From IMG/VR virus record IMGVR_UViG_3300035696_000009: a stretch of 64,000 bases of DNA, one strand, 5' to 3'. This document shows, piece by piece, positions 1 to 64,000 of this stretch. The position numbers and the translations under genes were made by a program. Within the stretch, counting starts at the first letter, position 1; every line of letters starts with the position of its first letter. The notes beneath the pieces were generated by a model. That model made no database searches and was not told the origin of the DNA. It saw only the letters and a list, made by a program, of their open reading frames with translations. This stretch comes from an uncultured virus (IMG/VR IMGVR_UViG_3300035696_000009). Taxonomy: Duplodnaviria; Heunggongvirae; Uroviricota; Caudoviricetes.

Positions 1-142
1 GAACCTCCGCCGAGAGGTTCGCGAGGATGGGCCTGCCACCGTACGCGAGTCCGATGTCCTTGATGCTGACGAGAACGTCCTTCAACTCGTAGGAGACGCG
101 AGCACCGTTCTGCCCGATCGGATGAAAAGCCTCGATTTGCAC
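1..142 (-). CDS. ABC transporter ATP-binding protein, N-terminal part (runs off window)
   Basis: Manual translation from GTG at 142: MQIEAFHPIGQNGARVSYELKDVLVSIKDIGLAYGGRPILANLSAEV, typical start of an ABC ATPase; permease gene upstream. Confidence 0.65.
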   Translation of the reverse strand, partial: MQIEAFHPIGQNGARVSYELKDVLVSIKDIGLAYGGRPILANLSAEV

Positions 143-145
143 TTG

Positions 146-520
146 TCATCCGTGCGAGAGGAGCACCATCACGAACTGACCGTCGCCCGTGACGAAGAAC
201 TCGTGGCAGATGACGTTCTCGACAGTGTCCGCTGTCTTGCTCATCATCTCCTCGATCTCCTCGGGATCGAGATCGAGAGAACCGAGCAAAACAGTCGTGA
301 GCTTGACGGGATAACCCGTCTCGCCGTCGCGATAACCGAGTGACAGCACGAGCTGCTTCGAGCTTTCGAGGTACTCGACACCCACACTCTTGATCGCCGT
401 AGTACCGGTACAAGAGAATTTCTCGACCTCGGTGGCGATCTTGTGCATCGCATCTCCGTACGGCATCCCGGCTTCTGAGATGAACACCTTGAACTTCGAA
501 TGGACTTGACCCTTGATCAT
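146..520 (-). CDS. hypothetical protein
   Basis: 124-aa ORF, purine-rich RBS upstream, fits operon packing. Confidence 0.75.
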   Translation of the reverse strand: MIKGQVHSKFKVFISEAGMPYGDAMHKIATEVEKFSCTGTTAIKSVGVEYLESSKQLVLSLGYRDGETGYPVKLTTVLLGSLDLDPEEIEEMMSKTADTVENVICHEFFVTGDGQFVMVLLSHG

Positions 521-547
521 GTTCTCTCTCCTTCTCTTTCGTGATTC

Positions 548-955
548 TCAACCCCAGCACTCGAGATAATTCTGTTCGGCATCCACGTCGTGAATCTCCT
601 TCGCGGCGTCGAGCAGGTAGAGGAAAATGTTGCCGTCGGTCTGCGTGTCGACTGGGACGAGCACGTCGTTCCCGGCTCTCAGGATCCAGCAGTCGTGGTC
701 GCGCTGGGTGTAGACGTGGCCGCTGTAGATCTCCTTACCTTCCTCGGCCATGGCCGACGTGATGGGTTTCGGCGAACGAACAATCGAGGAGCCCCTGCCA
801 GTGAGCTTGTCACCACCGGCAACCATCCAGTAGGAATCGCGCTCATCCTCGAGCGGGATCACTTTCCAACTGTCGACCCACCCGAGAGCCTCTTTGATGG
901 CTTTCTCGAGTGTGAAGTACTGGTCGATGGCGTCGTTGAGCTGCTTGGGATTCAT
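548..955 (-). CDS. hypothetical protein
   Basis: 135-aa ORF, ATGA overlap with upstream gene. Confidence 0.75.
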   Translation of the reverse strand: MNPKQLNDAIDQYFTLEKAIKEALGWVDSWKVIPLEDERDSYWMVAGGDKLTGRGSSIVRSPKPITSAMAEEGKEIYSGHVYTQRDHDCWILRAGNDVLVPVDTQTDGNIFLYLLDAAKEIHDVDAEQNYLECWG

Positions 956-1176
956 CTGGACTTCGCCTTCTTCTCTGCCCGGTCAAGGAGGATGGATTTG
1001 GCGAGATTGTCGAGAAGCATGACGAGATCGCAGCCGTATTCTTCTTGGATGGAAGAGCGGTCGGGTCTCATCTCTTTCACGCGAGCCTCCAGCCACCCGG
1101 CGATTGTGAGTAGTTCAGTCGGGAGCATCGAGTCGAGTGCGTCAGCGCCGTGTGTCTTTTTCGACGGTTCCGTCAT
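952..1176 (-). CDS. hypothetical protein (MTEPSKK...)
   Basis: 3' part of the 952..1857 ORF; ATG at 1176 overlaps the permease stop. Confidence 0.6.
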   Translation of the reverse strand: MTEPSKKTHGADALDSMLPTELLTIAGWLEARVKEMRPDRSSIQEEYGCDLVMLLDNLAKSILLDRAEKKAKSR

Positions 1177-1952
1177 TGTCGCTCCAGCGTGAGGCTCGCA
1201 TACGGGCAGAGGATGCGCCGAAGCCACGAGAGCGCGAGATCCTGGAGCACGCCGACGACGAGGACAAGGAGCTGGATCGCGAAGACGGCATCGAGCGCGA
1301 CGTGTTTGTCCTCGGCGAGCATCATCGAGCCGAGGCCGCCCTCGAAGCGGACGAGACCCTCGACGAGCGTGAGCATCACCCAGCCCATCGCCGCGTTCTG
1401 CCTGACGGCGTCGAGCACCGCGTCGAGATGGCCGAGCACGACGATCTCGACGACGGCGCCCCACGGCGACATGCGGAGCGTGCGCGCGTGGTCGAACTCT
1501 TCCTTCGGGATGGCCTCGACGACGTCGTAGAGGCTCGTCACGAGAAAGACGCCCATGCCGAACACGAGGAGCGCGACCTTGAGCGCGTGGCCGCCGCCAA
1601 AGGCGAGCGTGAAGGCGACCGTGAGGCCCGTGAGTCCCAAAAAACGCATCTTCGAGAGCGTGCGCACGAAGGGCCTCGCGGCTGGGAGCACCGTGAGGTA
1701 CGCGAGCGGAATCGTGAGCAGACACGAAAGACCGATGGCCTGGAAATTTGTCGTGAGGCTCACGAAGAGCTGCTGAGCGAGTCCCTGGTCCGCGAGCCGC
1801 GGGTACGCGCGAAGAACGTCCATAGGTCCGGGCATGAACGTCGGTCGCAGGCCCCACGCGATGAAGAAGAGCGCAACGGTGCCAGCACCGAGAATGAAGT
1901 GCACGCGCTTCGAGACGCGACCGTTGGGGATCCAGGCGTCGCGGAAGGCCAT
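1173..1952 (-). CDS. ABC transporter permease (NitT/TauT/SsuC-like)
   Basis: Several TM segments; EAA-like loop IPKEEFDHARTLRMS; GWVMLTLVEGLVRFEGGLG. Confidence 0.85.
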   Translation of the reverse strand: MAFRDAWIPNGRVSKRVHFILGAGTVALFFIAWGLRPTFMPGPMDVLRAYPRLADQGLAQQLFVSLTTNFQAIGLSCLLTIPLAYLTVLPAARPFVRTLSKMRFLGLTGLTVAFTLAFGGGHALKVALLVFGMGVFLVTSLYDVVEAIPKEEFDHARTLRMSPWGAVVEIVVLGHLDAVLDAVRQNAAMGWVMLTLVEGLVRFEGGLGSMMLAEDKHVALDAVFAIQLLVLVVGVLQDLALSWLRRILCPYASLTLERQ

Positions 1953-2104
1953 TAGGAAAGGTCCTTTAACAAGATGATCTCGAACCCATCGTGCTCTTCT
2001 CCATCGAAGATGACCTCTAGCTTGCGATCCTTCAGGATCTCGTTGACAGCGACGATGATGTTGAGCACGTCGTCGTCGTATTCGATTCTTGCCGTTTTGC
2101 TCAT
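1952..2104 (-). CDS. small hypothetical protein
   Basis: MSKTARIEYDDD..., AAGGA RBS upstream, stop abuts permease start. Confidence 0.55.
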   Translation of the reverse strand: MSKTARIEYDDDVLNIIVAVNEILKDRKLEVIFDGEEHDGFEIILLKDLS

Positions 2105-2149
2105 GCTCAGGTTTCCATCCTTCGTAGAGAAGTGATCTCGCTTCTTTCC

Positions 2150-2896
2150 ACTGTCCGGCCTTTCCACTCCCGTCCGATACGATCGCTTCCTATCCGATCG
2201 ATTCCGTTCCTGTTCTCCGGCCGCTCCAGTCCATTCATTTCATTCCTCTTCCGGCCCTTCCGTTTCCACTCCAGTCGACTCGCCTCCTATCGGGTCCGTT
2301 CCCTGTACTGGCCTGTCCTCTCGATTCCGCTATCCGGCCGATCCTGTTCCCTTCTTTCCTATCCTATCCTCTCCAGATACATTCCGCTTTTCCGGCCAGT
2401 CCGGTCGTCTTCGTTCCATTATCAACCGTTCCTGTACTTTCCTCTCCATTCCTCTCCATCCGCTCCCTTTTGACCGGCCGCTTCGTTCCCTCACGCCTCC
2501 GCTCGCTCCTATCCATTTTCCGACCAATTCTCGTTCCGGTCCTGTCCTATCCCTTACGATCCTTTCCTCGTCACTCCATTCCCATCGATTCCATTTCCGG
2601 CCGGTCCGTTCGATTCTGTTCCGTTCGGTTCCCCTACGATACATTCCGTTTTTCCGGCCAGTCCTGTCACTTCGACTCCAATACGTTCATGTCCCGTCCA
2701 ATCCATTACCGGCCGATCCGCTCCACACCGATCCCGCCACGTCCGTTCCGCTCGCTTCCAATCAGTTCCATTTACCGGCCGATCCATTACTCTCCTGTCG
2801 ATCCATTACTCTCCTGTCGGCTCCGTTACCGGCCGTTCCACTCCTATACCGTCCAGTCCTGTCCCTTCCTTTCCCCTATTACAGTCCATTCTTACG
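2150..2896 (-). repeat. Non-coding pentamer array (GGA-NN)n segmented by GGCCGG; candidate guide-RNA array
   Basis: Plus strand shows NN-TCC 5-nt periodicity; CCGGCC at 2155, 2217, 2251, 2334, 2392, 2474, 2597, 2654, 2709, 2775, 2829, with degenerate copies at 2308 and 2520; starts right after the stop of 2897..3487. Confidence 0.85.
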
Positions 2897-3487
2897 TTAT
2901 TCAGCAGCATCGATGTTGAGAGAGTCGTCGAAGCGCCTGAGCGCTCGCTTCACATCTGAAAGCAACGCCACAAGCGCTGACTGGTTGGCATCGATGGCGG
3001 CGAGCTGTGCCTCGGTCGCTCCGACCCAGGATCGTAGATACTGCGCGCGAATCCTTGCCAGAGCGTCACGATCCTCTTTCGTTTTGCGAATCTGCCGGAG
3101 AGGGCGGCGCCCCGCGTCGCGAGTCGCGGTCCTCGGCATGTGCACGAGCGAACGCGTCTGCACGCGGATGACCTTGCCAGGTTCTTGAGTGACGATGACT
3201 GAGATGCGGACCTCATTCATCAGATGGCCGATTTGGCTGATCCAATGTTGATGAGCAGCCTTCTCGACGTCACGTTCGAGGTAACGCCTCAACGGGTGTG
3301 ACTTGTCGGCGAGCACCTGTTCGAGCACAAACTCGGGTGTGAGCGAGTTTCGCCAATCTCCGCCGCCAGTCATCTCGGTGAAGATGATCCAGGCCTCACG
3401 GATCTCTTCGACCGTGTATTTGCCCCTCGCAGTGATCCTAGGGGCCCGCACTTTGTTGACGCGAGCCCCTTTCTTTGTCGACGTCAT
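2897..3487 (-). CDS. conserved phage-type protein, partner of the RAMP-like gene
   Basis: Motif LTPEFVLEQVLADKSHPLRRYLERDVEKAAHQHWISQIGHLM; translationally coupled to upstream gene (ATGA overlap). Confidence 0.75.
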   Translation of the reverse strand: MTSTKKGARVNKVRAPRITARGKYTVEEIREAWIIFTEMTGGGDWRNSLTPEFVLEQVLADKSHPLRRYLERDVEKAAHQHWISQIGHLMNEVRISVIVTQEPGKVIRVQTRSLVHMPRTATRDAGRRPLRQIRKTKEDRDALARIRAQYLRSWVGATEAQLAAIDANQSALVALLSDVKRALRRFDDSLNIDAAE

Positions 3488-4323
3488 GACACTTCGCCGT
3501 GGGACTGAGCACCGTTCGAGCGGCTCTTGCTTTTGTTCTTGCCACCACCCTTGATGCGCTCCATCTCTTCGTGCACCTGAGCTTGGGTAATGCCCTTGGT
3601 CTTCATTGCCGTCATGAGTGCGGGCGGGATGACGAGCCTACGCTCGGGTGAAGAGCAAGCCTTCATGATGCGATCGGTTTCGTTTACGTGAAGGCCCTTG
3701 ATCTTGAAAAAGCCGTACTCACCGTTCTTTTCCGTTCGCCAGTCGCCGAGACCGACCAGCTCGCCCATGGCGGAGAGCGCCCAGGCCACGTGTTCCATGG
3801 GAACCTGATCGACGATCACCTTGACGACGATTTCGATCATCCACTCATCGTAGCGCGGCCGTGCGCGGACGTCGGGAGTGCGGTTCGACCAAGAGCCGAC
3901 GCGGACGACGTCGTGCTGAAGTTCGGCTGTGGCGGCCTTGCGACCCTTTGGGTCGAGGATGGGAGAGGTGAAGCCCGTCACGCGAACCGCGCGCCGCATC
4001 GCCGAAGCGTTGAGTTGCTTTCGACTCGCGGCGACGGCCGTGAGCATACCGGCCTTGATCCATCGACAAGGGATCACCTCCTCGCCCCGCTCGTTGAATG
4101 CGTGGGCGTCCACGAACTCGCGCTCGAGATCCTTGGGTTCGCGTTCAGAGTCGAGAGGCGTACCGTCCTGGCGACAGCCGACCATCTTTTCGAGCATCTC
4201 GGTGAACGATTTCTGGCCGAATGCGTGGACCAGCATCGGACCGGTACCGATGAGCGCGTAGCAGGCACTATGTGCCTCGATGGAGGGCAGCTTCAGATTG
4301 ATGGACTTGTTTGATGAACGCAT
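3484..4323 (-). CDS. Cas7/RAMP-like RNA-binding protein (stand-alone)
   Basis: IPCRWIKAGM resembles the RAMP IPGSSLKG motif; C-terminal Gly-rich loop GELVGLGDWRTEKNGEYGFF; AAGGAA RBS before ATG 4323. Confidence 0.7.
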   Translation of the reverse strand: MRSSNKSINLKLPSIEAHSACYALIGTGPMLVHAFGQKSFTEMLEKMVGCRQDGTPLDSEREPKDLEREFVDAHAFNERGEEVIPCRWIKAGMLTAVAASRKQLNASAMRRAVRVTGFTSPILDPKGRKAATAELQHDVVRVGSWSNRTPDVRARPRYDEWMIEIVVKVIVDQVPMEHVAWALSAMGELVGLGDWRTEKNGEYGFFKIKGLHVNETDRIMKACSSPERRLVIPPALMTAMKTKGITQAQVHEEMERIKGGGKNKSKSRSNGAQSHGEVS

Positions 4324-4474
4324 GATTTTATAATTCCTTTCTCTTGTGATGATTCTTGTGTGGCGGTTACCTATCCGCACCTAGCAAGTCGATAGTCGTT
4401 ACGATGCTTGACGCAATAGCTCTTAGCTCTATTGAGGGAGCGCTACGCTCTCGGCGCCAAGGGTCATTCCCATT

Positions 4475-5080
4475 TCAGCCTCCGTCGTCCTCGTCGTCGT
4501 CATCGTAGACAACGCGACCTCGTTTCGTCGTGACCTCGTTGTTCTCGACGACGATCTTGCCGGTGTCGCTTCGGTCTTCTCCGACCCACTCGACTTCGCC
4601 GTTGAGCACGTAACCCCATTTCGCCAAGAAGTGATGGATCAGGTACTGGAGCCATTCGACGTAGTTGTAGAACTTCTCACCACCATCCCACTCGATCGCA
4701 GTGCCCTCCTCATTCGGTACCCATTGGCACCAGAGCCCCGGCTGTCCCTCGGGCGGTTCGTTGTAGTTGATGATCGAATCGTCTTTGCTCTGACCACCGA
4801 AGCCGGCGCCGCCGACGAAGTACGCCCCGCTCGGCCCGATGGGAAGACCAGTGGCAACGCGTGCCGGGTCCGGCATGCTGTTGCATGGGCTCCACCCATC
4901 TCCGGCTCCCGCTCGGTAAGCGTTCCGCTTGATCTTCTCAAGGCGACCTGCGTCCATGTCTTCTTGGGTCAAGCGCTCCATTCGCCGCGTCTCTCCGAAC
5001 GCTCGGAGATACTGTGTGTGCTCCGGCTTGAGCGGCTTGTCGATCTTGAACTCGCCTGAGAAATTTGTCGTGTAGCCCAT
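4475..5080 (-). CDS. conserved phage-type hypothetical protein
   Basis: MGYTTNFSGEF...PGLWCQWVP...WDGGEKFYNYVEWLQYLI. Confidence 0.75.
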   Translation of the reverse strand: MGYTTNFSGEFKIDKPLKPEHTQYLRAFGETRRMERLTQEDMDAGRLEKIKRNAYRAGAGDGWSPCNSMPDPARVATGLPIGPSGAYFVGGAGFGGQSKDDSIINYNEPPEGQPGLWCQWVPNEEGTAIEWDGGEKFYNYVEWLQYLIHHFLAKWGYVLNGEVEWVGEDRSDTGKIVVENNEVTTKRGRVVYDDDDEDDGG

Positions 5081-5083
5081 GTA

Positions 5084-6865
5084 TCACTCCGCCGTGCCCA
5101 TGATGACGTCGACGCGGCGGTTCTTGCTGCGCCCGGCTTCCGTGTCGTTCGTCGCGACGGGCTTGTCCTGCCCGAACGCCTTGACGGTGAAGCGGTCGGC
5201 GGGGAAGTTCGTCGTCGACTGCTTCATGAGCCAGTCCTTGACCGCGTTCGCGCGGCTCTGCGAGAGCGCCTTGTTGCCGGACGCGTCGCCCGTGTTGTCG
5301 GTGTGGCCGTCGATCTCGATGACGAGGTCGGTGATGACGAGGTCCTTCTCGAGCGCGTCGAGGGTCTTCTGCGCGTCGGGGGAGAACGCGGCGCTGCCGG
5401 TCTGGAACGTGATGCTCCAGCTCTTCTTCGAGACGACGCTCGTGATGGCAGCGCCGCTCTTGAACGTGGCGACGTCCGCGGACGTGGTCGCGACGGGAGC
5501 CTTCTTCAGGAGGTCCTCGACGTAGGACGTGTCGAGCACGTCCGAGACGGGCGGGTAGCTCCCCACGATCTTCGGGTACTGCTGGACGGCGATGTCGCCG
5601 AAGGTCGTGTACGTGGCGGCGAAGAGGTTCACGGACCCGGGCGCGAGGCCGAAGACCTGCGCGTTGTCGGCGAGGTCCGAGACCGACGAGCCGCCGAGCG
5701 GCACCATGAGCCCCTGCTTGTCTTTCTCGGTCTCGCCCTTGAAGTAGCGAACCCAATACGGGCCGTCGGATTCCTTGTAGACGGCGGCGCTGATCTCGCC
5801 GGCGCGCGCGAGCGCGTCGGGGTACGCGCGGACCTGGTCGGCCGCGTCGAAGGACGCCTGGAGGATGCCCTCGACGACGTCGCGGTGGAGCCGATCCCAC
5901 TTCTTGATGCCGATGAGCGCGCACGGCATCTGGCTCCGGTACTCCTTGGTCGAGACGATCGACTGGAGGCCGCCCTTCTGCTGCGCGACGTTGACGTCGC
6001 CGGGCGTCCACGTGACGACGGCGTTCACGCACACGTTCTTGGTCTGGCCCGTGCGGCGCCCCTGGTGCACGACGGGACGGTCCTCGCAGACGCCGAGGAT
6101 GTACTTCTTCGGGGCCTCGAGAAAGTTGTCGACGTTCACCCAGTTGAGCGCGTCGGGGTCGTACGTCGTCTCGTCGGGGTTATTGAGGATGCCGTTGTCG
6201 CCGGCCCATTTCATGGCGACGTTCCAGTCGCCGTCGCGGATCACGCCGGCGATGAGCGCGCCCTGGGCCTTCTTCGGGCTGTCCTTCCACTCGGCGGGGC
6301 CCATGAACTTGTCCTCGCCGCGCGAGTAGCCGAGGACGCCGACGGTCTCGGCGGTGCAGTCGGCGCAGATCTTCTTCAGGTCCGCGTTGAGCCCAGCGAA
6401 CCAGCTCGGAGTGCCGTCGCCCATGAGCGTGATGAAGTGCACGCCGTCCGTCCCCTCGATGTTCTTGGCGACGTTCTTCGCGAGGGCCATGAGCTGAGCG
6501 GCCATCTTGCTGGTGTCGTCCTCGCGGGTGAAGTGGAGGTTCACGTTGCGTGCAGCCATGAGCGAGCCCTGCGTCGTGTCGGCGCCGCCGTTCGCGTAGA
6601 GCAGGCCCATCTGCGCGTTCCACGCCCACACCATCGCGCGCACGTCCGTACCCTTGCCAGTAGCGACGGTGCCCGGGAGCGGCGTCTTCGGGACCGACGC
6701 GCTCTGCACGGTGTTCTCTTTCAGCGTCGGCAGCTCCGCCGTCTTCGGGACCTCGGCCTCATGTCCGGGCATCTTGCCGACGACGGCCCGGATGCCGAAG
6801 AAGAGTCCCACTGCACCGAGGATCGCGATGAGGACGACGGGCCCACGCTTGATTCTGATCGCCAT
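5084..6865 (-). CDS. substrate-binding-domain / OmpA C-terminal domain fusion protein
   Basis: N-terminal TM anchor; C-terminal OmpA motifs [33 protein letters not shown]. Confidence 0.85.
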
Positions 6866-7128
6866 GTTCCTTCTCTTTCTTTTTCCCGGCCGCGTTTCCT
6901 GGGCGCGATCCGAGCAACGGATTCAGACGGTGGAGATTCCGCCGCAGCTCATGCCTTGGCGAGGCCTTGGGACAGCCTCTTGGCAGTCGCATTTCGGATC
7001 GCCGCATCGAACCTGCAGCCGATCCCAGGTGGGGACGACGTGGAGCCCTCCGTGATGCTTCGCCAAGCAACACCGGACAGTCATGGCCGGAATCTTGGCG
7101 TTGCATAATTTCTTGGTCTTGGGGGACC

Positions 7129-8178
7129 TCATCGCTTCGCGTCCTTGTTCTCGAACAGTTCCGAGAAGCTGTCGGGCGAGACCTCCTCCTCGCCGACGCG
7201 CACGTTCTTCACCGTCGACGTTGCGTCGGTCGAGACGCGCACGTTCGGGTTCTTGCCCTCCTTCTCCCACTTCTCGAGCTGGGCGAGCGCGCTGTCCTCG
7301 TACGCGAGGTTATCGAGGTCGGCGCCGTTGATCATGCTCTTCGAGACCTCCATGAAGTACTCGATCTGTCCCATCTTCTCGGAGTAGTCCTCGGCGAGCT
7401 TGTCGAGCGTCTGGTCGTAGAGTTCCTTCTCGGCCCCGCCCGACGCCATCATCTTCTGCGCGCGCTGGAAAGCGGAGAAGCCCTTCGTGACCATCTTGTA
7501 CTCCTCGGTCCGGAGCTTCACGTCCGCCTGGATGTCCTGCATGAGCATCGACGAGGTGTCGCGCATCTTCTTGAGCGCCTTGAGGAGGTTGTCCATCCGG
7601 ACGAGGAGCGCCGAGAGCGTCTTGTTCGAGGCCTCGAGACGACCGGCCTGCCTGCCCGAGAGCTGCATCTGGCCGCGCATGTCGGCGGCGTTGTCGCCGC
7701 CCTGCTCCATGATCTTCTTGGCCTGCGCGGCGCGCTGAAGCTCGTGGACGCGCTCCTCCTCGTTCTTCGAGATGAAGGACGCGAGCTGGTCGCGCTGCCC
7801 CTGGAGGCTCCCGATGGCCTCCTCCATCTCCGAGAGGCGCTCCTTGAGGCGCGCGACGTACGTGTTGAGGATCCCGATCGGGTCGATGTCGATGAACTGC
7901 CGCGTGAGCCAGCGCGTGAGCGACCGGTACCCGTAGAGCGCGAGCGTGCGCATCTTCGGGTCGAGCACCACCCAGAGCATGGCGCCGAGCGCTGCGCATG
8001 CGCCCGCGAGCTTGAGGGTGTTCGTCGCCATCTCGAGCAGGAACGGGACGATGAGGCCCCAGTAGTAGATCCCGGTCGCGGCAATCGCGCCGACGAGGAG
8101 GAGGGTCACGAGGTTCCGGCCCCACGCCTCGCGGGACTTGAGGAGATCCGACATCTTGTTCGATTCGGTCATGGTCAT
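7129..8178 (-). CDS. membrane-anchored PspA/IM30-like coiled-coil protein
   Basis: Two N-terminal TM helices, then IDPIGIL and a long coiled coil; ATGA overlap at 8175-8178. Confidence 0.65.
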   Translation of the reverse strand: MTMTESNKMSDLLKSREAWGRNLVTLLLVGAIAATGIYYWGLIVPFLLEMATNTLKLAGACAALGAMLWVVLDPKMRTLALYGYRSLTRWLTRQFIDIDPIGILNTYVARLKERLSEMEEAIGSLQGQRDQLASFISKNEEERVHELQRAAQAKKIMEQGGDNAADMRGQMQLSGRQAGRLEASNKTLSALLVRMDNLLKALKKMRDTSSMLMQDIQADVKLRTEEYKMVTKGFSAFQRAQKMMASGGAEKELYDQTLDKLAEDYSEKMGQIEYFMEVSKSMINGADLDNLAYEDSALAQLEKWEKEGKNPNVRVSTDATSTVKNVRVGEEEVSPDSFSELFENKDAKR

Positions 8179-8837
8179 GCTTTCGGCATCGCGTCGATGC
8201 GGCGCTTCTGGTCTTCGAGTCGCGAGACAACCTGCGCGTGGGCGGCGTTGAACCCACCGAGCACGGCGTCGAGCCGGTGGGCCTCGTCCTGCATGTTCTG
8301 GATGTCGGTCTCGCGCTTCGTCTTGAGCGATGCGATCTTCTCCTGGATAGCCTTGATCTGCTCCTCGCTCGACGCGATAAGCTGCTCGCTCGCGGTGATG
8401 GCTTCCTGGGCCGCGCCGATCTTCTTGTCCCGGGCCTCGTTGAACGAGTGCTGGAACTCGTCCTTCGCCTTCTGCATCACCGAGAGGAGCTGGTCGAGCG
8501 CGCCCGTCACGTCGGCGGGCGTCGTGTGCGTGGTCTTGAGGGCGACCTTGAAACGCGTGCGCTCGTCGGAGATGTCCTCCTTGAGAAGCTCGTACTGCTC
8601 CATGAACGCGGCGTACGGCGCGGGACACGCGGCCTGGAGCCTGGTCTCGAGCTTGGCGAGGGCCTGCGCGTCGGGCTGGGCGGCCCCGGCCTGGCGGAGG
8701 ACGTCGTGCGCCTCTTGCTGCGCGCGGTGCATCTCGGCCGGGAGCGGGGTGTTCCGCGCGGGCTTGTCGGGGACTTCCTCGGCGACGATGTTCTTCAGGA
8801 ACCCGAACACCGACGTCCTCTTCGCTGCGTCCGTCAT
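8175..8837 (-). CDS. coiled-coil hypothetical protein (MTDAAKRTSVFGFLK...)
   Basis: Coupled start at 8837; heptad-rich C-terminus. Confidence 0.7.
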   Translation of the reverse strand: MTDAAKRTSVFGFLKNIVAEEVPDKPARNTPLPAEMHRAQQEAHDVLRQAGAAQPDAQALAKLETRLQAACPAPYAAFMEQYELLKEDISDERTRFKVALKTTHTTPADVTGALDQLLSVMQKAKDEFQHSFNEARDKKIGAAQEAITASEQLIASSEEQIKAIQEKIASLKTKRETDIQNMQDEAHRLDAVLGGFNAAHAQVVSRLEDQKRRIDAMPKA

Positions 8838-9028
8838 TTGCCGATCCTTTCGCCGAGCCAGCCCTCGACCGCCCGCGTGACGGCGTCGGAGACGGAGCAG
8901 TCCTCCTCGACGCACTGGAGGCGCAGGCGCCTCACGGTGTCGTGCGGGAGGTGGACCGCGAGCCTCTTGCCGCCCTCGGGGCGTCGCCGCCGGCTGGCCC
9001 CGTTCGTCGTCTTCTTCCGTTTACTCAT
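8834..9028 (-). CDS. ribbon-helix-helix (CopG-like) regulator
   Basis: KRLAVHLPHDTVRRLRLQCVEEDCSVSDAVTRAVEGWL. Confidence 0.7.
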   Translation of the reverse strand: MSKRKKTTNGASRRRRPEGGKRLAVHLPHDTVRRLRLQCVEEDCSVSDAVTRAVEGWLGERIGK

Positions 9029-9029
9029 G

Positions 9030-9065
9030 GTGCTAGAGGACTAAGGGACTACAGTGCTCGAGGAC
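9030..9065. promoter_or_regulatory. direct-repeat operator candidate
   Basis: GTGCTAGAGGAC (9030) and GTGCTCGAGGAC (9054) directly upstream of the RHH gene. Confidence 0.45.
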
Positions 9066-9310
9066 CGCCTGCAAGCTAAATCGATCGAACCGCCCGTCAA
9101 GGGTCGCTCACCGCGACACCCATCCCTGGCGCTTCGCCTCGTCCACGCGGTCGACGTGCGGGGTCTTGACGCGCGGTTTCTGCGAGCCGCGGCATAGTTG
9201 GCGGGCGCGGGCGCCGCACGAGGGGTACCGGACGCGCAACACTCGCTCGGCATATGTGAGGGGCTCGGCCTTGATGCGTCCCGTCCCGTGGCACTTCGGG
9301 CACTTCGGCA

Positions 9311-9667
9311 TCAGAATTTTTCGGCTTCGCTCGCGAAGGTCACCCCCTCTGGGGCGTCGTCCCGCTGCGGCTTGCTGTTCCGGTAGGCGCCGAGCGGGAT
9401 ATGGATCTCCGTGAGGAACGGCATCACGTGCTTGAACATAAATTCGCCCTGAAGCTCGAGCATCTCCGCGTCGAAACCGCCCGCCGCGTTCCGGTGCCCA
9501 TCGATGAGCAAGAAGAAGATCCGCTTCTTGCCTGGCTGGGCTTTCAACGCGACTTGGATGACCCGGAAAATGGCGCGCGCGCTCTCCTCGAATCCTTCGT
9601 GGGCGTAAACGCGGTGGAAAAGAACGACCTGCCCGTCTCTCTCTTCGATCGTCGAATGGCTCCCCAT
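9311..9667 (-). CDS. hypothetical protein
   Basis: 118-aa ORF with RBS. Confidence 0.65.
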   Translation of the reverse strand: MGSHSTIEERDGQVVLFHRVYAHEGFEESARAIFRVIQVALKAQPGKKRIFFLLIDGHRNAAGGFDAEMLELQGEFMFKHVMPFLTEIHIPLGAYRNSKPQRDDAPEGVTFASEAEKF

Positions 9668-9671
9668 GTCG

Positions 9672-9860
9672 CTACCTCTTCTTCCTCTTCTCGAGGCTCT
9701 TGAACCCGATCTCGAGTGCGGCGCGCAGCGCGTCCATCCGCGTGCACGTGATGCCGGGCACGGAGAGCTTCTCCGCGATCCTCTCGGCGCGCGCCGGCCA
9801 GTCCTTCGGGACGCGGATGGACAGTTGGACCGTGCTGATGCCTTCGTCGGCTTTCCTCAT
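9672..9860 (-). CDS. RHH-like small DNA-binding protein
   Basis: TVQLSIRVPKDW...TRMDALRAALEIG; divergent from Ku. Confidence 0.55.
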   Translation of the reverse strand: MRKADEGISTVQLSIRVPKDWPARAERIAEKLSVPGITCTRMDALRAALEIGFKSLEKRKKR

Positions 9861-9906
9861 GGCCGCCAAGGTAGCGATGCCGCTGCGGAAACGCAAGGGT
9901 TAGATA

Positions 9907-9956
9907 ACTCCCAAACAATGTCACTTGACTCCCAGACAACGTCACTTGACTCCCAG
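9907..9956 (+). promoter_or_regulatory. 21-bp tandem repeats overlapping a sigma70-like promoter for Ku
   Basis: ACTCCCAAACAATGTCACTTG / ACTCCCAGACAACGTCACTTG / ACTCCCAG; TTGACT(9946)-16-TACCTT(9968). Confidence 0.6.
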
Positions 9957-9980
9957 CCCAGGATCGTTACCTTGCTCCCC

Positions 9981-10748
9981 ATGACAGCCCGCGCAATCGG
10001 TTCCGGTACCATCTCTTTCGGCCTCGTCTCGATCCCCTTCAAGGTCTACACGGCGGCCTCCTCGCAGAACCTCTCCTTCAACCTGCTCCACAAGAAGTGC
10101 GGCGGCCGGATGAAGCAGCAATATCTCTGCCCCGTCGATAACGTCGTCGTCGAGCGCACCGACATGGTCAAGGGCTTCGAGTTCGCCAAGGACCAGTACG
10201 TCCAGTTCACGGAGGAGGAGCTGAAGAAGCTCGAGTCCGCGAAGATCGACTCGCTCGAGATCACCGAGTTCGTCCCCGAGGAGACCGTGGACCCCATCCA
10301 CGTCGAGAAGAGCTTCTACATCGGGCCGGACAAGGGCGGCGACAAGGCGTTCCAGCTCCTCGCGCAGGCCATGGAGGGCGCCGGCCGGGTCGCCGTCGGC
10401 CGCTACTGGACCCGCGGCCGGCAGCAGGTCGTCTTCATCCGGCCGTACAAGAACGGCCTCGTCCTCCAGTACATCTACTACGCGGGCGAGGTGCGGAGCT
10501 ACGACGAGATCGCGCCCGCCAAGGCCGCGTTCAAGGACCTAGAGATGGAGATGGCGCTCAAGCTCATCGCGCAGCTCAGCTCGCCCGAGTTCAAGGCGGA
10601 GAGGTACCGCGACGAGTACCAGGACCGCGTCCGCGCGGCCGTCGACCAGAAGATCGCGGGGCTCGAGGTCTCGTTCGCCGAGGAGGCGCCCAAGGCCATC
10701 ATCACGGACCTCTTCGAGGCGCTCAAGCGCAGCTTGACGGCGAGCTGA
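9981..10748 (+). CDS. ku: Ku (NHEJ DNA end-binding) protein
   Basis: MTARAIGSGTISFGLVSIPFKVY...FNLLH...DMVKGFE...YRDEYQ...DLFEALKRSL. Confidence 0.95.
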   Translation: MTARAIGSGTISFGLVSIPFKVYTAASSQNLSFNLLHKKCGGRMKQQYLCPVDNVVVERTDMVKGFEFAKDQYVQFTEEELKKLESAKIDSLEITEFVPEETVDPIHVEKSFYIGPDKGGDKAFQLLAQAMEGAGRVAVGRYWTRGRQQVVFIRPYKNGLVLQYIYYAGEVRSYDEIAPAKAAFKDLEMEMALKLIAQLSSPEFKAERYRDEYQDRVRAAVDQKIAGLEVSFAEEAPKAIITDLFEALKRSLTAS

Positions 10749-11158
10749 TGGCGACCGCGACGAGGGAGTACGCCGTCGAGCGGCTCGAGAACGTGCCCGA
10801 GGTCATCCGCGACAAGATGCGCGCGGCCCTCGAGAAGGGGATCGTCCTCGCGCGGAAGAAGCACCCGCCGGGCGACGGGAACATGAACATACTCTTCGAC
10901 GAGGACTTCGGGAGCTGGACCCTCCAGGTGACTTTCTTCCACGACGAGCGCATGTGGGCGGGTCCCCACGTCGTCGTGAGCGCGTTCTCCGAGCCCCACG
11001 GAGACATGACCGGCCGGCTCGCGGCCAAGGTCGAGTACACCCACGACGATCGCCTCGCGCTCGCGCGGCTCCGGCTCGACGCGCTCAAGGCGGATCGCAT
11101 GATCATCGACGCCGAGATCGAGAAGCTCGAGGCGATCCTCTCCGCGGGAGTCGAGTGA
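10748..11158 (+). CDS. hypothetical protein
   Basis: Coupled to Ku stop. Confidence 0.7.
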   Translation: MATATREYAVERLENVPEVIRDKMRAALEKGIVLARKKHPPGDGNMNILFDEDFGSWTLQVTFFHDERMWAGPHVVVSAFSEPHGDMTGRLAAKVEYTHDDRLALARLRLDALKADRMIIDAEIEKLEAILSAGVE

Positions 11159-11168
11159 TGCCACCACC

Positions 11169-11528
11169 ATGAACACCCTCAAATCCCTCTCCATCACGCT
11201 CCTCGCGTTCGCAGCGAACTTGACCCCAGACACCGCCCGCGCGAGCAGCGGCGGCTTCGGCGACACCATCCTCCAGTGCTTCCACCCGGGCGCGGAGTTC
11301 GTCAGCATCTCCTACAAGAAGGGCCACGACGCGGCCCACGGCAAGAGCGCCTGGAAGGGCTGGCTCGCCTACCAGGACAAGAGCGGCGGCCGGACGACCG
11401 ACGCCGTGATGAGCTTCTCGCTCGACACGAGGACCGAGGACGGGATGATCGAGGTCCGCGTCACGCCCATCGACGACGCGTCCTCCAGCACGAGTTGCCG
11501 TCTCCGCGACTGGCAGTCGTCGTACTGA
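11169..11528 (+). CDS. putative secreted protein
   Basis: Signal-peptide-like N-terminus, two Cys. Confidence 0.6.
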   Translation: MNTLKSLSITLLAFAANLTPDTARASSGGFGDTILQCFHPGAEFVSISYKKGHDAAHGKSAWKGWLAYQDKSGGRTTDAVMSFSLDTRTEDGMIEVRVTPIDDASSSTSCRLRDWQSSY

Positions 11529-11542
11529 GGAGAGTGAAGACG

Positions 11543-11875
11543 ATGAAGATTTACAGGCTCGTGCTCGAGGCTCTCCACAAGCTCCAGGAGATCAAGTCCC
11601 TCGAGAAGTCCGGGGAATTGACGAACCAGCGGGCGCGCGCCGCGCGCCTCGGGATCTGGAAGGAGGTCGGCTGCGACGCCCACACGGGCTTCGTGATCGT
11701 CGCGCCCGGCGAGCGCCATGCGCGCGACATCGCGGCGGCGAGGGCCGTCGCGGCCGGTGAGCCCGACGAACGCGCCTCGCGCTGGCTCGACCCGAAGAAG
11801 ACTCGCTGCGAGGCTATCGGCGAGGCCGGCGTCGCGCGGGAGCGCATCGTTCTCGCGTCATTCAGGAACGGTTAG
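11543..11875 (+). CDS. hypothetical protein
   Basis: GAGGAG RBS; MKIYRL...IVLASFRNG. Confidence 0.65.
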   Translation: MKIYRLVLEALHKLQEIKSLEKSGELTNQRARAARLGIWKEVGCDAHTGFVIVAPGERHARDIAAARAVAAGEPDERASRWLDPKKTRCEAIGEAGVARERIVLASFRNG

Positions 11876-12247
11876 CCATGAAGACGAACCAGACTCACGA
11901 CCAGGACCGAAAGACGACGAAGCGCGAGCTTCCGCCGCGCTGCCGGCACCCCGAGTGCGTGGCGGCGCGCGCCGAGGAGCTTGCCGCGGCGGGGATGACC
12001 CACGTCGCGGTCGAGCTTCACAAGAGCGACATGCCGGTCAGGTGCAGAAAGGCTGCGAGGGGCGACGGATGAACGAAGAGTCGTCGTGCGAACTCTGCGG
12101 CGCCGAGCCCGAGGAGCTGTTCGAGTGCGAGGGGTTCATCGTGTGCGAGCCGTGCGCGCACGAGCACGGGTCGAAGCTCGCCGAGTACCGCGACGACCTC
12201 GACGAGGACGTCCGCGGGAGCTGAAGACGCGAAAGGGCTGGTGACGG

Positions 12248-12631
12248 ATGGGAGTCTCAACGGACGCGATCTTGGTCTTCGGGATGGAGATCGAGGGTGA
12301 GTCGGAGGACTCGGAGAAGATCGACGCGATCATGGAGGAGGACGACGACGAGGGCGGAACCTCAGGCTACGACCGATTGTCGGAAGCCGAGAAAAAGACG
12401 GGCGCCGAAGTCATCTTCCACTGCTCGGCGGAGTGCACGATGTACATCGTCGGCACGCGCGCCATGACCGCCAACCGCGGCTACCCCGTCGCGGTGGATC
12501 CCAAGAAGCTCGCGCTCACGAAGGCGCAGATCGAAGCCGACCTCGCGGCCATCGAGGCGCTCTGCGGGTTCATCGGGATCCCGTTCAAGCCCAAGAAGTG
12601 CAAATGGTGGCTCTGCTCGAACTGGAGTTGA
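12248..12631 (+). CDS. hypothetical protein
   Basis: MGVSTDAILVFG..., 127 aa. Confidence 0.7.
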   Translation: MGVSTDAILVFGMEIEGESEDSEKIDAIMEEDDDEGGTSGYDRLSEAEKKTGAEVIFHCSAECTMYIVGTRAMTANRGYPVAVDPKKLALTKAQIEADLAAIEALCGFIGIPFKPKKCKWWLCSNWS

Positions 12632-12671
12632 GAACGGGCGGCTGCCCGGCGCGTCGAGCTGGTGGAGTCGA

Positions 12672-13190
12672 TCACTCCGTCGTGATTGGCTGGAAGAGCG
12701 GCCCGACCATGGTCGCCTGGTAGGTCGCCGGCGTCGCGTTGCCCCGGAAGACGATCACCTCGAACTGGAACGGGAAGACGACGAAGCCTTCGCTCGCGAA
12801 CATGATCGCGATGACGTTCGGGCTTGGATAGCTCACCGAGATCTCGTCGATGATGGTGGTTGGCGTCGAGGTCCCGGTTGTACGGATTCGGACGAGGGTA
12901 CGCGCGTAGTTCGGGTCGAGCGCGACGTCGCCGGGGAGGCCGGGGTCGAGGGTGAGAAGGACGTTGTCGTTGACGTCGAGCCCAAGCGCCGAGACGCCGA
13001 GGCCGTAGAACTCGAGCGTCGGGTCGCCGGCCGCCGCGCGGCTCCGGATGCGCGTGAGGGTCTTGAGGCCCTTGGGGCTCTCGAGCTTCGGCGCCGGGCG
13101 CGCCGCCGTTTCGACCTCGATCTCGGGCTGGAAGATCGTCATGACGCCCTGGGCGATGGGCTGAAGGGCAGCAACGGCGTAGTCGGTCAT
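12672..13190 (-). CDS. hypothetical beta-rich protein, paralog of 13200..13673
   Basis: Shares MTDYA-QPI-QG, LTLDxGLPG and ISEV/EISVSY motifs. Confidence 0.7.
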   Translation of the reverse strand: MTDYAVAALQPIAQGVMTIFQPEIEVETAARPAPKLESPKGLKTLTRIRSRAAAGDPTLEFYGLGVSALGLDVNDNVLLTLDPGLPGDVALDPNYARTLVRIRTTGTSTPTTIIDEISVSYPSPNVIAIMFASEGFVVFPFQFEVIVFRGNATPATYQATMVGPLFQPITTE

Positions 13191-13199
13191 GGGCTCCCC

Positions 13200-13673
13200 T
13201 CAGGCGAATGTGACGGGCAGGAGCTGCGAGCTGCCGATGCCGAGCCAGGTGATGATCTCGAAACCCGCCGGGGGATCGGTGAAGACGCCCGCGGAGGTCG
13301 CGAATGAAACGAAGATGGTGTTGTCGCCGACGCCGGGCGCCGGCGCCGGCGTCCCCGGGCCGTACGACACGACGACCTCGGAGATGGTGGTGCCGGGAAC
13401 CGTGCCTGTGCCGCGGATCGTGATCGTCGTCCGCGGGTCCGGGTCGTCCGGGAACGGCGGCGTGAAGGGCGAGTTCGTGGGGAGCGGCTCGATGGCGCCG
13501 GCGTTCCCGGGCAGACCCTGATCGAGCGTGAGCTGGAAAACCCCCGCAGCTTGGCCCGTGACGCGCGCGACCGCGGAGGCGCCTTTGCCGAAGAACTGAG
13601 GGTTGCCGTTCTGGTCGATCGACACGAGCCCTTGGAGGATGGGCTGGATGGGTGCCGCAGCGTAATCGGTCAT
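13200..13673 (-). CDS. hypothetical beta-rich protein, possibly virion-associated
   Basis: ATG at 13673 (MTDYAAAPIQPILQG). Confidence 0.65.
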   Translation of the reverse strand: MTDYAAAPIQPILQGLVSIDQNGNPQFFGKGASAVARVTGQAAGVFQLTLDQGLPGNAGAIEPLPTNSPFTPPFPDDPDPRTTITIRGTGTVPGTTISEVVVSYGPGTPAPAPGVGDNTIFVSFATSAGVFTDPPAGFEIITWLGIGSSQLLPVTFA

Positions 13674-13802
13674 ACACGCGATGATACGGGGAGCTTTCGA
13701 GCGGCCCAAAAAGTGCGAATTCAATGGGGCTCCCCCGCAGAGTCCCGCTCCCAAAAATTGCGGGAATTTGGGCCCGCGCGGGAGTGATGAGACTCTCGGA
13801 TC

Positions 13803-14531
13803 ATGAGCAACATCGTCCCGAACCTCACCATCTCCGAGCAGGGCGTCGTCCCGGCCCAGGACGTCTGGCCGCCCGTGCCCGTTCTGCCCCCGCCGAGCGG
13901 TTTCCTCTGGACGCAGCAAGGACCCGGGCAGCCGATCGTGACGACCGACCCGAACGCCACCGTTCAGAGCGGTGTGAACCAGACGGTGACCCCGCTCGCG
14001 GAAGTCTCCGTCTGCCTCGGGGGCTCGTCGAACACCTGCAGTAATGGCGGTACGGTGTGCCTCGGCGGGTTCCTCAACACGGCGAGCGGCTCGAGCGCCG
14101 GCGTCTACTCCTCGTTCTTGTGCACGAGCAGCGGCACGACGTCGGTGTGCGCCGCGTCGAACGGCTCTACGGCGAGCGGGCTCGGCAGCGCGTGCATCGG
14201 CAGCGCGGGCGGAACCGCATCGGGCACGTGGTGCGCCATCGTCGGGGGGACGAACGGCGTCGCGAGCGGGCAGAACTCTGCCGTCGTCGGGGGTAACGGC
14301 GGCGTCGCTGCCGGGCTGAACTCCGTCTCGATCGGCGGGGGCAACGCCCCGAACGACAATGACATCGCGGTCGGTGGCGCCGCCGCGCTCGTGGGCTTCT
14401 TCGGCGCGGCATGTGTCGCCCAGCAAGCAGGTGGCGGGACGGGGATCGCGGGGCCGGCGTACACCGGCAACGAGCAGGCGATGCTCCAGGCCGTCTACAC
14501 GGCGCTCAAGAACCTCGGCCTCATCGCGTGA
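13803..14531 (+). CDS. fibre-like protein with ASGxxS beta-helix repeats
   Basis: Repeated NTASGSSA/TASGTWC/VASGQNSAVVGG; C-terminal VGFFGA...ALKNLGLIA. Confidence 0.6.
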   Translation: MSNIVPNLTISEQGVVPAQDVWPPVPVLPPPSGFLWTQQGPGQPIVTTDPNATVQSGVNQTVTPLAEVSVCLGGSSNTCSNGGTVCLGGFLNTASGSSAGVYSSFLCTSSGTTSVCAASNGSTASGLGSACIGSAGGTASGTWCAIVGGTNGVASGQNSAVVGGNGGVAAGLNSVSIGGGNAPNDNDIAVGGAAALVGFFGAACVAQQAGGGTGIAGPAYTGNEQAMLQAVYTALKNLGLIA

Positions 14532-14582
14532 ATCGTCTCGACGGGCTTATCGGATCGCCGGCTCCGGGCGTCTGTATAAGGG

Positions 14583-14957
14583 ATGGTTATCGAAGAAGGA
14601 ATGGATCCGGGGTCGCCGGAGAGGATCGAGGAGACCGCGTGCGAGGCGTGCTGGGGCCACACGCGCCGCGTGTGCAGCCGCTGCGGCAGGCGCATCTGCG
14701 TCAAGTGCAGCAAGAAGCACCGCATGGGCATCATCGAATTCGAGGACCTTCCCGAGGATGCCAAGCCCGTCTGGTGCGCGCCGCTCACGCCGGGGGAGAA
14801 GCGCTACCTTGACAGGCTCCCGCTCCACGAATCAGAGGTTCGGAAGGACACCTACCAGCAGCAGCAGGCGCTTTGGATCCGCCTCGTGAAGAAGCGGTAC
14901 GCGCGCTGGGAAGTCTATCCTCAGCCGATCGGCAGCACGCTCGTTCGTATTCGCTAA
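14583..14957 (+). CDS. zinc-finger protein
   Basis: CEAC...CSRC...CVKC. Confidence 0.6.
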   Translation: MVIEEGMDPGSPERIEETACEACWGHTRRVCSRCGRRICVKCSKKHRMGIIEFEDLPEDAKPVWCAPLTPGEKRYLDRLPLHESEVRKDTYQQQQALWIRLVKKRYARWEVYPQPIGSTLVRIR

Positions 14958-14978
14958 TTCCAAATTCTGATATTTGGG

Positions 14979-15053
14979 CGGACCCGGCCGGGCTCGAACC
15001 GGCGACCTGCGAGTTCTACAGTCTCGCTGCTCTGCCTACTGAGCTAAGGGTCC
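14979..15053 (-). tRNA. atypical tRNA (Tyr-GTA-like, 9-nt anticodon loop, short variable arm)
   Basis: GGACCCT TA GCTCAGTAGGCAGAGC A GCGAG ACTGTAGAA CTCGC AGGTC GCCGGTTCGAGCCCGGC CGGGTCC. Confidence 0.7.
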
Positions 15054-15087
15054 TAGTTTTATCGGATTATGAGTAATGCTAATTCAG

Positions 15088-15168
15088 TGCGCGAAGATGG
15101 GCTTGAACCACCGACCCTCACCCTACACCAAGATGCAGGATGATGCTCTACCACTGAGCTATTCGCGC
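15088..15168 (-). ncRNA. tRNA-like RNA with anticodon arm replaced by a long hairpin
   Basis: Normal acceptor, D and T arms; TCATCCTGCATCTTGGTGTAGGGTGA in place of the anticodon arm. Confidence 0.7.
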
Positions 15169-15171
15169 AGG

Positions 15172-15223
15172 CGGGGACGGCTGGACTCACACCAGCGCTG
15201 CAGCTTACCTGCAAGGCGTCCCC
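15172..15223 (-). ncRNA. mini tRNA-like RNA (acceptor + one hairpin + T-like arm)
   Basis: GGGGACG...TGCAG GTAAG CTGCA..GCTGG TGTGAGT CCAGC CGTCCCC. Confidence 0.5.
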
Positions 15224-15224
15224 A

Positions 15225-15300
15225 TGGAGCCCTCTCACCGAGTCGAACGGCGGACCTCTCATTTAGATAAATGAGTGCTCTAACACTGAGCTAAGAGGGC
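15225..15300 (-). tRNA. atypical tRNA with 8-nt anticodon loop (TTATCTAA), CCA encoded
   Basis: GCCCTCT TA GCTCAGTGTTAGAGC A CTCAT TTATCTAA ATGAG AGGTC CGCCGTTCGACTCGGTG AGAGGGC TCCA. Confidence 0.7.
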
Positions 15301-15316
15301 GTGACTGCGTTTCTCG

Positions 15317-15610
15317 TTATTTGAGCAAGGGGAGCGACGAGAGGTGTCGCCTGAGGTCCTCCTTTCTCCCCGGCACGACGCCGATGGCCATGAGCGCGCC
15401 GCACCACGGCGCGTCGGGTTCACGGATCGTCACGTGCGGGACGGAAGCCTTCGCGAGCCGCCCTGCGACGGCCGCGAGCGAGGGCTCGTCCGGCACCGCG
15501 AGCACGATGGCGTGCGTGTTCTCCGGCAGGTTTCCTGGGCTCGACTCCCCGGCCGCGTGCACCAACATGGCGCCCTGCAGGCCTCTCGGGAGGTCTCCCC
15601 TGACGATCAC
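15317..15610 (-). CDS. peptidyl-tRNA hydrolase, Pth2-like
   Basis: VIVRGDL.RG.Q..M..HAA, IVLAVPDE, IREPD, AIGVVP, LSSLPLL; true start probably slightly upstream. Confidence 0.8.
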   Translation of the reverse strand: MIVRGDLPRGLQGAMLVHAAGESSPGNLPENTHAIVLAVPDEPSLAAVAGRLAKASVPHVTIREPDAPWCGALMAIGVVPGRKEDLRRHLSSLPLLK

Positions 15611-16586
15611 GAAGTGGGTCAGGGGATTCGCAACGGTTCGGCGTTCCGCCGATTCACTGTAGGAGCGAGCAGGTCATGGGCTCGAGTGTAGCCATGGGCC
15701 TCTCGCCGTCAACCCCCTCACAAGTTCTCGTTCACCCACTTCTCGAAGAGATCGCGGACGACGGAGTAGGAGTAGTCCTTGGAGAACCGCCCCTCCTTGC
15801 CCGGCCTCGCCTTGATGGTCGGGGCGATCGCGAGGCAGAACTTTTCGAGCGGTTCCCTGTCCCCGTTGGTCCAAGATAGCGGAACGACGACGTCGACCCT
15901 GCTCGCCATGGCACGAGCCTCGCGCGGGCGAAGCCCCGGTGTCAATCTCCGCCAAAATTCGTCGCAGAAAAGTTGGCCCACCCCGGCCGCGGCATTATGG
16001 TCGCCGGTCCCAACCAAGGAGCCACCGGATGAGAGGTGTCTTGAAGCGCGTCGTCAGCCGCAAGAGGGACAAGGGCGGCAAGAGGTCGGAGTGCGTACTC
16101 GCGTGCGGGCACGTCGTCAGGCGGAGCATCTCGAACGTCTCCGAGCATTGCTACTGCACCGAGTGTCCGCCCACGGAGACGAAGGCGGAGCGGTCGGCCC
16201 GCCTCTCGCGCGAGCGGAGGGAGCGGAGGAAGAACCTCGCGCTCAATCTTCGTCGTCCTCCTGGGTGATTCGCTTGTGGCGGCGCGGCAGCGCCTCCTTC
16301 CGGCTCTCCTCCGGCAGGAACTTCGCCGCGTTCTCGAACTTCGCGAGGAGCACGCGCTCGCTCGAGACGACGGCGGCGCCGCTGCCGAGGCGCTTGGCGT
16401 CGCGGAAGGCGTCCTCGATGTTCTCGCGCCACATGCCGAAGGTCTTCTTCTTGCGGTGCTCGGCGCGGTAGGGGCCCGTGACCTTGAGGGTCGCGACGAG
16501 CGGTGGTCGGTTCGTCTTCGGCCGCGGCCGGTTGATGTGGAGGGTCATCACCATCATCGCGAGCGTTAGCACAATGGAACCCGTCG

Positions 16587-17423
16587 TCACATCCTGACGG
16601 GCGCCATCTCGAGCAGCATCTCCTGCACGTGCGCGGGGAGCGAGAGGAAGAACGCGTGGTCCCTCGGTCCGAGCGTGCCGGACTGGCGGAAGGGGTGGCT
16701 CTCGTGCACGACGCGGAGCCTGTCCTTCGGGGACCACCACGGCCACGTGATGTTCGCGGTCGGGAGGATCGGGTCGCGGATCGGCTCGCCGGACGCGTCG
16801 ACCTGGACGTAGATGATCTTCCAGTACGCCTCTCGGCCGGCGTACGCGCGGATGCCCCCTCGGCCCCACGCAGAGACGAACCACTGGAGCGTCGCGCCGA
16901 GCTTGCCGACCTTGCGGGGCCCGAGCCACGTGGCGACCTCCTGGAGGGTGGGCTCCTTCTTCGGGCGGGGCGCCTGCCCCTCCCAAGGGCGGGCCCGGCG
17001 CCGCGCGCGGGTCTTCTTCGCGAGCCGGCCCTCCTCGTCGACGAAGTACTCCGCGTACGGCTTGTCGATCGGCTCCTGGCTCTCGCGGACGTCCTTGAGC
17101 AGGTGGTCGAAGATCACGTGCCGGCCGGGCGTCGTGCGCGTGTCGAACTTCTGGAAAAGCTCCGAGCGCACGGCGTCCCAGCGGCGCCCGACGCGCGAGT
17201 CGAGGAAGCTGTAGATCGGGCCGAGCTTGTCGTCGAAGCACGGGTAGACCGGGCGCCTCACCGGCGCGGGCTCGTCGTCGACGCACTCGGGGTCGATGAT
17301 GGCGGCGCGCAGGTACGCGCGCCTCGCTGTCCGCTCCTCGCGGATCCGCTCGCTCACTTCGGATTTGTAGTGGCCGCAGCGCCCGCCTTCGATGATGGAG
17401 CGCGCGAGATTTTTCGTGGACAT
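16587..17423 (-). CDS. hypothetical protein
   Basis: 278 aa; DKLGPIYSFLDSRVGRRWDAVRSEL...TTPGRHV. Confidence 0.7.
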   Translation of the reverse strand: MSTKNLARSIIEGGRCGHYKSEVSERIREERTARRAYLRAAIIDPECVDDEPAPVRRPVYPCFDDKLGPIYSFLDSRVGRRWDAVRSELFQKFDTRTTPGRHVIFDHLLKDVRESQEPIDKPYAEYFVDEEGRLAKKTRARRRARPWEGQAPRPKKEPTLQEVATWLGPRKVGKLGATLQWFVSAWGRGGIRAYAGREAYWKIIYVQVDASGEPIRDPILPTANITWPWWSPKDRLRVVHESHPFRQSGTLGPRDHAFFLSLPAHVQEMLLEMAPVRM

Positions 17424-17913
17424 GGTCGTTCACACCTCTAAAGATTTGTCACTGGACCTCCTCTCGACGTGTGAACGGTGGGTGAGCATGTCGCTTGTCC
17501 TGACGGTAGCACGCGCGAAATCTGACGCGAGACGCACGACGGCGTATTGACGGCGCGATCGTCCTCCCGTACATCTTGATTGCGGCCCTTAACCCTCTGC
17601 GGGCTGCGGGGCAATCGCCGGCTCCGCGTCCCGCGGAGCGGCCGTCATTCCTCGATGAGGGCGAAGCTCGGCGAGATCTTCTTTCCGGGCTCACGGCGAT
17701 GATCCTCGCAGGCACCTCGCGCATCCAAGTTAGCCCTGACGGCATACCGTTCCGCGTGCTGCGATCCTGGCACGATCGGGAAGGTCGAAGACTCGGCGTC
17801 ATTCAAACCGAGATCATGACGTGGAGCGGGGGCAAGTGGCATACACAGCTCGGCAAGCACGACGAGCTACCTCTGCTGCCTCACACGTGGCCGGTCATCG
17901 CGTCCCGTCAACC

Positions 17914-18315
17914 ATGACGTTCCCCGGCTGGACGCGCGTCACCGATCGACAGTTCTACGTCGACTCGAATGATCTCGAGGACGAGGGCGAGGAGGACCAC
18001 CCGCACCGTCTGCCGCACCGGCTCTACAGGCCCAAGGGTCGCCGTTTCCCCCTCTTGTCGATCGGCCTGTACCCCGACTGGCAGGATCCCGGCACCTCCG
18101 TCGAGACGATCCGAGGGGACGGCACCCGCGTGATCACCCACACGCGTCCTCCCCCGAACGGGTTCACGATGTCGGTGAGCTTCAAGCCCGGCAAGGGTCA
18201 GTGGTGGGACGACAGGAGCCCGCGGGCTTACGTCCCGCTCGAGCTTTGCGACGACCTCGCGGAGATGATCGAGGAGGCGCGGAGGAAGATCATCCTCTGG
18301 CGCGGCGAACCCTAA
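17914..18315 (+). CDS. hypothetical protein
   Basis: ATG at 17914 overlapping upstream stop. Confidence 0.6.
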   Translation: MTFPGWTRVTDRQFYVDSNDLEDEGEEDHPHRLPHRLYRPKGRRFPLLSIGLYPDWQDPGTSVETIRGDGTRVITHTRPPPNGFTMSVSFKPGKGQWWDDRSPRAYVPLELCDDLAEMIEEARRKIILWRGEP

Positions 18316-18869
18316 CCGAGGATGAAGTTCTCCATCGTCGCGCGGTCCATCACGCCCGTCGCAGGCAATCCCCAGGTAGCTTGGCGATGCGCGAGCGCAG
18401 CGCGCGTCGCGCGGCCAATGACGCCGTCGGCCGCGACGCCAAGGCTATGCTGGGTCGAGGCCACGAGCGTGGGATCTTGGGTCTGCCAGCGGCACATGAG
18501 CCAGTCCATGTAGGCTTCGTTGGAGCCTGGATTGGGGCCGCAGTTTTGCGCGCCAGTCTCGACGCACGAGCGCCATCGAGCGTACGTCGCGGTCTGTCGG
18601 GGATCAGCGCCGCAGCCTCTCGGCCCAACGGTCTTGCTCGGTGCTGCCCTGGAGATGATGTGGCGCTCCCCATCGTCCTTCTTCTTGAGCGTGGCATGAA
18701 GCGCTCCGAGGGCTGCTCCGCATCCCGCGAGGAGCAAGGCATGCGGACGGCTCTTCTCGAACACCAGCGCGCCCGCGCCCGCAGCGACCGCGCCAAGGAT
18801 AGCTGAAGGTAGGGGTCCGGCGCGTCCCGCGATCACGTCATCCATCCAGTCCGGCTGCGTTCGACTCAT
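18312..18869 (-). CDS. peptidoglycan-binding-domain membrane protein
   Basis: Two TM segments; QHSLGVAADGVIGRATRAAL...QATWGLPATGVMDRAT. Confidence 0.7.
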   Translation of the reverse strand: MSRTQPDWMDDVIAGRAGPLPSAILGAVAAGAGALVFEKSRPHALLLAGCGAALGALHATLKKKDDGERHIISRAAPSKTVGPRGCGADPRQTATYARWRSCVETGAQNCGPNPGSNEAYMDWLMCRWQTQDPTLVASTQHSLGVAADGVIGRATRAALAHRQATWGLPATGVMDRATMENFILG

Positions 18870-18870
18870 C

Positions 18871-19329
18871 TCACCACCATACTTGCGGCGGCGGCGCCGA
18901 CGTTTCCCATGGACCGCGGGGCGTGAAGCTCCGGTTGCCGGCGTAGTAGCTCGCCGCGGGGAGGCGACGCGCCGGGGGCGGCGCGGGCGCGACCGCGTTC
19001 AGGAACTTCGTGAGCACGCTCGTCCCGCGCGGCACCATCAGGTGCTGCACGACGAGGCCGCCGCCGATGACGAGGACCCAGGTCTCGGTCGGGCCGAGCC
19101 GCTTGAAGAACTTGCTCGCGCGGTCGGTGAGCGACCCGCCGCGGCGCGGACCGCGGGCCCGGGGCTCGTGCTTCTCGGGCTCGCCCGCGTGCTCTTCCTC
19201 TTCGGCCTCCTCGGCCTCGGCTTGCTCCTCGGCGGGCTCCTCGGTCTCCTCGGTCTCCTCGGGCTCCGCCTCCGCGCGGCGCTGCCGGATCTTCTCGAGC
19301 ACGAACGGCGACAAAGGACGGGCTGCCAT
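18871..19329 (-). CDS. hypothetical membrane protein
   Basis: Acidic tract and one TM segment. Confidence 0.55.
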   Translation of the reverse strand: MAARPLSPFVLEKIRQRRAEAEPEETEETEEPAEEQAEAEEAEEEEHAGEPEKHEPRARGPRRGGSLTDRASKFFKRLGPTETWVLVIGGGLVVQHLMVPRGTSVLTKFLNAVAPAPPPARRLPAASYYAGNRSFTPRGPWETSAPPPQVWW

Positions 19330-19399
19330 GCCTCGAGATTACCATCCGCTGCGCAGCCGGCCAAAAAGGAGCATTTCTGGTACGAGGTGACGATCTGCT

Positions 19400-19951
19400 A
19401 TGTTCGGGGCGTTGGACAAGAGAGACACGCGCAGGGAACCCGAGCAGAGAGCAAACCACCGCATCCGCGTCCCCGAGGTCCGCGTCATCGGTGCGGACGG
19501 CAAGATGATCGGTGTCATGAAGACGCACGAGGCCGTGGCGCAGGCCAAGGCCGCGGGGCTCGACCTCGTCGAGGTGGACCCGCGCGCGCAGCCGCCCGTC
19601 TGTCGGGTCTGCGATTTCGGCAAGCTGAAGTACGACAAGAAGAAGGAGGACGCGCGCAGACGCGCCTCGCAGGTCGTCGTCGAGACGAAGGAGATCAAGC
19701 TCCGCCCGAAGACCGGCGACCACGACATCGCCCACATGGTGGCGCGCGCCCGCACCTTTCTCGGCGAGCGGCACAAGGTGAAGTTCACGGTCCGGTTCCG
19801 GGGGCGCGAGATCACGCACCCCGAGAAGGCGCGCGAACAGCTCGACCTCGTGCTCGCGCAGATCGCGGACCTCGCGATCGTGGAGCAGGGCGCCTCGATG
19901 GAGCAGCGCGCGATGTACTTGCTCGTCGGACCGAAACCTCTGCGAGGATGA
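19400..19951 (+). CDS. infC: translation initiation factor IF-3
   Basis: NHRIRVPEVRVIG, LDLVEVDP...PPVCRVCDFGKLKY, KEIKLRP, KVKFTVRFRGRE. Confidence 0.95.
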   Translation: MFGALDKRDTRREPEQRANHRIRVPEVRVIGADGKMIGVMKTHEAVAQAKAAGLDLVEVDPRAQPPVCRVCDFGKLKYDKKKEDARRRASQVVVETKEIKLRPKTGDHDIAHMVARARTFLGERHKVKFTVRFRGREITHPEKAREQLDLVLAQIADLAIVEQGASMEQRAMYLLVGPKPLRG

Positions 19952-20596
19952 CGGCCGCGTGAACAACAAACAGCGGCGGGCGGTCGAGGTTCAAGTGCGT
20001 AAGGGTTGCCAGAAATGCGGCGCCCCGGCGACGATCCTCATTGTCTGGTCTTTCGAGGACATGGCGAGCCCGAGCCTCGAGCACCCGATCCAAGCGTTCA
20101 TCCGGTGCGACGCCCACGTCGGAGAAGTCCGCGCCGAGAAGCCGCAGTCGCCGCCGCACATCTACGTTCGCGTCTACGAGGAGCCGATCAAACCCCTCGT
20201 CCTGCAGTGATCAGAGAAGCCCCGCCATCCTGATCCTGATCTCGCGCTCGGCGTCGAGCTTCGCGCTCTCGATCGATCCCCCCTTCGACTTGCGGATCAC
20301 CTTGCAGGAGCACTCCTTGTCCTCGTAGTCGAAGACGACGTACGAGAACGTGTTCCAGTGCGTCCCTCCTTCGCGGCCTCTCACGGCCATAGCTTCGAAG
20401 CGCCCGGCGACGCGCTCGGTGCGCCAGTAGTCGCCGTGGGGGTTTCGCCATTCGATGGTGGCCCGTAGCGGCGCCGGCGACGTCGGTCTCGGGGAGAAGC
20501 TCTTCGGGCGTGGCGTGGGCGGTCTCCGCGGCTGGGCCCTCGCCAGATCGGCGCGCGGGAGCGGCGTTCGCGGCGGGGCTCTCGGGAAGAGGCGGC

Positions 20597-20908
20597 TCAC
20601 TCCGTCGCCCGTGCGCTGGTCTCGATCGGGAACTTCTCGCGGAGGCGGTCCACGCACGCCGCGTCGAGGTCGCAGTCGTCGCCCGCGAAGCGCGCGGCGC
20701 AGATGACGACGTCGGCGAGCGGGTTGTGGATCTGACTCCACGAGAGCGCCCTGCCCTCGTGTTCGGCGTCGTTCAGGGCCGACGCCAGCTTGCCGAGCGC
20801 CTTCATCATGTGGACAAGCGCGTGCTTCGGGTCAGAGCCGTGGCAGGGGTTATGGTCCTGCCTTTCCCAGCGGCCGTTCACTTCTTCTTGCAGCTTCCTG
20901 AGATCCAT
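20597..20908 (-). CDS. MazG-like NTP pyrophosphohydrolase-fold protein
   Basis: MDLRKLQ...ALGKLA...LADVVICAARFA..DLDAA. Confidence 0.5.
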   Translation of the reverse strand: MDLRKLQEEVNGRWERQDHNPCHGSDPKHALVHMMKALGKLASALNDAEHEGRALSWSQIHNPLADVVICAARFAGDDCDLDAACVDRLREKFPIETSARATE

Positions 20909-21658
20909 TCAGTCCTCCCAGTGGAACGTGATTTCGCCGGGCTTCATCACGTAGAAGGGGTTACCGTCCTCGGGCCAGTCGCAGCGGGTGCCGAGCCACG
21001 CGCGCCAGCAGAGCTTCCTCGAGCCCTCGCACCGGCACTCGCCGGTGTTGTGGGTAGCCTCTTCCTCGCGCGAGGCGCCGGGTTTGTTGCAGTGCTCGCA
21101 GGCGACGCCGGCGAAAGGGACCTCGCCCGAGCGATCTCCATTCACGAGCGACCCGCCTGCATGCGCGAGACCGTCCGGTTCGAGACCTTGTTCCAAAGTT
21201 CTCGGTGCTCCTTGCAGAGTTTGCCGAGCATGAGCTGCACGACTGCATGGGGACCGGTGCCCGACGTGAGCTGCACGCCGAGCGACGCGCAGAACCCGAC
21301 GAAGAGTGCGCGCTCCACGGACCCATCGGCGAAGCAGACCGACTCGCAGATGAAGCACTCGCCGTGCTGCTGCCCGCACTGGCTGCACGTCTTCTTGTCC
21401 GCCATCGCTCGGAGCTTACCGCATCGCGCGCAGGTCTTCACCTTCCGGCGCTCGGGCCCTACGTATCTTGCCATGACCGAAGATCGCGGCGCGACGAAGC
21501 TCTGCGAGGCGTGCCGCGGATCCGGCACCGAAGACACGGGCCCGAGGTTCGCGGGCGACGACGACGACAGCGACGTGCACTTCCCGGTGCCGCCGCCGCG
21601 TTGCTCGGTCTGCGGCGGCAAGGGACGCGTGCCTTTGGGCCACGGCCTGCGCTGACGC

Positions 21659-22432
21659 CTAAGACTGGTCGTCGGAACCGTGGCAGTCGGCGAACGCGAG
21701 CCCGCTGCTGCATGGGCACGGATCGCGAGGCTGGGTGACGCTCAGTTGCCCGCCCGCCAGAACGAACGACTCGAGCGCCTTCGCTGCTTCGTGAGCGCGC
21801 TCCGTGAACTTATCCTGGTCGCGCTCGTACGCGCGGCGGAGGGCCGCGCGGTACTCGAGGTCGCGCTTGGCGAAGAGGATGCTGTTCATCTCGTGGCGCC
21901 AGGCGCGTTCGGCTTCGGTCTCCCCGATGTACTCGGCGACGGCGTCCTTCGCGGGGACGTTCGCGCTGTACGGCCATCCAGCAGCGATGGTCATCTCCGA
22001 GATCGGCATGTCGTCGTGGGTCAACGGTCCGAACTCCGCTTCGAGGTCGCTCAAGACGCCGTCGCAGATGGCGTCCTCTTCGTAGAGCGTGTACACCGGG
22101 CCACCGCCGAGCACGCGCTCGAGGCGCTTGTCCTGGATGTCGAGGCATTTGGCCAGACGCCCTTCGCTCAGGCACCGGGGGCACGTGATCGAACGCTCGT
22201 AGCGGAGCGCCGCGTTGATCTGCCCCGCGCTGCGGATCTGAATGACCCCGCAGAACTGGCACGTGATCTCGAAGCGCCGGCACTTGCCGACCAGACCGAT
22301 GTCTCGAACGACGATCGATTGGCCAACGCGGTCGCCGACGGCGACCGAGCGACGCGCCCACCGGCCCCCGGTCTTGATCTCGCGGTAAAGGTCGGCGGGC
22401 GCACCTAGATCGGCCATGGCGACGCCCTGCAT
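21659..22432 (-). CDS. SEC-C motif / zinc-binding protein
   Basis: C-terminal PRDPCPCSSGLAFADCHG; CQFC...CPRC. Confidence 0.7.
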   Translation of the reverse strand: MQGVAMADLGAPADLYREIKTGGRWARRSVAVGDRVGQSIVVRDIGLVGKCRRFEITCQFCGVIQIRSAGQINAALRYERSITCPRCLSEGRLAKCLDIQDKRLERVLGGGPVYTLYEEDAICDGVLSDLEAEFGPLTHDDMPISEMTIAAGWPYSANVPAKDAVAEYIGETEAERAWRHEMNSILFAKRDLEYRAALRRAYERDQDKFTERAHEAAKALESFVLAGGQLSVTQPRDPCPCSSGLAFADCHGSDDQS

Positions 22433-22484
22433 CGTACCATCCTATGCACGAGCTGCCGTCAAATCAACGGCACGAAAATAAAAA

Positions 22485-22554
22485 GTCCGGACGAAGTGGG
22501 CGCGCGTGGGGGTCTTCATCTTAGGTAGATAACCCACGCGCTTCCGGCCCGAAC
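22485..22554 (-). ncRNA. short Y-RNA-like gene
   Basis: Terminal stem GTTCGGGCCG...CTTCGTCCGGAC resembles the copies at 26462-26998. Confidence 0.55.
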
Positions 22555-23100
22555 CTGTATTCTTGAGGAAAGATCCGCTGGGCTTTGCCCAACGATGACC
22601 GCGCGCCCAATGATTGAGTAGCAGTTCGGTACGCTGCCCATCATTTCACAGAAAGTCTTTGCGCCCTCGTCGGACAAAATGTAGGTCCATGCTCGTCACG
22701 TGTGACTGCGCGCAGGGGTAATAGGTGACCTCTTCTCGTGGTTCGGATCGCACCCGAAAGCAGAGCTGTGGGTGCATGTGTTCGGATCGAGAGGATGGAC
22801 CCAATGACTACCGAGTAACCGTCGCCGTTTCGGAGAGGTCGCGCGAGCACCCTCCGAAATGTGACGAGCCGTGAAGCGCTAGCGGCGCGACACGGCTCTC
22901 TAGTTCGCACGGGAAGGTTGTGCGCCTCGACGAGGAGGACGATGGGAGTATCCATCGTCGGATGTCGCGGCGCAAGGGCTGAGTTTTGTTCTTTTGCCGA
23001 AAGGAGTCCACATGGACCCGTTCCGCCCGTTCGAGGCCTTCGTGTGCCCGCTCATCATCCGTCTGCGATGGTGGTGGGTCGCGGAAGCCCTCGCCGCCGC

Positions 23101-23283
23101 CTAGCCGGACTGCTTGCTCTTTAACCGCTGTGCCTCGCGGATGGCGGTGGAGAGTAGCCAGGCCGACAATCCGATACCCAGCGATTCCGCCGCCTCGGCC
23201 AGCGCCGCCTTTTGGTCCTCCGTGACCCTGATGTGGATGCTGATGTCCTTGATGACGTCCTTTCGCTTCTTTCTGCTCGCCAT
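23101..23283 (-). CDS. RHH / DUF1778-like regulator
   Basis: ISIHIRVTEDQKAALAEAAESLGIGLSAWL. Confidence 0.75.
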   Translation of the reverse strand: MASRKKRKDVIKDISIHIRVTEDQKAALAEAAESLGIGLSAWLLSTAIREAQRLKSKQSG

Positions 23284-23289
23284 AACTAC

Positions 23290-23349
23290 GTGTAGCCACG
23301 TTAGGTCCCGCCCGTCAAGGGCTGGACTGTAGCCCTAACGTGGCTACAC
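23290..23349. promoter_or_regulatory. perfect 16-bp inverted repeat between divergent RHH and transposase genes
   Basis: GTGTAGCCACGTTAGG (23290) and CCTAACGTGGCTACAC (23334). Confidence 0.7.
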
Positions 23350-23356
23350 TCTAGGT

Positions 23357-24601
23357 ATGGATACGGCAGTCATCAGTCCTCGGCAGGAACGGGGGCTCGC
23401 TCTCGCGAAGGGGCGCGCCAAGCTGTTCCGGCAAATCTCTGGCGACATGTTTCTCGTGCCGTCGGCCACAAACTCGGGAAGCGGCTACGTCGTCGACGCG
23501 GTCAAGAGCGAGTGTACGTGCCCGGACTACGAGACGCATCGCGATCTCTGCAAGCACCTCTGGGCACTCCGGTACTTCCGCCACGAAGTGCAGATGCCCG
23601 ACGGGACGACTGTCGTGACCGAAACCGTAGAACGCATCTCGTACTCCCAAGACTGGCGCGCGTACAACGCGGCGCAGTGCACCGAGAAGGAGGTCTCCCA
23701 GGTCCTCCTCCGCTCGCTCTGCGACACGATCGTGACGCCTCCACACCCCGGACGCGGTCCCAAGCCCATCCCGCTCGCGGACGCGGTGTACGGCATGGCG
23801 ACCAAGGTCTACACGACCGTCAGCGGGCGACGCGCGACCACGGACATCAAGGCGTGCAAGGCCGCAGGCCTCATGACGCGGCAGCCGCACTACAACTCGA
23901 TCTTCAACTACTGCCAGAAGCCCGAGCTGACGCCCGTGCTGACGAGCCTCGTCGAGCTTGCCGCGACGCCGCTCAAGGCCATCGAGCACGACTTCGCGGC
24001 CGACGCGACTGGCTTCGCAACGCCGACGTACGTGCGATGGTTCGACTACAAGCACGGCGAAGATCGCCGCGTCCAGAAGTGGGTGAAGTGCCATGCCATG
24101 ATCGGCACCGTCACCAACATCATCACGTCCGTCGCGGTCACCGACAGCACCGTGCACGACTCACCGATGTTCAAGACGCTCGTCGAGCGCACCGCTGCGC
24201 ACGGCTACGACATGAAGGAGATCAGCGCGGACAAGGGTTACCTGAGCCACGCGAACCTCGCCATCGTCGAGGGCGTCGGCGCGACGCCGTTCGTGCCGTT
24301 CAAGCTCAACTCGAAGAGCATGGGCAGCCCGGCGTGGGAGCGGATGTTTCACTACTACTCCCTCAACAAGGAAGACTTCCTCGCGCACTACCACAAGCGC
24401 TCCAACGTCGAGAGCACGTTCGGCGCGATGAAGAAGAAGTTCGGTGCCGCGCTTCGGAGCAAGCTGCCCGTAGCGCAGGTGAACGAGGTGCTCCTGAAGT
24501 GCCTCTGCTTCAACCTCTCCACGCTCGTCCATTCGATCTACGAGTTCAACATCGAGCCGAAGTTCTGGCTCCCGCCTGTCGCGAACGGAGCGTCACAATG
24601 A
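23357..24601 (+). CDS. DDE transposase (IS4/IS5-like) with N-terminal SWIM zinc finger
   Basis: CTCPD...CKH; AADATG, SADKGY, YHKRSNVESTFGAMKKKFG. Confidence 0.9.
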   Translation: MDTAVISPRQERGLALAKGRAKLFRQISGDMFLVPSATNSGSGYVVDAVKSECTCPDYETHRDLCKHLWALRYFRHEVQMPDGTTVVTETVERISYSQDWRAYNAAQCTEKEVSQVLLRSLCDTIVTPPHPGRGPKPIPLADAVYGMATKVYTTVSGRRATTDIKACKAAGLMTRQPHYNSIFNYCQKPELTPVLTSLVELAATPLKAIEHDFAADATGFATPTYVRWFDYKHGEDRRVQKWVKCHAMIGTVTNIITSVAVTDSTVHDSPMFKTLVERTAAHGYDMKEISADKGYLSHANLAIVEGVGATPFVPFKLNSKSMGSPAWERMFHYYSLNKEDFLAHYHKRSNVESTFGAMKKKFGAALRSKLPVAQVNEVLLKCLCFNLSTLVHSIYEFNIEPKFWLPPVANGASQ

Positions 24602-24873
24602 GCGCCGACCTCACGCCTGCCGAGCAGACCAACGTCCGCACCGCGCTCCGCTACCTGCGGGCGCGTTGCGGCGGGTGGGAGCCAGTTGCAAAGGCTTTGC
24701 ACTTCAAGGCGACGACGCTCGGACAGATCGCATGCTCGCGCAAGGTGGCCAGCGCGAGCCTGGCCGTCCGCATCGCGCGTTTCGCGTCGGTTGGCGTGGA
24801 CGACGTCCTCGCCGGTCGCTTCCCCACGCCCGGTACCTGTCCGCACTGCGGGCATCACACGGAGCAAACGTGA
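24598..24873 (+). CDS. HTH protein with C-terminal CPHC
   Basis: Coupled to transposase stop; similar to 46365..47305 proteins. Confidence 0.7.
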   Translation: MSADLTPAEQTNVRTALRYLRARCGGWEPVAKALHFKATTLGQIACSRKVASASLAVRIARFASVGVDDVLAGRFPTPGTCPHCGHHTEQT

Positions 24874-24943
24874 TGGGTCACGTCTGGTCTCTCGAGGTTA
24901 TCATCCTGTCCCTGCGGCTTGCTTTGGCTGCCCATCAGCGATC

Positions 24944-25507
24944 CTACAAGCAGTTGCCCTGCCCGTCGCAGTTGCCGCTGCAACAGTCTGAGCAATCGGA
25001 TTCCTGCGATGGGCTTCCCGCTTGGGTGCACCCGCAGAAGTTGTCGCCCGCGCATACTGCGGAGCAACACTGGTTGCTGGTCGTGCACGCGATGTTGTCG
25101 GCGAGACACGAACCTGCGTCGTTGCCCGCGTCGTTGTTCGCAGCGGTCGGGCAGAACGTCGTCCCGCACTGGACCGCGCAGTCCGAACAGGCGCACGTCC
25201 ACCAACTCACCCATTCGCTCGTTGCGTTCGACGACGCGCTGCTCTCGCAGTTGGAGGGACAGTTCGTGAAGTTGGCGCATTGGTCGACGCACTTGTTGAG
25301 CGAGGTGCAAACGGAGTCGCCCTCGCAGTTCTTAGCCTGCGTCGCGCAGTCGTTGCCCGACGCTTGGCTCAGACACATCTGGCACGCGGACGGGACGTTC
25401 GCATTGTTGCCTAGGGTGGCACCGGCGTCGGCTCCGCCGCTGGAGGAGTTGCAGCCAAAGGCCGCGGATGCGACGACGAGAAGGCCCACCACCGACGTGC
25501 GCATCAT
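24944..25507 (-). CDS. Cys-rich lipoprotein
   Basis: Lipobox AFGC, DAG linkers, many Cys. Confidence 0.7.
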   Translation of the reverse strand: MMRTSVVGLLVVASAAFGCNSSSGGADAGATLGNNANVPSACQMCLSQASGNDCATQAKNCEGDSVCTSLNKCVDQCANFTNCPSNCESSASSNATSEWVSWWTCACSDCAVQCGTTFCPTAANNDAGNDAGSCLADNIACTTSNQCCSAVCAGDNFCGCTQAGSPSQESDCSDCCSGNCDGQGNCL

Positions 25508-25761
25508 CAGTGGCAACTCCCAAGCGACGAAGTGTTGCCGTTGTTGCTACAGGTGCCGCTCCCACAGCAGTCGCCATCAGAGTCACACGAGCCAGAATTG
25601 GTGCACTGGCATGTTCCGCCGCCGCAACTGCCGCTGCAGCAGTCGTTGCCGCCGTTACAGGAATCACCAACCTGGGCGCACGTGTTCGGATTGGGCGACG
25701 AACATGCTGCCGCGGCGACGACGAGTAACCCGAAGCATACTGCCTGAATGAGCTTCCTCAT
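25507..25761 (-). CDS. small Cys-rich lipoprotein
   Basis: AAAC lipobox; C...DCCSG.C repeats. Confidence 0.65.
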   Translation of the reverse strand: MRKLIQAVCFGLLVVAAAACSSPNPNTCAQVGDSCNGGNDCCSGSCGGGTCQCTNSGSCDSDGDCCGSGTCSNNGNTSSLGSCH

Positions 25762-25855
25762 GGTGGCCATCGTCGTTCCATGCGCATGCAAAGCAACTGC
25801 TTTGTGAAGCAACTGCTTTCTACCTGCGCTGGGCTTCGCCTGAAAGCGTACGTTC

Positions 25856-26092
25856 GTGCGCTACGACCCCGATCGCGTCGTCAAACAGCTCGGAAAGAGG
25901 ATCGCCGAGCTACGCGTCGCGAAGCAATTATCGCAGGGCGATCTGGCGCAGAAGATCCGGGCGACACCGCAGTGGATCTCGCAGCTCGAAAGAGGCACAC
26001 GAAGTCCGACGGTTCACACGCTCGTCAAGCTCGCGAATGCGCTTGATGTGCCGCTCGGCGACCTTATCGAAACGCCTAAACGCCGAGAGTGA
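25856..26092 (+). CDS. XRE-family HTH regulator
   Basis: LSQGDLA...WISQLERGTRSPTVHTLVKLANAL. Confidence 0.9.
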   Translation: MRYDPDRVVKQLGKRIAELRVAKQLSQGDLAQKIRATPQWISQLERGTRSPTVHTLVKLANALDVPLGDLIETPKRRE

Positions 26093-26461
26093 CCAGTTCA
26101 CGGCGAGACTGAACGGGTGGGCGGCCTCACGTCCACGTGTTAGTCTGAAGGCAGGTCAGGCAGAGTCTGCCAGGCCAGTGAGCGTTAGCGCGCTCACGTC
26201 CACGTCATTCACCGGAGTTAGCAATGAACAACATGTTCCTGGCAGGCTCTGCCTGGCCTACGCGCGAGAATCTCGAGCTGACCTTCCCGCTCGTGAAAGT
26301 GAAGATCCCGGCGACGAAGGCCAACAAGAAGCATCCTGCGGCGGCCCTCGCGGCCTTCATCGGCGCGATCGTTCTGCACTGATCGGCGACGACGTTGCCC
26401 AACGATTCGTGCTGATGCCCAGCTATTTGGGTCGGGATCCGATTCATTAGGCAAAGCCGCT

Positions 26462-26597
26462 CCGCTGGATGAAGAGGTGCGCTCGAAGATTTTCGGCGCT
26501 CTATCCCTGAGCTACAGACCGATTGTCGGTCTGACCCGGATTCAAACCAGGCATCCTCCGCCTCCTAATGGGTAATCGAACACGGCCGACCCAGCGG
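26462..26597 (-). ncRNA. Y RNA (YrlA-like, tRNA-like domain)
   Basis: 5' CCGCTGGGTCG, T-like arm, loop-closed acceptor, D arm TAGCTCAG, 3' CTTCATCCAGCGG. Confidence 0.75.
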
Positions 26598-26618
26598 CGT
26601 TTTTCTTTCTGAAAAATC

Positions 26619-26751
26619 CTGTCGGATGAAGGGCGAAGCTCGGGGTTAGGTGTCCTGACCACTAGACGACAGCGCTTTTTAGGGTGCCGGCTGGATTCGA
26701 ACCAGCGTTACCCGCATGTTAGGCGGTAACCGAATTTCAACGACCCGACAG
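26619..26751 (-). ncRNA. Y RNA (YrlA-like)
   Basis: 5' CTGTCGGGTCG, GCTGGTTCGAATCCAGC T arm before the D arm, 3' CTTCATCCGACAG. Confidence 0.8.
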
Positions 26752-26791
26752 TGAACTCTTGCTCTTTCTTTTCTCCCTTTTTGGAAAAACT

Positions 26792-26922
26792 GTTCTGGAT
26801 GAAGAATCGTCTCTCGCGTTTTGACGGCTGCTCTGCCAACTGAGCTACTCGAGCCTTTCGGCCGAGGCGGGACTCGAACCCGCGACGTGCTGTTTGATTA
26901 GCGAATGACTGCGACCCAGAAC
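26792..26922 (-). ncRNA. Y RNA (YrlA-like)
   Basis: 5' GTTCTGGGTCG, GCGGGTTCGAGTCCCGC, GAAA-closed acceptor, TAGCTCAGTTGGCAGAGC, 3' CTTCATCCAGAAC. Confidence 0.85.
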
Positions 26923-26933
26923 CAACAATCTAT

Positions 26934-26998
26934 GTTCGGATGAAGAATCGCGGCTGCGGGTTACATTTGCCAGGTAACGCAACCGCTACGACCCGAAC
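26934..26998 (-). ncRNA. short Y RNA without tRNA-like domain
   Basis: GTTCGGGTCG...CTTCATCCGAAC immediately downstream of Ro60. Confidence 0.7.
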
Positions 26999-27010
26999 GA
27001 TCTTCCTATA

Positions 27011-28702
27011 TCACCCCCGCGCGAACTCCGCCATGATGCTCGGCGCCGTCGTGTCGAACCCGATCACGTTGAGCGACCTCGGGTTCTTGCCGACGTCCTT
27101 CATCCATTCCGAACCGGGCTGGGCGATGGTGTACTCGGTCGCCGTCATCCCGACGACACAGATCTTGGCGTCCCGACCCGACTTCTGCCGGTACTGCTCG
27201 AGCGCCTGGAACGGGTGGACTGCCCCGGCCCACGTCTCGTTGTCCGTGTAGACGTGGAAGACGTCGACGGCGAGGTTGTGCTTGGTCGCGTGGAGCATCG
27301 GCAGGGCGCAGTCCGTCCCTCCGAACGGCAGGCCCGAGATCGCCTTGACGACGTCGTCGAGCCTCTGGCGCGGGCTGACCTTCAGCTCGGTGACGCCGGA
27401 CGGGTCGCCGCCGTGCATCCCGCCGTAGCCGCGCCCGCCGGACGTGAACCCGACGCACGCCCAGTTCTTCTCGGCGCGCGCGGTGACCATCGCCATCGCT
27501 GCGCTGGCCTCGCGGCACGTGAGCGAGGTGCCGCCTATGGGCGTGCCCATCGAGCCCGACACGTCGAGCGCGAGGAACGTCGCCTTGCCCGTCGGCTCGA
27601 TCACGTCGAAGCTCGCGTAGAAGGCGTCGTCGAGCGCGTCCACGACGGCGCGCTCCGGCGTCCACGAGAGCGAGCCCTTCAGGCCGTGCCCTCCCGCGTA
27701 GGTCTTCATCGCGTAGAGGACGGTCATCGGATGAACGCGTCCCTTCTTGAGCGCGGCCTTGTCGGCGAGCTTCTCGGCGATGAGCTTCGTATGCTCGCCC
27801 ATCGGCTTCGTCATTCCGAGGCTCGAGAGCTTGCCGAGGTTCCTGATGAGCGCAGTCGGGCCGATGTGCTCGAGGAGCGCCTCCCACACGATCTTCTCGT
27901 TCTTCATCTCGTTCGGGACGCACTCGTGGGGGAGCCTGAACTCCGAGATGAGGCGCGCCGCGCGGCCGGGCGTGACGCCGGCCGAGTGGATCTCCTCGAA
28001 CGCGGCGATGATCGCCGGGAGCTTGTCCTTGTCGTGCGCCTTGTCGCGCGCGTGCTTCTCGCGCTTCTCCGACATGCCGGCCATACCGACGGTCACGTAG
28101 CGCATGATCGCCGCGTGCTCGGGGGTCTTGGGCGTCGGGTGCGCGAGGCGCAGGACGTCCCGGTGCGCCCAGCCGTCCCTCTGCTGGTACTTGATGCAGT
28201 CGTACGCGAGGTCGCTCGCGGTCTTGTCGTTGTACCACTTGGCGACGGCGGTCCTCAGCGACCGGCCCCAGCGCCGGAAGTACTCGACGTCTGCGGCGAA
28301 GTGGAAGAGGTGCGTGCCGATGCGGCACACCTTCGGCAGCGCGGCGAGCGCGGCCTGGCGCGTCGCGGGGCCGTCGGCCCCGGCGCACATCGCGAGCGCG
28401 AAGATGGCGGGGTCGTTCTTCGGCGCGCGGCCCCCGTCCGAGATCTCGACGATGCGCGCGACCGTGCGCGGCCCGTCGGCCCTGATGCACTCCTCCACGG
28501 CCTTCGAGGCCTGGATCGTGTGCTCCTTCTCGCCAGCGTAGTACGTGCCGCCCTCGGTTCCGAGAACGAGGAACCTGTCGAGGCGCTGCCAGCAGTCGAG
28601 CTGGAAGACGAAGCCCCCGGCGTTGTTCTCCACCTGGTCGGGGCGGGCCTTCTCGCGCTGCGGGGTGGAGAGGTTCGAGACGTGGGTCGAGTAGCGTGTC
28701 AT
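27011..28702 (-). CDS. rsr: Ro60 / TROVE-domain RNA-binding protein
   Basis: NNAGGFVF, RFLVLGTEGGTYY, KYQQRDGWAHRDVLRLAHP, LALDVSGSM (vWA MIDAS), GGTDCALPM, YTDNETW. Confidence 0.97.
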   Translation of the reverse strand: MTRYSTHVSNLSTPQREKARPDQVENNAGGFVFQLDCWQRLDRFLVLGTEGGTYYAGEKEHTIQASKAVEECIRADGPRTVARIVEISDGGRAPKNDPAIFALAMCAGADGPATRQAALAALPKVCRIGTHLFHFAADVEYFRRWGRSLRTAVAKWYNDKTASDLAYDCIKYQQRDGWAHRDVLRLAHPTPKTPEHAAIMRYVTVGMAGMSEKREKHARDKAHDKDKLPAIIAAFEEIHSAGVTPGRAARLISEFRLPHECVPNEMKNEKIVWEALLEHIGPTALIRNLGKLSSLGMTKPMGEHTKLIAEKLADKAALKKGRVHPMTVLYAMKTYAGGHGLKGSLSWTPERAVVDALDDAFYASFDVIEPTGKATFLALDVSGSMGTPIGGTSLTCREASAAMAMVTARAEKNWACVGFTSGGRGYGGMHGGDPSGVTELKVSPRQRLDDVVKAISGLPFGGTDCALPMLHATKHNLAVDVFHVYTDNETWAGAVHPFQALEQYRQKSGRDAKICVVGMTATEYTIAQPGSEWMKDVGKNPRSLNVIGFDTTAPSIMAEFARG

Positions 28703-28776
28703 GGCAAATGTTCCTTTCCGAGGAATGACGCGGCGGTGGTACCCGACGCGAGGGCTGCCGTCAAACTGACAGCCCG

Positions 28777-28864
28777 TGGCGGAAATCGGAGAGCACGATT
28801 CTCAGCGCCTTTCGACGCCGCATGGTTTAGCAAACCAGCCCCGCACCCTGCGGGTTCGATTTCC
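28777..28864 (-). tRNA. tRNA-Ser(GCT)
   Basis: Loop TTGCTAA, long variable arm, GCCA end. Confidence 0.8.
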
Positions 28865-28865
28865 G

Positions 28866-28955
28866 TGGCGGAAGACGGTGATCTCGAGTCACAAGCGCGC
28901 GGGGCGCTCGCACCGTGTTCAAAGCGGGCCCGGTCGCCCGACCGGTTCGTCTTCC
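28866..28955 (-). tRNA. tRNA-Ser(TGA)
   Basis: Loop TTTGAAC, long variable arm, GCCA end. Confidence 0.7.
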
Positions 28956-28956
28956 G

Positions 28957-29044
28957 TGGCGGAAGGGAGAGAGCACGATTCCCAACGTGTTGCCACGTCG
29001 CACTGATTTCGAATCAGGCCCAGCTCCTCGCTGGTTTCCCTTCC
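28957..29044 (-). tRNA. tRNA-Ser(CGA)
   Basis: Loop TTCGAAA, long variable arm, GCCA end. Confidence 0.8.
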
Positions 29045-29066
29045 GTGGTGTCGTCCTGTTCGTCCT

Positions 29067-29157
29067 GGGCGGAGAGCGGAATATTCGAAATCCAGCGGCT
29101 TATACAGCCGCCGCATCGGCTTCCAACCGAGCCCCGGCCCTGCCGGGTTCACTCTCC
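29067..29157 (-). tRNA. tRNA-Ser(GGA)
   Basis: Loop TTGGAAG, long variable arm. Confidence 0.8.
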
Positions 29158-29167
29158 AATTCTCAAA

Positions 29168-29374
29168 TCACCTGAATCGCATCAGCTCGAGGGGCGGCGC
29201 GTGCTTGTGGGTCCTGAGCTTTTTGATCTCCCTCACGCACCACGCCTGCGCTGCGATCATCTTGCACTGGAGATCGTTCTCGTCGAAGTCTGGGTTCTTC
29301 GACTTGATCTCGGCGCAGACCGCGTCCCACTCCTCCTTCGGGATCATGAACTCGTTCGCGTCGTCGTTCTTCAT
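29168..29374 (-). CDS. small hypothetical protein in tRNA array
   Basis: 68-aa ORF filling the inter-tRNA gap. Confidence 0.5.
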   Translation of the reverse strand: MKNDDANEFMIPKEEWDAVCAEIKSKNPDFDENDLQCKMIAAQAWCVREIKKLRTHKHAPPLELMRFR

Positions 29375-29389
29375 GTTCCGAGATTACAG

Positions 29390-29463
29390 TCGGAGTGACA
29401 GGATTTGAACCTGTGATCTCTCGGCCCCCAGCCGAGCGCTCTACCAGACTGAGCCACACTCCG
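29390..29463 (-). tRNA. tRNA-Pro(GGG)
   Basis: CTCGG CTGGGGG CCGAG; canonical D and T arms. Confidence 0.9.
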
Positions 29464-29500
29464 AGACGCCGCGTGTTCTGCGCGGCGCGCGTCGCGGTTT

Positions 29501-30034
29501 TTACACCGCGACGCTACCCGTCCAGGGTTCCCACTCGAGAGGGATGTCCCTCATCGCGAGGACGGGCTGCGCGAGGGGGAGGGTCTTGGGCTTGAAGGGC
29601 TTGCGAATGAGCTTCATCTTCGCCTGCTCGGGGGTGCGGGCGCCCTTCTTGTCGTTGCAGTCGTAGCAGCTCGTGACGATGTTCTCCCAGACCGTTTTGC
29701 CGCCCTGCACGCGGGGCAGGACGTGGTCGTAGTTGAGTTCGGACATCGCGAACTTGTTGCCGCAGTACTGGCAGACGAAGTTGTCACGGGCCATGACGTT
29801 GACCCTCGAGAACTTCACGCCCTTCTTGTGCGTCGCGACTGGCTTGAGCAGGCGCGCGACGGCCGGCATCTTCATCGTGATGCCGCGCTCGGCGTTGTGG
29901 TAGACAACGACGTCGTCGTACCATCGGAGGATCTCGACCTTGTCGGTGAAAAGCTCCGTGATGGCCTCCTGCCAGGTGCTGACCCTGTGCGGGAGCATGT
30001 AGTGGTTGAGGATGAGGGTGGTCGTGGGGGACAT
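29501..30034 (-). CDS. HNH endonuclease (McrA-like)
   Basis: FSRVNVMARDNFVCQYCG...DHVLPRVQGGKTVWENIVTSCYDCNDKKG. Confidence 0.95.
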   Translation of the reverse strand: MSPTTTLILNHYMLPHRVSTWQEAITELFTDKVEILRWYDDVVVYHNAERGITMKMPAVARLLKPVATHKKGVKFSRVNVMARDNFVCQYCGNKFAMSELNYDHVLPRVQGGKTVWENIVTSCYDCNDKKGARTPEQAKMKLIRKPFKPKTLPLAQPVLAMRDIPLEWEPWTGSVAV

Positions 30035-30053
30035 GGCAAATCCGTTTCGGGGC

Positions 30054-30129
30054 TGGTAGGCGCACAAAGAGTTGAACTTTGATTTGCTCCTTATCAGAGA
30101 GCCGTCCTAAACCGTTGGACGATGCGCCC
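30054..30129 (-). tRNA. tRNA-Ile(GAT)
   Basis: GCTCT CTGATAA GGAGC; ACCA end. Confidence 0.85.
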
Positions 30130-30180
30130 GAGTTGTAGTTCGCAGTGACGTGTGAAGTGAAGATAACAGACCAAGATCCG

Positions 30181-30254
30181 TGGACACGTGCGGAGGTGCG
30201 CCGCTCTTTACGCGCTTATAAGACGCGCTTCTGGTAACTCCCAGAGACGTGTCC
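30181..30254 (-). tRNA. tRNA-Ile(TAT), degenerate T loop
   Basis: CGCGT CTTATAA GCGCG; acceptor GGACACG/CGTGTCC. Confidence 0.6.
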
Positions 30255-30256
30255 GC

Positions 30257-30332
30257 TGGTAGGAGGTATGGGGATCGCACCCATCGAGACTACCTTGTCG
30301 AGGTAGCGTGTTCACTAGCTCACTCACCTCCC
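30257..30332 (-). tRNA. tRNA-Val(GAC)
   Basis: CTACC TCGACAA GGTAG (C33); ACCA end. Confidence 0.75.
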
Positions 30333-30336
30333 GTGG

Positions 30337-30411
30337 CGGTAGGTCCAGACCGATTCGCACGGTCATCTTCTCCGTGTGGGGGAGACATCCTACGTGTTGG
30401 ACGATGGACCC
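30337..30411 (-). tRNA. tRNA-Val(CAC)
   Basis: TCTCC CCCACAC GGAGA (C33). Confidence 0.75.
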
Positions 30412-30414
30412 GAG

Positions 30415-30490
30415 TGGTCAGAGTGCCCGGATTTGAACCGGGATAACGTGCACCCGAAGCACGTGTACTACCAGATTGTACGACACTCTG
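30415..30490 (-). tRNA. tRNA-Pro(CGG)
   Basis: CGTGC TTCGGGT GCACG; ACCA end. Confidence 0.9.
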
Positions 30491-30518
30491 ATGGTGCAGA
30501 CATGTACCACGTCCGCGC

Positions 30519-30589
30519 TGGTTGGGGTAGACGGTAACGCTCCGCCGTTTCGAGCTTCAAAGGCTCGATTGCCGCTTCGGCATACCCCA
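30519..30589 (-). tRNA. tRNA-Gln(TTG)
   Basis: CGAGC CTTTGAA GCTCG; atypical T loop. Confidence 0.7.
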
Positions 30590-30613
30590 TCACAATTATC
30601 AAAAAGAAAGAAT

Positions 30614-30692
30614 CGGTACCAACGGAGGGATTCGAACCCACACTGCCCTGATCCTGAGTCAGGTGCCTCCTACCAAGTTGGGCTACGTTGGC
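30614..30692 (-). tRNA. tRNA-Leu(CAG), short variable arm
   Basis: CCTGA CTCAGGA TCAGG. Confidence 0.85.
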
Positions 30693-30712
30693 GCGGTCGA
30701 CGTGGTCTGACG

Positions 30713-30782
30713 TGGTCGCGGCAGACGGGATCGAACCGTCGCGTTCAGCCTTATGAGAGCCGACGCACTCCAAGTTGCCGCG
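30713..30782 (-). tRNA. tRNA-Met(CAT)
   Basis: CGGCT CTCATAA GGCTG; short D arm; ACCA end. Confidence 0.75.
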
Positions 30783-30855
30783 GCCCCCTCGCTGCGACTC
30801 GAACGCAGCCAACGACCATCGGAGGGTCGTGCCATGATCCGCATGGACGAGGGGA
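30783..30855 (-). tRNA. tRNA-Arg(CCG)
   Basis: CGACC CTCCGAT GGTCG; CTGCGTTCGAGTCGCAG. Confidence 0.75.
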
Positions 30856-30932
30856 GGTGCACGTCCTCTTCGCCGCCCGACGTGCAGGGGGTCGTTTCTC
30901 ACGATCGGAGGATTGGTTACCCCCACGGCCCA

Positions 30933-31008
30933 CGGCCTCCTCGGCAGGGGTCGAACCTGCATCTCACGGTTCCGTAGACCGGTGCCTTGTCCATTGGGCC
31001 ACGAGGAG
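30933..31008 (-). tRNA. tRNA-Arg(ACG)
   Basis: CCGGT CTACGGA ACCGT. Confidence 0.85.
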
Positions 31009-31135
31009 AAATGAAGAAGGAGCTGGGGCCGTGACTAGCGATCCCTGGTCCTGCCGCGCGCTCGGTGAGTCACCACGAAGACCAGGGTTTCAATCCGGTG
31101 TGGACCGTACGCGTGACATCGCCACTCCCACTTCG

Positions 31136-31206
31136 TGCTCCCGGCGTGATTCGAACACGCAGCATGCGGACTAGAAAACCGCTGTCTGATCCATCAGAAC
31201 GGGAGC
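31136..31206 (-). tRNA. tRNA-Arg(TCT)
   Basis: GCGGT TTTCTAG TCCGC. Confidence 0.75.
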
Positions 31207-31207
31207 A

Positions 31208-31279
31208 TGGAGAGCCCGGAGGGGATTGCACCCTCGAAGTCGGTTTTGCAGACCGGCTGCCGCGCTAGCGAACGGGCTC
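31208..31279 (-). tRNA. tRNA-Cys(GCA)
   Basis: CCGGT CTGCAAA ACCGA; TCCA end. Confidence 0.75.
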
Positions 31280-31280
31280 A

Positions 31281-31355
31281 TGGAGCGGATAACGGGGATC
31301 GCACCCGTCTGAACTTCGTTGGCAACGAAGTGCCTCACTAGTCGGCCTTATCCGC
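31281..31355 (-). tRNA. tRNA-Gly(GCC)
   Basis: CTTCG TTGCCAA CGAAG; TCCA end. Confidence 0.85.
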
Positions 31356-31369
31356 ATATTTGATATTTG

Positions 31370-31440
31370 AGCGGGTGAGGGTAATCGAAACCCCACCTTC
31401 GCGTTGGGAACGCGTTGCTCGACCCTCGAGCTACACCCGC
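31370..31440 (-). tRNA. tRNA-Gly(CCC)
   Basis: ACGCG TTCCCAA CGCGA. Confidence 0.85.
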
Positions 31441-31451
31441 GAATTCTTCGT

Positions 31452-31526
31452 CGGAGCGGATGGTCGGATTCGCACCGACGCTCCAAGGCTTGGAAGGCCT
31501 GGCGACCACTGCAGTCTTTCACCCGC
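31452..31526 (-). tRNA. tRNA-Gly(TCC)
   Basis: CAGGC CTTCCAA GCCTT. Confidence 0.8.
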
Positions 31527-31530
31527 GCGT

Positions 31531-31631
31531 TGGCGGCGCCGTGGGCCTCTCACCCACCCTCCGCAGAGTGCTTTTCAGCTCGCCCGCCCGTGCACGGTCA
31601 GGTCCGCCTAGCTCCTGGGAGCGGCTGCGCC
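31531..31631 (-). ncRNA. tRNA-like RNA without a recognisable anticodon arm
   Basis: GGCGC...GTGGG TGAGAGG CCCAC GGCGCC GCCA. Confidence 0.45.
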
Positions 31632-31633
31632 AG

Positions 31634-31705
31634 AGCTGACGAGGAGAATCGAACTCCAGCCCTCCTCAATACCAATGAGGCGCTCCGCCTTGGAGCTACG
31701 CCAGC
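31634..31705 (-). tRNA. tRNA-Thr(GGT)
   Basis: CCTCA TTGGTAT TGAGG. Confidence 0.85.
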
Positions 31706-31709
31706 GAAT

Positions 31710-31869
31710 CGGGTGGTCGTCGAGTTTGGGGTGCACAACCCTTTCGGGTTGGTTTGATTAGCTTCGAGGGCTAACTGCCGACCATTGGCATATTCCCCAT
31801 AAGGGCGGGGAATACAGGAATCGAACCTGTTATTATGCGTGTATGCGTCCTACGAGTGACGATCACCCG
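31710..31869 (-). ncRNA. circularly permuted tRNA-like RNA (TCG anticodon arm)
   Basis: T arm, loop-closed acceptor, D arm, TTAGC CCTCGAA GCTAA, all enclosed by CGGGTGATCGTC/GACGACCACCCG. Confidence 0.6.
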
Positions 31870-31870
31870 G

Positions 31871-31944
31871 TGGATCCTGTCGGGATCGAACCGACAACCT
31901 CCTGCTTGCAAAACAGGCGCTCTCCCAGTTGGAGCTAAGGACCC
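31871..31944 (-). tRNA. tRNA-Ala(TGC)
   Basis: CCTGT TTTGCAA GCAGG; G3:U70. Confidence 0.9.
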
Positions 31945-31958
31945 AGATACGTGAGCAG

Positions 31959-32029
31959 TGGAGCTGAAGAGAATTGAACTCTTATTGCCGCGCTGCCAGC
32001 GCGGCGTCCTCCCATTAGACGACAGCCCC
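31959..32029 (-). tRNA. tRNA-Ala(GGC)
   Basis: CCGCG CTGGCAG CGCGG. Confidence 0.85.
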
Positions 32030-32044
32030 TCGAATTTCAGACAG

Positions 32045-32116
32045 TGGACCGACCGGGTTTCGAACCCGGATCTCCGACATGCGAAGCCGGCGCTCTCCCA
32101 ATTGAGCTATCAGCCC
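32045..32116 (-). tRNA. tRNA-Ala(CGC)
   Basis: CCGGC TTCGCAT GTCGG. Confidence 0.9.
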
Positions 32117-32268
32117 GTGGACATCAAAGTTGAGTGCGTGAGTAGAAGACGCGAGACGCGCCGCTCGGCCAGCGCTTGTAGATCAGCGCGCCGCGCCAGA
32201 ACAAGTAGAAGGTGCCGTCCTCGTCGCGCGCCGTGGTGAACATGATCCCTCCTGTCATGATGTGAACC

Positions 32269-32356
32269 GTCGGATGAAGGACACCGCTTGGAGGTTAGGC
32301 GCCCGGGAAGGGCGCCCTGCGTACAAGGCAGGGTAACCAAACGATAGCGACCCGAC
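32269..32356 (-). ncRNA. Y-RNA-like gene embedded in the tRNA array
   Basis: GTCGGGTCG...CCTTCATCCGAC terminal stem, same pattern as the Ro60-proximal copies. Confidence 0.65.
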
Positions 32357-32366
32357 AGGTCATCAG

Positions 32367-32437
32367 CAGGAGCCGTGGGGGTCGAACCCACTCGACGCGA
32401 GTTTTGGAGGCTCGCCGGTCACCGTGACCTGACTCCT
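32367..32437 (-). tRNA. tRNA-Trp(CCA)
   Basis: Loop CTCCAAA; GTGGGTTCGACCCCCAC. Confidence 0.75.
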
Positions 32438-32438
32438 A

Positions 32439-32513
32439 TGGCGGCTCGTACGGGTACCGCCCCCGTTTCACTCCTTAGACAGAGGAGCTGCGATACTTAT
32501 CGCATCACGAGCC
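32439..32513 (-). tRNA. tRNA-Asp(GTC)
   Basis: CTCCT CTGTCTA AGGAG; GCCA end; atypical T loop. Confidence 0.75.
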
Positions 32514-32736
32514 TTGAATCATTCAACCTTCTCGATCGACCACTCGAGCTTCGCTCCAGCGGTCGGGTTGCCGCCTTTCCTCCCGTCGCGGCCGGACCTC
32601 TTCATGTCCACGATCTTCTGAGCCGCGTCGAGCGTGTCGGCGGTGGCGTGGACTTCTCCTCGAGCGACCACGACGTAGGCCACGTCGAGCCCGCCCGGGT
32701 GCGCGAACTTCATGGGATCTCCCTTTCTCTACTCCG

Positions 32737-32809
32737 CGTCCTTGGCCCGATTCGAACGGGCAATCTTCGCTTTAGGAAAGCGCTGCTTTATCCATTGAGC
32801 CACAAGGAC
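32737..32809 (-). tRNA. tRNA-Arg(CCT)
   Basis: GCGCT TTCCTAA AGCGA. Confidence 0.85.
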
Positions 32810-32822
32810 AGTGCGTTATTGA

Positions 32823-32900
32823 CGGTGTGGACGGTGAGACTCGGACTCACAAACACCATATTTTGAGTATGGTAGCTTTACCAATTAGACTTACGTCCAC
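32823..32900 (-). tRNA. tRNA-Leu(CAA), short variable arm
   Basis: CCATA CTCAAAA TATGG. Confidence 0.8.
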
Positions 32901-32902
32901 TC

Positions 32903-32980
32903 GGGTGCAGAGCCGGGGATTCGAACCCCGAGTCGCGCGTTTTTAGGACGCACTAGCTTTACCGGTTAGCCTAGCTCTGC
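32903..32980 (-). tRNA. tRNA-Leu(TAA), short variable arm
   Basis: TGCGT CCTAAAA ACGCG (C33). Confidence 0.75.
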
Positions 32981-32983
32981 GAA

Positions 32984-33068
32984 CGGTACCACCGGAGAGA
33001 CTTGCACTCTCACGTCACGAGGACACTAGCACCTCAAGCTAGCGCGTCTGCTATTCCGCCACGGTGGC
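32984..33068 (-). tRNA. tRNA-Leu(GAG)
   Basis: CTAGC TTGAGGT GCTAG; long variable arm. Confidence 0.85.
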
Positions 33069-33087
33069 ATATCTCACTAGTCACTAG

Positions 33088-33159
33088 TCAGGGTGGCCAG
33101 ACTCGAACTGGCAAGTACGAGCACCCAAAGCTCGGGCACTACCATTGTGCGACACCCTG
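33088..33159 (-). tRNA. tRNA-Pro(TGG)
   Basis: CGAGC TTTGGGT GCTCG. Confidence 0.85.
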
Positions 33160-33160
33160 A

Positions 33161-33236
33161 TGGTGGGCAGACTCGGGATCGCACCGAGTTATCCGGCTCT
33201 TCAGACCGGCGCTATCACTAGACTAGCTCTCTGCCC
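33161..33236 (-). tRNA. tRNA-Phe(GAA)
   Basis: CCGGT CTGAAGA GCCGG; ACCA end. Confidence 0.85.
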
Positions 33237-33241
33237 GTTTG

Positions 33242-33315
33242 CGTCCCCACGGGGATTCGAACCCCGGTTTGTACCTTGAGAGGGTACCGTCCTTGGCCAT
33301 CTAGACGATAGGGAC
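33242..33315 (-). tRNA. tRNA-Glu(CTC)
   Basis: GTACC CTCTCAA GGTAC. Confidence 0.9.
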
Positions 33316-33342
33316 ATGAGTATTTGAGTAGATATGTATTTG

Positions 33343-33414
33343 TGCGCCCTGAGGGGAACGATCCCTCACCTCTCGATTGAAAGTCGAGGATCCAGACCAC
33401 TAGACGAAGGGCGC
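33343..33414 (-). tRNA. tRNA-Glu(TTC)
   Basis: CTCGA CTTTCAA TCGAG. Confidence 0.85.
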
Positions 33415-33415
33415 G

Positions 33416-33490
33416 TGGAGCTGGTGAGCGGAATCGGACCGCAGCCCTCCTGATTACGAAACAGGTGCTCCACCTTGGAGCTACACCAGC
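33416..33490 (-). tRNA. tRNA-Thr(CGT)
   Basis: CCTGT TTCGTAA TCAGG; TCCA end. Confidence 0.85.
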
Positions 33491-33491
33491 A

Positions 33492-33564
33492 CGGAGCCGA
33501 CGAAGGGATCTCGAACCCTAGCCTCGCTCGCTACAAGGGAGCGGTGACGCCTCGTCACGTCGGC
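33492..33564 (-). tRNA. tRNA-Thr(TGT)
   Basis: GCTCC CTTGTAG CGAGC. Confidence 0.7.
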
Positions 33565-33573
33565 AAACACAAG

Positions 33574-33655
33574 CTCCTGGGGTAGGAATCGAACCTACAG
33601 CGTCTTTCGACCACCGGTTAACAGCCGGGCACCTTACCATTCGGAACACCCAGGA
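33574..33655 (-). tRNA. tRNA-Asn(GTT), enlarged variable arm
   Basis: CCCGG CTGTTAA CCGGT, then GGTCGAAAGACGC. Confidence 0.8.
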
Positions 33656-33659
33656 ATAT

Positions 33660-33682
33660 GGGAGGGCCACATGGCCCTCCCC
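33660..33682. other. strong GC hairpin (terminator or processing signal)
   Basis: GGGAGGGCCA CA TGGCCCTCCC. Confidence 0.4.
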
Positions 33683-33783
33683 GTGTTTCTTGACGAACAG
33701 GAGAGACCGCCCGCGCACCCGAGAGCCGGCTGCGCGCGTCACGTCCTTCCAAATTTTCAAGGGCCAAGCGCTCGAGTGAGCGC

Positions 33784-33857
33784 CGGTTCGGGTCGAAGGA
33801 GTTGAACCCTCATTCGCGGTTCCAGAGACCGCTGTCTTACCGTTAGACGAGACCCGA
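33784..33857 (-). tRNA. tRNA-Gln(CTG)
   Basis: GCGGT CTCTGGA ACCGC. Confidence 0.85.
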
Positions 33858-33887
33858 ATATCTGAATCTGAGAAAAACCTTCCGGGG

Positions 33888-33959
33888 TGGGCCTGGAGGG
33901 GAACGATCCCTCACCTTCCGCTTAAGAGGCGGTTGCTCGACCACTCGAGCTACAGACCC
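33888..33959 (-). tRNA. tRNA-Lys(CTT)
   Basis: ACCGC CTCTTAA GCGGA. Confidence 0.85.
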
Positions 33960-33978
33960 GTTCAGCCTCGTGGCTGAG

Positions 33979-34050
33979 TGGGACGCCTCGGAATCGGACC
34001 GAGCCCTTGCCGCTTAAAAGGCGGCTGCACCACCTTGGTGCTAACGTCCC
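33979..34050 (-). tRNA. tRNA-Lys(TTT)
   Basis: GCCGC CTTTTAA GCGGC. Confidence 0.85.
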
Positions 34051-34114
34051 TCGCTTTCTTTTGGGCCCGCCTTCACGGGCGCGGTCTTCGTTTTCATCGT
34101 CTTCGTCCTTGTCT

Positions 34115-34199
34115 TGGTGAGGCGTGATGGAGTTGCACCACTTGCCAAAAGGCCACCGGGTTACAGCCGGCTAGAGCTACTACCGCTCAGAACACGCCC
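34115..34199 (-). tRNA. tRNA-Tyr(GTA)
   Basis: GCCGG CTGTAAC CCGGT; long variable arm; ACCA end. Confidence 0.8.
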
Positions 34200-34658
34200 C
34201 ATGCGATATGGGAGTTCGGAGCTTTGATATCGTTCTCGAGCCATGGCGTTCATCGGACACACGTCTCCTGTGATCGGCAGTCGCCGCTTGGGCAGATCGC
34301 TAGTGCGCGATCTGCACTCCTTCGAATTTTTCGGACCCTGAAATGCCGAAGGGCCGCTCTCGTCTCCGAGGCGGCCCTTCCTGCGCTGTTGCGCGAGTGA
34401 AAGAACCGCCTCTAGGTACCGGCCTCCTGATTGCGCGTCGCGAACTTCGGTTCGCTGGGGGAGGCCGGATAAACGCGTGCAAGGCTATCGACTCCGGGCG
34501 CTGTCACTGGGCACAAAATGCACCACGACCCTGAAAGCACTGCTGATTGGCTCAGCGGCCTCCGGGTCTGCATGGGCGATTTCGGCATCGAGGTGTGCAT
34601 CGGAGTGTCTTCAGTCACTAGGACATGGTTTCGGGGAACGTGCAAGAACTTTTTTCGA

Positions 34659-34735
34659 CGGGGTGGATGACGAGGATCGAACTCGCGAATACTGCGGCCA
34701 CAACGCAGCGCCTTAACCACTTGGCTACATCCACC
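34659..34735 (-). tRNA. tRNA-His(GTG)
   Basis: CTGCG TTGTGGC CGCAG; G-1 and C73. Confidence 0.9.
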
Positions 34736-35107
34736 ATACGGAGATCCCTCTTTCGAGGTCACGTATGGAGAGGACGAGCTTTCGTGGACGTGATCATGGG
34801 GTCTCAGACGGAGACTTTACCGCTTCCTGACCAGGTCCGCCATTTTTCTTCTTCGGCCGAGATCAGCTCGCTCCGCGTCGGCGGTCTCGGCGCGCCCGAG
34901 CGTGTGTAGAACGGCAACGGCATCTGCGAGCATGCCGCGCAGTAGCGCGCCTTGTTCTTGATCGGGCGCGAGCCATCCCTGCACGCCTCGCACAGGCGCC
35001 GCGTCATTCGGGAGGCCTCGAGCGGTCGAGCCACCAGAGGAGCGCCGAGCCCGCGAAGACGACGGCGACGATCGCCCCGAGCGCGAGGATCACGAAGACG
35101 ATCGCGT

Positions 35108-35980
35108 TCACTTCGATGCGTCCTTGGGCGCGCTGAACGCGCTTACGCACTCGCGCATGGTGTTGTCGTGGATCTCGAGCACCTTCGGGATGCTCCCGTC
35201 CTTCTCCACCTGGTAGCCGCCCGCGAGGTTCCAGGCGACGGGCACGTCGGCGTCGCGGAGCGCGCTGAAGATGATCGCGTCCCGCTCGAGGAGCTGCATG
35301 GTCGTGAGCCAGCCGCCGTACGGGTCGTCGATGTGCGCGTCGGCGCCCGCCTGGTAGAGGACGAGGTCGCACGTCGTCATCGCCGCGAGGACCTCCGGCA
35401 GCTTGTCCCTGAAGAACTCCGGCACCTGCGAGGGGCTCGTGTAGCGGGCGCCGCCGGTGAAGTGCCAAATCCACTTCTCGCAGCCGAGCTTGCGGATGAT
35501 GTTGTCGGTGCCGTTGCCGTAGTGGTAGTCGAGGTCGAGGATGCCGACGCGCTCGACCTTGCCCGCTTTCTTCAGCGCGAGCGCGGCAACCATGAGCCCG
35601 TTGAACGTGCAGAACCCCTCGGCGCTCGCGTAGCCCGCGTGGTGGAACCCCGAGCACGGCGCCGCGGCAGCGCCGCCCGACGCGAGCGCGTGGCGCGCGG
35701 CCGAGAGCATCGAGCCCGTCGTGTAGAGGAGCGACGCCGCGACCGCCGGAGACTTGTTGCCGAACCCGTTCGCGCGTTTGCCGAGCAGGACGTTCTTCAC
35801 GAACTCCGGGTCGTGCGCGAGGCAAAGCTCCTCGAGCGTCGCCGGCAACGGCGGGATGATCTCGACGGGGAACTCGAGCTTCCAGGACTCGACGACCGCG
35901 GCGGGCTTGAGCGCGCTCGGCGACTCGCAGCCCGACTCCGCGACCATCTTGTGGGTGTAGAAGACGGGGATCGGGATCAT
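35108..35980 (-). CDS. histone-deacetylase-family (AcuC-like) hydrolase
   Basis: SGFHHA, GFCTFN, ILDLDYHYGNGT, YQAGADAHIDDPYGG, LAGGY. Confidence 0.92.
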   Translation of the reverse strand: MIPIPVFYTHKMVAESGCESPSALKPAAVVESWKLEFPVEIIPPLPATLEELCLAHDPEFVKNVLLGKRANGFGNKSPAVAASLLYTTGSMLSAARHALASGGAAAAPCSGFHHAGYASAEGFCTFNGLMVAALALKKAGKVERVGILDLDYHYGNGTDNIIRKLGCEKWIWHFTGGARYTSPSQVPEFFRDKLPEVLAAMTTCDLVLYQAGADAHIDDPYGGWLTTMQLLERDAIIFSALRDADVPVAWNLAGGYQVEKDGSIPKVLEIHDNTMRECVSAFSAPKDASK

Positions 35981-37348
35981 CGTGCCCTCAGGTCGTGAGC
36001 GCCTCGTACACGAGGAGCGCCAGCCGCTTCGCGCGCCCCGCGTCGCGCTCGACGCCCTCGGCGGACGCCGACGCCTGGCCGCTCAGGCTCACGTACCAGC
36101 GCCCGTCGTCGTAGGCGACGACCTCGCCCTTGTCGAGCCACGCCCGCGAGCGCCAGCCGGAGGCCGCGTGGTCGCGGACCCAGTCCGCGGCGTCGGCGAC
36201 GGGCCCCTCGCTCATCGCCTCACCTCTCGCCGCACATGCGGAGCACGCGGCTCGCGAGCATGCGCGTCTCAACGCAGCGGGCGCTCGCGCCGATCTCGCG
36301 GAGCGTGCTCATGAGGAGGCGGATCTTCTCCCGATCGCTTTTCGGGACGGCCATGAGGGTCACGGGCTTCGGCACTTGCATCGCCATCGTCATCCCGGCA
36401 TCGACGAGCGCGCGGTTATTTCCGGACAACCGTGCCCGCGGTGGTCTGGTGCGGCTCTCCCGCGAGGACGCCGTCGAGCAGCTCGGAGAGCGTCGCCGGG
36501 GGCTTCGGCTTCGGTGCCCCGATCGCGTTCTTCGGCGTGGGGATGGGCGCGGGAGGAGGAGCCTCGACGTGCGGCCTCTGCGCCTCGAGCCCCTGCTGGG
36601 GGGCGACGCGCTTGCGTCGCCTCGGGGCGTTCGAGACGACGCGGTTGCCGACGACGACGGGGACGCCGCTCGGGGCGGGCACGCGGCGGGAGTAGAGCGG
36701 GCCACTGAACTGCATGATCGGATCTTACCTCAACGGAACTGGATCGGGGAGTACGCCGCGAAATCGTAACCGGTGAGCGGCTTCGGCGCCCTCGGCGCCC
36801 CGGGGAACGTCGGGATCCATTCGGCCGTGCCGGCGCGCGCACCCTGGTGCTTCTTGACCCACCACGCGGCGACCGCGAGGCCGCCGATGACGGCGATCGT
36901 CTCTTTGTTCCTCGACAGGAACCTCATGAACCCGTCCATCACTACCACCTCCTTCGCCACCGCCCGCGTCCCCAGCGCCGGCGCGGCCACGGGTATGCCC
37001 ACATGGGCCACGGGTTCCAGAAGCTCCAGGGGATCGGTGGCGACGTGGGCGGGATCGAGGCCATCGACCACCATGTCGGCGCGCCAACGAACCCTCCGCC
37101 GCGTTCCGATTTGCCCGCGGTCTGTGCGAGGAGCGACGCCGCAGCTCCGGCGGCAGCGCCCGCGAGCGCCCATGATCCGACCTTCGGCCTGCCGGCGAGG
37201 GCGCCGAGCGCGCCGAACGCTCCCGCACCCAAGGCCGCGAAGACGGCCATCGACTGAACGGCGTCACTTTTCTGGGGCGTCTGGATTCCTTGCGGGCCCA
37301 TGAGAAGAGTAGAGCGCAGGTCCGACCACCTGGCAAAATGCGCTGATC

Positions 37349-37990
37349 TCAGAGGTCGAAGACGAGCGGCGGGTTCACCGGGTCGTAGTTCCGGTCGCAC
37401 GTGCACGCGTTCGCGAAGAGGATCTCGCCGCGCTTGCCCATGCTGTGGCCCTGGTGGACGTGCCCGAAGACGTGCGCGCGGACCATCGGGCAGCGGTTCA
37501 AGTACCGCGCGATGTGCCGCGAGCCGAAGTGCGTGTCCATGATGTTGTCGTCGCGGATGCCGAGCGGCGGCCCGTGCGTGACGAGGAGGTCGACGTCGCG
37601 CGGCGCGTGCTCGAACTTGTCGTAGTTCCTGTCCCAGAACGCCCAGCCCGGCAGGTTCGGGACCCACGGCGCGCCGTAAACCTTGATGCTCTCTTCGCCG
37701 ACGTCGAGCACCCGCGCCGCGTCCATGAGCAGGTGCATCCCCGGCCGGTCGAAGAGCGCGATCGATCTTCCGTCGTACTTCGTCTGGCTGATGTCGAAGC
37801 ACTTGTCGTGGTTGCCAGGCACGACGATCTTGTGGGCGTGCGGGAGCGCCGCGAGCCACTGGGCGAAGTCCTCCACGATCTCCATCTCGCCGTTCATCGT
37901 AATGTCGCCGGCGTGGACGAGCACGTCACCGTTCGGGACGTCCACGAACCTGTGGAAGCCGTGCGTGTCCGAGATCGCCACGATGCGCAT
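37349..37990 (-). CDS. metallophosphoesterase
   Basis: SDTHG, HAGDIT, PGNHD, VTHGPP, FGHVH. Confidence 0.92.
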   Translation of the reverse strand: MRIVAISDTHGFHRFVDVPNGDVLVHAGDITMNGEMEIVEDFAQWLAALPHAHKIVVPGNHDKCFDISQTKYDGRSIALFDRPGMHLLMDAARVLDVGEESIKVYGAPWVPNLPGWAFWDRNYDKFEHAPRDVDLLVTHGPPLGIRDDNIMDTHFGSRHIARYLNRCPMVRAHVFGHVHQGHSMGKRGEILFANACTCDRNYDPVNPPLVFDL

Positions 37991-38597
37991 CACCACTTCG
38001 ACAAGACGATCATCGCCGTGAAAACTGCCCACACGAGCACGAAGGTCTTGAAGATGAGGAACATGTCGCGCGGCTCGTTCACCGCCGAGAGGAAGTTCTC
38101 CATCTCGCGCTCCTCGTCCGAGAGCGACGCCCACCAGCGGGCCCTCCGCTCGTCGGACTCCCTGCTCCTTCTCGACCAACCAACCATCGCGCGTATTTAA
38201 CCACTGCTGCGAACAATCACATCAGTCGTCGCACGTCGCCATCCGGCGCTCGAGATCGGCCCACGACGAGAGCAGACTCTCGATGCGCCTCGCGCGCTCT
38301 TCGTCGCCGGCGTCCTTCGCAGTGATGATTGAGTCCCTGCACGTGCGCTCGGCGTCTGCGAGGCTGCTCGTTGTTGCGTGGGACACGAGCTTCTTCAGTT
38401 CGTCTCGAATATCGCTCGCCTGCTGCCACAACCTACCGTATCTACTCATGACTACAATGTAGGATAATATCCTACCTGAGTCAAAGTTTCACGAACCGTC
38501 GGGATCCCAACGAAACGGTACAAGCTCGGTCTCGTCACCTTCGTCCCCGCCATCGTCGGGTCGATCGAGCGCGGGCGACGTCCACGGCTCCATGTCG

Positions 38598-39206
38598 TCA
38601 GTCGTAGGGAAGTCGGTCGGAGTGGTCTCGATGGAGGGACCAGTTCTCCCCGTACGCTTTCGCCTTCTCGGGGTCGTGCTCGATGAGACAATTCTCGGCA
38701 TTGGAGTGCTCCGCCGCGTTCGTGAAGTTGAACGACCCCGTCTCGATCCACGCGCCGTCCACGACGACCGTCTTGTCGTGCATAATCTGGTGCTTGCTGT
38801 CGATCCAGACCTTGACGTTGCCGCTCCGGAGCAAGAAGGCCATCGAGCCCTTGGCGGTCTTGTCACTCTTGTCGAGGACGACCTCGACGGAGCCCGCGTC
38901 GCCCAGCTCGATCTTCTTCTTGATGAGGGCGTTCGCGATCGCCTCCGACGTGAAGCCGTACGCCATGAGGTGCACGCTCGACTTGGCGCTCGCGATGAAC
39001 GTCGCGACGGCGTTCTCGCACCCGCCGTTCGGGGAGAAATGCACGCTCCATTCGCTGCCCGGCGACACGACGATGGGGGCCGCGTTCACCGCGATGCCGG
39101 TGGACGCGCTGGGCGCGCTCGCCGAGGATGCCGCGGCGTCGCCGGCCTCCGGGGGCGGGGCGTCCCTGCACGCGAGGAGCGCGAGAAAGAGGGCGAGCTT
39201 CTTCAC
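38598..39206 (-). CDS. PLD-family (Nuc-like) nuclease/phospholipase, lipoprotein
   Basis: LLAC lipobox; FSPNGG; HDKTVVVD...TGSFNFT...NAEN. Confidence 0.9.
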   Translation of the reverse strand: MKKLALFLALLACRDAPPPEAGDAAASSASAPSASTGIAVNAAPIVVSPGSEWSVHFSPNGGCENAVATFIASAKSSVHLMAYGFTSEAIANALIKKKIELGDAGSVEVVLDKSDKTAKGSMAFLLRSGNVKVWIDSKHQIMHDKTVVVDGAWIETGSFNFTNAAEHSNAENCLIEHDPEKAKAYGENWSLHRDHSDRLPYD

Positions 39207-41602
39207 GGGACCACTTTCGTCATCCAGGCGAGGTAGTTCTCGTCGCACTCCTTTTCGTCCCAGCGGCTGCTCTTGCAGACCCAGACGTCGATCTCGCGGA
39301 CCTTCTCGCGAGTCTTGCTGTCCACGACGGGAATCTTCCTCTCCGCGAGGCGCACGAGCGTGAGCCTGTCGCCGACCTCGTGGAACCCGGGCGGCGTCTC
39401 GAGGTCCTCGTGGTAGTCGCTCGTGGTGAACTCGAGCACGCAGCCGGGCCGGAGTGCGGCCTTCACGGCCGCGAGCTTCGCCTTCTCGGCCTCGGTGAGC
39501 TTCGGTATGTACTTGGGGTTGCAGGCGAGGATCATTGCATGGCCCTCACCATGTAGTGCGCGTTGCAGGGCCGGCACTCGAAGCACGTGACGAGCTGCCC
39601 GGCGAAGTCGCCGCCGGCGTGCTCCGGGAACCGGAACGTGTGCGGGCGCTTCAGGACCGCGCCGCACGCGGGGCACGCGCGCGTGCCGTCCGGGAGCCTC
39701 TCGATGGGTTTGCCCGGGAGCTTGCCGGTCTTGGCGGCCTCTTCGAACGCGTCGAGAATCCCCTGCCTCAGACCGTTGCGCTCCTCGGCCGGGATGCTTG
39801 CGAGGGCCTCCTCCATCCCGACGATCTTCGTCTTCGTCATGGCTTCGTTTCTTGCCACGGCCCGAAGAGGTTGTCCCGCGTCTTGCGGATCGCCGCCGCG
39901 ACCTCGCGCGCGCCGGCCGCCCGGCCCGTCCAGTCGTCGTGGCCGCGGGTCCCCGGCTGGAGCAGGCGCGCCATCTCGCCGGCGTGGTGGGCGTATGACT
40001 CCGCGAGCTTGATGGCGTGGTCGCTCGCGATGGTCCCGATGTCGGCACGCGCCTTCTCGAGCGCGGGCCCCATCATCTCGTCCACGAGCTTCTTGCTGTA
40101 GGCGCCGAGCCTGCGCCGCGCCGCGATGTAGGAGACCACGGCGGACGTCCAGCCGAAGCCGGCCAAGAACGCGAGGATGATCGTCGTCATCGCTGGCTGC
40201 TTTTGCGGTCGGCTTCGCGGTCGGCTCTCTTCCAGGGGAAGACGGCGTCCTCGCCGAGGACCTCCGCGGCCTTCTTCATCCACTCCCGGTCGTCGAGGTG
40301 GTACGTGTTGATGGTCCCGAACATCGGGTCGTAGTGCTCGGTGATCTCGAGCACGAGCTTGCGTAGCGCGGCCAGCTCTTCGTCGATGCGGAGCGCTGGC
40401 GGCGCGAACCCGACGGTCTCGAGACGTGACTCGAGGTCGGCCGAGAACTCCGCGTCGACCTTGCGGCGGCGCTCCGCGTATTGCCAGAGGAGATCCTGCG
40501 CCGTCTTGTCGTTCACGCTGAGAGGAACCTTGTCGGCTGGCGTCGATGGGTAGCGGTCGCTCTGGAAGCGGCCGTCCTTGTTGATGTGTGCGCCCATTAC
40601 TCGCTCCCCGTGCGGAGCATGCTGGTCAGCTTCATGTAGAAGCACAAGAGGACGACCACGGCCTGCAGGAGGATGACTCCGTAACCGAGCAGCATGAGGT
40701 AATCGTACGTCTGCATCGGGGCGCCGTCCGTGCGCCAGACGTGGAGGGTGATCACGGCGCCACCCACGCGAGCGGCAGCTCGTCGCCGGGGAACTCGCGC
40801 TCCATCGCCATGCCGCCGTTGAAGCTGATCCAGGGGTTGTCGTCCATGAATTTCTCCGCTTCTTCCTTCGTGTCCCATCGTTGCGCGCTCTGCACGCGCC
40901 CGCCGTGCGCAGCCTCGATGTCCTGGAAGAACGTCCCAGACCTGAACTCGATGACCCAGCGCTTCATCCGGCTCAGCCTAACACCTGCCCGAATCGATCG
41001 CGGGTCGGGCAACCGTCCGCGTGCTGCTTTCTGTAGACGGGCTCGTCTGAGGGGTCGCGCGTCGAGTTGCAGCCTGCGGCGCAGCGGTGAGAGCCCCGAG
41101 CACCCGCGCGTGGTCTTCGACTGGCACCTCGCGCGACGTAGAGATCGTAGCCTCCTGCCGAGAGGGCGGGGGTGGTCCCCGTCACCGACGACACGTTCGA
41201 TTGCGCGTCGAAGAGGGTCGGGTTCGTGGCCTGCGCGGTCGCCTCGGTCGCGATGCCCACGGTCATCGTATCGGAGCCGATGCCCGTGGGCGTGTCGGTG
41301 ATCTGGTACGTGATCGTCGCGCCATCAGGCACCGTGTACGGGCCCACCGCCAAGGCTTGGCCGGCTGGAACCGTCAGACTTTGCTGGTCAAGCAGGTGGG
41401 TGGTGGGCTGTGTTGACGATGGCGTAGTTGCGCACCCTGTTACAAGCGCGAGCGTCATCGTTGCGAGAAGCTGTCCCATCCGTTCCATCATCAGACCCTC
41501 CCGACCATCGTCACGCCAATCTCACGGGCGAGGCAAGCCCTTTCACTCTCGCGGTCGTTCCACCCCAAGAACCGCCTGATCGCGCTGACCATCACGACCA
41601 GC

Positions 41603-42739
41603 ATGACCAAGGGCGACGGGACGAGCGATCGCAACCACGTGGAGGTACGCTTGGTCATCGTGCGACCAGTCGACCTTCAGGCGTACGCCGCCCTCGACTC
41701 CATATTTGCCGCCCTCCGTCCGCAGCCCGTTCTCGCAGGCTTGCCGATTGTCGAACTGTACGATGGCGAGGTCGGGCGCTATCAGCTCGGCGAGGTTGAG
41801 GTGGCACTTGTGGCACTCTCTACCCGCAACCCCGCTGATCTTGATGAGCAGCGAGGCAAGCTATTCGTCGACGGTTGGCACCATTGGGACGCAGCTTGGC
41901 TTGAGCTTTTGGCGTATCAGACGTTCGAAGCTGACGGCGTTCTCCAAGAGACCGGTTGGCCGCTGGACGCGCAGTACGGCGGCTCCCCGCCCTTCGACGG
42001 TGTTATCCGCGACATCTGTGGACGAGGCGAACTCATTGCCTTCGACGTGAAGAGCGCTGCGGGGAGCGGGATTGGTCTGCTCAAGATTCGCTTTCAGCCC
42101 GAGGCCGACCGTTGGGCGCGACGCCACAACCTCGGCGATGTTGACGTGGGTGTGCACTGCCATGGATTCACGCCAACGTGCGAGGTGCTCGGGCCCGAGA
42201 TGCGTAGGATGCTCGGGGCCCAGCGCGTCGCACTTCAACAGCCGGCAACGCTGCCGCACACATTCACGTACGACCTGCAAGCCCTCAGCGGCGCCAGCGT
42301 GACCACAACGATCCAGGCAGCGGGCGACATCATCATGAGCGGCTGGGTCGGCGGCGGTCGCCAAGCCAGCGTAGAAGCCGTGATGCGCAAGCATTTGCGC
42401 GAAAAGGCCGTGTTCGCTGAGCGCCATGGCCGCCCATTCTTTCTGGTATACGTGCGCCCCAGTGGTGCAGGGGCCTCCGATTCCCGACCAGCTGAAGTTG
42501 TGCAGGCCGCGCAGCGCCTGGATGCAGCCCGAGAATCGGATTGGTGGCTGGGCACACTGCTGCTGGATTTCGTCTCTGGCGGAATGGCTCGATACGGGCA
42601 CATGCGTGAAAACGTACGATGGCCGAACGGGTCGTCGGCGTTCACGTTGCAGCGCACCCTGCTCATGATGGAACGCATGGAACGATCTCCTGCGGAACAG
42701 GCGCAGGACTCACTTCGACGCGACGGCGAGACACAGTGA
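41603..42739 (+). CDS. hypothetical protein, possible PD-(D/E)xK fold
   Basis: FDGVI...IAFDVKS; atypical codon usage. Confidence 0.5.
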   Translation: MTKGDGTSDRNHVEVRLVIVRPVDLQAYAALDSIFAALRPQPVLAGLPIVELYDGEVGRYQLGEVEVALVALSTRNPADLDEQRGKLFVDGWHHWDAAWLELLAYQTFEADGVLQETGWPLDAQYGGSPPFDGVIRDICGRGELIAFDVKSAAGSGIGLLKIRFQPEADRWARRHNLGDVDVGVHCHGFTPTCEVLGPEMRRMLGAQRVALQQPATLPHTFTYDLQALSGASVTTTIQAAGDIIMSGWVGGGRQASVEAVMRKHLREKAVFAERHGRPFFLVYVRPSGAGASDSRPAEVVQAAQRLDAARESDWWLGTLLLDFVSGGMARYGHMRENVRWPNGSSAFTLQRTLLMMERMERSPAEQAQDSLRRDGETQ

Positions 42740-42809
42740 ACATCGTCGTCGCGGCTGCATGAACGCGCACCGTTGACTCCCGTTCCCCCGTCGGGGACCA
42801 TCGACGTCT

Positions 42810-43136
42810 ATGTCGAGGTTCGAAGGGCAAAGCGCTTGGAAGGTCGCCCAACGGATCCGCGACAACGAACTACTCCTACCGAACGTCCAGCGCCCGCTAG
42901 TCTGGGAACTGTCGCAGGTCGAGAGGCTGTTCGATTCGCTGTACCAGGGCTTTCCCGTCGGCACGGCGCTGATCTGGCGGACGCGGCAGGTCATCGATTG
43001 TCGTCGCTTTATCGTCAACTTCCAGGACGGCACCACGTTCTACGAGGACCCGTGGCCCGTGGCGGCGACCGGGTGGAAAGAGTACGTCCTCGACGGGCAG
43101 CAGCGCATGCAGGCGCTGTACATCGCGTTCCAGTGA
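42810..43136 (+). pseudogene. truncated DUF262/ParB-like (GmrS-type) domain
   Basis: LPNVQRPLVW, LFDSLYQGFPVG, VLDGQQR, with a stop soon after the motif. Confidence 0.75.
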
Positions 43137-43297
43137 TCGACGACGACCACAGCGTTGGGCGTGGCACCGCGCACGATGCCCTCGGCAACATCGTCGCCGA
43201 CCAGCGCGTCCGCAGTACCTGCGGCAACGTCCGCAAGGAGTGACAACGCGGCCGGTGTGAAGCTGGACGTGGCGATCGAGCGGTACACGCTCGGGGG

Positions 43298-44365
43298 GTG
43301 GCCTTGACTCACCCACCGTCACGAGACTTGAATGCCAATCGCGTGTCTAGTTGGTCTATCGCGATCGCACTAGGCGGAATCACTCTCGCCTCTAGCGCGA
43401 GTTGCACCCCCACGGATGCGACCCCTAACGATGCGGGTAACGATGCGGCCGATTGGCTGGGAGATGGGTATGTCGGATGCCCGGCGAGTTACACTTTGTG
43501 CGGTGGCGAGTGCCTTGAGCCAGGGATGTTGTGTCTCGCGACAGGGCAGAGCGCTCCCTGCGCCATCGCGGTCGACTCGACGAGCGTCTACTGGACGAAC
43601 CAGGGCGATTCAACGACCCCCGGCAGCGGCAGCGTGATGAAGGTCCCCATCGGCGGCGGTAGCGCGGTGATGCTCGCGTCCGGGCAGAACGACCCGTACG
43701 CGATCGCCGTCGACATGACGAACGTCTATTGGACGACCGTCGGCGACGGCATGGTGATGAAGGTTGCGATTGGGGGCGGCAGTACCGTGATCCTCGCGTC
43801 CGGGCAGAACGGCCCTCGAGGAATCGCCGTCGATTCGACGAGCGTCTACTGGACAACCCAACAGGGCGGCAGCGTGATGAAGGTGCCGGTTCAGGGCGGA
43901 AGCACGACGGTGCTCGCGTCCGGGCCTGGCGGCCCGCTGGGCATTGCGGTCGACGCGACGACCGTCTACTGGGCCAACGGCCTCGCGGTCATGAAGGTAC
44001 CGACGGGGGGCGGGAGCCCGACGGCGCTCGCATCGGGGCCGTGCGATCCGCAGTACGTCGCGGTCGACGCGACGAGCGTCTACTGGACGGACCTGTGCGG
44101 CCTCAGCGTGATGAAGGTGCCGATCGGAGGCGGCGGTACGGCGACGCTAGCGTCTGGGCAAGTTGAGCCACTTTTCACGGCGGTCGACTCGACCAACGTT
44201 TACTGGACAACTCCGCAGAGCGGAACCGTGATGAAGGTTCCGATCGGGGGCGGTAGCGCGACCCGCATCGGGGGTGGGGCGGGACCAACGGGCATCGCAG
44301 TCGATTCGACTAGCGTCTATTGGACGGACGTGTCTCCTGGCAACGTGATCCGCGCGCCCAAGTAG
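43298..44365 (+). CDS. beta-propeller (IAVDSTSVYWT-repeat) lipoprotein
   Basis: Seven AVDxTxVYW repeats with VMKVPIGGG. Confidence 0.85.
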   Translation: MALTHPPSRDLNANRVSSWSIAIALGGITLASSASCTPTDATPNDAGNDAADWLGDGYVGCPASYTLCGGECLEPGMLCLATGQSAPCAIAVDSTSVYWTNQGDSTTPGSGSVMKVPIGGGSAVMLASGQNDPYAIAVDMTNVYWTTVGDGMVMKVAIGGGSTVILASGQNGPRGIAVDSTSVYWTTQQGGSVMKVPVQGGSTTVLASGPGGPLGIAVDATTVYWANGLAVMKVPTGGGSPTALASGPCDPQYVAVDATSVYWTDLCGLSVMKVPIGGGGTATLASGQVEPLFTAVDSTNVYWTTPQSGTVMKVPIGGGSATRIGGGAGPTGIAVDSTSVYWTDVSPGNVIRAPK

Positions 44366-44458
44366 CGTTACCGAGCTGAGTGACACCTCACCAATGGGAC
44401 AGCCTACACGTCACCATCACGGCGCGGCGCATGAACGCGAGGAGGTCCCAACCATGAA

Positions 44459-44737
44459 TCATGGCTCTGAGTGCGCTTGCATCCAGTTGTCGAACACTTC
44501 TGGGTATCCACCCCAAGCAGACGTGAAACCCAGCTCCGTTACGAACAGCCGGTCACCGATGTTGAGGACGGGCATCATGTACGCACGGATCTGTGCCGGG
44601 GCATTGGGCGCATAGACCAAGTAGGTCGTTGAATTGACACGCGCCCACTGCCCGAATGCTCTGATCCGAGCGATCACCGCCTCTGTGTTCATCGCCGGAT
44701 GTCTAAGGTCGAACGCGATGAGAAGAAGCTGATTCAT
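44459..44737 (-). CDS. Cas2/VapD-like small ferredoxin-fold protein
   Basis: LLIAFDL...IRAFGQWARVNSTTYLV...GDRLFVTEL; coupled to HEPN gene. Confidence 0.55.
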   Translation of the reverse strand: MNQLLLIAFDLRHPAMNTEAVIARIRAFGQWARVNSTTYLVYAPNAPAQIRAYMMPVLNIGDRLFVTELGFTSAWGGYPEVFDNWMQAHSEP

Positions 44738-45459
44738 TGCACGACCTTCTCGACGTGCTCGGCAATCAGCACGACTAACTTGATGCACTTCTGCGCGTCC
44801 TGTTTTGTGATCGAGTTTTCCATCGGCGGATGGCACGTGAGATCGTAATCGCCTCGATGAGCGATCGAATGTCGTCGCTGCGTGAAGTGCTCCAACTCCC
44901 GCGTCAACACTACCGCGTTCTGTCGGGCAGCTTGGGCCACCTTTTCCATGATGTCCTTGTGGCCGATGAGACTCAACGCCGCCTCTATTTTTCGGCGTCC
45001 CTGGAAGCTTTCGGTGTCGAACTCCGCCTGAAGCCCCTTGTCTACGCGCTCGAGAAAATCGTGCTGCCGCGCGGCCTCCAAGAGTTGCTCGTGAGGCATC
45101 AGGTTTCGTAATCGGTCGACCAGCGCTCCCGGAATTGGCTTCGACGAGTCCAGCAGTTCTCGCACTTTGCTCAGGACAAGCGTCCGCACATAGGCGTCGA
45201 GCGCCGAGATCGCCAATGTGATCGCCGCCCGATAGGCGTCCGCCAAATGCTCCTCCGGCTTCCCTTTTCGTTTGCCCACCGCGGTTTTGTGAATCTTCAC
45301 GAGATTTTCTGCCCGGCGAATACAGAGCTTGAAGACCTCGATCGGCGTCAGTCGTTGCGGCGTTCGGCGAACTGGACTCGCCGGTTGAGGGGGTAAACTC
45401 GGCGAGGTCTTCACGTTGCCGATCTCGTCGGCAGGCGTCGTGCGAGACTTTGGCGTCAC
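44734..45459 (-). CDS. HEPN-domain protein
   Basis: RAAITLAISALDAYV...SFQ...RRHSIAHRGD (RxxxxH). Confidence 0.8.
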   Translation of the reverse strand: MTPKSRTTPADEIGNVKTSPSLPPQPASPVRRTPQRLTPIEVFKLCIRRAENLVKIHKTAVGKRKGKPEEHLADAYRAAITLAISALDAYVRTLVLSKVRELLDSSKPIPGALVDRLRNLMPHEQLLEAARQHDFLERVDKGLQAEFDTESFQGRRKIEAALSLIGHKDIMEKVAQAARQNAVVLTRELEHFTQRRHSIAHRGDYDLTCHPPMENSITKQDAQKCIKLVVLIAEHVEKVVQ

Positions 45460-46364
45460 GAGCGGATACTCGCTCCATCGCCCAAAGAGCGCGAGGCCTA
45501 CACTGGGAGCGCATCAGCAAATTTCATCACGAAACGGGAGCGATGGAAAGTGTAGGATGGCTCGCGCTGCACTGCTCTCCCGCATCCCGCTCGCAGGTCG
45601 ACTTTTGCATCGGGAACCGGCCAAGCGCCACGCGAACGCATGGTTGTTGCCGGCGGAGGACGTTGTAGCCACTGGCTCGCCCTCGGTCGCCCTGCCGTGC
45701 TCGCGGACCACGACACGATCGCGTACGTGGCGCTAACCTTGCGACCTCGACGACGATCACGCGCAGCGCGAACATGACGTCTCCTGCCGAAACATCGCTT
45801 GACGACTTGCTCGCATCGCTCGAGCAGGCCGACGACCGCCTGCGGGCAATCTACACCGAATTGGCCAGCGACCCAGGTATCGCACCGGATCGTGATGCCG
45901 AGCTTCGGGGTCTTCATGCTCGTCGTCGGGAGCTAGCGGAGCGGGTTGGCCTGGAGATGCTCACACGACGACGCGCAAGCGGAGCAGACGCTGTCGACGA
46001 CCGAGGCAACGGTGAAGCCCCGACGCCGCATGACTTTGACGGGTACAGCAAGCCGGTTTCGGAGCCCGTGACTCCGCCACCGGTCGTAGAGCCCGCCAGC
46101 GGTGTCACGCCGCAGGTCGTCACCACCACCCCGGACAATGGCATCGCCGATCACACGACCATGCTCGAACCGCCAGTCGCTGAAGTTCAGAACCAAGGCG
46201 AGGCGACGCATCACATTCCCCTTCCATGTGAGCCCTCGCGACACCTCGCGAGACGCTTTGTGTGTAAGGCTACGCTTCGGGTCGCCCCGTGTCACAACGA
46301 AACCAGTCCGACACGCGAGTGCGACCATGTAGACAAGCGACCGACAGGCAGCGCAGCGTCGCCT

Positions 46365-46922
46365 TCAGCCATTCGACGGCAGCATCTGACCACACATCCA
46401 ACAGGTCCCCGCCGGCCTCACTTGAGGCGTGAGCACCTGCTCGACGTGCGCGTTCGCGAGGCGCGCGACGCGCGCCGCGAGAGCCATCGAGCCATACCGC
46501 CTCGGGTTGTTGATTGCGCTAGCGAGGCGCTGCGGCGTCACTCCGATCAGTTCTGCGATGCGCCTGTACGTGCCATGGACACGCTTCAAGTTCCTGAGGG
46601 ATGCAACGAAGAGACCGTCTTCAGCGACGGTGAGATGCTCGCCATGGAGATTAGTAGCTCCGGCCCGAGCGCCTTCGCACGTGTCGAGAATCGTCTCAAG
46701 CGGAACACCGGCAAGCGCCGCCACCCGCGCGGCGTATGCGGCGGATCCCGAACCGTGGCGAACCTGGTTCACTGTTGTGACGTTCGAACCGAGCGCGCGT
46801 GCTAGGCCGGTCCATGTCGAGAATCGAACTTTGAGTGCTTCCAACGTGGTCAGGAGACGTACATGCTCTTCGCGTGAGAGGTGCCTGATGTGTGGATGGC
46901 GTTGGTACTGTCCCTTGGGCAT
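46365..46922 (-). CDS. tandem HTH protein with C-terminal CWMC
   Basis: Two repeats of L..LK...TW/Y..LA...GS...AARVA.LA.V. Confidence 0.7.
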   Translation of the reverse strand: MPKGQYQRHPHIRHLSREEHVRLLTTLEALKVRFSTWTGLARALGSNVTTVNQVRHGSGSAAYAARVAALAGVPLETILDTCEGARAGATNLHGEHLTVAEDGLFVASLRNLKRVHGTYRRIAELIGVTPQRLASAINNPRRYGSMALAARVARLANAHVEQVLTPQVRPAGTCWMCGQMLPSNG

Positions 46923-47305
46923 CAGGTGCTCTCTTTCGTCATGAGCACCTGGTTGCAAGCCGGACAGCGGTTCGCTGAGCGGATCTGCCCGGTGAGGAGG
47001 ACCTCGACGGGGACACCGGCGAGCGCGGCAGCGCGCACAGCCATCCCCATCGAGCCTGATTTGCCAGTCGTCACCTGATGGAGCGTTCCTTCGGCAACTC
47101 GCATCGCTTCGGCGAGGCGCCACCACGTCCCGTAGCGCTCCGTCTTGAGGGCGCGGAGCGCGACAGCGAGCATCCGGCGATCGTGGTCAGAGAAGCGGGC
47201 CGGGTGCTTCTTCACCTTCGGTGGTCGTTTCTCGGAGTCCTCGGTGACCACGTGAAGGTGGCGCGTTTTGTCAGGTTTCTTGGAGGGGCGTTTGGTGGGT
47301 TCCAT
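46922..47305 (-). CDS. HTH protein with C-terminal CPAC
   Basis: ALRALK...WRLAEAM...AVRAAALAGVPVEVLLTG...CPACN. Confidence 0.7.
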   Translation of the reverse strand: MEPTKRPSKKPDKTRHLHVVTEDSEKRPPKVKKHPARFSDHDRRMLAVALRALKTERYGTWWRLAEAMRVAEGTLHQVTTGKSGSMGMAVRAAALAGVPVEVLLTGQIRSANRCPACNQVLMTKEST

Positions 47306-48531
47306 GTTTCAACTCCGGGCCGAAGCTAAGACGGGAGAATGGAAAAGTGGCCGAAGTAGGCCAGGATGGGTGAAAACAGGCCACCACCTGGAGGGCAGCC
47401 CCCCGTTCTTCTTCGGGACCACGAGCGTGACCACCACGTGTTCGTCGCCCGCGGAGATGGGGACCGGGCTCGCGGGGGTGGCCGGGTGGGTCGTGCCGTT
47501 CGTGTTCGTCTCAGTCGCGCTTGTCGTCATGGGTCTCTTTCTTTTCTTCGCGCCAGGTCTTCCAGATGTGGATGACGAGGTGCACGTGGTGCCACACCGC
47601 GACGGGCGCGATCAAGAGGAAGAGCACGACGCACGCCGGGGTCGCTTTCGGACCGAGCAGCCACGCGAACGCGCGCATCACCCATCACTCTGCACCGGCG
47701 CGAGCCTCCGCCCGTTCACGGCCTCCCGTGCTCCTTCATGATGGCGAGCGCCCTCGCTTCCTTCGGCATGGCCTCGGGGTGGGCGGCCTGGTGCTCCAGC
47801 ACCAGTTTCAGCGCGACCGTGTAGGGCACGCCGATGGCCTCCTGCACCAGGCGCGCGCAGGTCTTGTCGTACTTCTTCGTGGTCACGGCGCGGTCTCCGC
47901 GATCCAGCGCTCCGAGCGAAGGCGCCGCGTGAAGTGCTCGTCGTACCGCACGCCGGCGCGCTCGTACGCGTCCCGGACCATCTCCCGCCCGGCGTCCGTG
48001 ATCGAGAGGTCGCGGTCGTCCGTGTAGCCCCAGTGCTTCTTCCCCTCGACCAGGTACTTCCCGAGGAGGCGCTCGCCGACGCCGGGCGCGACGAGGAAGT
48101 CCAAGACGCTGTGCTCGGACCGCGCGACGCGGACGTAGGGCTCCTCGCTGCGCTGCAGGTTCGGGTGCGGGATGTGGAGCCGCCGCTCGATCTTCCACTC
48201 CCACCGGTCGTCGTAGAGGAGGTCGAGCACCACGAGGTCGTCGGCGATGGGCAGCGCGTTCTCGTACCCTCGGCGGCTCATGGCTCTAGCCCGTGCTTGC
48301 GGATGACGGCGAGCAGGCGCAGCGGCTCGCGGTACCTGAGCTTCTTCGGGCGCCGCTTGACGACCATCAGGTAGTGCCCGATGACGTTCCCGTCGCTCCA
48401 CAACTCGATGAGGGACTCGGCCGAGTCTTCGAGGTCCGTGACCGTGGCCTCCTCGAGCCTGGGCAGGTCGGCGGCCCTGCAGATGCTGCTCTGGAGGCGG
48501 AGGGTGCCCTCCGAGATCTTCATCTTCGCGT

Positions 48532-49146
48532 TCATGGGCCGCTCTCCTCCCACGCCTTCTCGCGGGCCCGCTCGTCCGCCATCTCCTTCTGGTGGGTCTC
48601 GCGCGTGGTCCACGCGTGCGGTTTCACCGCGCCGACCGAGCGCATGATGAGCAGCACCGCGGCCCACATGGGATAGTCGCCCCAGATCTCCGCCGAGAAC
48701 TTACGCTTGTCATCGGAGTAGTACCGGAAGATGCGGTCCCCCGGGAACCCCTCGAAGTACACGCCGGCGAGCGGGTCGCCCGTGTAGGACTTGTCGATCG
48801 GCGGCGTCGTGTGGAAGAGCCCCGTGAAGTCGGCCTCGATCGGCTTCTCGGAGAGCACCGAGAGCTTCCAGTTGTAGAAGTTCTCGCGCATCGTGAAGCG
48901 GAGGCCGAGGTCCTTGCGCGTGACCTCCACGACCGGCAAGACGATCGATTTGCTCCGGTGCGTCGAGATGACGTCGGCGATCTCCTTGCTCGCCTGGTAG
49001 ACGAGACCCGCGGCCATGAGCGGCACGAGCCGGTCGCGGATGAACGACATCTGGTGGCCGAACGCGCCCTTCCAGAGCATCTCGTCCGAGACGGTCTGGG
49101 AGCTTATCCACTCCTGGAGCTTGTTCTTGGGTTCTCGCGCGCTCAT
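48532..49146 (-). CDS. hypothetical protein
   Basis: 204 aa; STHRSKSIVLPV...MRENFYNWKLSV. Confidence 0.7.
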   Translation of the reverse strand: MSAREPKNKLQEWISSQTVSDEMLWKGAFGHQMSFIRDRLVPLMAAGLVYQASKEIADVISTHRSKSIVLPVVEVTRKDLGLRFTMRENFYNWKLSVLSEKPIEADFTGLFHTTPPIDKSYTGDPLAGVYFEGFPGDRIFRYYSDDKRKFSAEIWGDYPMWAAVLLIMRSVGAVKPHAWTTRETHQKEMADERAREKAWEESGP

Positions 49147-49287
49147 GCGTATTTCTCCCTCACCAGAACACCCTCGGCCACCTCGCGAACCCGAGGAAAG
49201 GATAGACGATGTACTGGCGCCGCGGGTCGCGGGCGAACGCCATGATCGGCATCGCGCGCTCCAGCTCCCTCGCGTCCAAGAACCAGG

Positions 49288-50466
49288 TCACGCCGCGCCC
49301 CTCACGAGGTCCTTCGCACGGGCGAATGCCTCCTCCATGCCCGCCGCGGAGTGCTCGAAGAACTGGTCGAGCGCGTGGTCGCCGTCCCGGAAGACCACGA
49401 GCTTGATGGGCCCGGCGTCGACGGCCCACTCGAGGACGATGGTGAGCCCCTTGTCCCCCGGGCGCTGAACGATGCGCCGGCACGCCCGCCGCTCCTTTTC
49501 GCCCTCGGACCTGTAGTCAGGGCACCATCCGTCGTACACCCAGCCGAGACTCATGTGCTCCTCGGGCGACAGCGCGGGATCGGACGCGAGCCGCTCACAA
49601 ACGAGGTAGAGCGGGTCGCTCTTCTTGAACTCCTCCCTCCACGCCTCGAACTTGCGCTCGGCCTCCTCGCGGGCCGCGCGGTGCTGCTTCTCCTTGTCGG
49701 AGACCCATTCGCCGAGCGGGACGAGCTGCGTCGCCCCCTTCCGCCTGAACGTCGTGTGCGCGAGCACGCCCGCGTCGCTCGTCGCGTGCGCGGGCAGGAG
49801 CTGCGCCGCGTGGTCGTTGCCGTTCGCGTCGTCGCCCTCGTCCCCGGTCTGGTAAAAGCGGATCGTCCCGTCCTCCGCGAGCGTCGGCCATCTCGCGTCC
49901 TCGAACATGCCGATGCCGCCGAGCGGCGAGCCGTCGTCGCCCTCGATCGTGATCTCCGGCCACCCGGCCATCGGGTCCGAGAAGTCGTAGAGGCGGAACT
50001 CGTACGGGCACGCCCAGTGGCACCCGCACACGACGAGGATCTCGGACCTCGGGTCGTAGCGGTATTCGGACCAGCAAAAGCCGAACCCGTCCTCGGTGCC
50101 CGGCGAGAGCACGTCCTTGCGCGCGCCCGTCCGAAGGTACACGACCGTCTGCCCCTGGTAGTCGTGGCCGCAGACGAGGAAGTCGCCCATCGGGTGATCC
50201 TCGACGAAGAGGAACGGGAACGCGCTGTAGTTGCGCTGGACGGTGGCGACGACGTCCCACACGGGCTCGTCGACCACGAGTTTGATCTCCAGCTTGGCGC
50301 CGCCGGGGTCAGGCCTGCGCCTGAGGACCAGGCCCTGCGCGTAGTTCCAGGACCCGGCCTTCGTGCTGAAGCTCGACACGACGAGCTTGTAATGCCCCGA
50401 CGGCGAGAGGTGCTCGCGCCGCGATCCGGGGACCTCGTTCTCGGGGGCGAAGAACTCTTCCTTCAT
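49288..50466 (-). CDS. hypothetical protein
   Basis: 392 aa; GHDYQGQTV...GCHWACPYE. Confidence 0.7.
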   Translation of the reverse strand: MKEEFFAPENEVPGSRREHLSPSGHYKLVVSSFSTKAGSWNYAQGLVLRRRPDPGGAKLEIKLVVDEPVWDVVATVQRNYSAFPFLFVEDHPMGDFLVCGHDYQGQTVVYLRTGARKDVLSPGTEDGFGFCWSEYRYDPRSEILVVCGCHWACPYEFRLYDFSDPMAGWPEITIEGDDGSPLGGIGMFEDARWPTLAEDGTIRFYQTGDEGDDANGNDHAAQLLPAHATSDAGVLAHTTFRRKGATQLVPLGEWVSDKEKQHRAAREEAERKFEAWREEFKKSDPLYLVCERLASDPALSPEEHMSLGWVYDGWCPDYRSEGEKERRACRRIVQRPGDKGLTIVLEWAVDAGPIKLVVFRDGDHALDQFFEHSAAGMEEAFARAKDLVRGAA

Positions 50467-50506
50467 GCGTTCCCTTCAGTACCGTTAGATTGCCGTCACG
50501 CTCGCG

Positions 50507-51229
50507 TCAAGGCGGCCAGACGCGGAAGCCGTCCTTGAGGAGGTTCTCGATCGGGAGAAAGAGCGGCGAGGGCGGCGAGCCCTGCCAGCGCCACTCCGCG
50601 CATTTCTCGGGCTCGAGGATCTTCGGCTCGGGGGTCGGGTCGAGGGCGGGGTCGCCGGGCCACGGGGGCCGCCACCCCTCGACGTAGACGGTGACGTAGT
50701 GCTTGCCCTCGGCCTGAAAGACGTCGTTCGTATACGTCGACTTGCGGAAGCGCCTCGGCTCGACGTCGATGCCGGTCTCCTCGCGCAGCTCGCGCGACGC
50801 GCACTCGAAGACGGTCTCGCCCGGCTCGAGGTGGCCGCCGGGGAAGGACCACGTGCCGGCGCCGTGGCTGCCCTTCCTGAGGCCCATGAGCACGCGGTCG
50901 CCGCGCCGGAGGATGACCGCGACGCCGACGCGGACCGCAGGCTTCGTGAGCGACGCGAACATCTCGCCCGCCTTGCAGTGGCACGGCCGGTTCTTGTAGA
51001 CGTCGGTGCTCCAGTAACCCTTGCCGCGGCAGAGCGGGCAGGCGATGCGCGCCTCCCGGATGAGCGCCTCGCTCTCGGAGAGCTTGTTCACGAGGATGCG
51101 CGTGCCAGCGGCTAGCCTCCGGAGGAGATCGAGGGTCGCGCTGCCCGGCGCGAGCACCCGGCCGAGGTAGTCCTCGGTCTCGAGGATCAACTGGTCGATC
51201 GCGTCTTCTTCGTTCACTCTCGTCGTCAT
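50507..51229 (-). CDS. NUDIX hydrolase with N-terminal Zn-finger extension
   Basis: Nudix box GGHLEPGETVFECASRELREETGI; RVGVAV, EPEKCAEWRW. Confidence 0.9.
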   Translation of the reverse strand: MTTRVNEEDAIDQLILETEDYLGRVLAPGSATLDLLRRLAAGTRILVNKLSESEALIREARIACPLCRGKGYWSTDVYKNRPCHCKAGEMFASLTKPAVRVGVAVILRRGDRVLMGLRKGSHGAGTWSFPGGHLEPGETVFECASRELREETGIDVEPRRFRKSTYTNDVFQAEGKHYVTVYVEGWRPPWPGDPALDPTPEPKILEPEKCAEWRWQGSPPSPLFLPIENLLKDGFRVWPP

Positions 51230-54200
51230 CACGCCTCCCAGGGCCGGGGTTCGCGCTGCTCCGTGTCCGCGAGGGCGCGCACCATGCGCCAGCCGTCCTT
51301 CTCCGTGACGGCCTGCTCGCGCTCCCACGAACTCTCGTCGACGATTCGGACGGACGAGGGGAACCCGTCGCCCGGGAGCCGCGCGCGGGAGGGCGAGAGA
51401 CTGCTCCGGCAGTAGACGTGGCTGGCGATGAACGGGTGAATGAGTCCCTCGCCGGCGGCGCACTCGCCGCCGTGGCTCGTCGTCGACGGGCAGACGAGGC
51501 GGCAGACGTCGCAGACGGCGTAAAAGTACACGCTCATCGCGGCACGACCCTCACGCGGACGCGGTGGTCGAAGCGCGCGCCCTTGAGCCACTCGCCGAGT
51601 TCGTGGCCATCGACCTCGACGCGCGCGTCGCGCGTCTTCGAGAAGTGCGTGAGGAGCGCGTGGAGGCTCGTGTTCGCCCGGTCGTACGCCCAGGCTGACG
51701 CCTCCCTGGCGGTGGGGCTCTCGTGGAGCACCCCGACGACGCTCGCGACGAGGGGCTCGTAGGGCATGAGCTTGTAGATGTAGATCTCGGCGGTGTCGCC
51801 GCCGAAAGCGTTCTTGCCGTGGTACGCGGTCCAGATCGAGAGCGCTTGCGCCATGCTGAGGTTGTGCATCAGCGCCTCTCCACGCGGGCGTTGACGCGGT
51901 ACCCGGCTTCGACGCCGTGCGGTTCCGGCGGCTTCTCTTGGGCGATCGGAGGGTTCACGACGCGGCGCCCAATGAACCCAATGATCCCGATGACGACGTA
52001 GTTGGTGCCGGCTGAGTTCTTCATGCTGTAGTGCACCATCATCGCCCCTTTTTCTCTTTCGCGAGGACCTCGAGAAGCTCGTCCGAGACCGCGACTGGCG
52101 AGCCGCTCGACATCCGGATCGCGGGCCGATCCTTCACGAGGCCCCGGAGCCACTCCTCGAAATGCTCCTTCACCTCGGTATCGCGCCCGAGCATCGCGCG
52201 CACGTTCGCAAGCTCCGACGGGTCGTCCGACAGGATCCGCGTGAAGCTCGCGAAAAGTTCGCTCTCCGTGAGGTTCTTGCCGTCCCAGAGCGACATGAGC
52301 GAGAGGTAGATCTTGCCGAGACCCGGCACGTCGCGCTTCTTCATGAGGATGCCTTGCTTCGGTCCGGTGCCCGCGAGGTGCGCGACGTAGTCCCACCCGT
52401 CTTTCCACTGCAGGTTCAAGTAGTGGGCGAGCCCGTCCCCCGCGAGCCCGCGGTCGACGTAGACGACGGCGTACGGGAGCTTCATGGGCCGCCTTTCGCG
52501 CGCCGGCGCTTCTTGGGCCGCGCTTTCTCCCCGTTCGGGATCGCGTTCATCCTCTCGCGCCACGAGGCGAGGTCGCCGGGGGAAGCGGTCTCGATGGACC
52601 CCAGCACGTCGGAGAGGAGCTGGCGGAGCAAGGCGTTCTCCGTCTTGAGCGCGACCCTGTCCGCGCGCGCCGCGGCGGCCTCCATGGAGAGCTGGGATCT
52701 CAGGACCGCGATCTCCGAGGAAAGGCTCGAGGTTTCCCCTTGGCGGCGCGATTCCGCCGCCGCCCTGTCGCGCGCCCTGTTGATGGCGAACACTTTGCCG
52801 TCGATCATGTTGTTCCGTCCTTCTTGCTGATGTTCCATTCCTCGTGCGCGTCCTTGGCCCACGCGAGCCCCGGCACGTACCAGATCTGGGCGACGTCGCC
52901 GCGGGCCCTGAGCTTCGCGACGCGTGCCGGCACCCCGTCCGTCGGGATGGGGAACACGTCCGCGCGGTGGACGACCCTCGAGCCGAGGTACCGGACCCAG
53001 AGCGTGCCGCGCTCGCCCATCACGACTCTTCCTTCGCCGGGTACTCGTGCTCGCAGCCGTTCTTCTGCGACGCGGGGTTCTTCGCGTGCAGGCCACACTT
53101 GGTGCACAAGCTCGCGTCGCGCTTCGGGGCCTGCTGCTTGGGTTTCTCCGGCTCGGGGAACTCGTGCTTCATTCCGTACGTGCACCCGTCGCCGGGGTTA
53201 TCGGCCACCCACGGCGTCGGGTCCCCGCGGTGCTTGAGGCAGAAGACGCAGGTGCTCATGGCCGATCCTTGCGATGCAGCTCGATGATGCGATCGTCGTC
53301 GATGTACCCGACCGGGTCCGCGAGCTTCCACGCGATGCCGATCGCCTGGCGCATCCACCCGTAGCCGACCCCGCGCGACCTCGCGACGAGGATGAACGTC
53401 AAGAAGAGGCGCTCGGCCGGGCCGATGCGGCACCGCGGGAACTGCTCCGCGTACGCGGCCTCCAGCTCCTTCTCGGTCGGGTCGTTCACGTCGTTCTTCA
53501 TGGCAACCTGAAGAAGATCGAGTCGATCTCCTTGGCCCAGCCCAGCTTGATCTCGGCCTGGATCTCCTCGTCGATGTTCTCCCACTCCTGGCGAAGGCCG
53601 CGCCGGTTCGTGAGGTCGTCCACGATCCTCTCCACGGCCTCCACGGCCTTCGGGCTCGGGCTGCTCGTCGCCATCGAGGTCAGTCCCACCGCGCCCGGGG
53701 CGGTCCCATCATCCAGCGGTCGCCCGAGCAGCGGCCGAGCTTCAACCCTTCCGTCCCGCCCGGCTTCTCCATCGGGACGACGGGCCCGTGCGGCTGCTTC
53801 ATGTGCGCGCCGCACGAGTCGCACGTCGGGATGGGCGGGTGGATTCCCATCCAGTGGTCGGGCACCGACACTCGGCCCCCGCAGATCGAGCACGTTCCGA
53901 TGGTCCTTGATGACATGTCTCTCTCCTTACTCGTCCTTGCCGTCGTCTTCGTCTTCGCTCCGCTTGCCCAGGAGGTCCGCCCAGAGGTCGGTCTCCACGA
54001 CTTTGTTCGGCTTCGCGGGGGCGGCATCAGTGTCGCCCGCATCGGCCGACAGGACGCGCCTCATCTGGCTCGGGTGGAACACCGTCGCGCGTTCGTCCGG
54101 CGACGTGATGCAGGCCGCGGCGAGCGTCATGAACTTGCAGACGATGTCCTCCTTGCGCTCGCGCGTGAGGTCGCCGCGGATGGGCATCGAGGAGACGAGG

Positions 54201-54571
54201 GTGTCGTCCGTCGGCTCGCCCTCGCCGTAGAAGAGGCCCACGCGGTGGTGGCCGTCCTCGAACTGCTGGAACCCCACGCTGAACGCGACGCTCACGGGGC
54301 GGCGCTTCTCGGCCTTCTTCTGCATCTTCTCCTCGAAGCGCCTTTGGCTGCGAGCATCGCTCATGCGGGTCATTCGGAATGATCCTCAATCCCCGGGACC
54401 CCTGGAACCTTTAGACCGATCGCGGTGAGCTTCGGAACCAAATAGCCGCGGTGCATTTCGCAAAGCGGGAGCGGCGACGGCATTCTCCCGTGCGCGGCTG
54501 CTGCCCCGCCAGCAAACGCGTCCACAGCAAGGCCCGAGAGGCACTCCTCACACACTTCACCAGCACCATGT

Positions 54572-54988
54572 TCATGCTCTTTGATCTCTTCGAAGAGCCG
54601 CATCGCGTCGCAGAAGTAGCAATCGAGCTTTATCTCTGGCCCCGACATTTCCTCCATTCGCTGCTCTGGACGCGGCGGCGCCGCTGCCGAGGACCCAGAC
54701 CGTAGCCTTGCGCTTCGAGGGCGTCAGGCGCGTGCTGCCGCTGTCCTTGACCACGCCTTTGAGCATGAGCGCATTGCGCCTCGCGCTCGCGCTCTCGTGG
54801 CTCATCGCGAGCGCCTCCTCGATCTCCTTGTCGGTCGCGCCGAGGTCGCCCCGCTTCATGAAGAACGCGTGGACGCGCATCTCGTCGCTCGGCGCGATCT
54901 TCTCCATGGACTTGGCCGCGGCCTTGCTCGTCTCCGACCCCTTCGCGTAGGGAAGGCTCGGGGTGCTCGGTTCGTTCGTCTCGTTCAT
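54572..54988 (-). CDS. winged-helix-like DNA-binding protein
   Basis: SETSKAAA...GATDKEIE...HESASARRNAL...DSGSTRLTPSKRKATVW. Confidence 0.6.
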   Translation of the reverse strand: MNETNEPSTPSLPYAKGSETSKAAAKSMEKIAPSDEMRVHAFFMKRGDLGATDKEIEEALAMSHESASARRNALMLKGVVKDSGSTRLTPSKRKATVWVLGSGAAASRAANGGNVGARDKARLLLLRRDAALRRDQRA

Positions 54989-55052
54989 GATCTCTTCCTT
55001 CGGCTGTCCTGAGTAATCACATCATTAGAGGAAAACAACCTGGGCGCGCGCA

Positions 55053-55586
55053 TTAGCGCTTGCCCTCTTCGTCTTCCTTACCCTCCTCGCCCGGCGGCAG
55101 GAGGAGACGCGCGAGCCGGTCGTTGTGCGCCGTGAGGACCTTCGAGACGTCCTCGGCCCACGCCTTCAGCTCCTTGTTCTTCATCGTCTTGGTGTCGACG
55201 CGCGCGCGCGAGGTGACGAGGCGCTGGCGGGCGGTCTCGTACGTCGTCGCGTCCTTGCGGAGCTGCGTGTTCGCGTAGTCGTCCGAGTCGGTCGTGGCGC
55301 GGACGCCGAGGCCGCGCACGGAGACGAGGCCGCGGTTGTAGTCCCGGCCGAGGAAGCGCCGGATGGCCGAGCACCGGGCCCTCATGTCGACGACGATCTT
55401 GCTGTCGGGGTGGTGCATCTTGCCGCCGACGACGCATTTCGTGACCCAGGACCACGAGATCGGCTCCTTGGGCTTCTTGCGCGCGGCGAAGTCGAGCAGG
55501 TTCGCGGCGTTCGCCGCGAGGCCCTTCTTGCGATCGGGCTCCCACTGCTCAAGAACGTTCATCACATCGAGACGGGGGCGGGACAT
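55053..55586 (-). CDS. hypothetical protein
   Basis: Coupled start at 55586. Confidence 0.65.
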   Translation of the reverse strand: MSRPRLDVMNVLEQWEPDRKKGLAANAANLLDFAARKKPKEPISWSWVTKCVVGGKMHHPDSKIVVDMRARCSAIRRFLGRDYNRGLVSVRGLGVRATTDSDDYANTQLRKDATTYETARQRLVTSRARVDTKTMKNKELKAWAEDVSKVLTAHNDRLARLLLPPGEEGKEDEEGKR

Positions 55587-56539
55587 CAGGGGCTCTCTTT
55601 CTTGTTCGGTTGCTGATCCTCCTCGTCCGAGGAGGCGGGGGCGCTCGCTGCCGCGAGGCTGTCGTTGTAGGCGACGACGACGTTGTACGCGTCGTTGATG
55701 GCTTGGAACGCGTCGACGCCGTCGTTGGTGCCGAGCCTGTCGGGGTGCGTGGACGCGAGCGCCGCCTTGCGGTTCTTCCACGCGCGTTTCTGGTCGGCGG
55801 GCTGGCCCCAGCGGGGCCGGGGGATGTTGAGCAGGGCGCACGCGGCGAAAAGATCGTCGCGCCGGGGCTTGGCCGTCGAGAACCGCTGCGTGAAGCTCTC
55901 GAGCACGACTTCGATCTCGCGCATGAACTCGCTCGTCCACGCCTTGGCGCGCGGGTCGCCCTTCGGCATCCGGGCCGCGACCCAGGCCGCGATGGCCTCG
56001 CGCACGACGGTGCGGTGCCTCGAGAGGGCGCCCTCGCCCCTGCCGAGCCGCCGGCCGCGCGCCGATTCCTCGCCTTTCGCGATGCGCTCCGCGCGGGCCT
56101 TGGGACTCGAGGACCGGTACGTCCTTCCGTTGATGCTGCGGGCCACGCCCTTCTTGTCGTAACAGTCGAAGACGTCCGTCACGACGTCGTCCCAGGTCCG
56201 GGACTTGATGGTGTTCGCGAGCCAGATCTTCTCGCACGACCGGAGGAGCTTCCACGCGGTCGTGAGCGACATGCCGCCCTCGATGCGCTGCCAGAACCGG
56301 TCGGAGTTGTTGCCCTGGAGGCGGAACTTGCTTCGGATGACGACGGCGCGCGTCGAGCGGTCCGGGTACTTGTAGTGGATGAAGTCCGCCATGTTGTGGA
56401 AGGCTTTGCGGTCCTCCGGCGTGAGGGCCTCGTATTCCTCGCGCTCCGCGAAGGCGAGCTTCTCCATGGCCGTCGCGGGGGTCCCCTCGGTGGGGCTCGG
56501 CGGGCTCGGCGGGCTCGGCGGGAGAGTCGAAGTCATCAC
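55586..56539 (-). CDS. protein with C-terminal J-domain
   Basis: ALASTHPDRLG...AFQAINDAY. Confidence 0.75.
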   Translation of the reverse strand: MMTSTLPPSPPSPPSPTEGTPATAMEKLAFAEREEYEALTPEDRKAFHNMADFIHYKYPDRSTRAVVIRSKFRLQGNNSDRFWQRIEGGMSLTTAWKLLRSCEKIWLANTIKSRTWDDVVTDVFDCYDKKGVARSINGRTYRSSSPKARAERIAKGEESARGRRLGRGEGALSRHRTVVREAIAAWVAARMPKGDPRAKAWTSEFMREIEVVLESFTQRFSTAKPRRDDLFAACALLNIPRPRWGQPADQKRAWKNRKAALASTHPDRLGTNDGVDAFQAINDAYNVVVAYNDSLAAASAPASSDEEDQQPNKKESP

Positions 56540-58197
56540 TTCGCTCCCCCTTCCTCGTCCTCGTCCCGGGGGAGGATGACCGGGCGGAGTTCGTCGTTCG
56601 GGATGGGCCGGATGAGGCCGCCGCCGAGCGACGTGGCCGCACTCGAGCCGAGCTTGTCGCTCGCGGCGGCGATGCTCCGGATGATGGAGTTGCCGATCTC
56701 GAGCGCGGTCTCGAAGGGGATGCCGGCGTCCGTCGCCCGGGCGCGCGCCATGAAGATCATCTCCTTGGCGACCGCGTTCGCCGCGTCGAGCACGGCGCGG
56801 GCGGCGTCGGTCGTCGACTGGATCGTGTCGATGTTCCTCTTGGTGACCTCGACGATCTCGTCGCCCTGACGCCGGAACTCCTTGCCGCCTTCAACGAAGT
56901 TTGCGTTGATCTTCTCGAGGTTGTCCGAGAGGTCTGCTGCCGCGCCGCCGATCTCCGAAAGCTCGTCGCGGATCTCGGCGCACGACCCGAGGACCGCCTT
57001 CTCGAGCTTCTCGAGGGTTTTCTTCGGCAGGAGCGCGGCGAGGCGCGCCTCGAGCGCCTCGCGGTCCTCCTTGAGGCTGCCCTTGATCGTGCCCTCCGCG
57101 AGGACGATGGCCTGGACGACGGGATCGACGCCGTGGCCGATCTCCTCGGACACCGCGGTTCTCACAAGCGAGACGACGCTCTTCGGCAGCTCCTTCAGGA
57201 AGACGGCGGCGATCTCGGTCGAGATCGCGTCGCGGAGCGCGGCCTCGACGTAGGGCTTCGAGATCTTCTCCTTCACGAGCGCCGCGAGGCCCGCCACCTC
57301 GCGGGCGACCTTGTCCTGGGCCTCGGCGTGCTCGGCGACGCGCGCTCCGAGCGCGGTAATGGTCGAATTTTGAGGATTGTCGCGGATGAAGGCCTCCGTC
57401 ATCTCGCCGGCGACCCTCGCGAGGTCCTCGCGCGTCGCGGGCGCCTCCGCGGGCGCGGGCGCGGGGGCAGGCTTGAGCCCCTCCTCGATGTTCTGCAGGG
57501 ACTGGAGGATCCCGAGCAGGTACTCGCCCTGGCCCTTGACCTCGTCCTCGATCTTGTCGATGCGCGCGCCGAGCTTGGACACGCCCGCGAGGCGCTCGCC
57601 GAAGCTCTCGAGCACGAGCGTGATGCGCTCGAGGAAGACGGGGAGGTCCTTGAGGCCGCCGTCCTCGGGCGCGGGCTCGTTCGTGGCTTCCTCCTCGGGG
57701 GCTTCCTCTTCCGGCTCGCTCGCCTCGCCTGGCTCGTCTTCCTTCACGAGGCGGAGCGGCGGGGGCGGCGGCTCGTACATCAGGGGCACAAGCTCGGGGG
57801 GCTGAAAGTAGCTCGGGGGCCTCTCGTCCTTGCTCGCGGCCGTCCTCTTGGAGGACACGTAGAAGCTCGCGAGCACGGGCTCGGCCGCGATGCGCGCGAG
57901 CGCCGCGCGCCCCTTCGGCAAGAGGATGTACTCGCGGTGCTTGTTGATCCCCGCGCCCGTCATCGTCTCCTTGAAGAACCCGGCGCGGGCCCACACCCAG
58001 GCGAGCTGCCACCTCCATGTGTATTCCGGGCTCGCCCTCGGCGCTGGGTCGAGGTCGGGCGGGAAGACGTCCATGGATCCGAACGCAACGTCACCCTTGC
58101 CTTGGGCGAGGGCGGCGTCCATCGACAGGACGTACTTCGCCGCCCGCTGGACGGTGGCGAGCCGGCTGGCTTCGACGGAGGGTTTGGTCATGGCCAT
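56536..58197 (-). CDS. large coiled-coil hypothetical protein
   Basis: 553-aa ORF, helical and acidic. Confidence 0.7.
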   Translation of the reverse strand: MAMTKPSVEASRLATVQRAAKYVLSMDAALAQGKGDVAFGSMDVFPPDLDPAPRASPEYTWRWQLAWVWARAGFFKETMTGAGINKHREYILLPKGRAALARIAAEPVLASFYVSSKRTAASKDERPPSYFQPPELVPLMYEPPPPPLRLVKEDEPGEASEPEEEAPEEEATNEPAPEDGGLKDLPVFLERITLVLESFGERLAGVSKLGARIDKIEDEVKGQGEYLLGILQSLQNIEEGLKPAPAPAPAEAPATREDLARVAGEMTEAFIRDNPQNSTITALGARVAEHAEAQDKVAREVAGLAALVKEKISKPYVEAALRDAISTEIAAVFLKELPKSVVSLVRTAVSEEIGHGVDPVVQAIVLAEGTIKGSLKEDREALEARLAALLPKKTLEKLEKAVLGSCAEIRDELSEIGGAAADLSDNLEKINANFVEGGKEFRRQGDEIVEVTKRNIDTIQSTTDAARAVLDAANAVAKEMIFMARARATDAGIPFETALEIGNSIIRSIAAASDKLGSSAATSLGGGLIRPIPNDELRPVILPRDEDEEGGAK

Positions 58198-58212
58198 GGT
58201 TTCTCGGGGGAT

Positions 58213-58380
58213 CTAACGCTTGGGCGCCTGGGCGCGGCGTTCCTTCTTCTCGGTGTATTTCTCTTGCAGGATCATGCGCACGTACGACGAGAAGCTCAGG
58301 CTTCGTTCGTCCGCGAGTGCCCTGAACCGCTTCTCCTCGTCCGCCGTCATCTTGACGCGGAGCATGTACGTCCTTGCCAT
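58213..58380 (-). CDS. RHH-like regulator
   Basis: MLRVKMTADEEKRFRALADERSLSFSSYVRMIL; palindrome CGTAGCA-ACGA-TGCTACG at 58390-58407. Confidence 0.7.
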   Translation of the reverse strand: MARTYMLRVKMTADEEKRFRALADERSLSFSSYVRMILQEKYTEKKERRAQAPKR

Positions 58381-58443
58381 GGGAGACAGCGTAGCAACGA
58401 TGCTACGAATTAGCAACCCCCTATTTTGACGGCAATATGACGG

Positions 58444-59526
58444 TCAGTCTTCGGGAGGGAGGTCCACCACGCGCGACCCCTCGAAGTGCTCGAGGATCGC
58501 GCGCGCCGCCGCGTGCGACTCGACCATTTCTCGATAATCGTCATTCGTCGTCTCGTCAGGGTAGTCGTAGAACTTCGACGGGTCTTCGAGGAACTCCTGA
58601 CGGTAGTTCTCGCACTGCTCGACGAGTTCGGCGGGGTAGGCACCCGCCCAGATGAGCATCGCCGTCGTGCACCACTTGCCCGTCCGCGCGTAGATGTCGA
58701 CGGTGACGTCCCAGCTCAGGCTGTCCGGCGTCGGGCACTCGCGGTCGCCCCCGCCGCCGCCGAACCCGAGCCCGTCGGGCACGGAGAACGCGATCGGGCC
58801 GCCGGCCGCGACGAACGTTTTCCGCGTCTTCTGAGCCGCGGGCTTGTGCTTCTTCGCCATGTCCGCGAGCGCGCGCACGGCGTCCTTGAGCGTCGCGCCC
58901 TTCTTCAGCACGAACCGGTACCCGGGCGCCGCGACGTCGCACGTCGTGTCGATGATGGCGTAGTGGCCCGCGAAGCGCCCGCGCGCGTGGCGCGCGAGGA
59001 CGAGCTTGCCGACGAAGATGGGCTTGCCCGCGAGGTCCTTGCACTGCGCCGGGTCGTCGGGCAGGCCCGCCTTCCTGTCGCGGGCTCTCCGGGCGAGGAT
59101 GCTCATCGCGAGCTTCGCGCGCTCGAGCGAGTGACGCGTCTCGTAGACGGGGCGCCCCATGAGCGGGGCCGTGCGCGGTTCCTCCTCGAAGCCGTCGCTC
59201 GTCCCCGCCGGCGCGGTCTTGTCGACGGGGAGCGACCAGTCGATGATCTTGAAGACGCCTCGCGCGTCGCGGACGATCTGGAGCGAGTCCTCCTTGTAGG
59301 GGTGGCCGTGGCTGTCGGTGAGCGGCGGCACGATCTTGCCCGTGAACTGCGCGCCCCTGTAGCCGGGCCCGTCGATCTTGTTGCCGCGGCCGTCCTCCCA
59401 CTTGCGCCAGTCCTTCGGCCGGACGCTGACGTACTTCTTGTAGCCGGGGATGAGCATCTGCTCCTCCGGCGCGTAGATCGGCTGGGGTTTGTCCCCGCCC
59501 TCGGGCTTGTCCGCTTCGTCCGTCAC
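58444..59526 (-). CDS. hypothetical protein
   Basis: 360-aa ORF. Confidence 0.65.
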   Translation of the reverse strand: MTDEADKPEGGDKPQPIYAPEEQMLIPGYKKYVSVRPKDWRKWEDGRGNKIDGPGYRGAQFTGKIVPPLTDSHGHPYKEDSLQIVRDARGVFKIIDWSLPVDKTAPAGTSDGFEEEPRTAPLMGRPVYETRHSLERAKLAMSILARRARDRKAGLPDDPAQCKDLAGKPIFVGKLVLARHARGRFAGHYAIIDTTCDVAAPGYRFVLKKGATLKDAVRALADMAKKHKPAAQKTRKTFVAAGGPIAFSVPDGLGFGGGGGDRECPTPDSLSWDVTVDIYARTGKWCTTAMLIWAGAYPAELVEQCENYRQEFLEDPSKFYDYPDETTNDDYREMVESHAAARAILEHFEGSRVVDLPPED

Positions 59527-60202
59527 GACAGCGTCTTAAAATTCTCGCGGTAGACGTCGAAGTATTTCCCCATCAGGTCGACGAAGGCCTCCCTCGAGAC
59601 GTCCGTCGCCGCGGCGCCGCTCGCCGAGAAGAGCATGAGCGCCGCGAGCACGAGGCCGTGCTCGATCCCCTTGTCGGCGGACGCCTTGAGCCACGCCTGC
59701 AGCCCCTCGCGCAGCTCGGCGAGCGTCGCGTCCTCCTCCGGCGTCGAGACGTGCGCCTGGTACGTCTTCTTCATCTTTACGTTCGCCTCTTGAACCACTC
59801 GCGGAACGCCTCGATGGCCTCGTCCGGGAGCGGGATCCCGATTACGAGCCGCTCGCCGCGCGGGATCCAGTGCGTGATCCCGTGCTCGATGAACCGCGAC
59901 CGGAAGGGCTCGGGGAGCGCGCCGATGACCTCGTCCACGTTCGCGCGCATCATGAGCCGGGCGACTGCATCGATGTGCTGGTAGTGGCTCATCTCCTCCG
60001 CGAGGATCGCTCGCGCGCGCAGCCCGGCGACCGATGGTGATGCCCGAGGCATCCTCCTCAGGGGGGCGCCGGCCGCGCCGGTCTTGGACGCGACCTGGCA
60101 CGCCCAGCACGGGATGGGCCAGTCGTGGAGGTTGCAGCGCGCGGCCTGGTTCGTGTCGAGGTTGCCGCTCAGCTTGACGTTCGGGGGGCGGTCGCTCGCC
60201 AT

Positions 60203-60439
60203 CTACGCCCCGTTCGCCCGCCTCGCGTCCATGCGGGCGACCCGCCCGTCCTGAAGCTCGGTGAGCGAGTCCTTGTGCACGTTCCGGATGAGCATGCGGA
60301 GGTAGACCGAGGCGGGCACGCCGCTGTGGGCGGCAAGCTCGTGGAGCTGCGCCTGCTCGTCGCGCGACAGGAGCATCGTGAACTTGCTGCCGCGTTTCGA
60401 CTTCTTCCCGGCGCGGGCGCCGTTCTTCTTGGTGGCCAT
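60203..60439 (-). CDS. RHH-like regulator
   Basis: FTMLLSRDEQAQLHELAAHSGVPASVYLRMLI. Confidence 0.65.
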   Translation of the reverse strand: MATKKNGARAGKKSKRGSKFTMLLSRDEQAQLHELAAHSGVPASVYLRMLIRNVHKDSLTELQDGRVARMDARRANGA

Positions 60440-61175
60440 CTTTCCGGCAGCATACGGCAGACTGCCGTTGGCGCCAAATTGAATGGATTCGTGAACGTTG
60501 ATGGCGGCGCCCGCGCGGGGCAAAATCATGGCGTGGGTAGCGTCGTCCTCGATCTCGCCGCGCAGCTCCCGATGCCGCCCATCGGCTACGAGGTCGTCGC
60601 GGGCGCGATGGGCATCCTCCGGATCGGGCCGGTCACGGTCCCCCTTCACTCCATGGTGAGGATCGCGATGAGGTCGGAGGCGCTGCTGATCCTCCGTCGG
60701 CCTCGGCTCGAGGTCCAGACGTCCGGCGTGCCCGCGGCGTGCGAGATCGTCGACGTCTGGGTCGGGGCCTCCCGCCCGAACCTCCCCTGGGAGGGCGCGG
60801 ATCTCGGCGCCATCCGGCCCGGCGAGCTGATCACCGCGATCGTGGCGAACCACTCGTCGAACGTCCAGAACGCGAGCGTCGCGGTCGACGGCGACGCGGC
60901 CCGGGTCGTCCACTGGGCGGTCGACTGCCCGCGCAAGCAGGGCGGCGGGTGCGCGGACTGCCTGTGGCGGACGCAGTGCCGCCACGAGGAGTGCGAGCGC
61001 TCGGGTAACATGGAGACGCGGTGCCGGCGCTGGCAGGAAGAACAAGACGCGCGGAGACTCGCCCTCTCGGCGCCCGCCTCCGGATCGAAGCCCGAGCCCG
61101 GCGGGCTCTGGCGGCCGTGGGACCCGCTCCGCGGGTGAACTTCACGGCGTCGCGTAGTAGTCGTTGTAGATCCCC

Positions 61176-61910
61176 TTACCTCCTGTCCTGCAGCAGCCCG
61201 CAGACGTCCTTGATGTCGTCCTCGTCCATGCTGCTCAGCACGTCCTCGGCTTCGGCCCTCACGGCGTCGCGAACGTACTCGTCGACGGTCCCGTGGTACG
61301 ACGGCGGCTCGTCGCGGAAGTCGTAGAGACCCGGTTTCCTCCAGCCGCCACCCTCGATGTTCAACTCGAAGATCGCCGCGTCGTAGTCCCCCTTGCTCTC
61401 GATGTTCACGAAGGGGCTCTCCTCGAACAGCCACGCGTGCTTCGGGTAGTGGTTCGCGATGTCCCTGATCGCGTCCGATGATTTCCAATATCGGATGAAG
61501 TCGTCCGGGAGATAGTGCTCGCCGATGCGCTCGCGCGCGATCGCTTTGTCCTCCGGGCCGCCCGCCGTGAGCACGAGCCCGTACGTCACGTAGTCCCCGT
61601 GGAACCGCACGTACCTATAGACGTGCGTGCCGCGCGCCTCGTCGACCCACGCACGGATCCTCCTCGTTGCGGACCCGGGCAGCGCTTCGATCGCGTCGAG
61701 CACCGCGTCGGGGTAGCTCCTGCCCGCGCGCATCGCGGCAAGCACCTCGGCCGAGGCCTCGTCCCGCGGGGACGCCTCGATCCTCGGGAGCACGTAGTCA
61801 CGGAAGACGTCGTGCGGGTCGCCATTCTCGAGGCTCATGCAGGCGGGGTCCTCGACCTCGGCCGTGTCCACGAACTCATCCGCCATATCCTTGCGCTCGA
61901 GGATCGACAT
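61176..61910 (-). CDS. hypothetical protein
   Basis: MSILERKD..., 244 aa. Confidence 0.6.
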   Translation of the reverse strand: MSILERKDMADEFVDTAEVEDPACMSLENGDPHDVFRDYVLPRIEASPRDEASAEVLAAMRAGRSYPDAVLDAIEALPGSATRRIRAWVDEARGTHVYRYVRFHGDYVTYGLVLTAGGPEDKAIARERIGEHYLPDDFIRYWKSSDAIRDIANHYPKHAWLFEESPFVNIESKGDYDAAIFELNIEGGGWRKPGLYDFRDEPPSYHGTVDEYVRDAVRAEAEDVLSSMDEDDIKDVCGLLQDRR

Positions 61911-63053
61911 CGGGGACCCCGGGTCACCGCCAACGGCCGGAGCGGTGCCCGCGCTGGTGCTCCGGGCCGAGTGCCCAGGCGAGCGTCTTCGGCGACGGGC
62001 TCCGGATGCACGCGTCGTCCGACTTGATCGCGGAGAGCGCGGCGCGCATCTCGCCATTGAGGCGTGCGATAACACCAGGTTTCATGAGCGTGCTCGTCCC
62101 GCAGGGGATGAGCGCTGCCGTTTCGATCACCTCTGCGGCCTCGATTTTCATGGCGCCGCCTTCGCGGCGACGTCCCATGACTCTTTCTTGTGCTTGGCCG
62201 ACTCGAGCAAGCGCCACTCGAGCCCGCGCATCGTGGTGCGGTAAGCGGCCACGTCCTCCTCCGTCAACGTGTGACCGACGGGGAGCCTCTCGAGGTGGGC
62301 GATGGCCTGGTCGAAGATCGCCGGGTCGAAGATCTCCCTCAGTTGATTCTCGCTCATCTCAGTGCTCCGTGAAGAGGTTCGGCGCGTGCCGATAATGCGG
62401 GATCTCGTCCCGCGTGAACCGGCCTTCCTCGTCCACCGCCCTCACCCGGTAAGACGGGGGTCCTGGGATGCCGGCGTCCACGCACGCTGCCTCGGCCTCC
62501 GCGAGGAGCTTCACGAATTTCTCCTGCCACGCGGGCGGCATCGACTGCAGCACCGCGCGCGGCATAACAAGATAGTTCGCGTAGCTCAGGCCGAACCACG
62601 CATGGACCGGTTTGGCGTTCGCGGCAACCAGGACTTTTTTCTTGGTCATTCTTCTAGCGCCTCCCGCTCCACTGCTGTCTTGAGCTTGCTGATCAAATGG
62701 TGGATCGCAGCCGTGTGGATCTTGATGGTGTCCGGTTCTTCCCGTGCGGCGTGAATGCCGTCAGCCGCCCAATCCTTGATGGCCGCTCGATCAGTTTGAG
62801 CTTCGCGCGTTTCCCGTTCCCGTTCCCGTTCGTCATCGCTTGCCGAAGCCCCTCATGTCGACGCCGTTCATCTCGACCTTGAGCCCCTCGCGATCCATCG
62901 CCCGCACGATGTCGCGGCAGTTGTCGCCGCCCTCGCAGATGACCGACTCGCCCTTCCTCGTGCGCTCGCCGCCGGAGAGATTCTCGTCCATCCACGCCTT
63001 GGCGGCGCGCGTGAGCGGCTCGATCTCGTAGAGGCCAAGCTCGCCGGTGATGA

Positions 63054-63482
63054 TCACGTCGTACTTCTTGGTCCGCGCCATGTCGTCTCCTCGCTCTGGA
63101 GCCTCTCGACGAGCAGGCCGAGCATACCCCAGAGCGCCGCGTGCTCGAAATCCACGCACCCCGCGCCCGGTCGAGAGCACGCGTTGCCCGAGTAGTCCCA
63201 GGAGCACGCCCCGAGCGCGCGTCGGTCGATGACGCATCCGGCGTACTCGACGGCGGAGCCCACAGCGGCGTACGCGGCGGCGCGCGCGTACCACGGGAGA
63301 TCGCGCAAGCGCGGCGAGAGCGCGAGGAACGCGCCGCCGCCGAACGCGTAGACAGGCAGGAACGGCACGTGCGCCCCCTTGAAGAGCGCCGAATAGCGCG
63401 GCTCGTCCGAGGTGACGTTCTCGGCCGCCCACCCGGCGACGCCGAGGAGCATGCCCCCGAGGACGAGGTCACTCCTCCCCAT
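63054..63482 (-). CDS. membrane protein (putative ABC-permease-like family)
   Basis: GWAAEN...PFLPVYAFGG...VEYAG...WDYS...AALWG. Confidence 0.6.
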   Translation of the reverse strand: MGRSDLVLGGMLLGVAGWAAENVTSDEPRYSALFKGAHVPFLPVYAFGGGAFLALSPRLRDLPWYARAAAYAAVGSAVEYAGCVIDRRALGACSWDYSGNACSRPGAGCVDFEHAALWGMLGLLVERLQSEETTWRGPRSTT

Positions 63483-64000
63483 GCGCGCTCTCCCAGTAGT
63501 CGCGCGCGGCGGCGATCAGCTCCTCGTCCGTCATGGGCATGGCGGGACCGCGCGCGGCGGCGGGCGTCTTCGCGACCCACTTCGCGAACATCACGAGGTC
63601 CTTGATGTGCATCGGCACCTCACGCGTCACCGTCACCGTCTCCGTCAGCTTCATTTCTTCCTCCACGACGAACCCTCGAGCATCGCGTTGAACGCCGGGT
63701 CGAGGCACCGGAGCGCCTCCTTCGGGAAACGCGGGTCGGCGTCGACGACGAGCGTGAGGTCGGGGTTCACATCGACGGACACGCGGGCGCCGCTCTCGCT
63801 ATGCGTGATGGCGTACGACGCGCGCTCGGTGCCGTACTTCGGGTCGCCCTGGAAGTACGGCCCCTCGAAGAAGAACTCCTCCTCTTGCTTGGGGCGCGCG
63901 CGGAACGACCCGCGCAGATGCATCACGCACTGGTCGAGGAGCCTCTCGGCGAGGGCCTTGTAGCTCTTTGGCCCGTAGTAGGCGGGGCCCACGCGACGGC

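Follow-up and report, generated by a model that had tools for sequence, protein, structure and literature searches.

A tract of intergenic 5-nt repeats spans positions 2100-2900 of the 64,000-nt stretch of DNA analyzed here, the whole of which we call the window. On the plus strand, the repeats read NN-TCC; on the minus strand, where all flanking genes are encoded, they read GGA-NN. The minus-strand gene order is protein A, protein B and then the array. Following the minus strand, the features are listed below.

3484-4380, minus strand: vipr, encoding protein A (298 aa from GTG 4380).
2897-3487, minus strand: vap candidate, encoding protein B (196 aa), a conserved partner of vipr.
2100-2900, minus strand: probable vrRNA array, in which GGA-NN pentamers form about 12 guide units that abut one another.
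2829-2900, minus strand: unit U12, first on the RNA strand, which begins directly after the stop codon of gene B.
2775-2828, minus strand: unit U11, with a 19-nt direct duplication at 2780-2819.
2709-2774, minus strand: unit U10, with 12 dinucleotides in regular phase, previously read as a kinase motif.
2654-2708, minus strand: unit U9, in regular phase.
2597-2653, minus strand: unit U8, in regular phase.
2474-2596, minus strand: unit U7, 123 nt, double length, without an internal CCGGCC.
2392-2473, minus strand: unit U6, with about 14 repeats.
2334-2391, minus strand: unit U5, with irregular steps.
2308-2333, minus strand: unit U4, short (26 nt), opened by CTGGCC.
2251-2307, minus strand: unit U3, with one 6-nt step, previously read as a LysR motif.
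2217-2250, minus strand: unit U2, short (34 nt).
2155-2216, minus strand: unit U1, with 11 repeats whose plus-strand dinucleotides are TT AC CG GA GA CT TA GA AT GT TG.
1952-2105, minus strand: small ORF (50 aa from ATG 2105), directly downstream of the array, without a Pfam or PHROG family.

The plus strand of region 2100-2900 contains 87 TCC trinucleotides, with TCC-to-TCC spacings that peak at 5 (29 cases), 10 (16) and 15 (10) nt. Within the array, 400-nt bins of this strand contain as many as 48 TCC, with 0-1 GGA, the window-wide TCC mean being 8.1 (sd 4.7), and the lag-5/10 autocorrelation score reaches 0.225 at the array vs a window-wide mean of -0.013 (sd 0.031). The 5-nt repetition far exceeds chance. 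Considering the GGxNNGG steps of the array, the third base x is A in 42 of 44, and the dinucleotide positions show a near-even usage (N1: A12, C12, G10, T10; N2: A14, C15, G4, T11). Imperfect pentamers include TAC, TCG, ACC, CCA and TCA variants, together with a few 4- or 6-nt steps.

Eleven copies of CCGGCC, out of 56 in the whole window, and one CTGGCC divide the array into about 12 units, whose lengths range from 26 to 123 nt and in most cases are 54-66 nt. The units hold 9-14 repeats, most of them 11-14; two are short and one is double. They abut (...GGATC GGCCG GTAAT GGATT...), and a 4-7 nt A-rich stretch is all that follows GGCCGG. The array RNA folds with z = -2.6 relative to shuffled sequences, a signal that probably comes from pairing among the GGCCGG marks. 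No Rfam match was found at E <= 1 in positions 1-9000, and at gathering scores the whole window yields tRNAs only. Nothing resembling a promoter was detected in a scan of 1800-3700, and the single terminator-like site in this interval lies on the wrong strand. A search for direct repeats found none of CRISPR size, and the neighbors of the array lack Cas families.

The carrier of the array is a large phage-like element from peat. Contigs from four peat runs show no differing letter over 1900-4400, so that the array is identical in all of them, and protein A is also present on a contig of 218,816 bases. The sequencing runs found to contain the stretch include none of RNA. Relatives of the element exist, as shown by database proteins with 87-89% identity. 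PHROG matches were obtained for 7 of the 10 ORFs neighboring the array. The window encodes 35 tRNA genes, IF3, Ku and Ro60, and no capsid or terminase gene was found within it.

Protein A matches phrog_4652 and has no Pfam family. Its public database form has 279 aa, with a computed start at ATG 4323. The AlphaFold model of the protein (mean pLDDT 87.9) was matched by 131 PDB chains at E <= 0.001 in a Foldseek search led by Csm3/Cas7 RAMP chains, including 9ash_F (8.8e-7) and 6ifn_E (1.2e-6), with a probability of 1.00. According to Methods section 18 of the VIPR (Viral Interference Programmable Repeat) discovery paper (10.64898/2026.04.26.720920), 6ifn_E is the Cas7 chain that served as query in that work. 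As judged from its model, protein A folds as a Cas7/Csm3-like small RAMP.

Based on a family profile, protein A aligns with gp039 of phage SUSP1 over residues 3-192 (E 1.9e-21, 63.3 bits), and by this comparison it is a homologue of gp039. We take gp039 to be the studied SUSP1 Vipr, as it is the only candidate, has 195 aa and lies between GGY/NN tracts, of which one is upstream and three are downstream, in agreement with the published description. The G-loop of protein A is GLGDWRTEKNGEYGFF, and SUSP1 gp039 has the same motif, GxGDWR. In SUSP1, G1 and G2 of the repeat are reported to be held by H17, R138, D177, W178 and R179 (10.64898/2026.04.26.720927, Results section 5); the equivalents in the alignment of protein A are H, R, D, W and R, the thumb Arg (R138) being among the aligned residues. 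The columns of the E71/M72 pocket, where the alignment is uncertain, carry R/W in protein A vs mostly [IVTM][GA] in the GGY loci.

Protein B, which matches phrog_15946 and no Pfam family, is a candidate vap. Of the 84 loci with vipr described below, 76 have ORFs that match its profile. In the model of this protein (pLDDT 75.4), the chain forms three helices, a beta wing and, at the C-terminus, a long helical hairpin. Foldseek returned weak winged-helix hints (best E 0.14) and no match at E <= 0.001, and VIA-align matched the generic C-terminal helical hairpin alone. No homology between protein B and SUSP1 gp038 (vap1) was detected (E 0.06).

Relatives of protein A numbered 161 in viral contigs, and no close relative was confirmed in the genome_contigs collection. 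We compared 84 loci bearing protein A, namely 80 of the 161 relatives, three further loci and the window. A 5-nt-periodic array is present in 75 of them, and in all 75 the G-rich strand of the array is the strand of protein A. The module of vipr, gene B and array is also present in cultured Gordonia phages, ODay and UmaThurman among them, and in cultured phages of Mycobacterium smegmatis, where the arrays are unannotated or called as genes. In the Gordonia phages it lies in early or accessory regions, outside the packaging module; in loci L005 and L010 it lies near capsid or terminase genes. The fixed triplet in related phages is GGC, GGT or GTT, and in loci L017 and L005 it is GGA. In a neighbor-joining tree without support values, the window, L017 and L005 (all GGA) group weakly with the GTT loci.

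Taken as a whole, the region is best explained as a VIPR guide-RNA array of a GGA type carried by a phage-like element, a reading to which we assign a probability of about 0.85. By analogy with the studied system, transcription of the minus strand would give an RNA that is then cleaved to about 12 vrRNAs, each with 9-14 repeats, with the CCGGCC marks (GGCCGG on the RNA) as presumed unit boundaries. One Vipr protomer would sit on each repeat, with the GGA triplet buried and the NN pair presented. The NN pairs would then base-pair with one strand of the DNA target, leaving one unpaired base after each (NNx NNx ...), and the bound filament would block the transcription of a rival mobile element. 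Since the skipped base is the wobble base in coding DNA, silent mutations would not free the target. The preliminary description of this locus decoded the plus strand only and missed both the predicted minus-strand RNA and the protein-RNA module.

In the published VIPR rule, the NN dinucleotides pair with DNA and one base is skipped per repeat, usually at the codon wobble position, which is termed the "1-nt skip rule" (10.64898/2026.04.26.720920). The preliminary description had arrived at a gapped NN-x-NN-x reading from the letters of the array, treating each dinucleotide as the first two bases of a codon. Its dinucleotide strings are exact: the U1 string given above, at 2161-2215 (plus strand, stepping by 5 from CCGGCC); ga gc ac ga cg cg gt gc ct aa gt at at 2715-2774; and ct (g)tt ac ag ac cc ta gg gt ct at 2257-2306, which includes one 6-nt step. 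The peptide decoding is also arithmetically correct. The gapped reading proved right in kind, matching a rule that was already in print, and one of the three decodings that it produced, the one resembling TREELYExVW, found support.

We searched for U1 targets with a gapped pattern of 10 NN and obtained six exact matches in genome_contigs and six in metagenome_contigs, representing 11 distinct sites. As many as 10 of these 11 fall in one protein family, on the motif (F/L)TREELYE(M/I)VW, with TREELY(D/E)(M/I)VW in frame. In all ten, NN occupies codon positions 1-2. U1 is, as the decoding had proposed, an exact gapped in-frame match to the coding sequence of this motif. Three sites match 22 of 22 bases, and the family sites are spread over distant taxa, in hosts of 36-64% GC. 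Assuming a uniform base composition, about one match to the 10-NN pattern would be expected by chance in the 596 Gb searched. The same pattern gave no match in viral contigs, where an 8-NN seed of U1 gave 24 matches, 16 of which have their longest open frame with NN at codon positions 1-2.

The motif is N-terminal and marks the start of a DNA-binding-like domain in a plasmid- and phage-borne protein family, represented by 117 plasmid and 13 phage records. The window itself holds no TREELY domain (best E 0.28), and none of the U1 matches comes from a phage of peat or from an element that is clearly a rival.

The two other decodings fared differently. U10, read as the VAxK motif of Ser/Thr kinases, gave no match in viral contigs with a 9-NN seed and eight with an 8-NN seed; these are in mixed frames (frame 0 longest in 3 of 8), end with the seed (no more than 4 of the 8 additional bases agree) and are chance-like. 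U3, read as a LysR wing, gave 10 loci (11 sites) with an 8-NN seed, beyond which there were no more bases to compare, a chance-like number again in mixed frames (frame 0 longest open in 2 of 11). The 8-NN seed of U12 gave 13 matches, none extending, with frame 0 longest in 1 of 13. Because these seeds of the same length fall in mixed frames, the in-frame result of U1 is not a by-product of the method. Of U1, U3, U10 and U12, the units compared with public collections, only U1 found a coherent target; none was found for U10, U3 and U12 in the viral contigs, where these three were searched.

Locally, seven units were compared with 709 kb of DNA (the window and 98 loci) at skips of 0-3. The best matches were 15-18 of 20-24 bases, no better than those of 20 shuffles each, and no skip (0, 1, 2 or 3) gave a signal. 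No self-target was found in the 64-kb window, and the other units matched the loci of the TREELY family no better than shuffles. The dinucleotide composition is not decisive, with log-likelihoods of -187.0 for codon positions 1-2, -212.9 for 2-3, -228.7 for 3-1 and -185.8 for a uniform model.

These results bear on an alternative in which the array is a VIPR array and U1 merely happens to agree with a peptide word that is common, the system reading its targets by another rule (a different skip length) or aiming at non-coding DNA. The three units without a coherent target and the likeness of skips and shuffles in the local search agree with it, as do the occurrence of F-T-R-D/E-D/E-L-Y-D/E in unrelated proteins and a third base that differs from that of the studied systems. 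Against this alternative, ten of the 11 exact 20-base sites lie on one family motif, in the same frame and in distant taxa, where chance would provide about one match, and protein A retains the residues responsible for positioning the repeat. We consider a coincidence improbable.

The array was initially read as a sponge RNA whose GGA sites titrate a CsrA-like or TRAP-like ring protein. On the RNA strand there are 87 GGA and no UCC, and the units carry about 11 triplets at 5-nt spacing, as in a TRAP site; the likeness of the array to TRAP sites and to the GGA-rich RNAs CsrB/RsmZ is superficial. Unlike those systems, the locus encodes no related protein, its conserved partner being a RAMP protein instead of a CsrA/TRAP homologue, and no Rfam match of the CsrB/RsmZ type was found. 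Moreover, since the triplet varies between phages (GGC, GGT or GTT), what is conserved is not GGA itself. On the basis of the triplet variation and the RAMP partner, this reading was dropped, and we now regard it as very unlikely. Also disfavored, and slightly less likely still, is a role of the repeats in double-stranded form, for instance in packaging, as a centromere-like site or as iterons to which protein B binds: the winged-helix hints in protein B and the position of the module in L005 and L010 would suit this, but the Gordonia modules lie outside the packaging module, a 5-bp period with three fixed bases suits a single-strand reader, and according to the published work, transcripts of homologous arrays co-purify with Vipr.

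Returning to the VIPR reading, the third base of the triplet deserves attention. As stated in the VIPR papers, the triplet is GGY, "a related consensus" also being allowed. The text on SUSP1 reports that triplet perturbations, GGY>GGA among them, abolished silencing, and the third-base pocket of the SUSP1-type Vipr is described as excluding purines (10.64898/2026.04.26.720927). The skip rule applied here is thus taken from a system whose triplet ends in another base. We tentatively propose, as a possibility that falls well short of even odds, that the window represents a natural purine-third (GGA/NN) VIPR lineage, in which Vipr accepts adenine, about 12 guides are arranged head to tail with GGCCGG instead of tails, and at least one guide is aimed at the motif (F/L)TREELYE(M/I)VW common to a plasmid and phage gene family.

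The wobble-skipping logic, reached in the preliminary description from raw sequence and published for VIPR in 2026, is real and not new in kind. Relative to the published text available, the new elements are the near-exclusive GGA array, the abutting units without tails, the in-frame match of U1 and the occurrence of the module in cultured phages of Gordonia and Mycobacterium smegmatis. The GGA array and its relatives L017 and L005 amount to a natural experiment on third-base recognition by Vipr. Through its exact match, U1 connects one guide with a conserved protein motif across highly dissimilar genomes and illustrates how broadly the wobble-skipping code can reach. If the proposal holds, silencing would operate at the level of a motif and with a broad spectrum, across hosts of 36-64% GC, instead of against one rival genome.

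Among known systems, class 1 CRISPR effectors (type III-A Csm, for instance PDB 6IFN chain E) have a Cas7/Csm3 backbone that shares with protein A an RRM core and a glycine-rich loop, and Csm/Cas7 and VIPR are alike in forming a protein filament along a guide RNA in which pairing is broken periodically. The period is 5 nt with two pairing bases in VIPR and 6 nt with five in class 1 CRISPR. In contrast to the latter, the system of the window is phage-encoded and has no CRISPR repeats, spacers or other cas genes near the array.

The closest comparison is with the type II VIPR of SUSP1, which consists of Vipr, vap1 and vrRNAs. The Vipr proteins are homologous, with the same G-loop and the same residues contacting G1 and G2. 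In both cases, tandem pentamers combine a fixed triplet with a free NN, at about 9-16 per guide, and the system is phage-borne, with intergenic arrays beside vipr and on its strand. The SUSP1 rule of a one-base skip at the wobble position is followed in the window by one guide, U1. The two systems differ in the triplet, GGA in 42 of 44 steps of the window vs GGY in SUSP1, and in the number of guides, about 12 in one array vs 1 + 3. Units of the window abut at GGCCGG marks, with no 3′ tail or pseudoknot found between them, whereas the SUSP1 tracts lie about 45 nt apart and have handle and tail hairpins. Additionally, protein A carries about 70 extra C-terminal residues relative to the SUSP1 Vipr, and protein B is unrelated to gp038. 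The SUSP1 system is known from bench work and that of the window from sequence and models.

Tail-less "staggered arrays" are described in the legend of fig. S18 (10.64898/2026.04.26.720920), and the array of the window may be an example of this published form. As a natural repeat, GGA/NN is not named in the text of that paper, where it occurs once, as a SUSP1 mutant, or in the main text of 10.64898/2026.10.21.760802. The non-canonical arrays that these sources list are NNNGG, YNNNG and NNNNG, together with GAC/NN, CAC/NN, WGT/NN and TGH/NN (10.64898/2026.04.26.720920, Methods section 20; 10.64898/2026.10.21.760802, section 2.3). Like the window, they combine a 5-nt repeat and a non-GGY triplet with a neighboring Vipr-like fold, and the repeat of the window, written as ANNGG, would come under the published "NNNGG" class. 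The GGA repeat is a departure from the canonical VIPR type, not from the family.

The array (window 2100-2900) reads as NN-TCC pentamers on the plus strand, which is 73% pyrimidine there (A100 C319 G120 T262) and contains 87 TCC with spacing peaks at 5, 10 and 15 nt. Up to 48 TCC and 0-1 GGA per 400-nt bin were counted within the array, against a window mean of 8.1 TCC (sd 4.7), and the lag-5/10 autocorrelation score was 0.225, against -0.013 (sd 0.031) window-wide. The preliminary description was accurate, and its three dinucleotide strings were reproduced letter for letter by five-base steps from each mark, including the single 6-nt step. Tandem Repeats Finder returned fragments only, because the array copies have just three of five bases in common. 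Eleven CCGGCC and one CTGGCC cut the array into units (U1-U12), mostly of 54-66 nt. Since the flanking genes are all on the minus strand, the sense RNA is GGA-NN, in which a unit runs from an A-rich start of 4-7 nt through 9-14 pentamers to GGCCGG. The genes are as follows:

3484-4380, minus strand: ORF A, 298 aa, first in minus-strand order
2897-3487, minus strand: ORF B, 196 aa, after A, stopping at the array
start at 2105, minus strand: small ORF, 50 aa, directly past the array

Rfam gave no match on the array region, and neither a sigma-70-type promoter nor a same-strand terminator was found near the array. A 19-nt exact direct duplication, CGATCCATTACTCTCCTGT, is present in two copies at 2780-2819, inside U11, and may be a trace of unit growth or origin. 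The array sequence was identical across the four peat metagenome runs compared.

Based on sequence, a structural model and the analogy with homologues, from which we infer its expression, processing and binding, we assign this system to the VIPR (Viral Interference Programmable Repeat) family, a kind already known from preprints since April 2026. VIPR is described as a small RAMP protein (Vipr) with an accessory vap gene and guide RNAs (vrRNAs) of 9-16 YNNGG repeats, whose NN pairs with double-stranded DNA, each repeat skipping one base of the target, mostly that at the codon wobble position (10.64898/2026.04.26.720920). Targets are reported on either strand, without a PAM, and binding represses transcription in rival phages, satellites and prophages (10.64898/2026.04.26.720920). 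In the reported structure there is one protomer per repeat; H17 and D177 hold G1, R138 and W178 hold G2, and a third-base pocket of E71, M72, C173, T175 and R179 is said to exclude purines (10.64898/2026.04.26.720927). The model of protein A (pLDDT 87.9) had Csm3/Cas7 chains as its best structural matches, including 6ifn_E, the query chain of the VIPR discoverers (10.64898/2026.04.26.720920). The profile of A matched gp039 of Escherichia phage SUSP1, which we take to be the studied Vipr, at 1.9e-21; gp039 has 195 aa, with a single GGY/NN tract upstream of it and three more downstream. The residues of A aligned to the G1/G2 contacts are H, D, R, W and R.

Target patterns were obtained by replacing every triplet of an array string with one N and were run against sequence collections. 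The plus-strand reading served as the query, correctly so, since the plus strand is the partner with which the minus-strand RNA pairs. The 8-NN seed of U1 (2155-2216) had 24 matches in viral contigs. The longest open frame has NN at codon positions 1-2 in 16 of them, 11 belong to one 100-aa family (QFTRD[DE]LYDGL...), and none of the 24 continues across the last three pairs. For the 10-NN pattern of U1, the genome contigs (596 Gb) yielded six exact matches and the metagenomes another six; as one contig is in both collections, the number of distinct sites is 11. All but one of these encode the N-terminal motif TREELY(D/E)(M/I)VW, which belongs to a single protein family (...ISDVGLxKxCxRLxIPxPxRGYW...). 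These ten sites have NN at codon positions 1-2 throughout, and at three U1 sites the eleventh pair also matched (22/22). About one match would be expected by chance in the genome collection, by our own arithmetic with uniform base composition assumed. The hosts of the TREELY-motif sites span 36-64% GC and are labeled Bacteroidetes, Alpha- and Gammaproteobacteria, Dehalococcoidia and Chitinophagaceae. The domain (TREELYE(M/I)VW...ISDVGLAKxCxRLxIPxPxRGYWxK; L137-L148, L167, L169) is N-terminal in proteins of 260-400 aa from many phyla, lacks a Pfam model, and occurs on 117 records from plasmids and 13 from phages. U1 is matched at 19/22 by one plasmid-like record labeled 'Synechococcus phage'. 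In Salmonella phage Munch, an HNH nuclease carries the domain at its C-terminal end, and none was found within the window.

The seed runs of U10, U3 and U12 are natural controls for U1, and no coherent target was found for them in viral contigs. U10 (2709-2774), previously read as a kinase motif, had no 9-NN match and eight 8-NN matches in mixed frames, none extending, with the NN-at-1-2 frame longest in 3/8. U3 (2251-2307), read as a LysR motif, matched at 10 loci (11 sites, frame longest in 2/11), its seed leaving no bases for extension, and U12 (2829-2900) had 13 matches, none extending (1/13). The proposal of a wobble-skipping target code was right in kind, and of the three decoded units it was borne out for U1 with its TREELY reading; the kinase and LysR readings found no support in viral contigs. 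The expected excess of gapped matches over shuffles and other gap lengths did not appear at any skip in 709 kb of local sequence (the window minus the array, plus 98 loci), hence there is no self-target. By NN composition, codon positions 1-2 are favored over 2-3 and 3-1, yet a uniform model describes the data at least as well. The rival to be taken seriously is that U1 happens to coincide with a common peptide word, the GGA type reading its targets otherwise; we consider this improbable.

A pattern scan located similar arrays in viral contigs at L005 (a 273,770-base contig), L010 and L015, all adjoined by homologues of A and B. On its GGA strand, the L010 array terminates in a hairpin and T-run right before the ribosome-binding site of the next gene. 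A search with the A alignment gave 161 relatives in viral contigs; 80 of these, the three pattern-scan loci and the window constitute 84 A-bearing loci. B is found in 76 of these loci, and one or more arrays with strong 5-nt periodicity in 75. In 75/75 array-bearing loci the G-rich strand is that of A, with the array placed past B, between A and B, or ahead of A; most of the nine array-less loci end (locus or contig edge) shortly past the genes. Since GGCAGG is by far the commonest of the 4-nt steps inside 90 arrays (636/1615), the GGC-N-GG mark is punctuation common to arrays. The module is present in the cultured Gordonia phages ODay and UmaThurman. The UmaThurman array (L098 5625-5948), annotated as hypothetical protein gene 40, adjoins the vipr homologue gene 39 and is probably a mis-annotated vrRNA array. 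Additionally, tblastn matched A in 27 Mycobacterium phage records. The fixed triplet varies by locus (GGY 55, mixed 9, GTT 6, GGA 5), the window being the purest GGA locus (42/44). A CsrA/TRAP-type sponge RNA and repeats acting as a double-stranded DNA site are both disfavored, since the triplet varies in this way, the partner is a RAMP protein and homologous arrays are transcribed according to the published work.

The window looks like a piece of a very large phage. Its DNA is present in peat metagenomes, and this protein A also occurs on a 218,816-base contig. It carries 35 tRNA genes by ARAGORN (28 by Rfam), nearly all on the minus strand, at 14977-16529 and 29389-34734 and covering most amino acids, with IF3, Ku, Ro60, HNH and NUDIX genes and many family-less ORFs. 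PHROG matches were obtained for 7/10 ORFs surrounding the array, and no capsid or terminase gene was found in the 64 kb. The tRNAs form, with the following genes, a translation-gene set as in very large phages:

19391-19951: IF3, close to tRNA genes
15317-15673: weak PTH2-like ORF, close to tRNA genes

A tRNA with a four-base anticodon (atct; 15225-15300, minus strand, ARAGORN; Rfam tRNA score 50 bits) could be frameshift-suppressor-like or a loop mis-call. At 27011-28801 on the minus strand, a Ro60/TROVE protein that includes a vWA domain (Pfam 3.9e-54 and 4.2e-37; phrog_850) is encoded, and Rfam reported no Y-RNA family in the window at gathering scores. Clustered ORFs with a GmrSD N-terminal domain (42777-43136), RiboL-PSP HEPN (44734-45513) and PLD-like (38598-39545) similarity may provide this element with functions in defence or counter-defence.

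Three points are worth following: the repeat of GGA type, the array of 12 guides without tails and the proposed motif-level target of U1. The window triplet is GGA, whereas that of SUSP1 is GGY; the triplet mutations examined in SUSP1 included GGY>GGA, and such perturbations are said to abolish silencing (10.64898/2026.04.26.720920). The reported non-canonical triplets are GAC, CAC, WGT and TGH, and the main text of that preprint does not name GGA as a natural triplet (10.64898/2026.10.21.760802). The columns aligned to E71/M72, where the alignment is uncertain, hold R/W in the window and L017, Q/W in L015 and [IVTM][GA] in most GGY loci; L040, a GGY locus, likewise has W there, and R/W as third-base determinant is only a lead from the alignment. 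In a neighbor-joining tree (without support values), the window groups with L017 and L005, all GGA. Partner protein B is unrelated to SUSP1 gp038 (vap1), and A is longer at its C-terminus by about 70 residues. This extension (3484-3690) is helical and absent from L005, L010 and L015; L017 probably carries it, since its tblastn match to A reaches residue 287. Finally, the window units abut and are tail-less, unlike those of SUSP1, and the array may be a 'staggered array', one of the seven VIPR types, which also include NNNGG, YNNNG and NNNNG repeats (10.64898/2026.04.26.720920).
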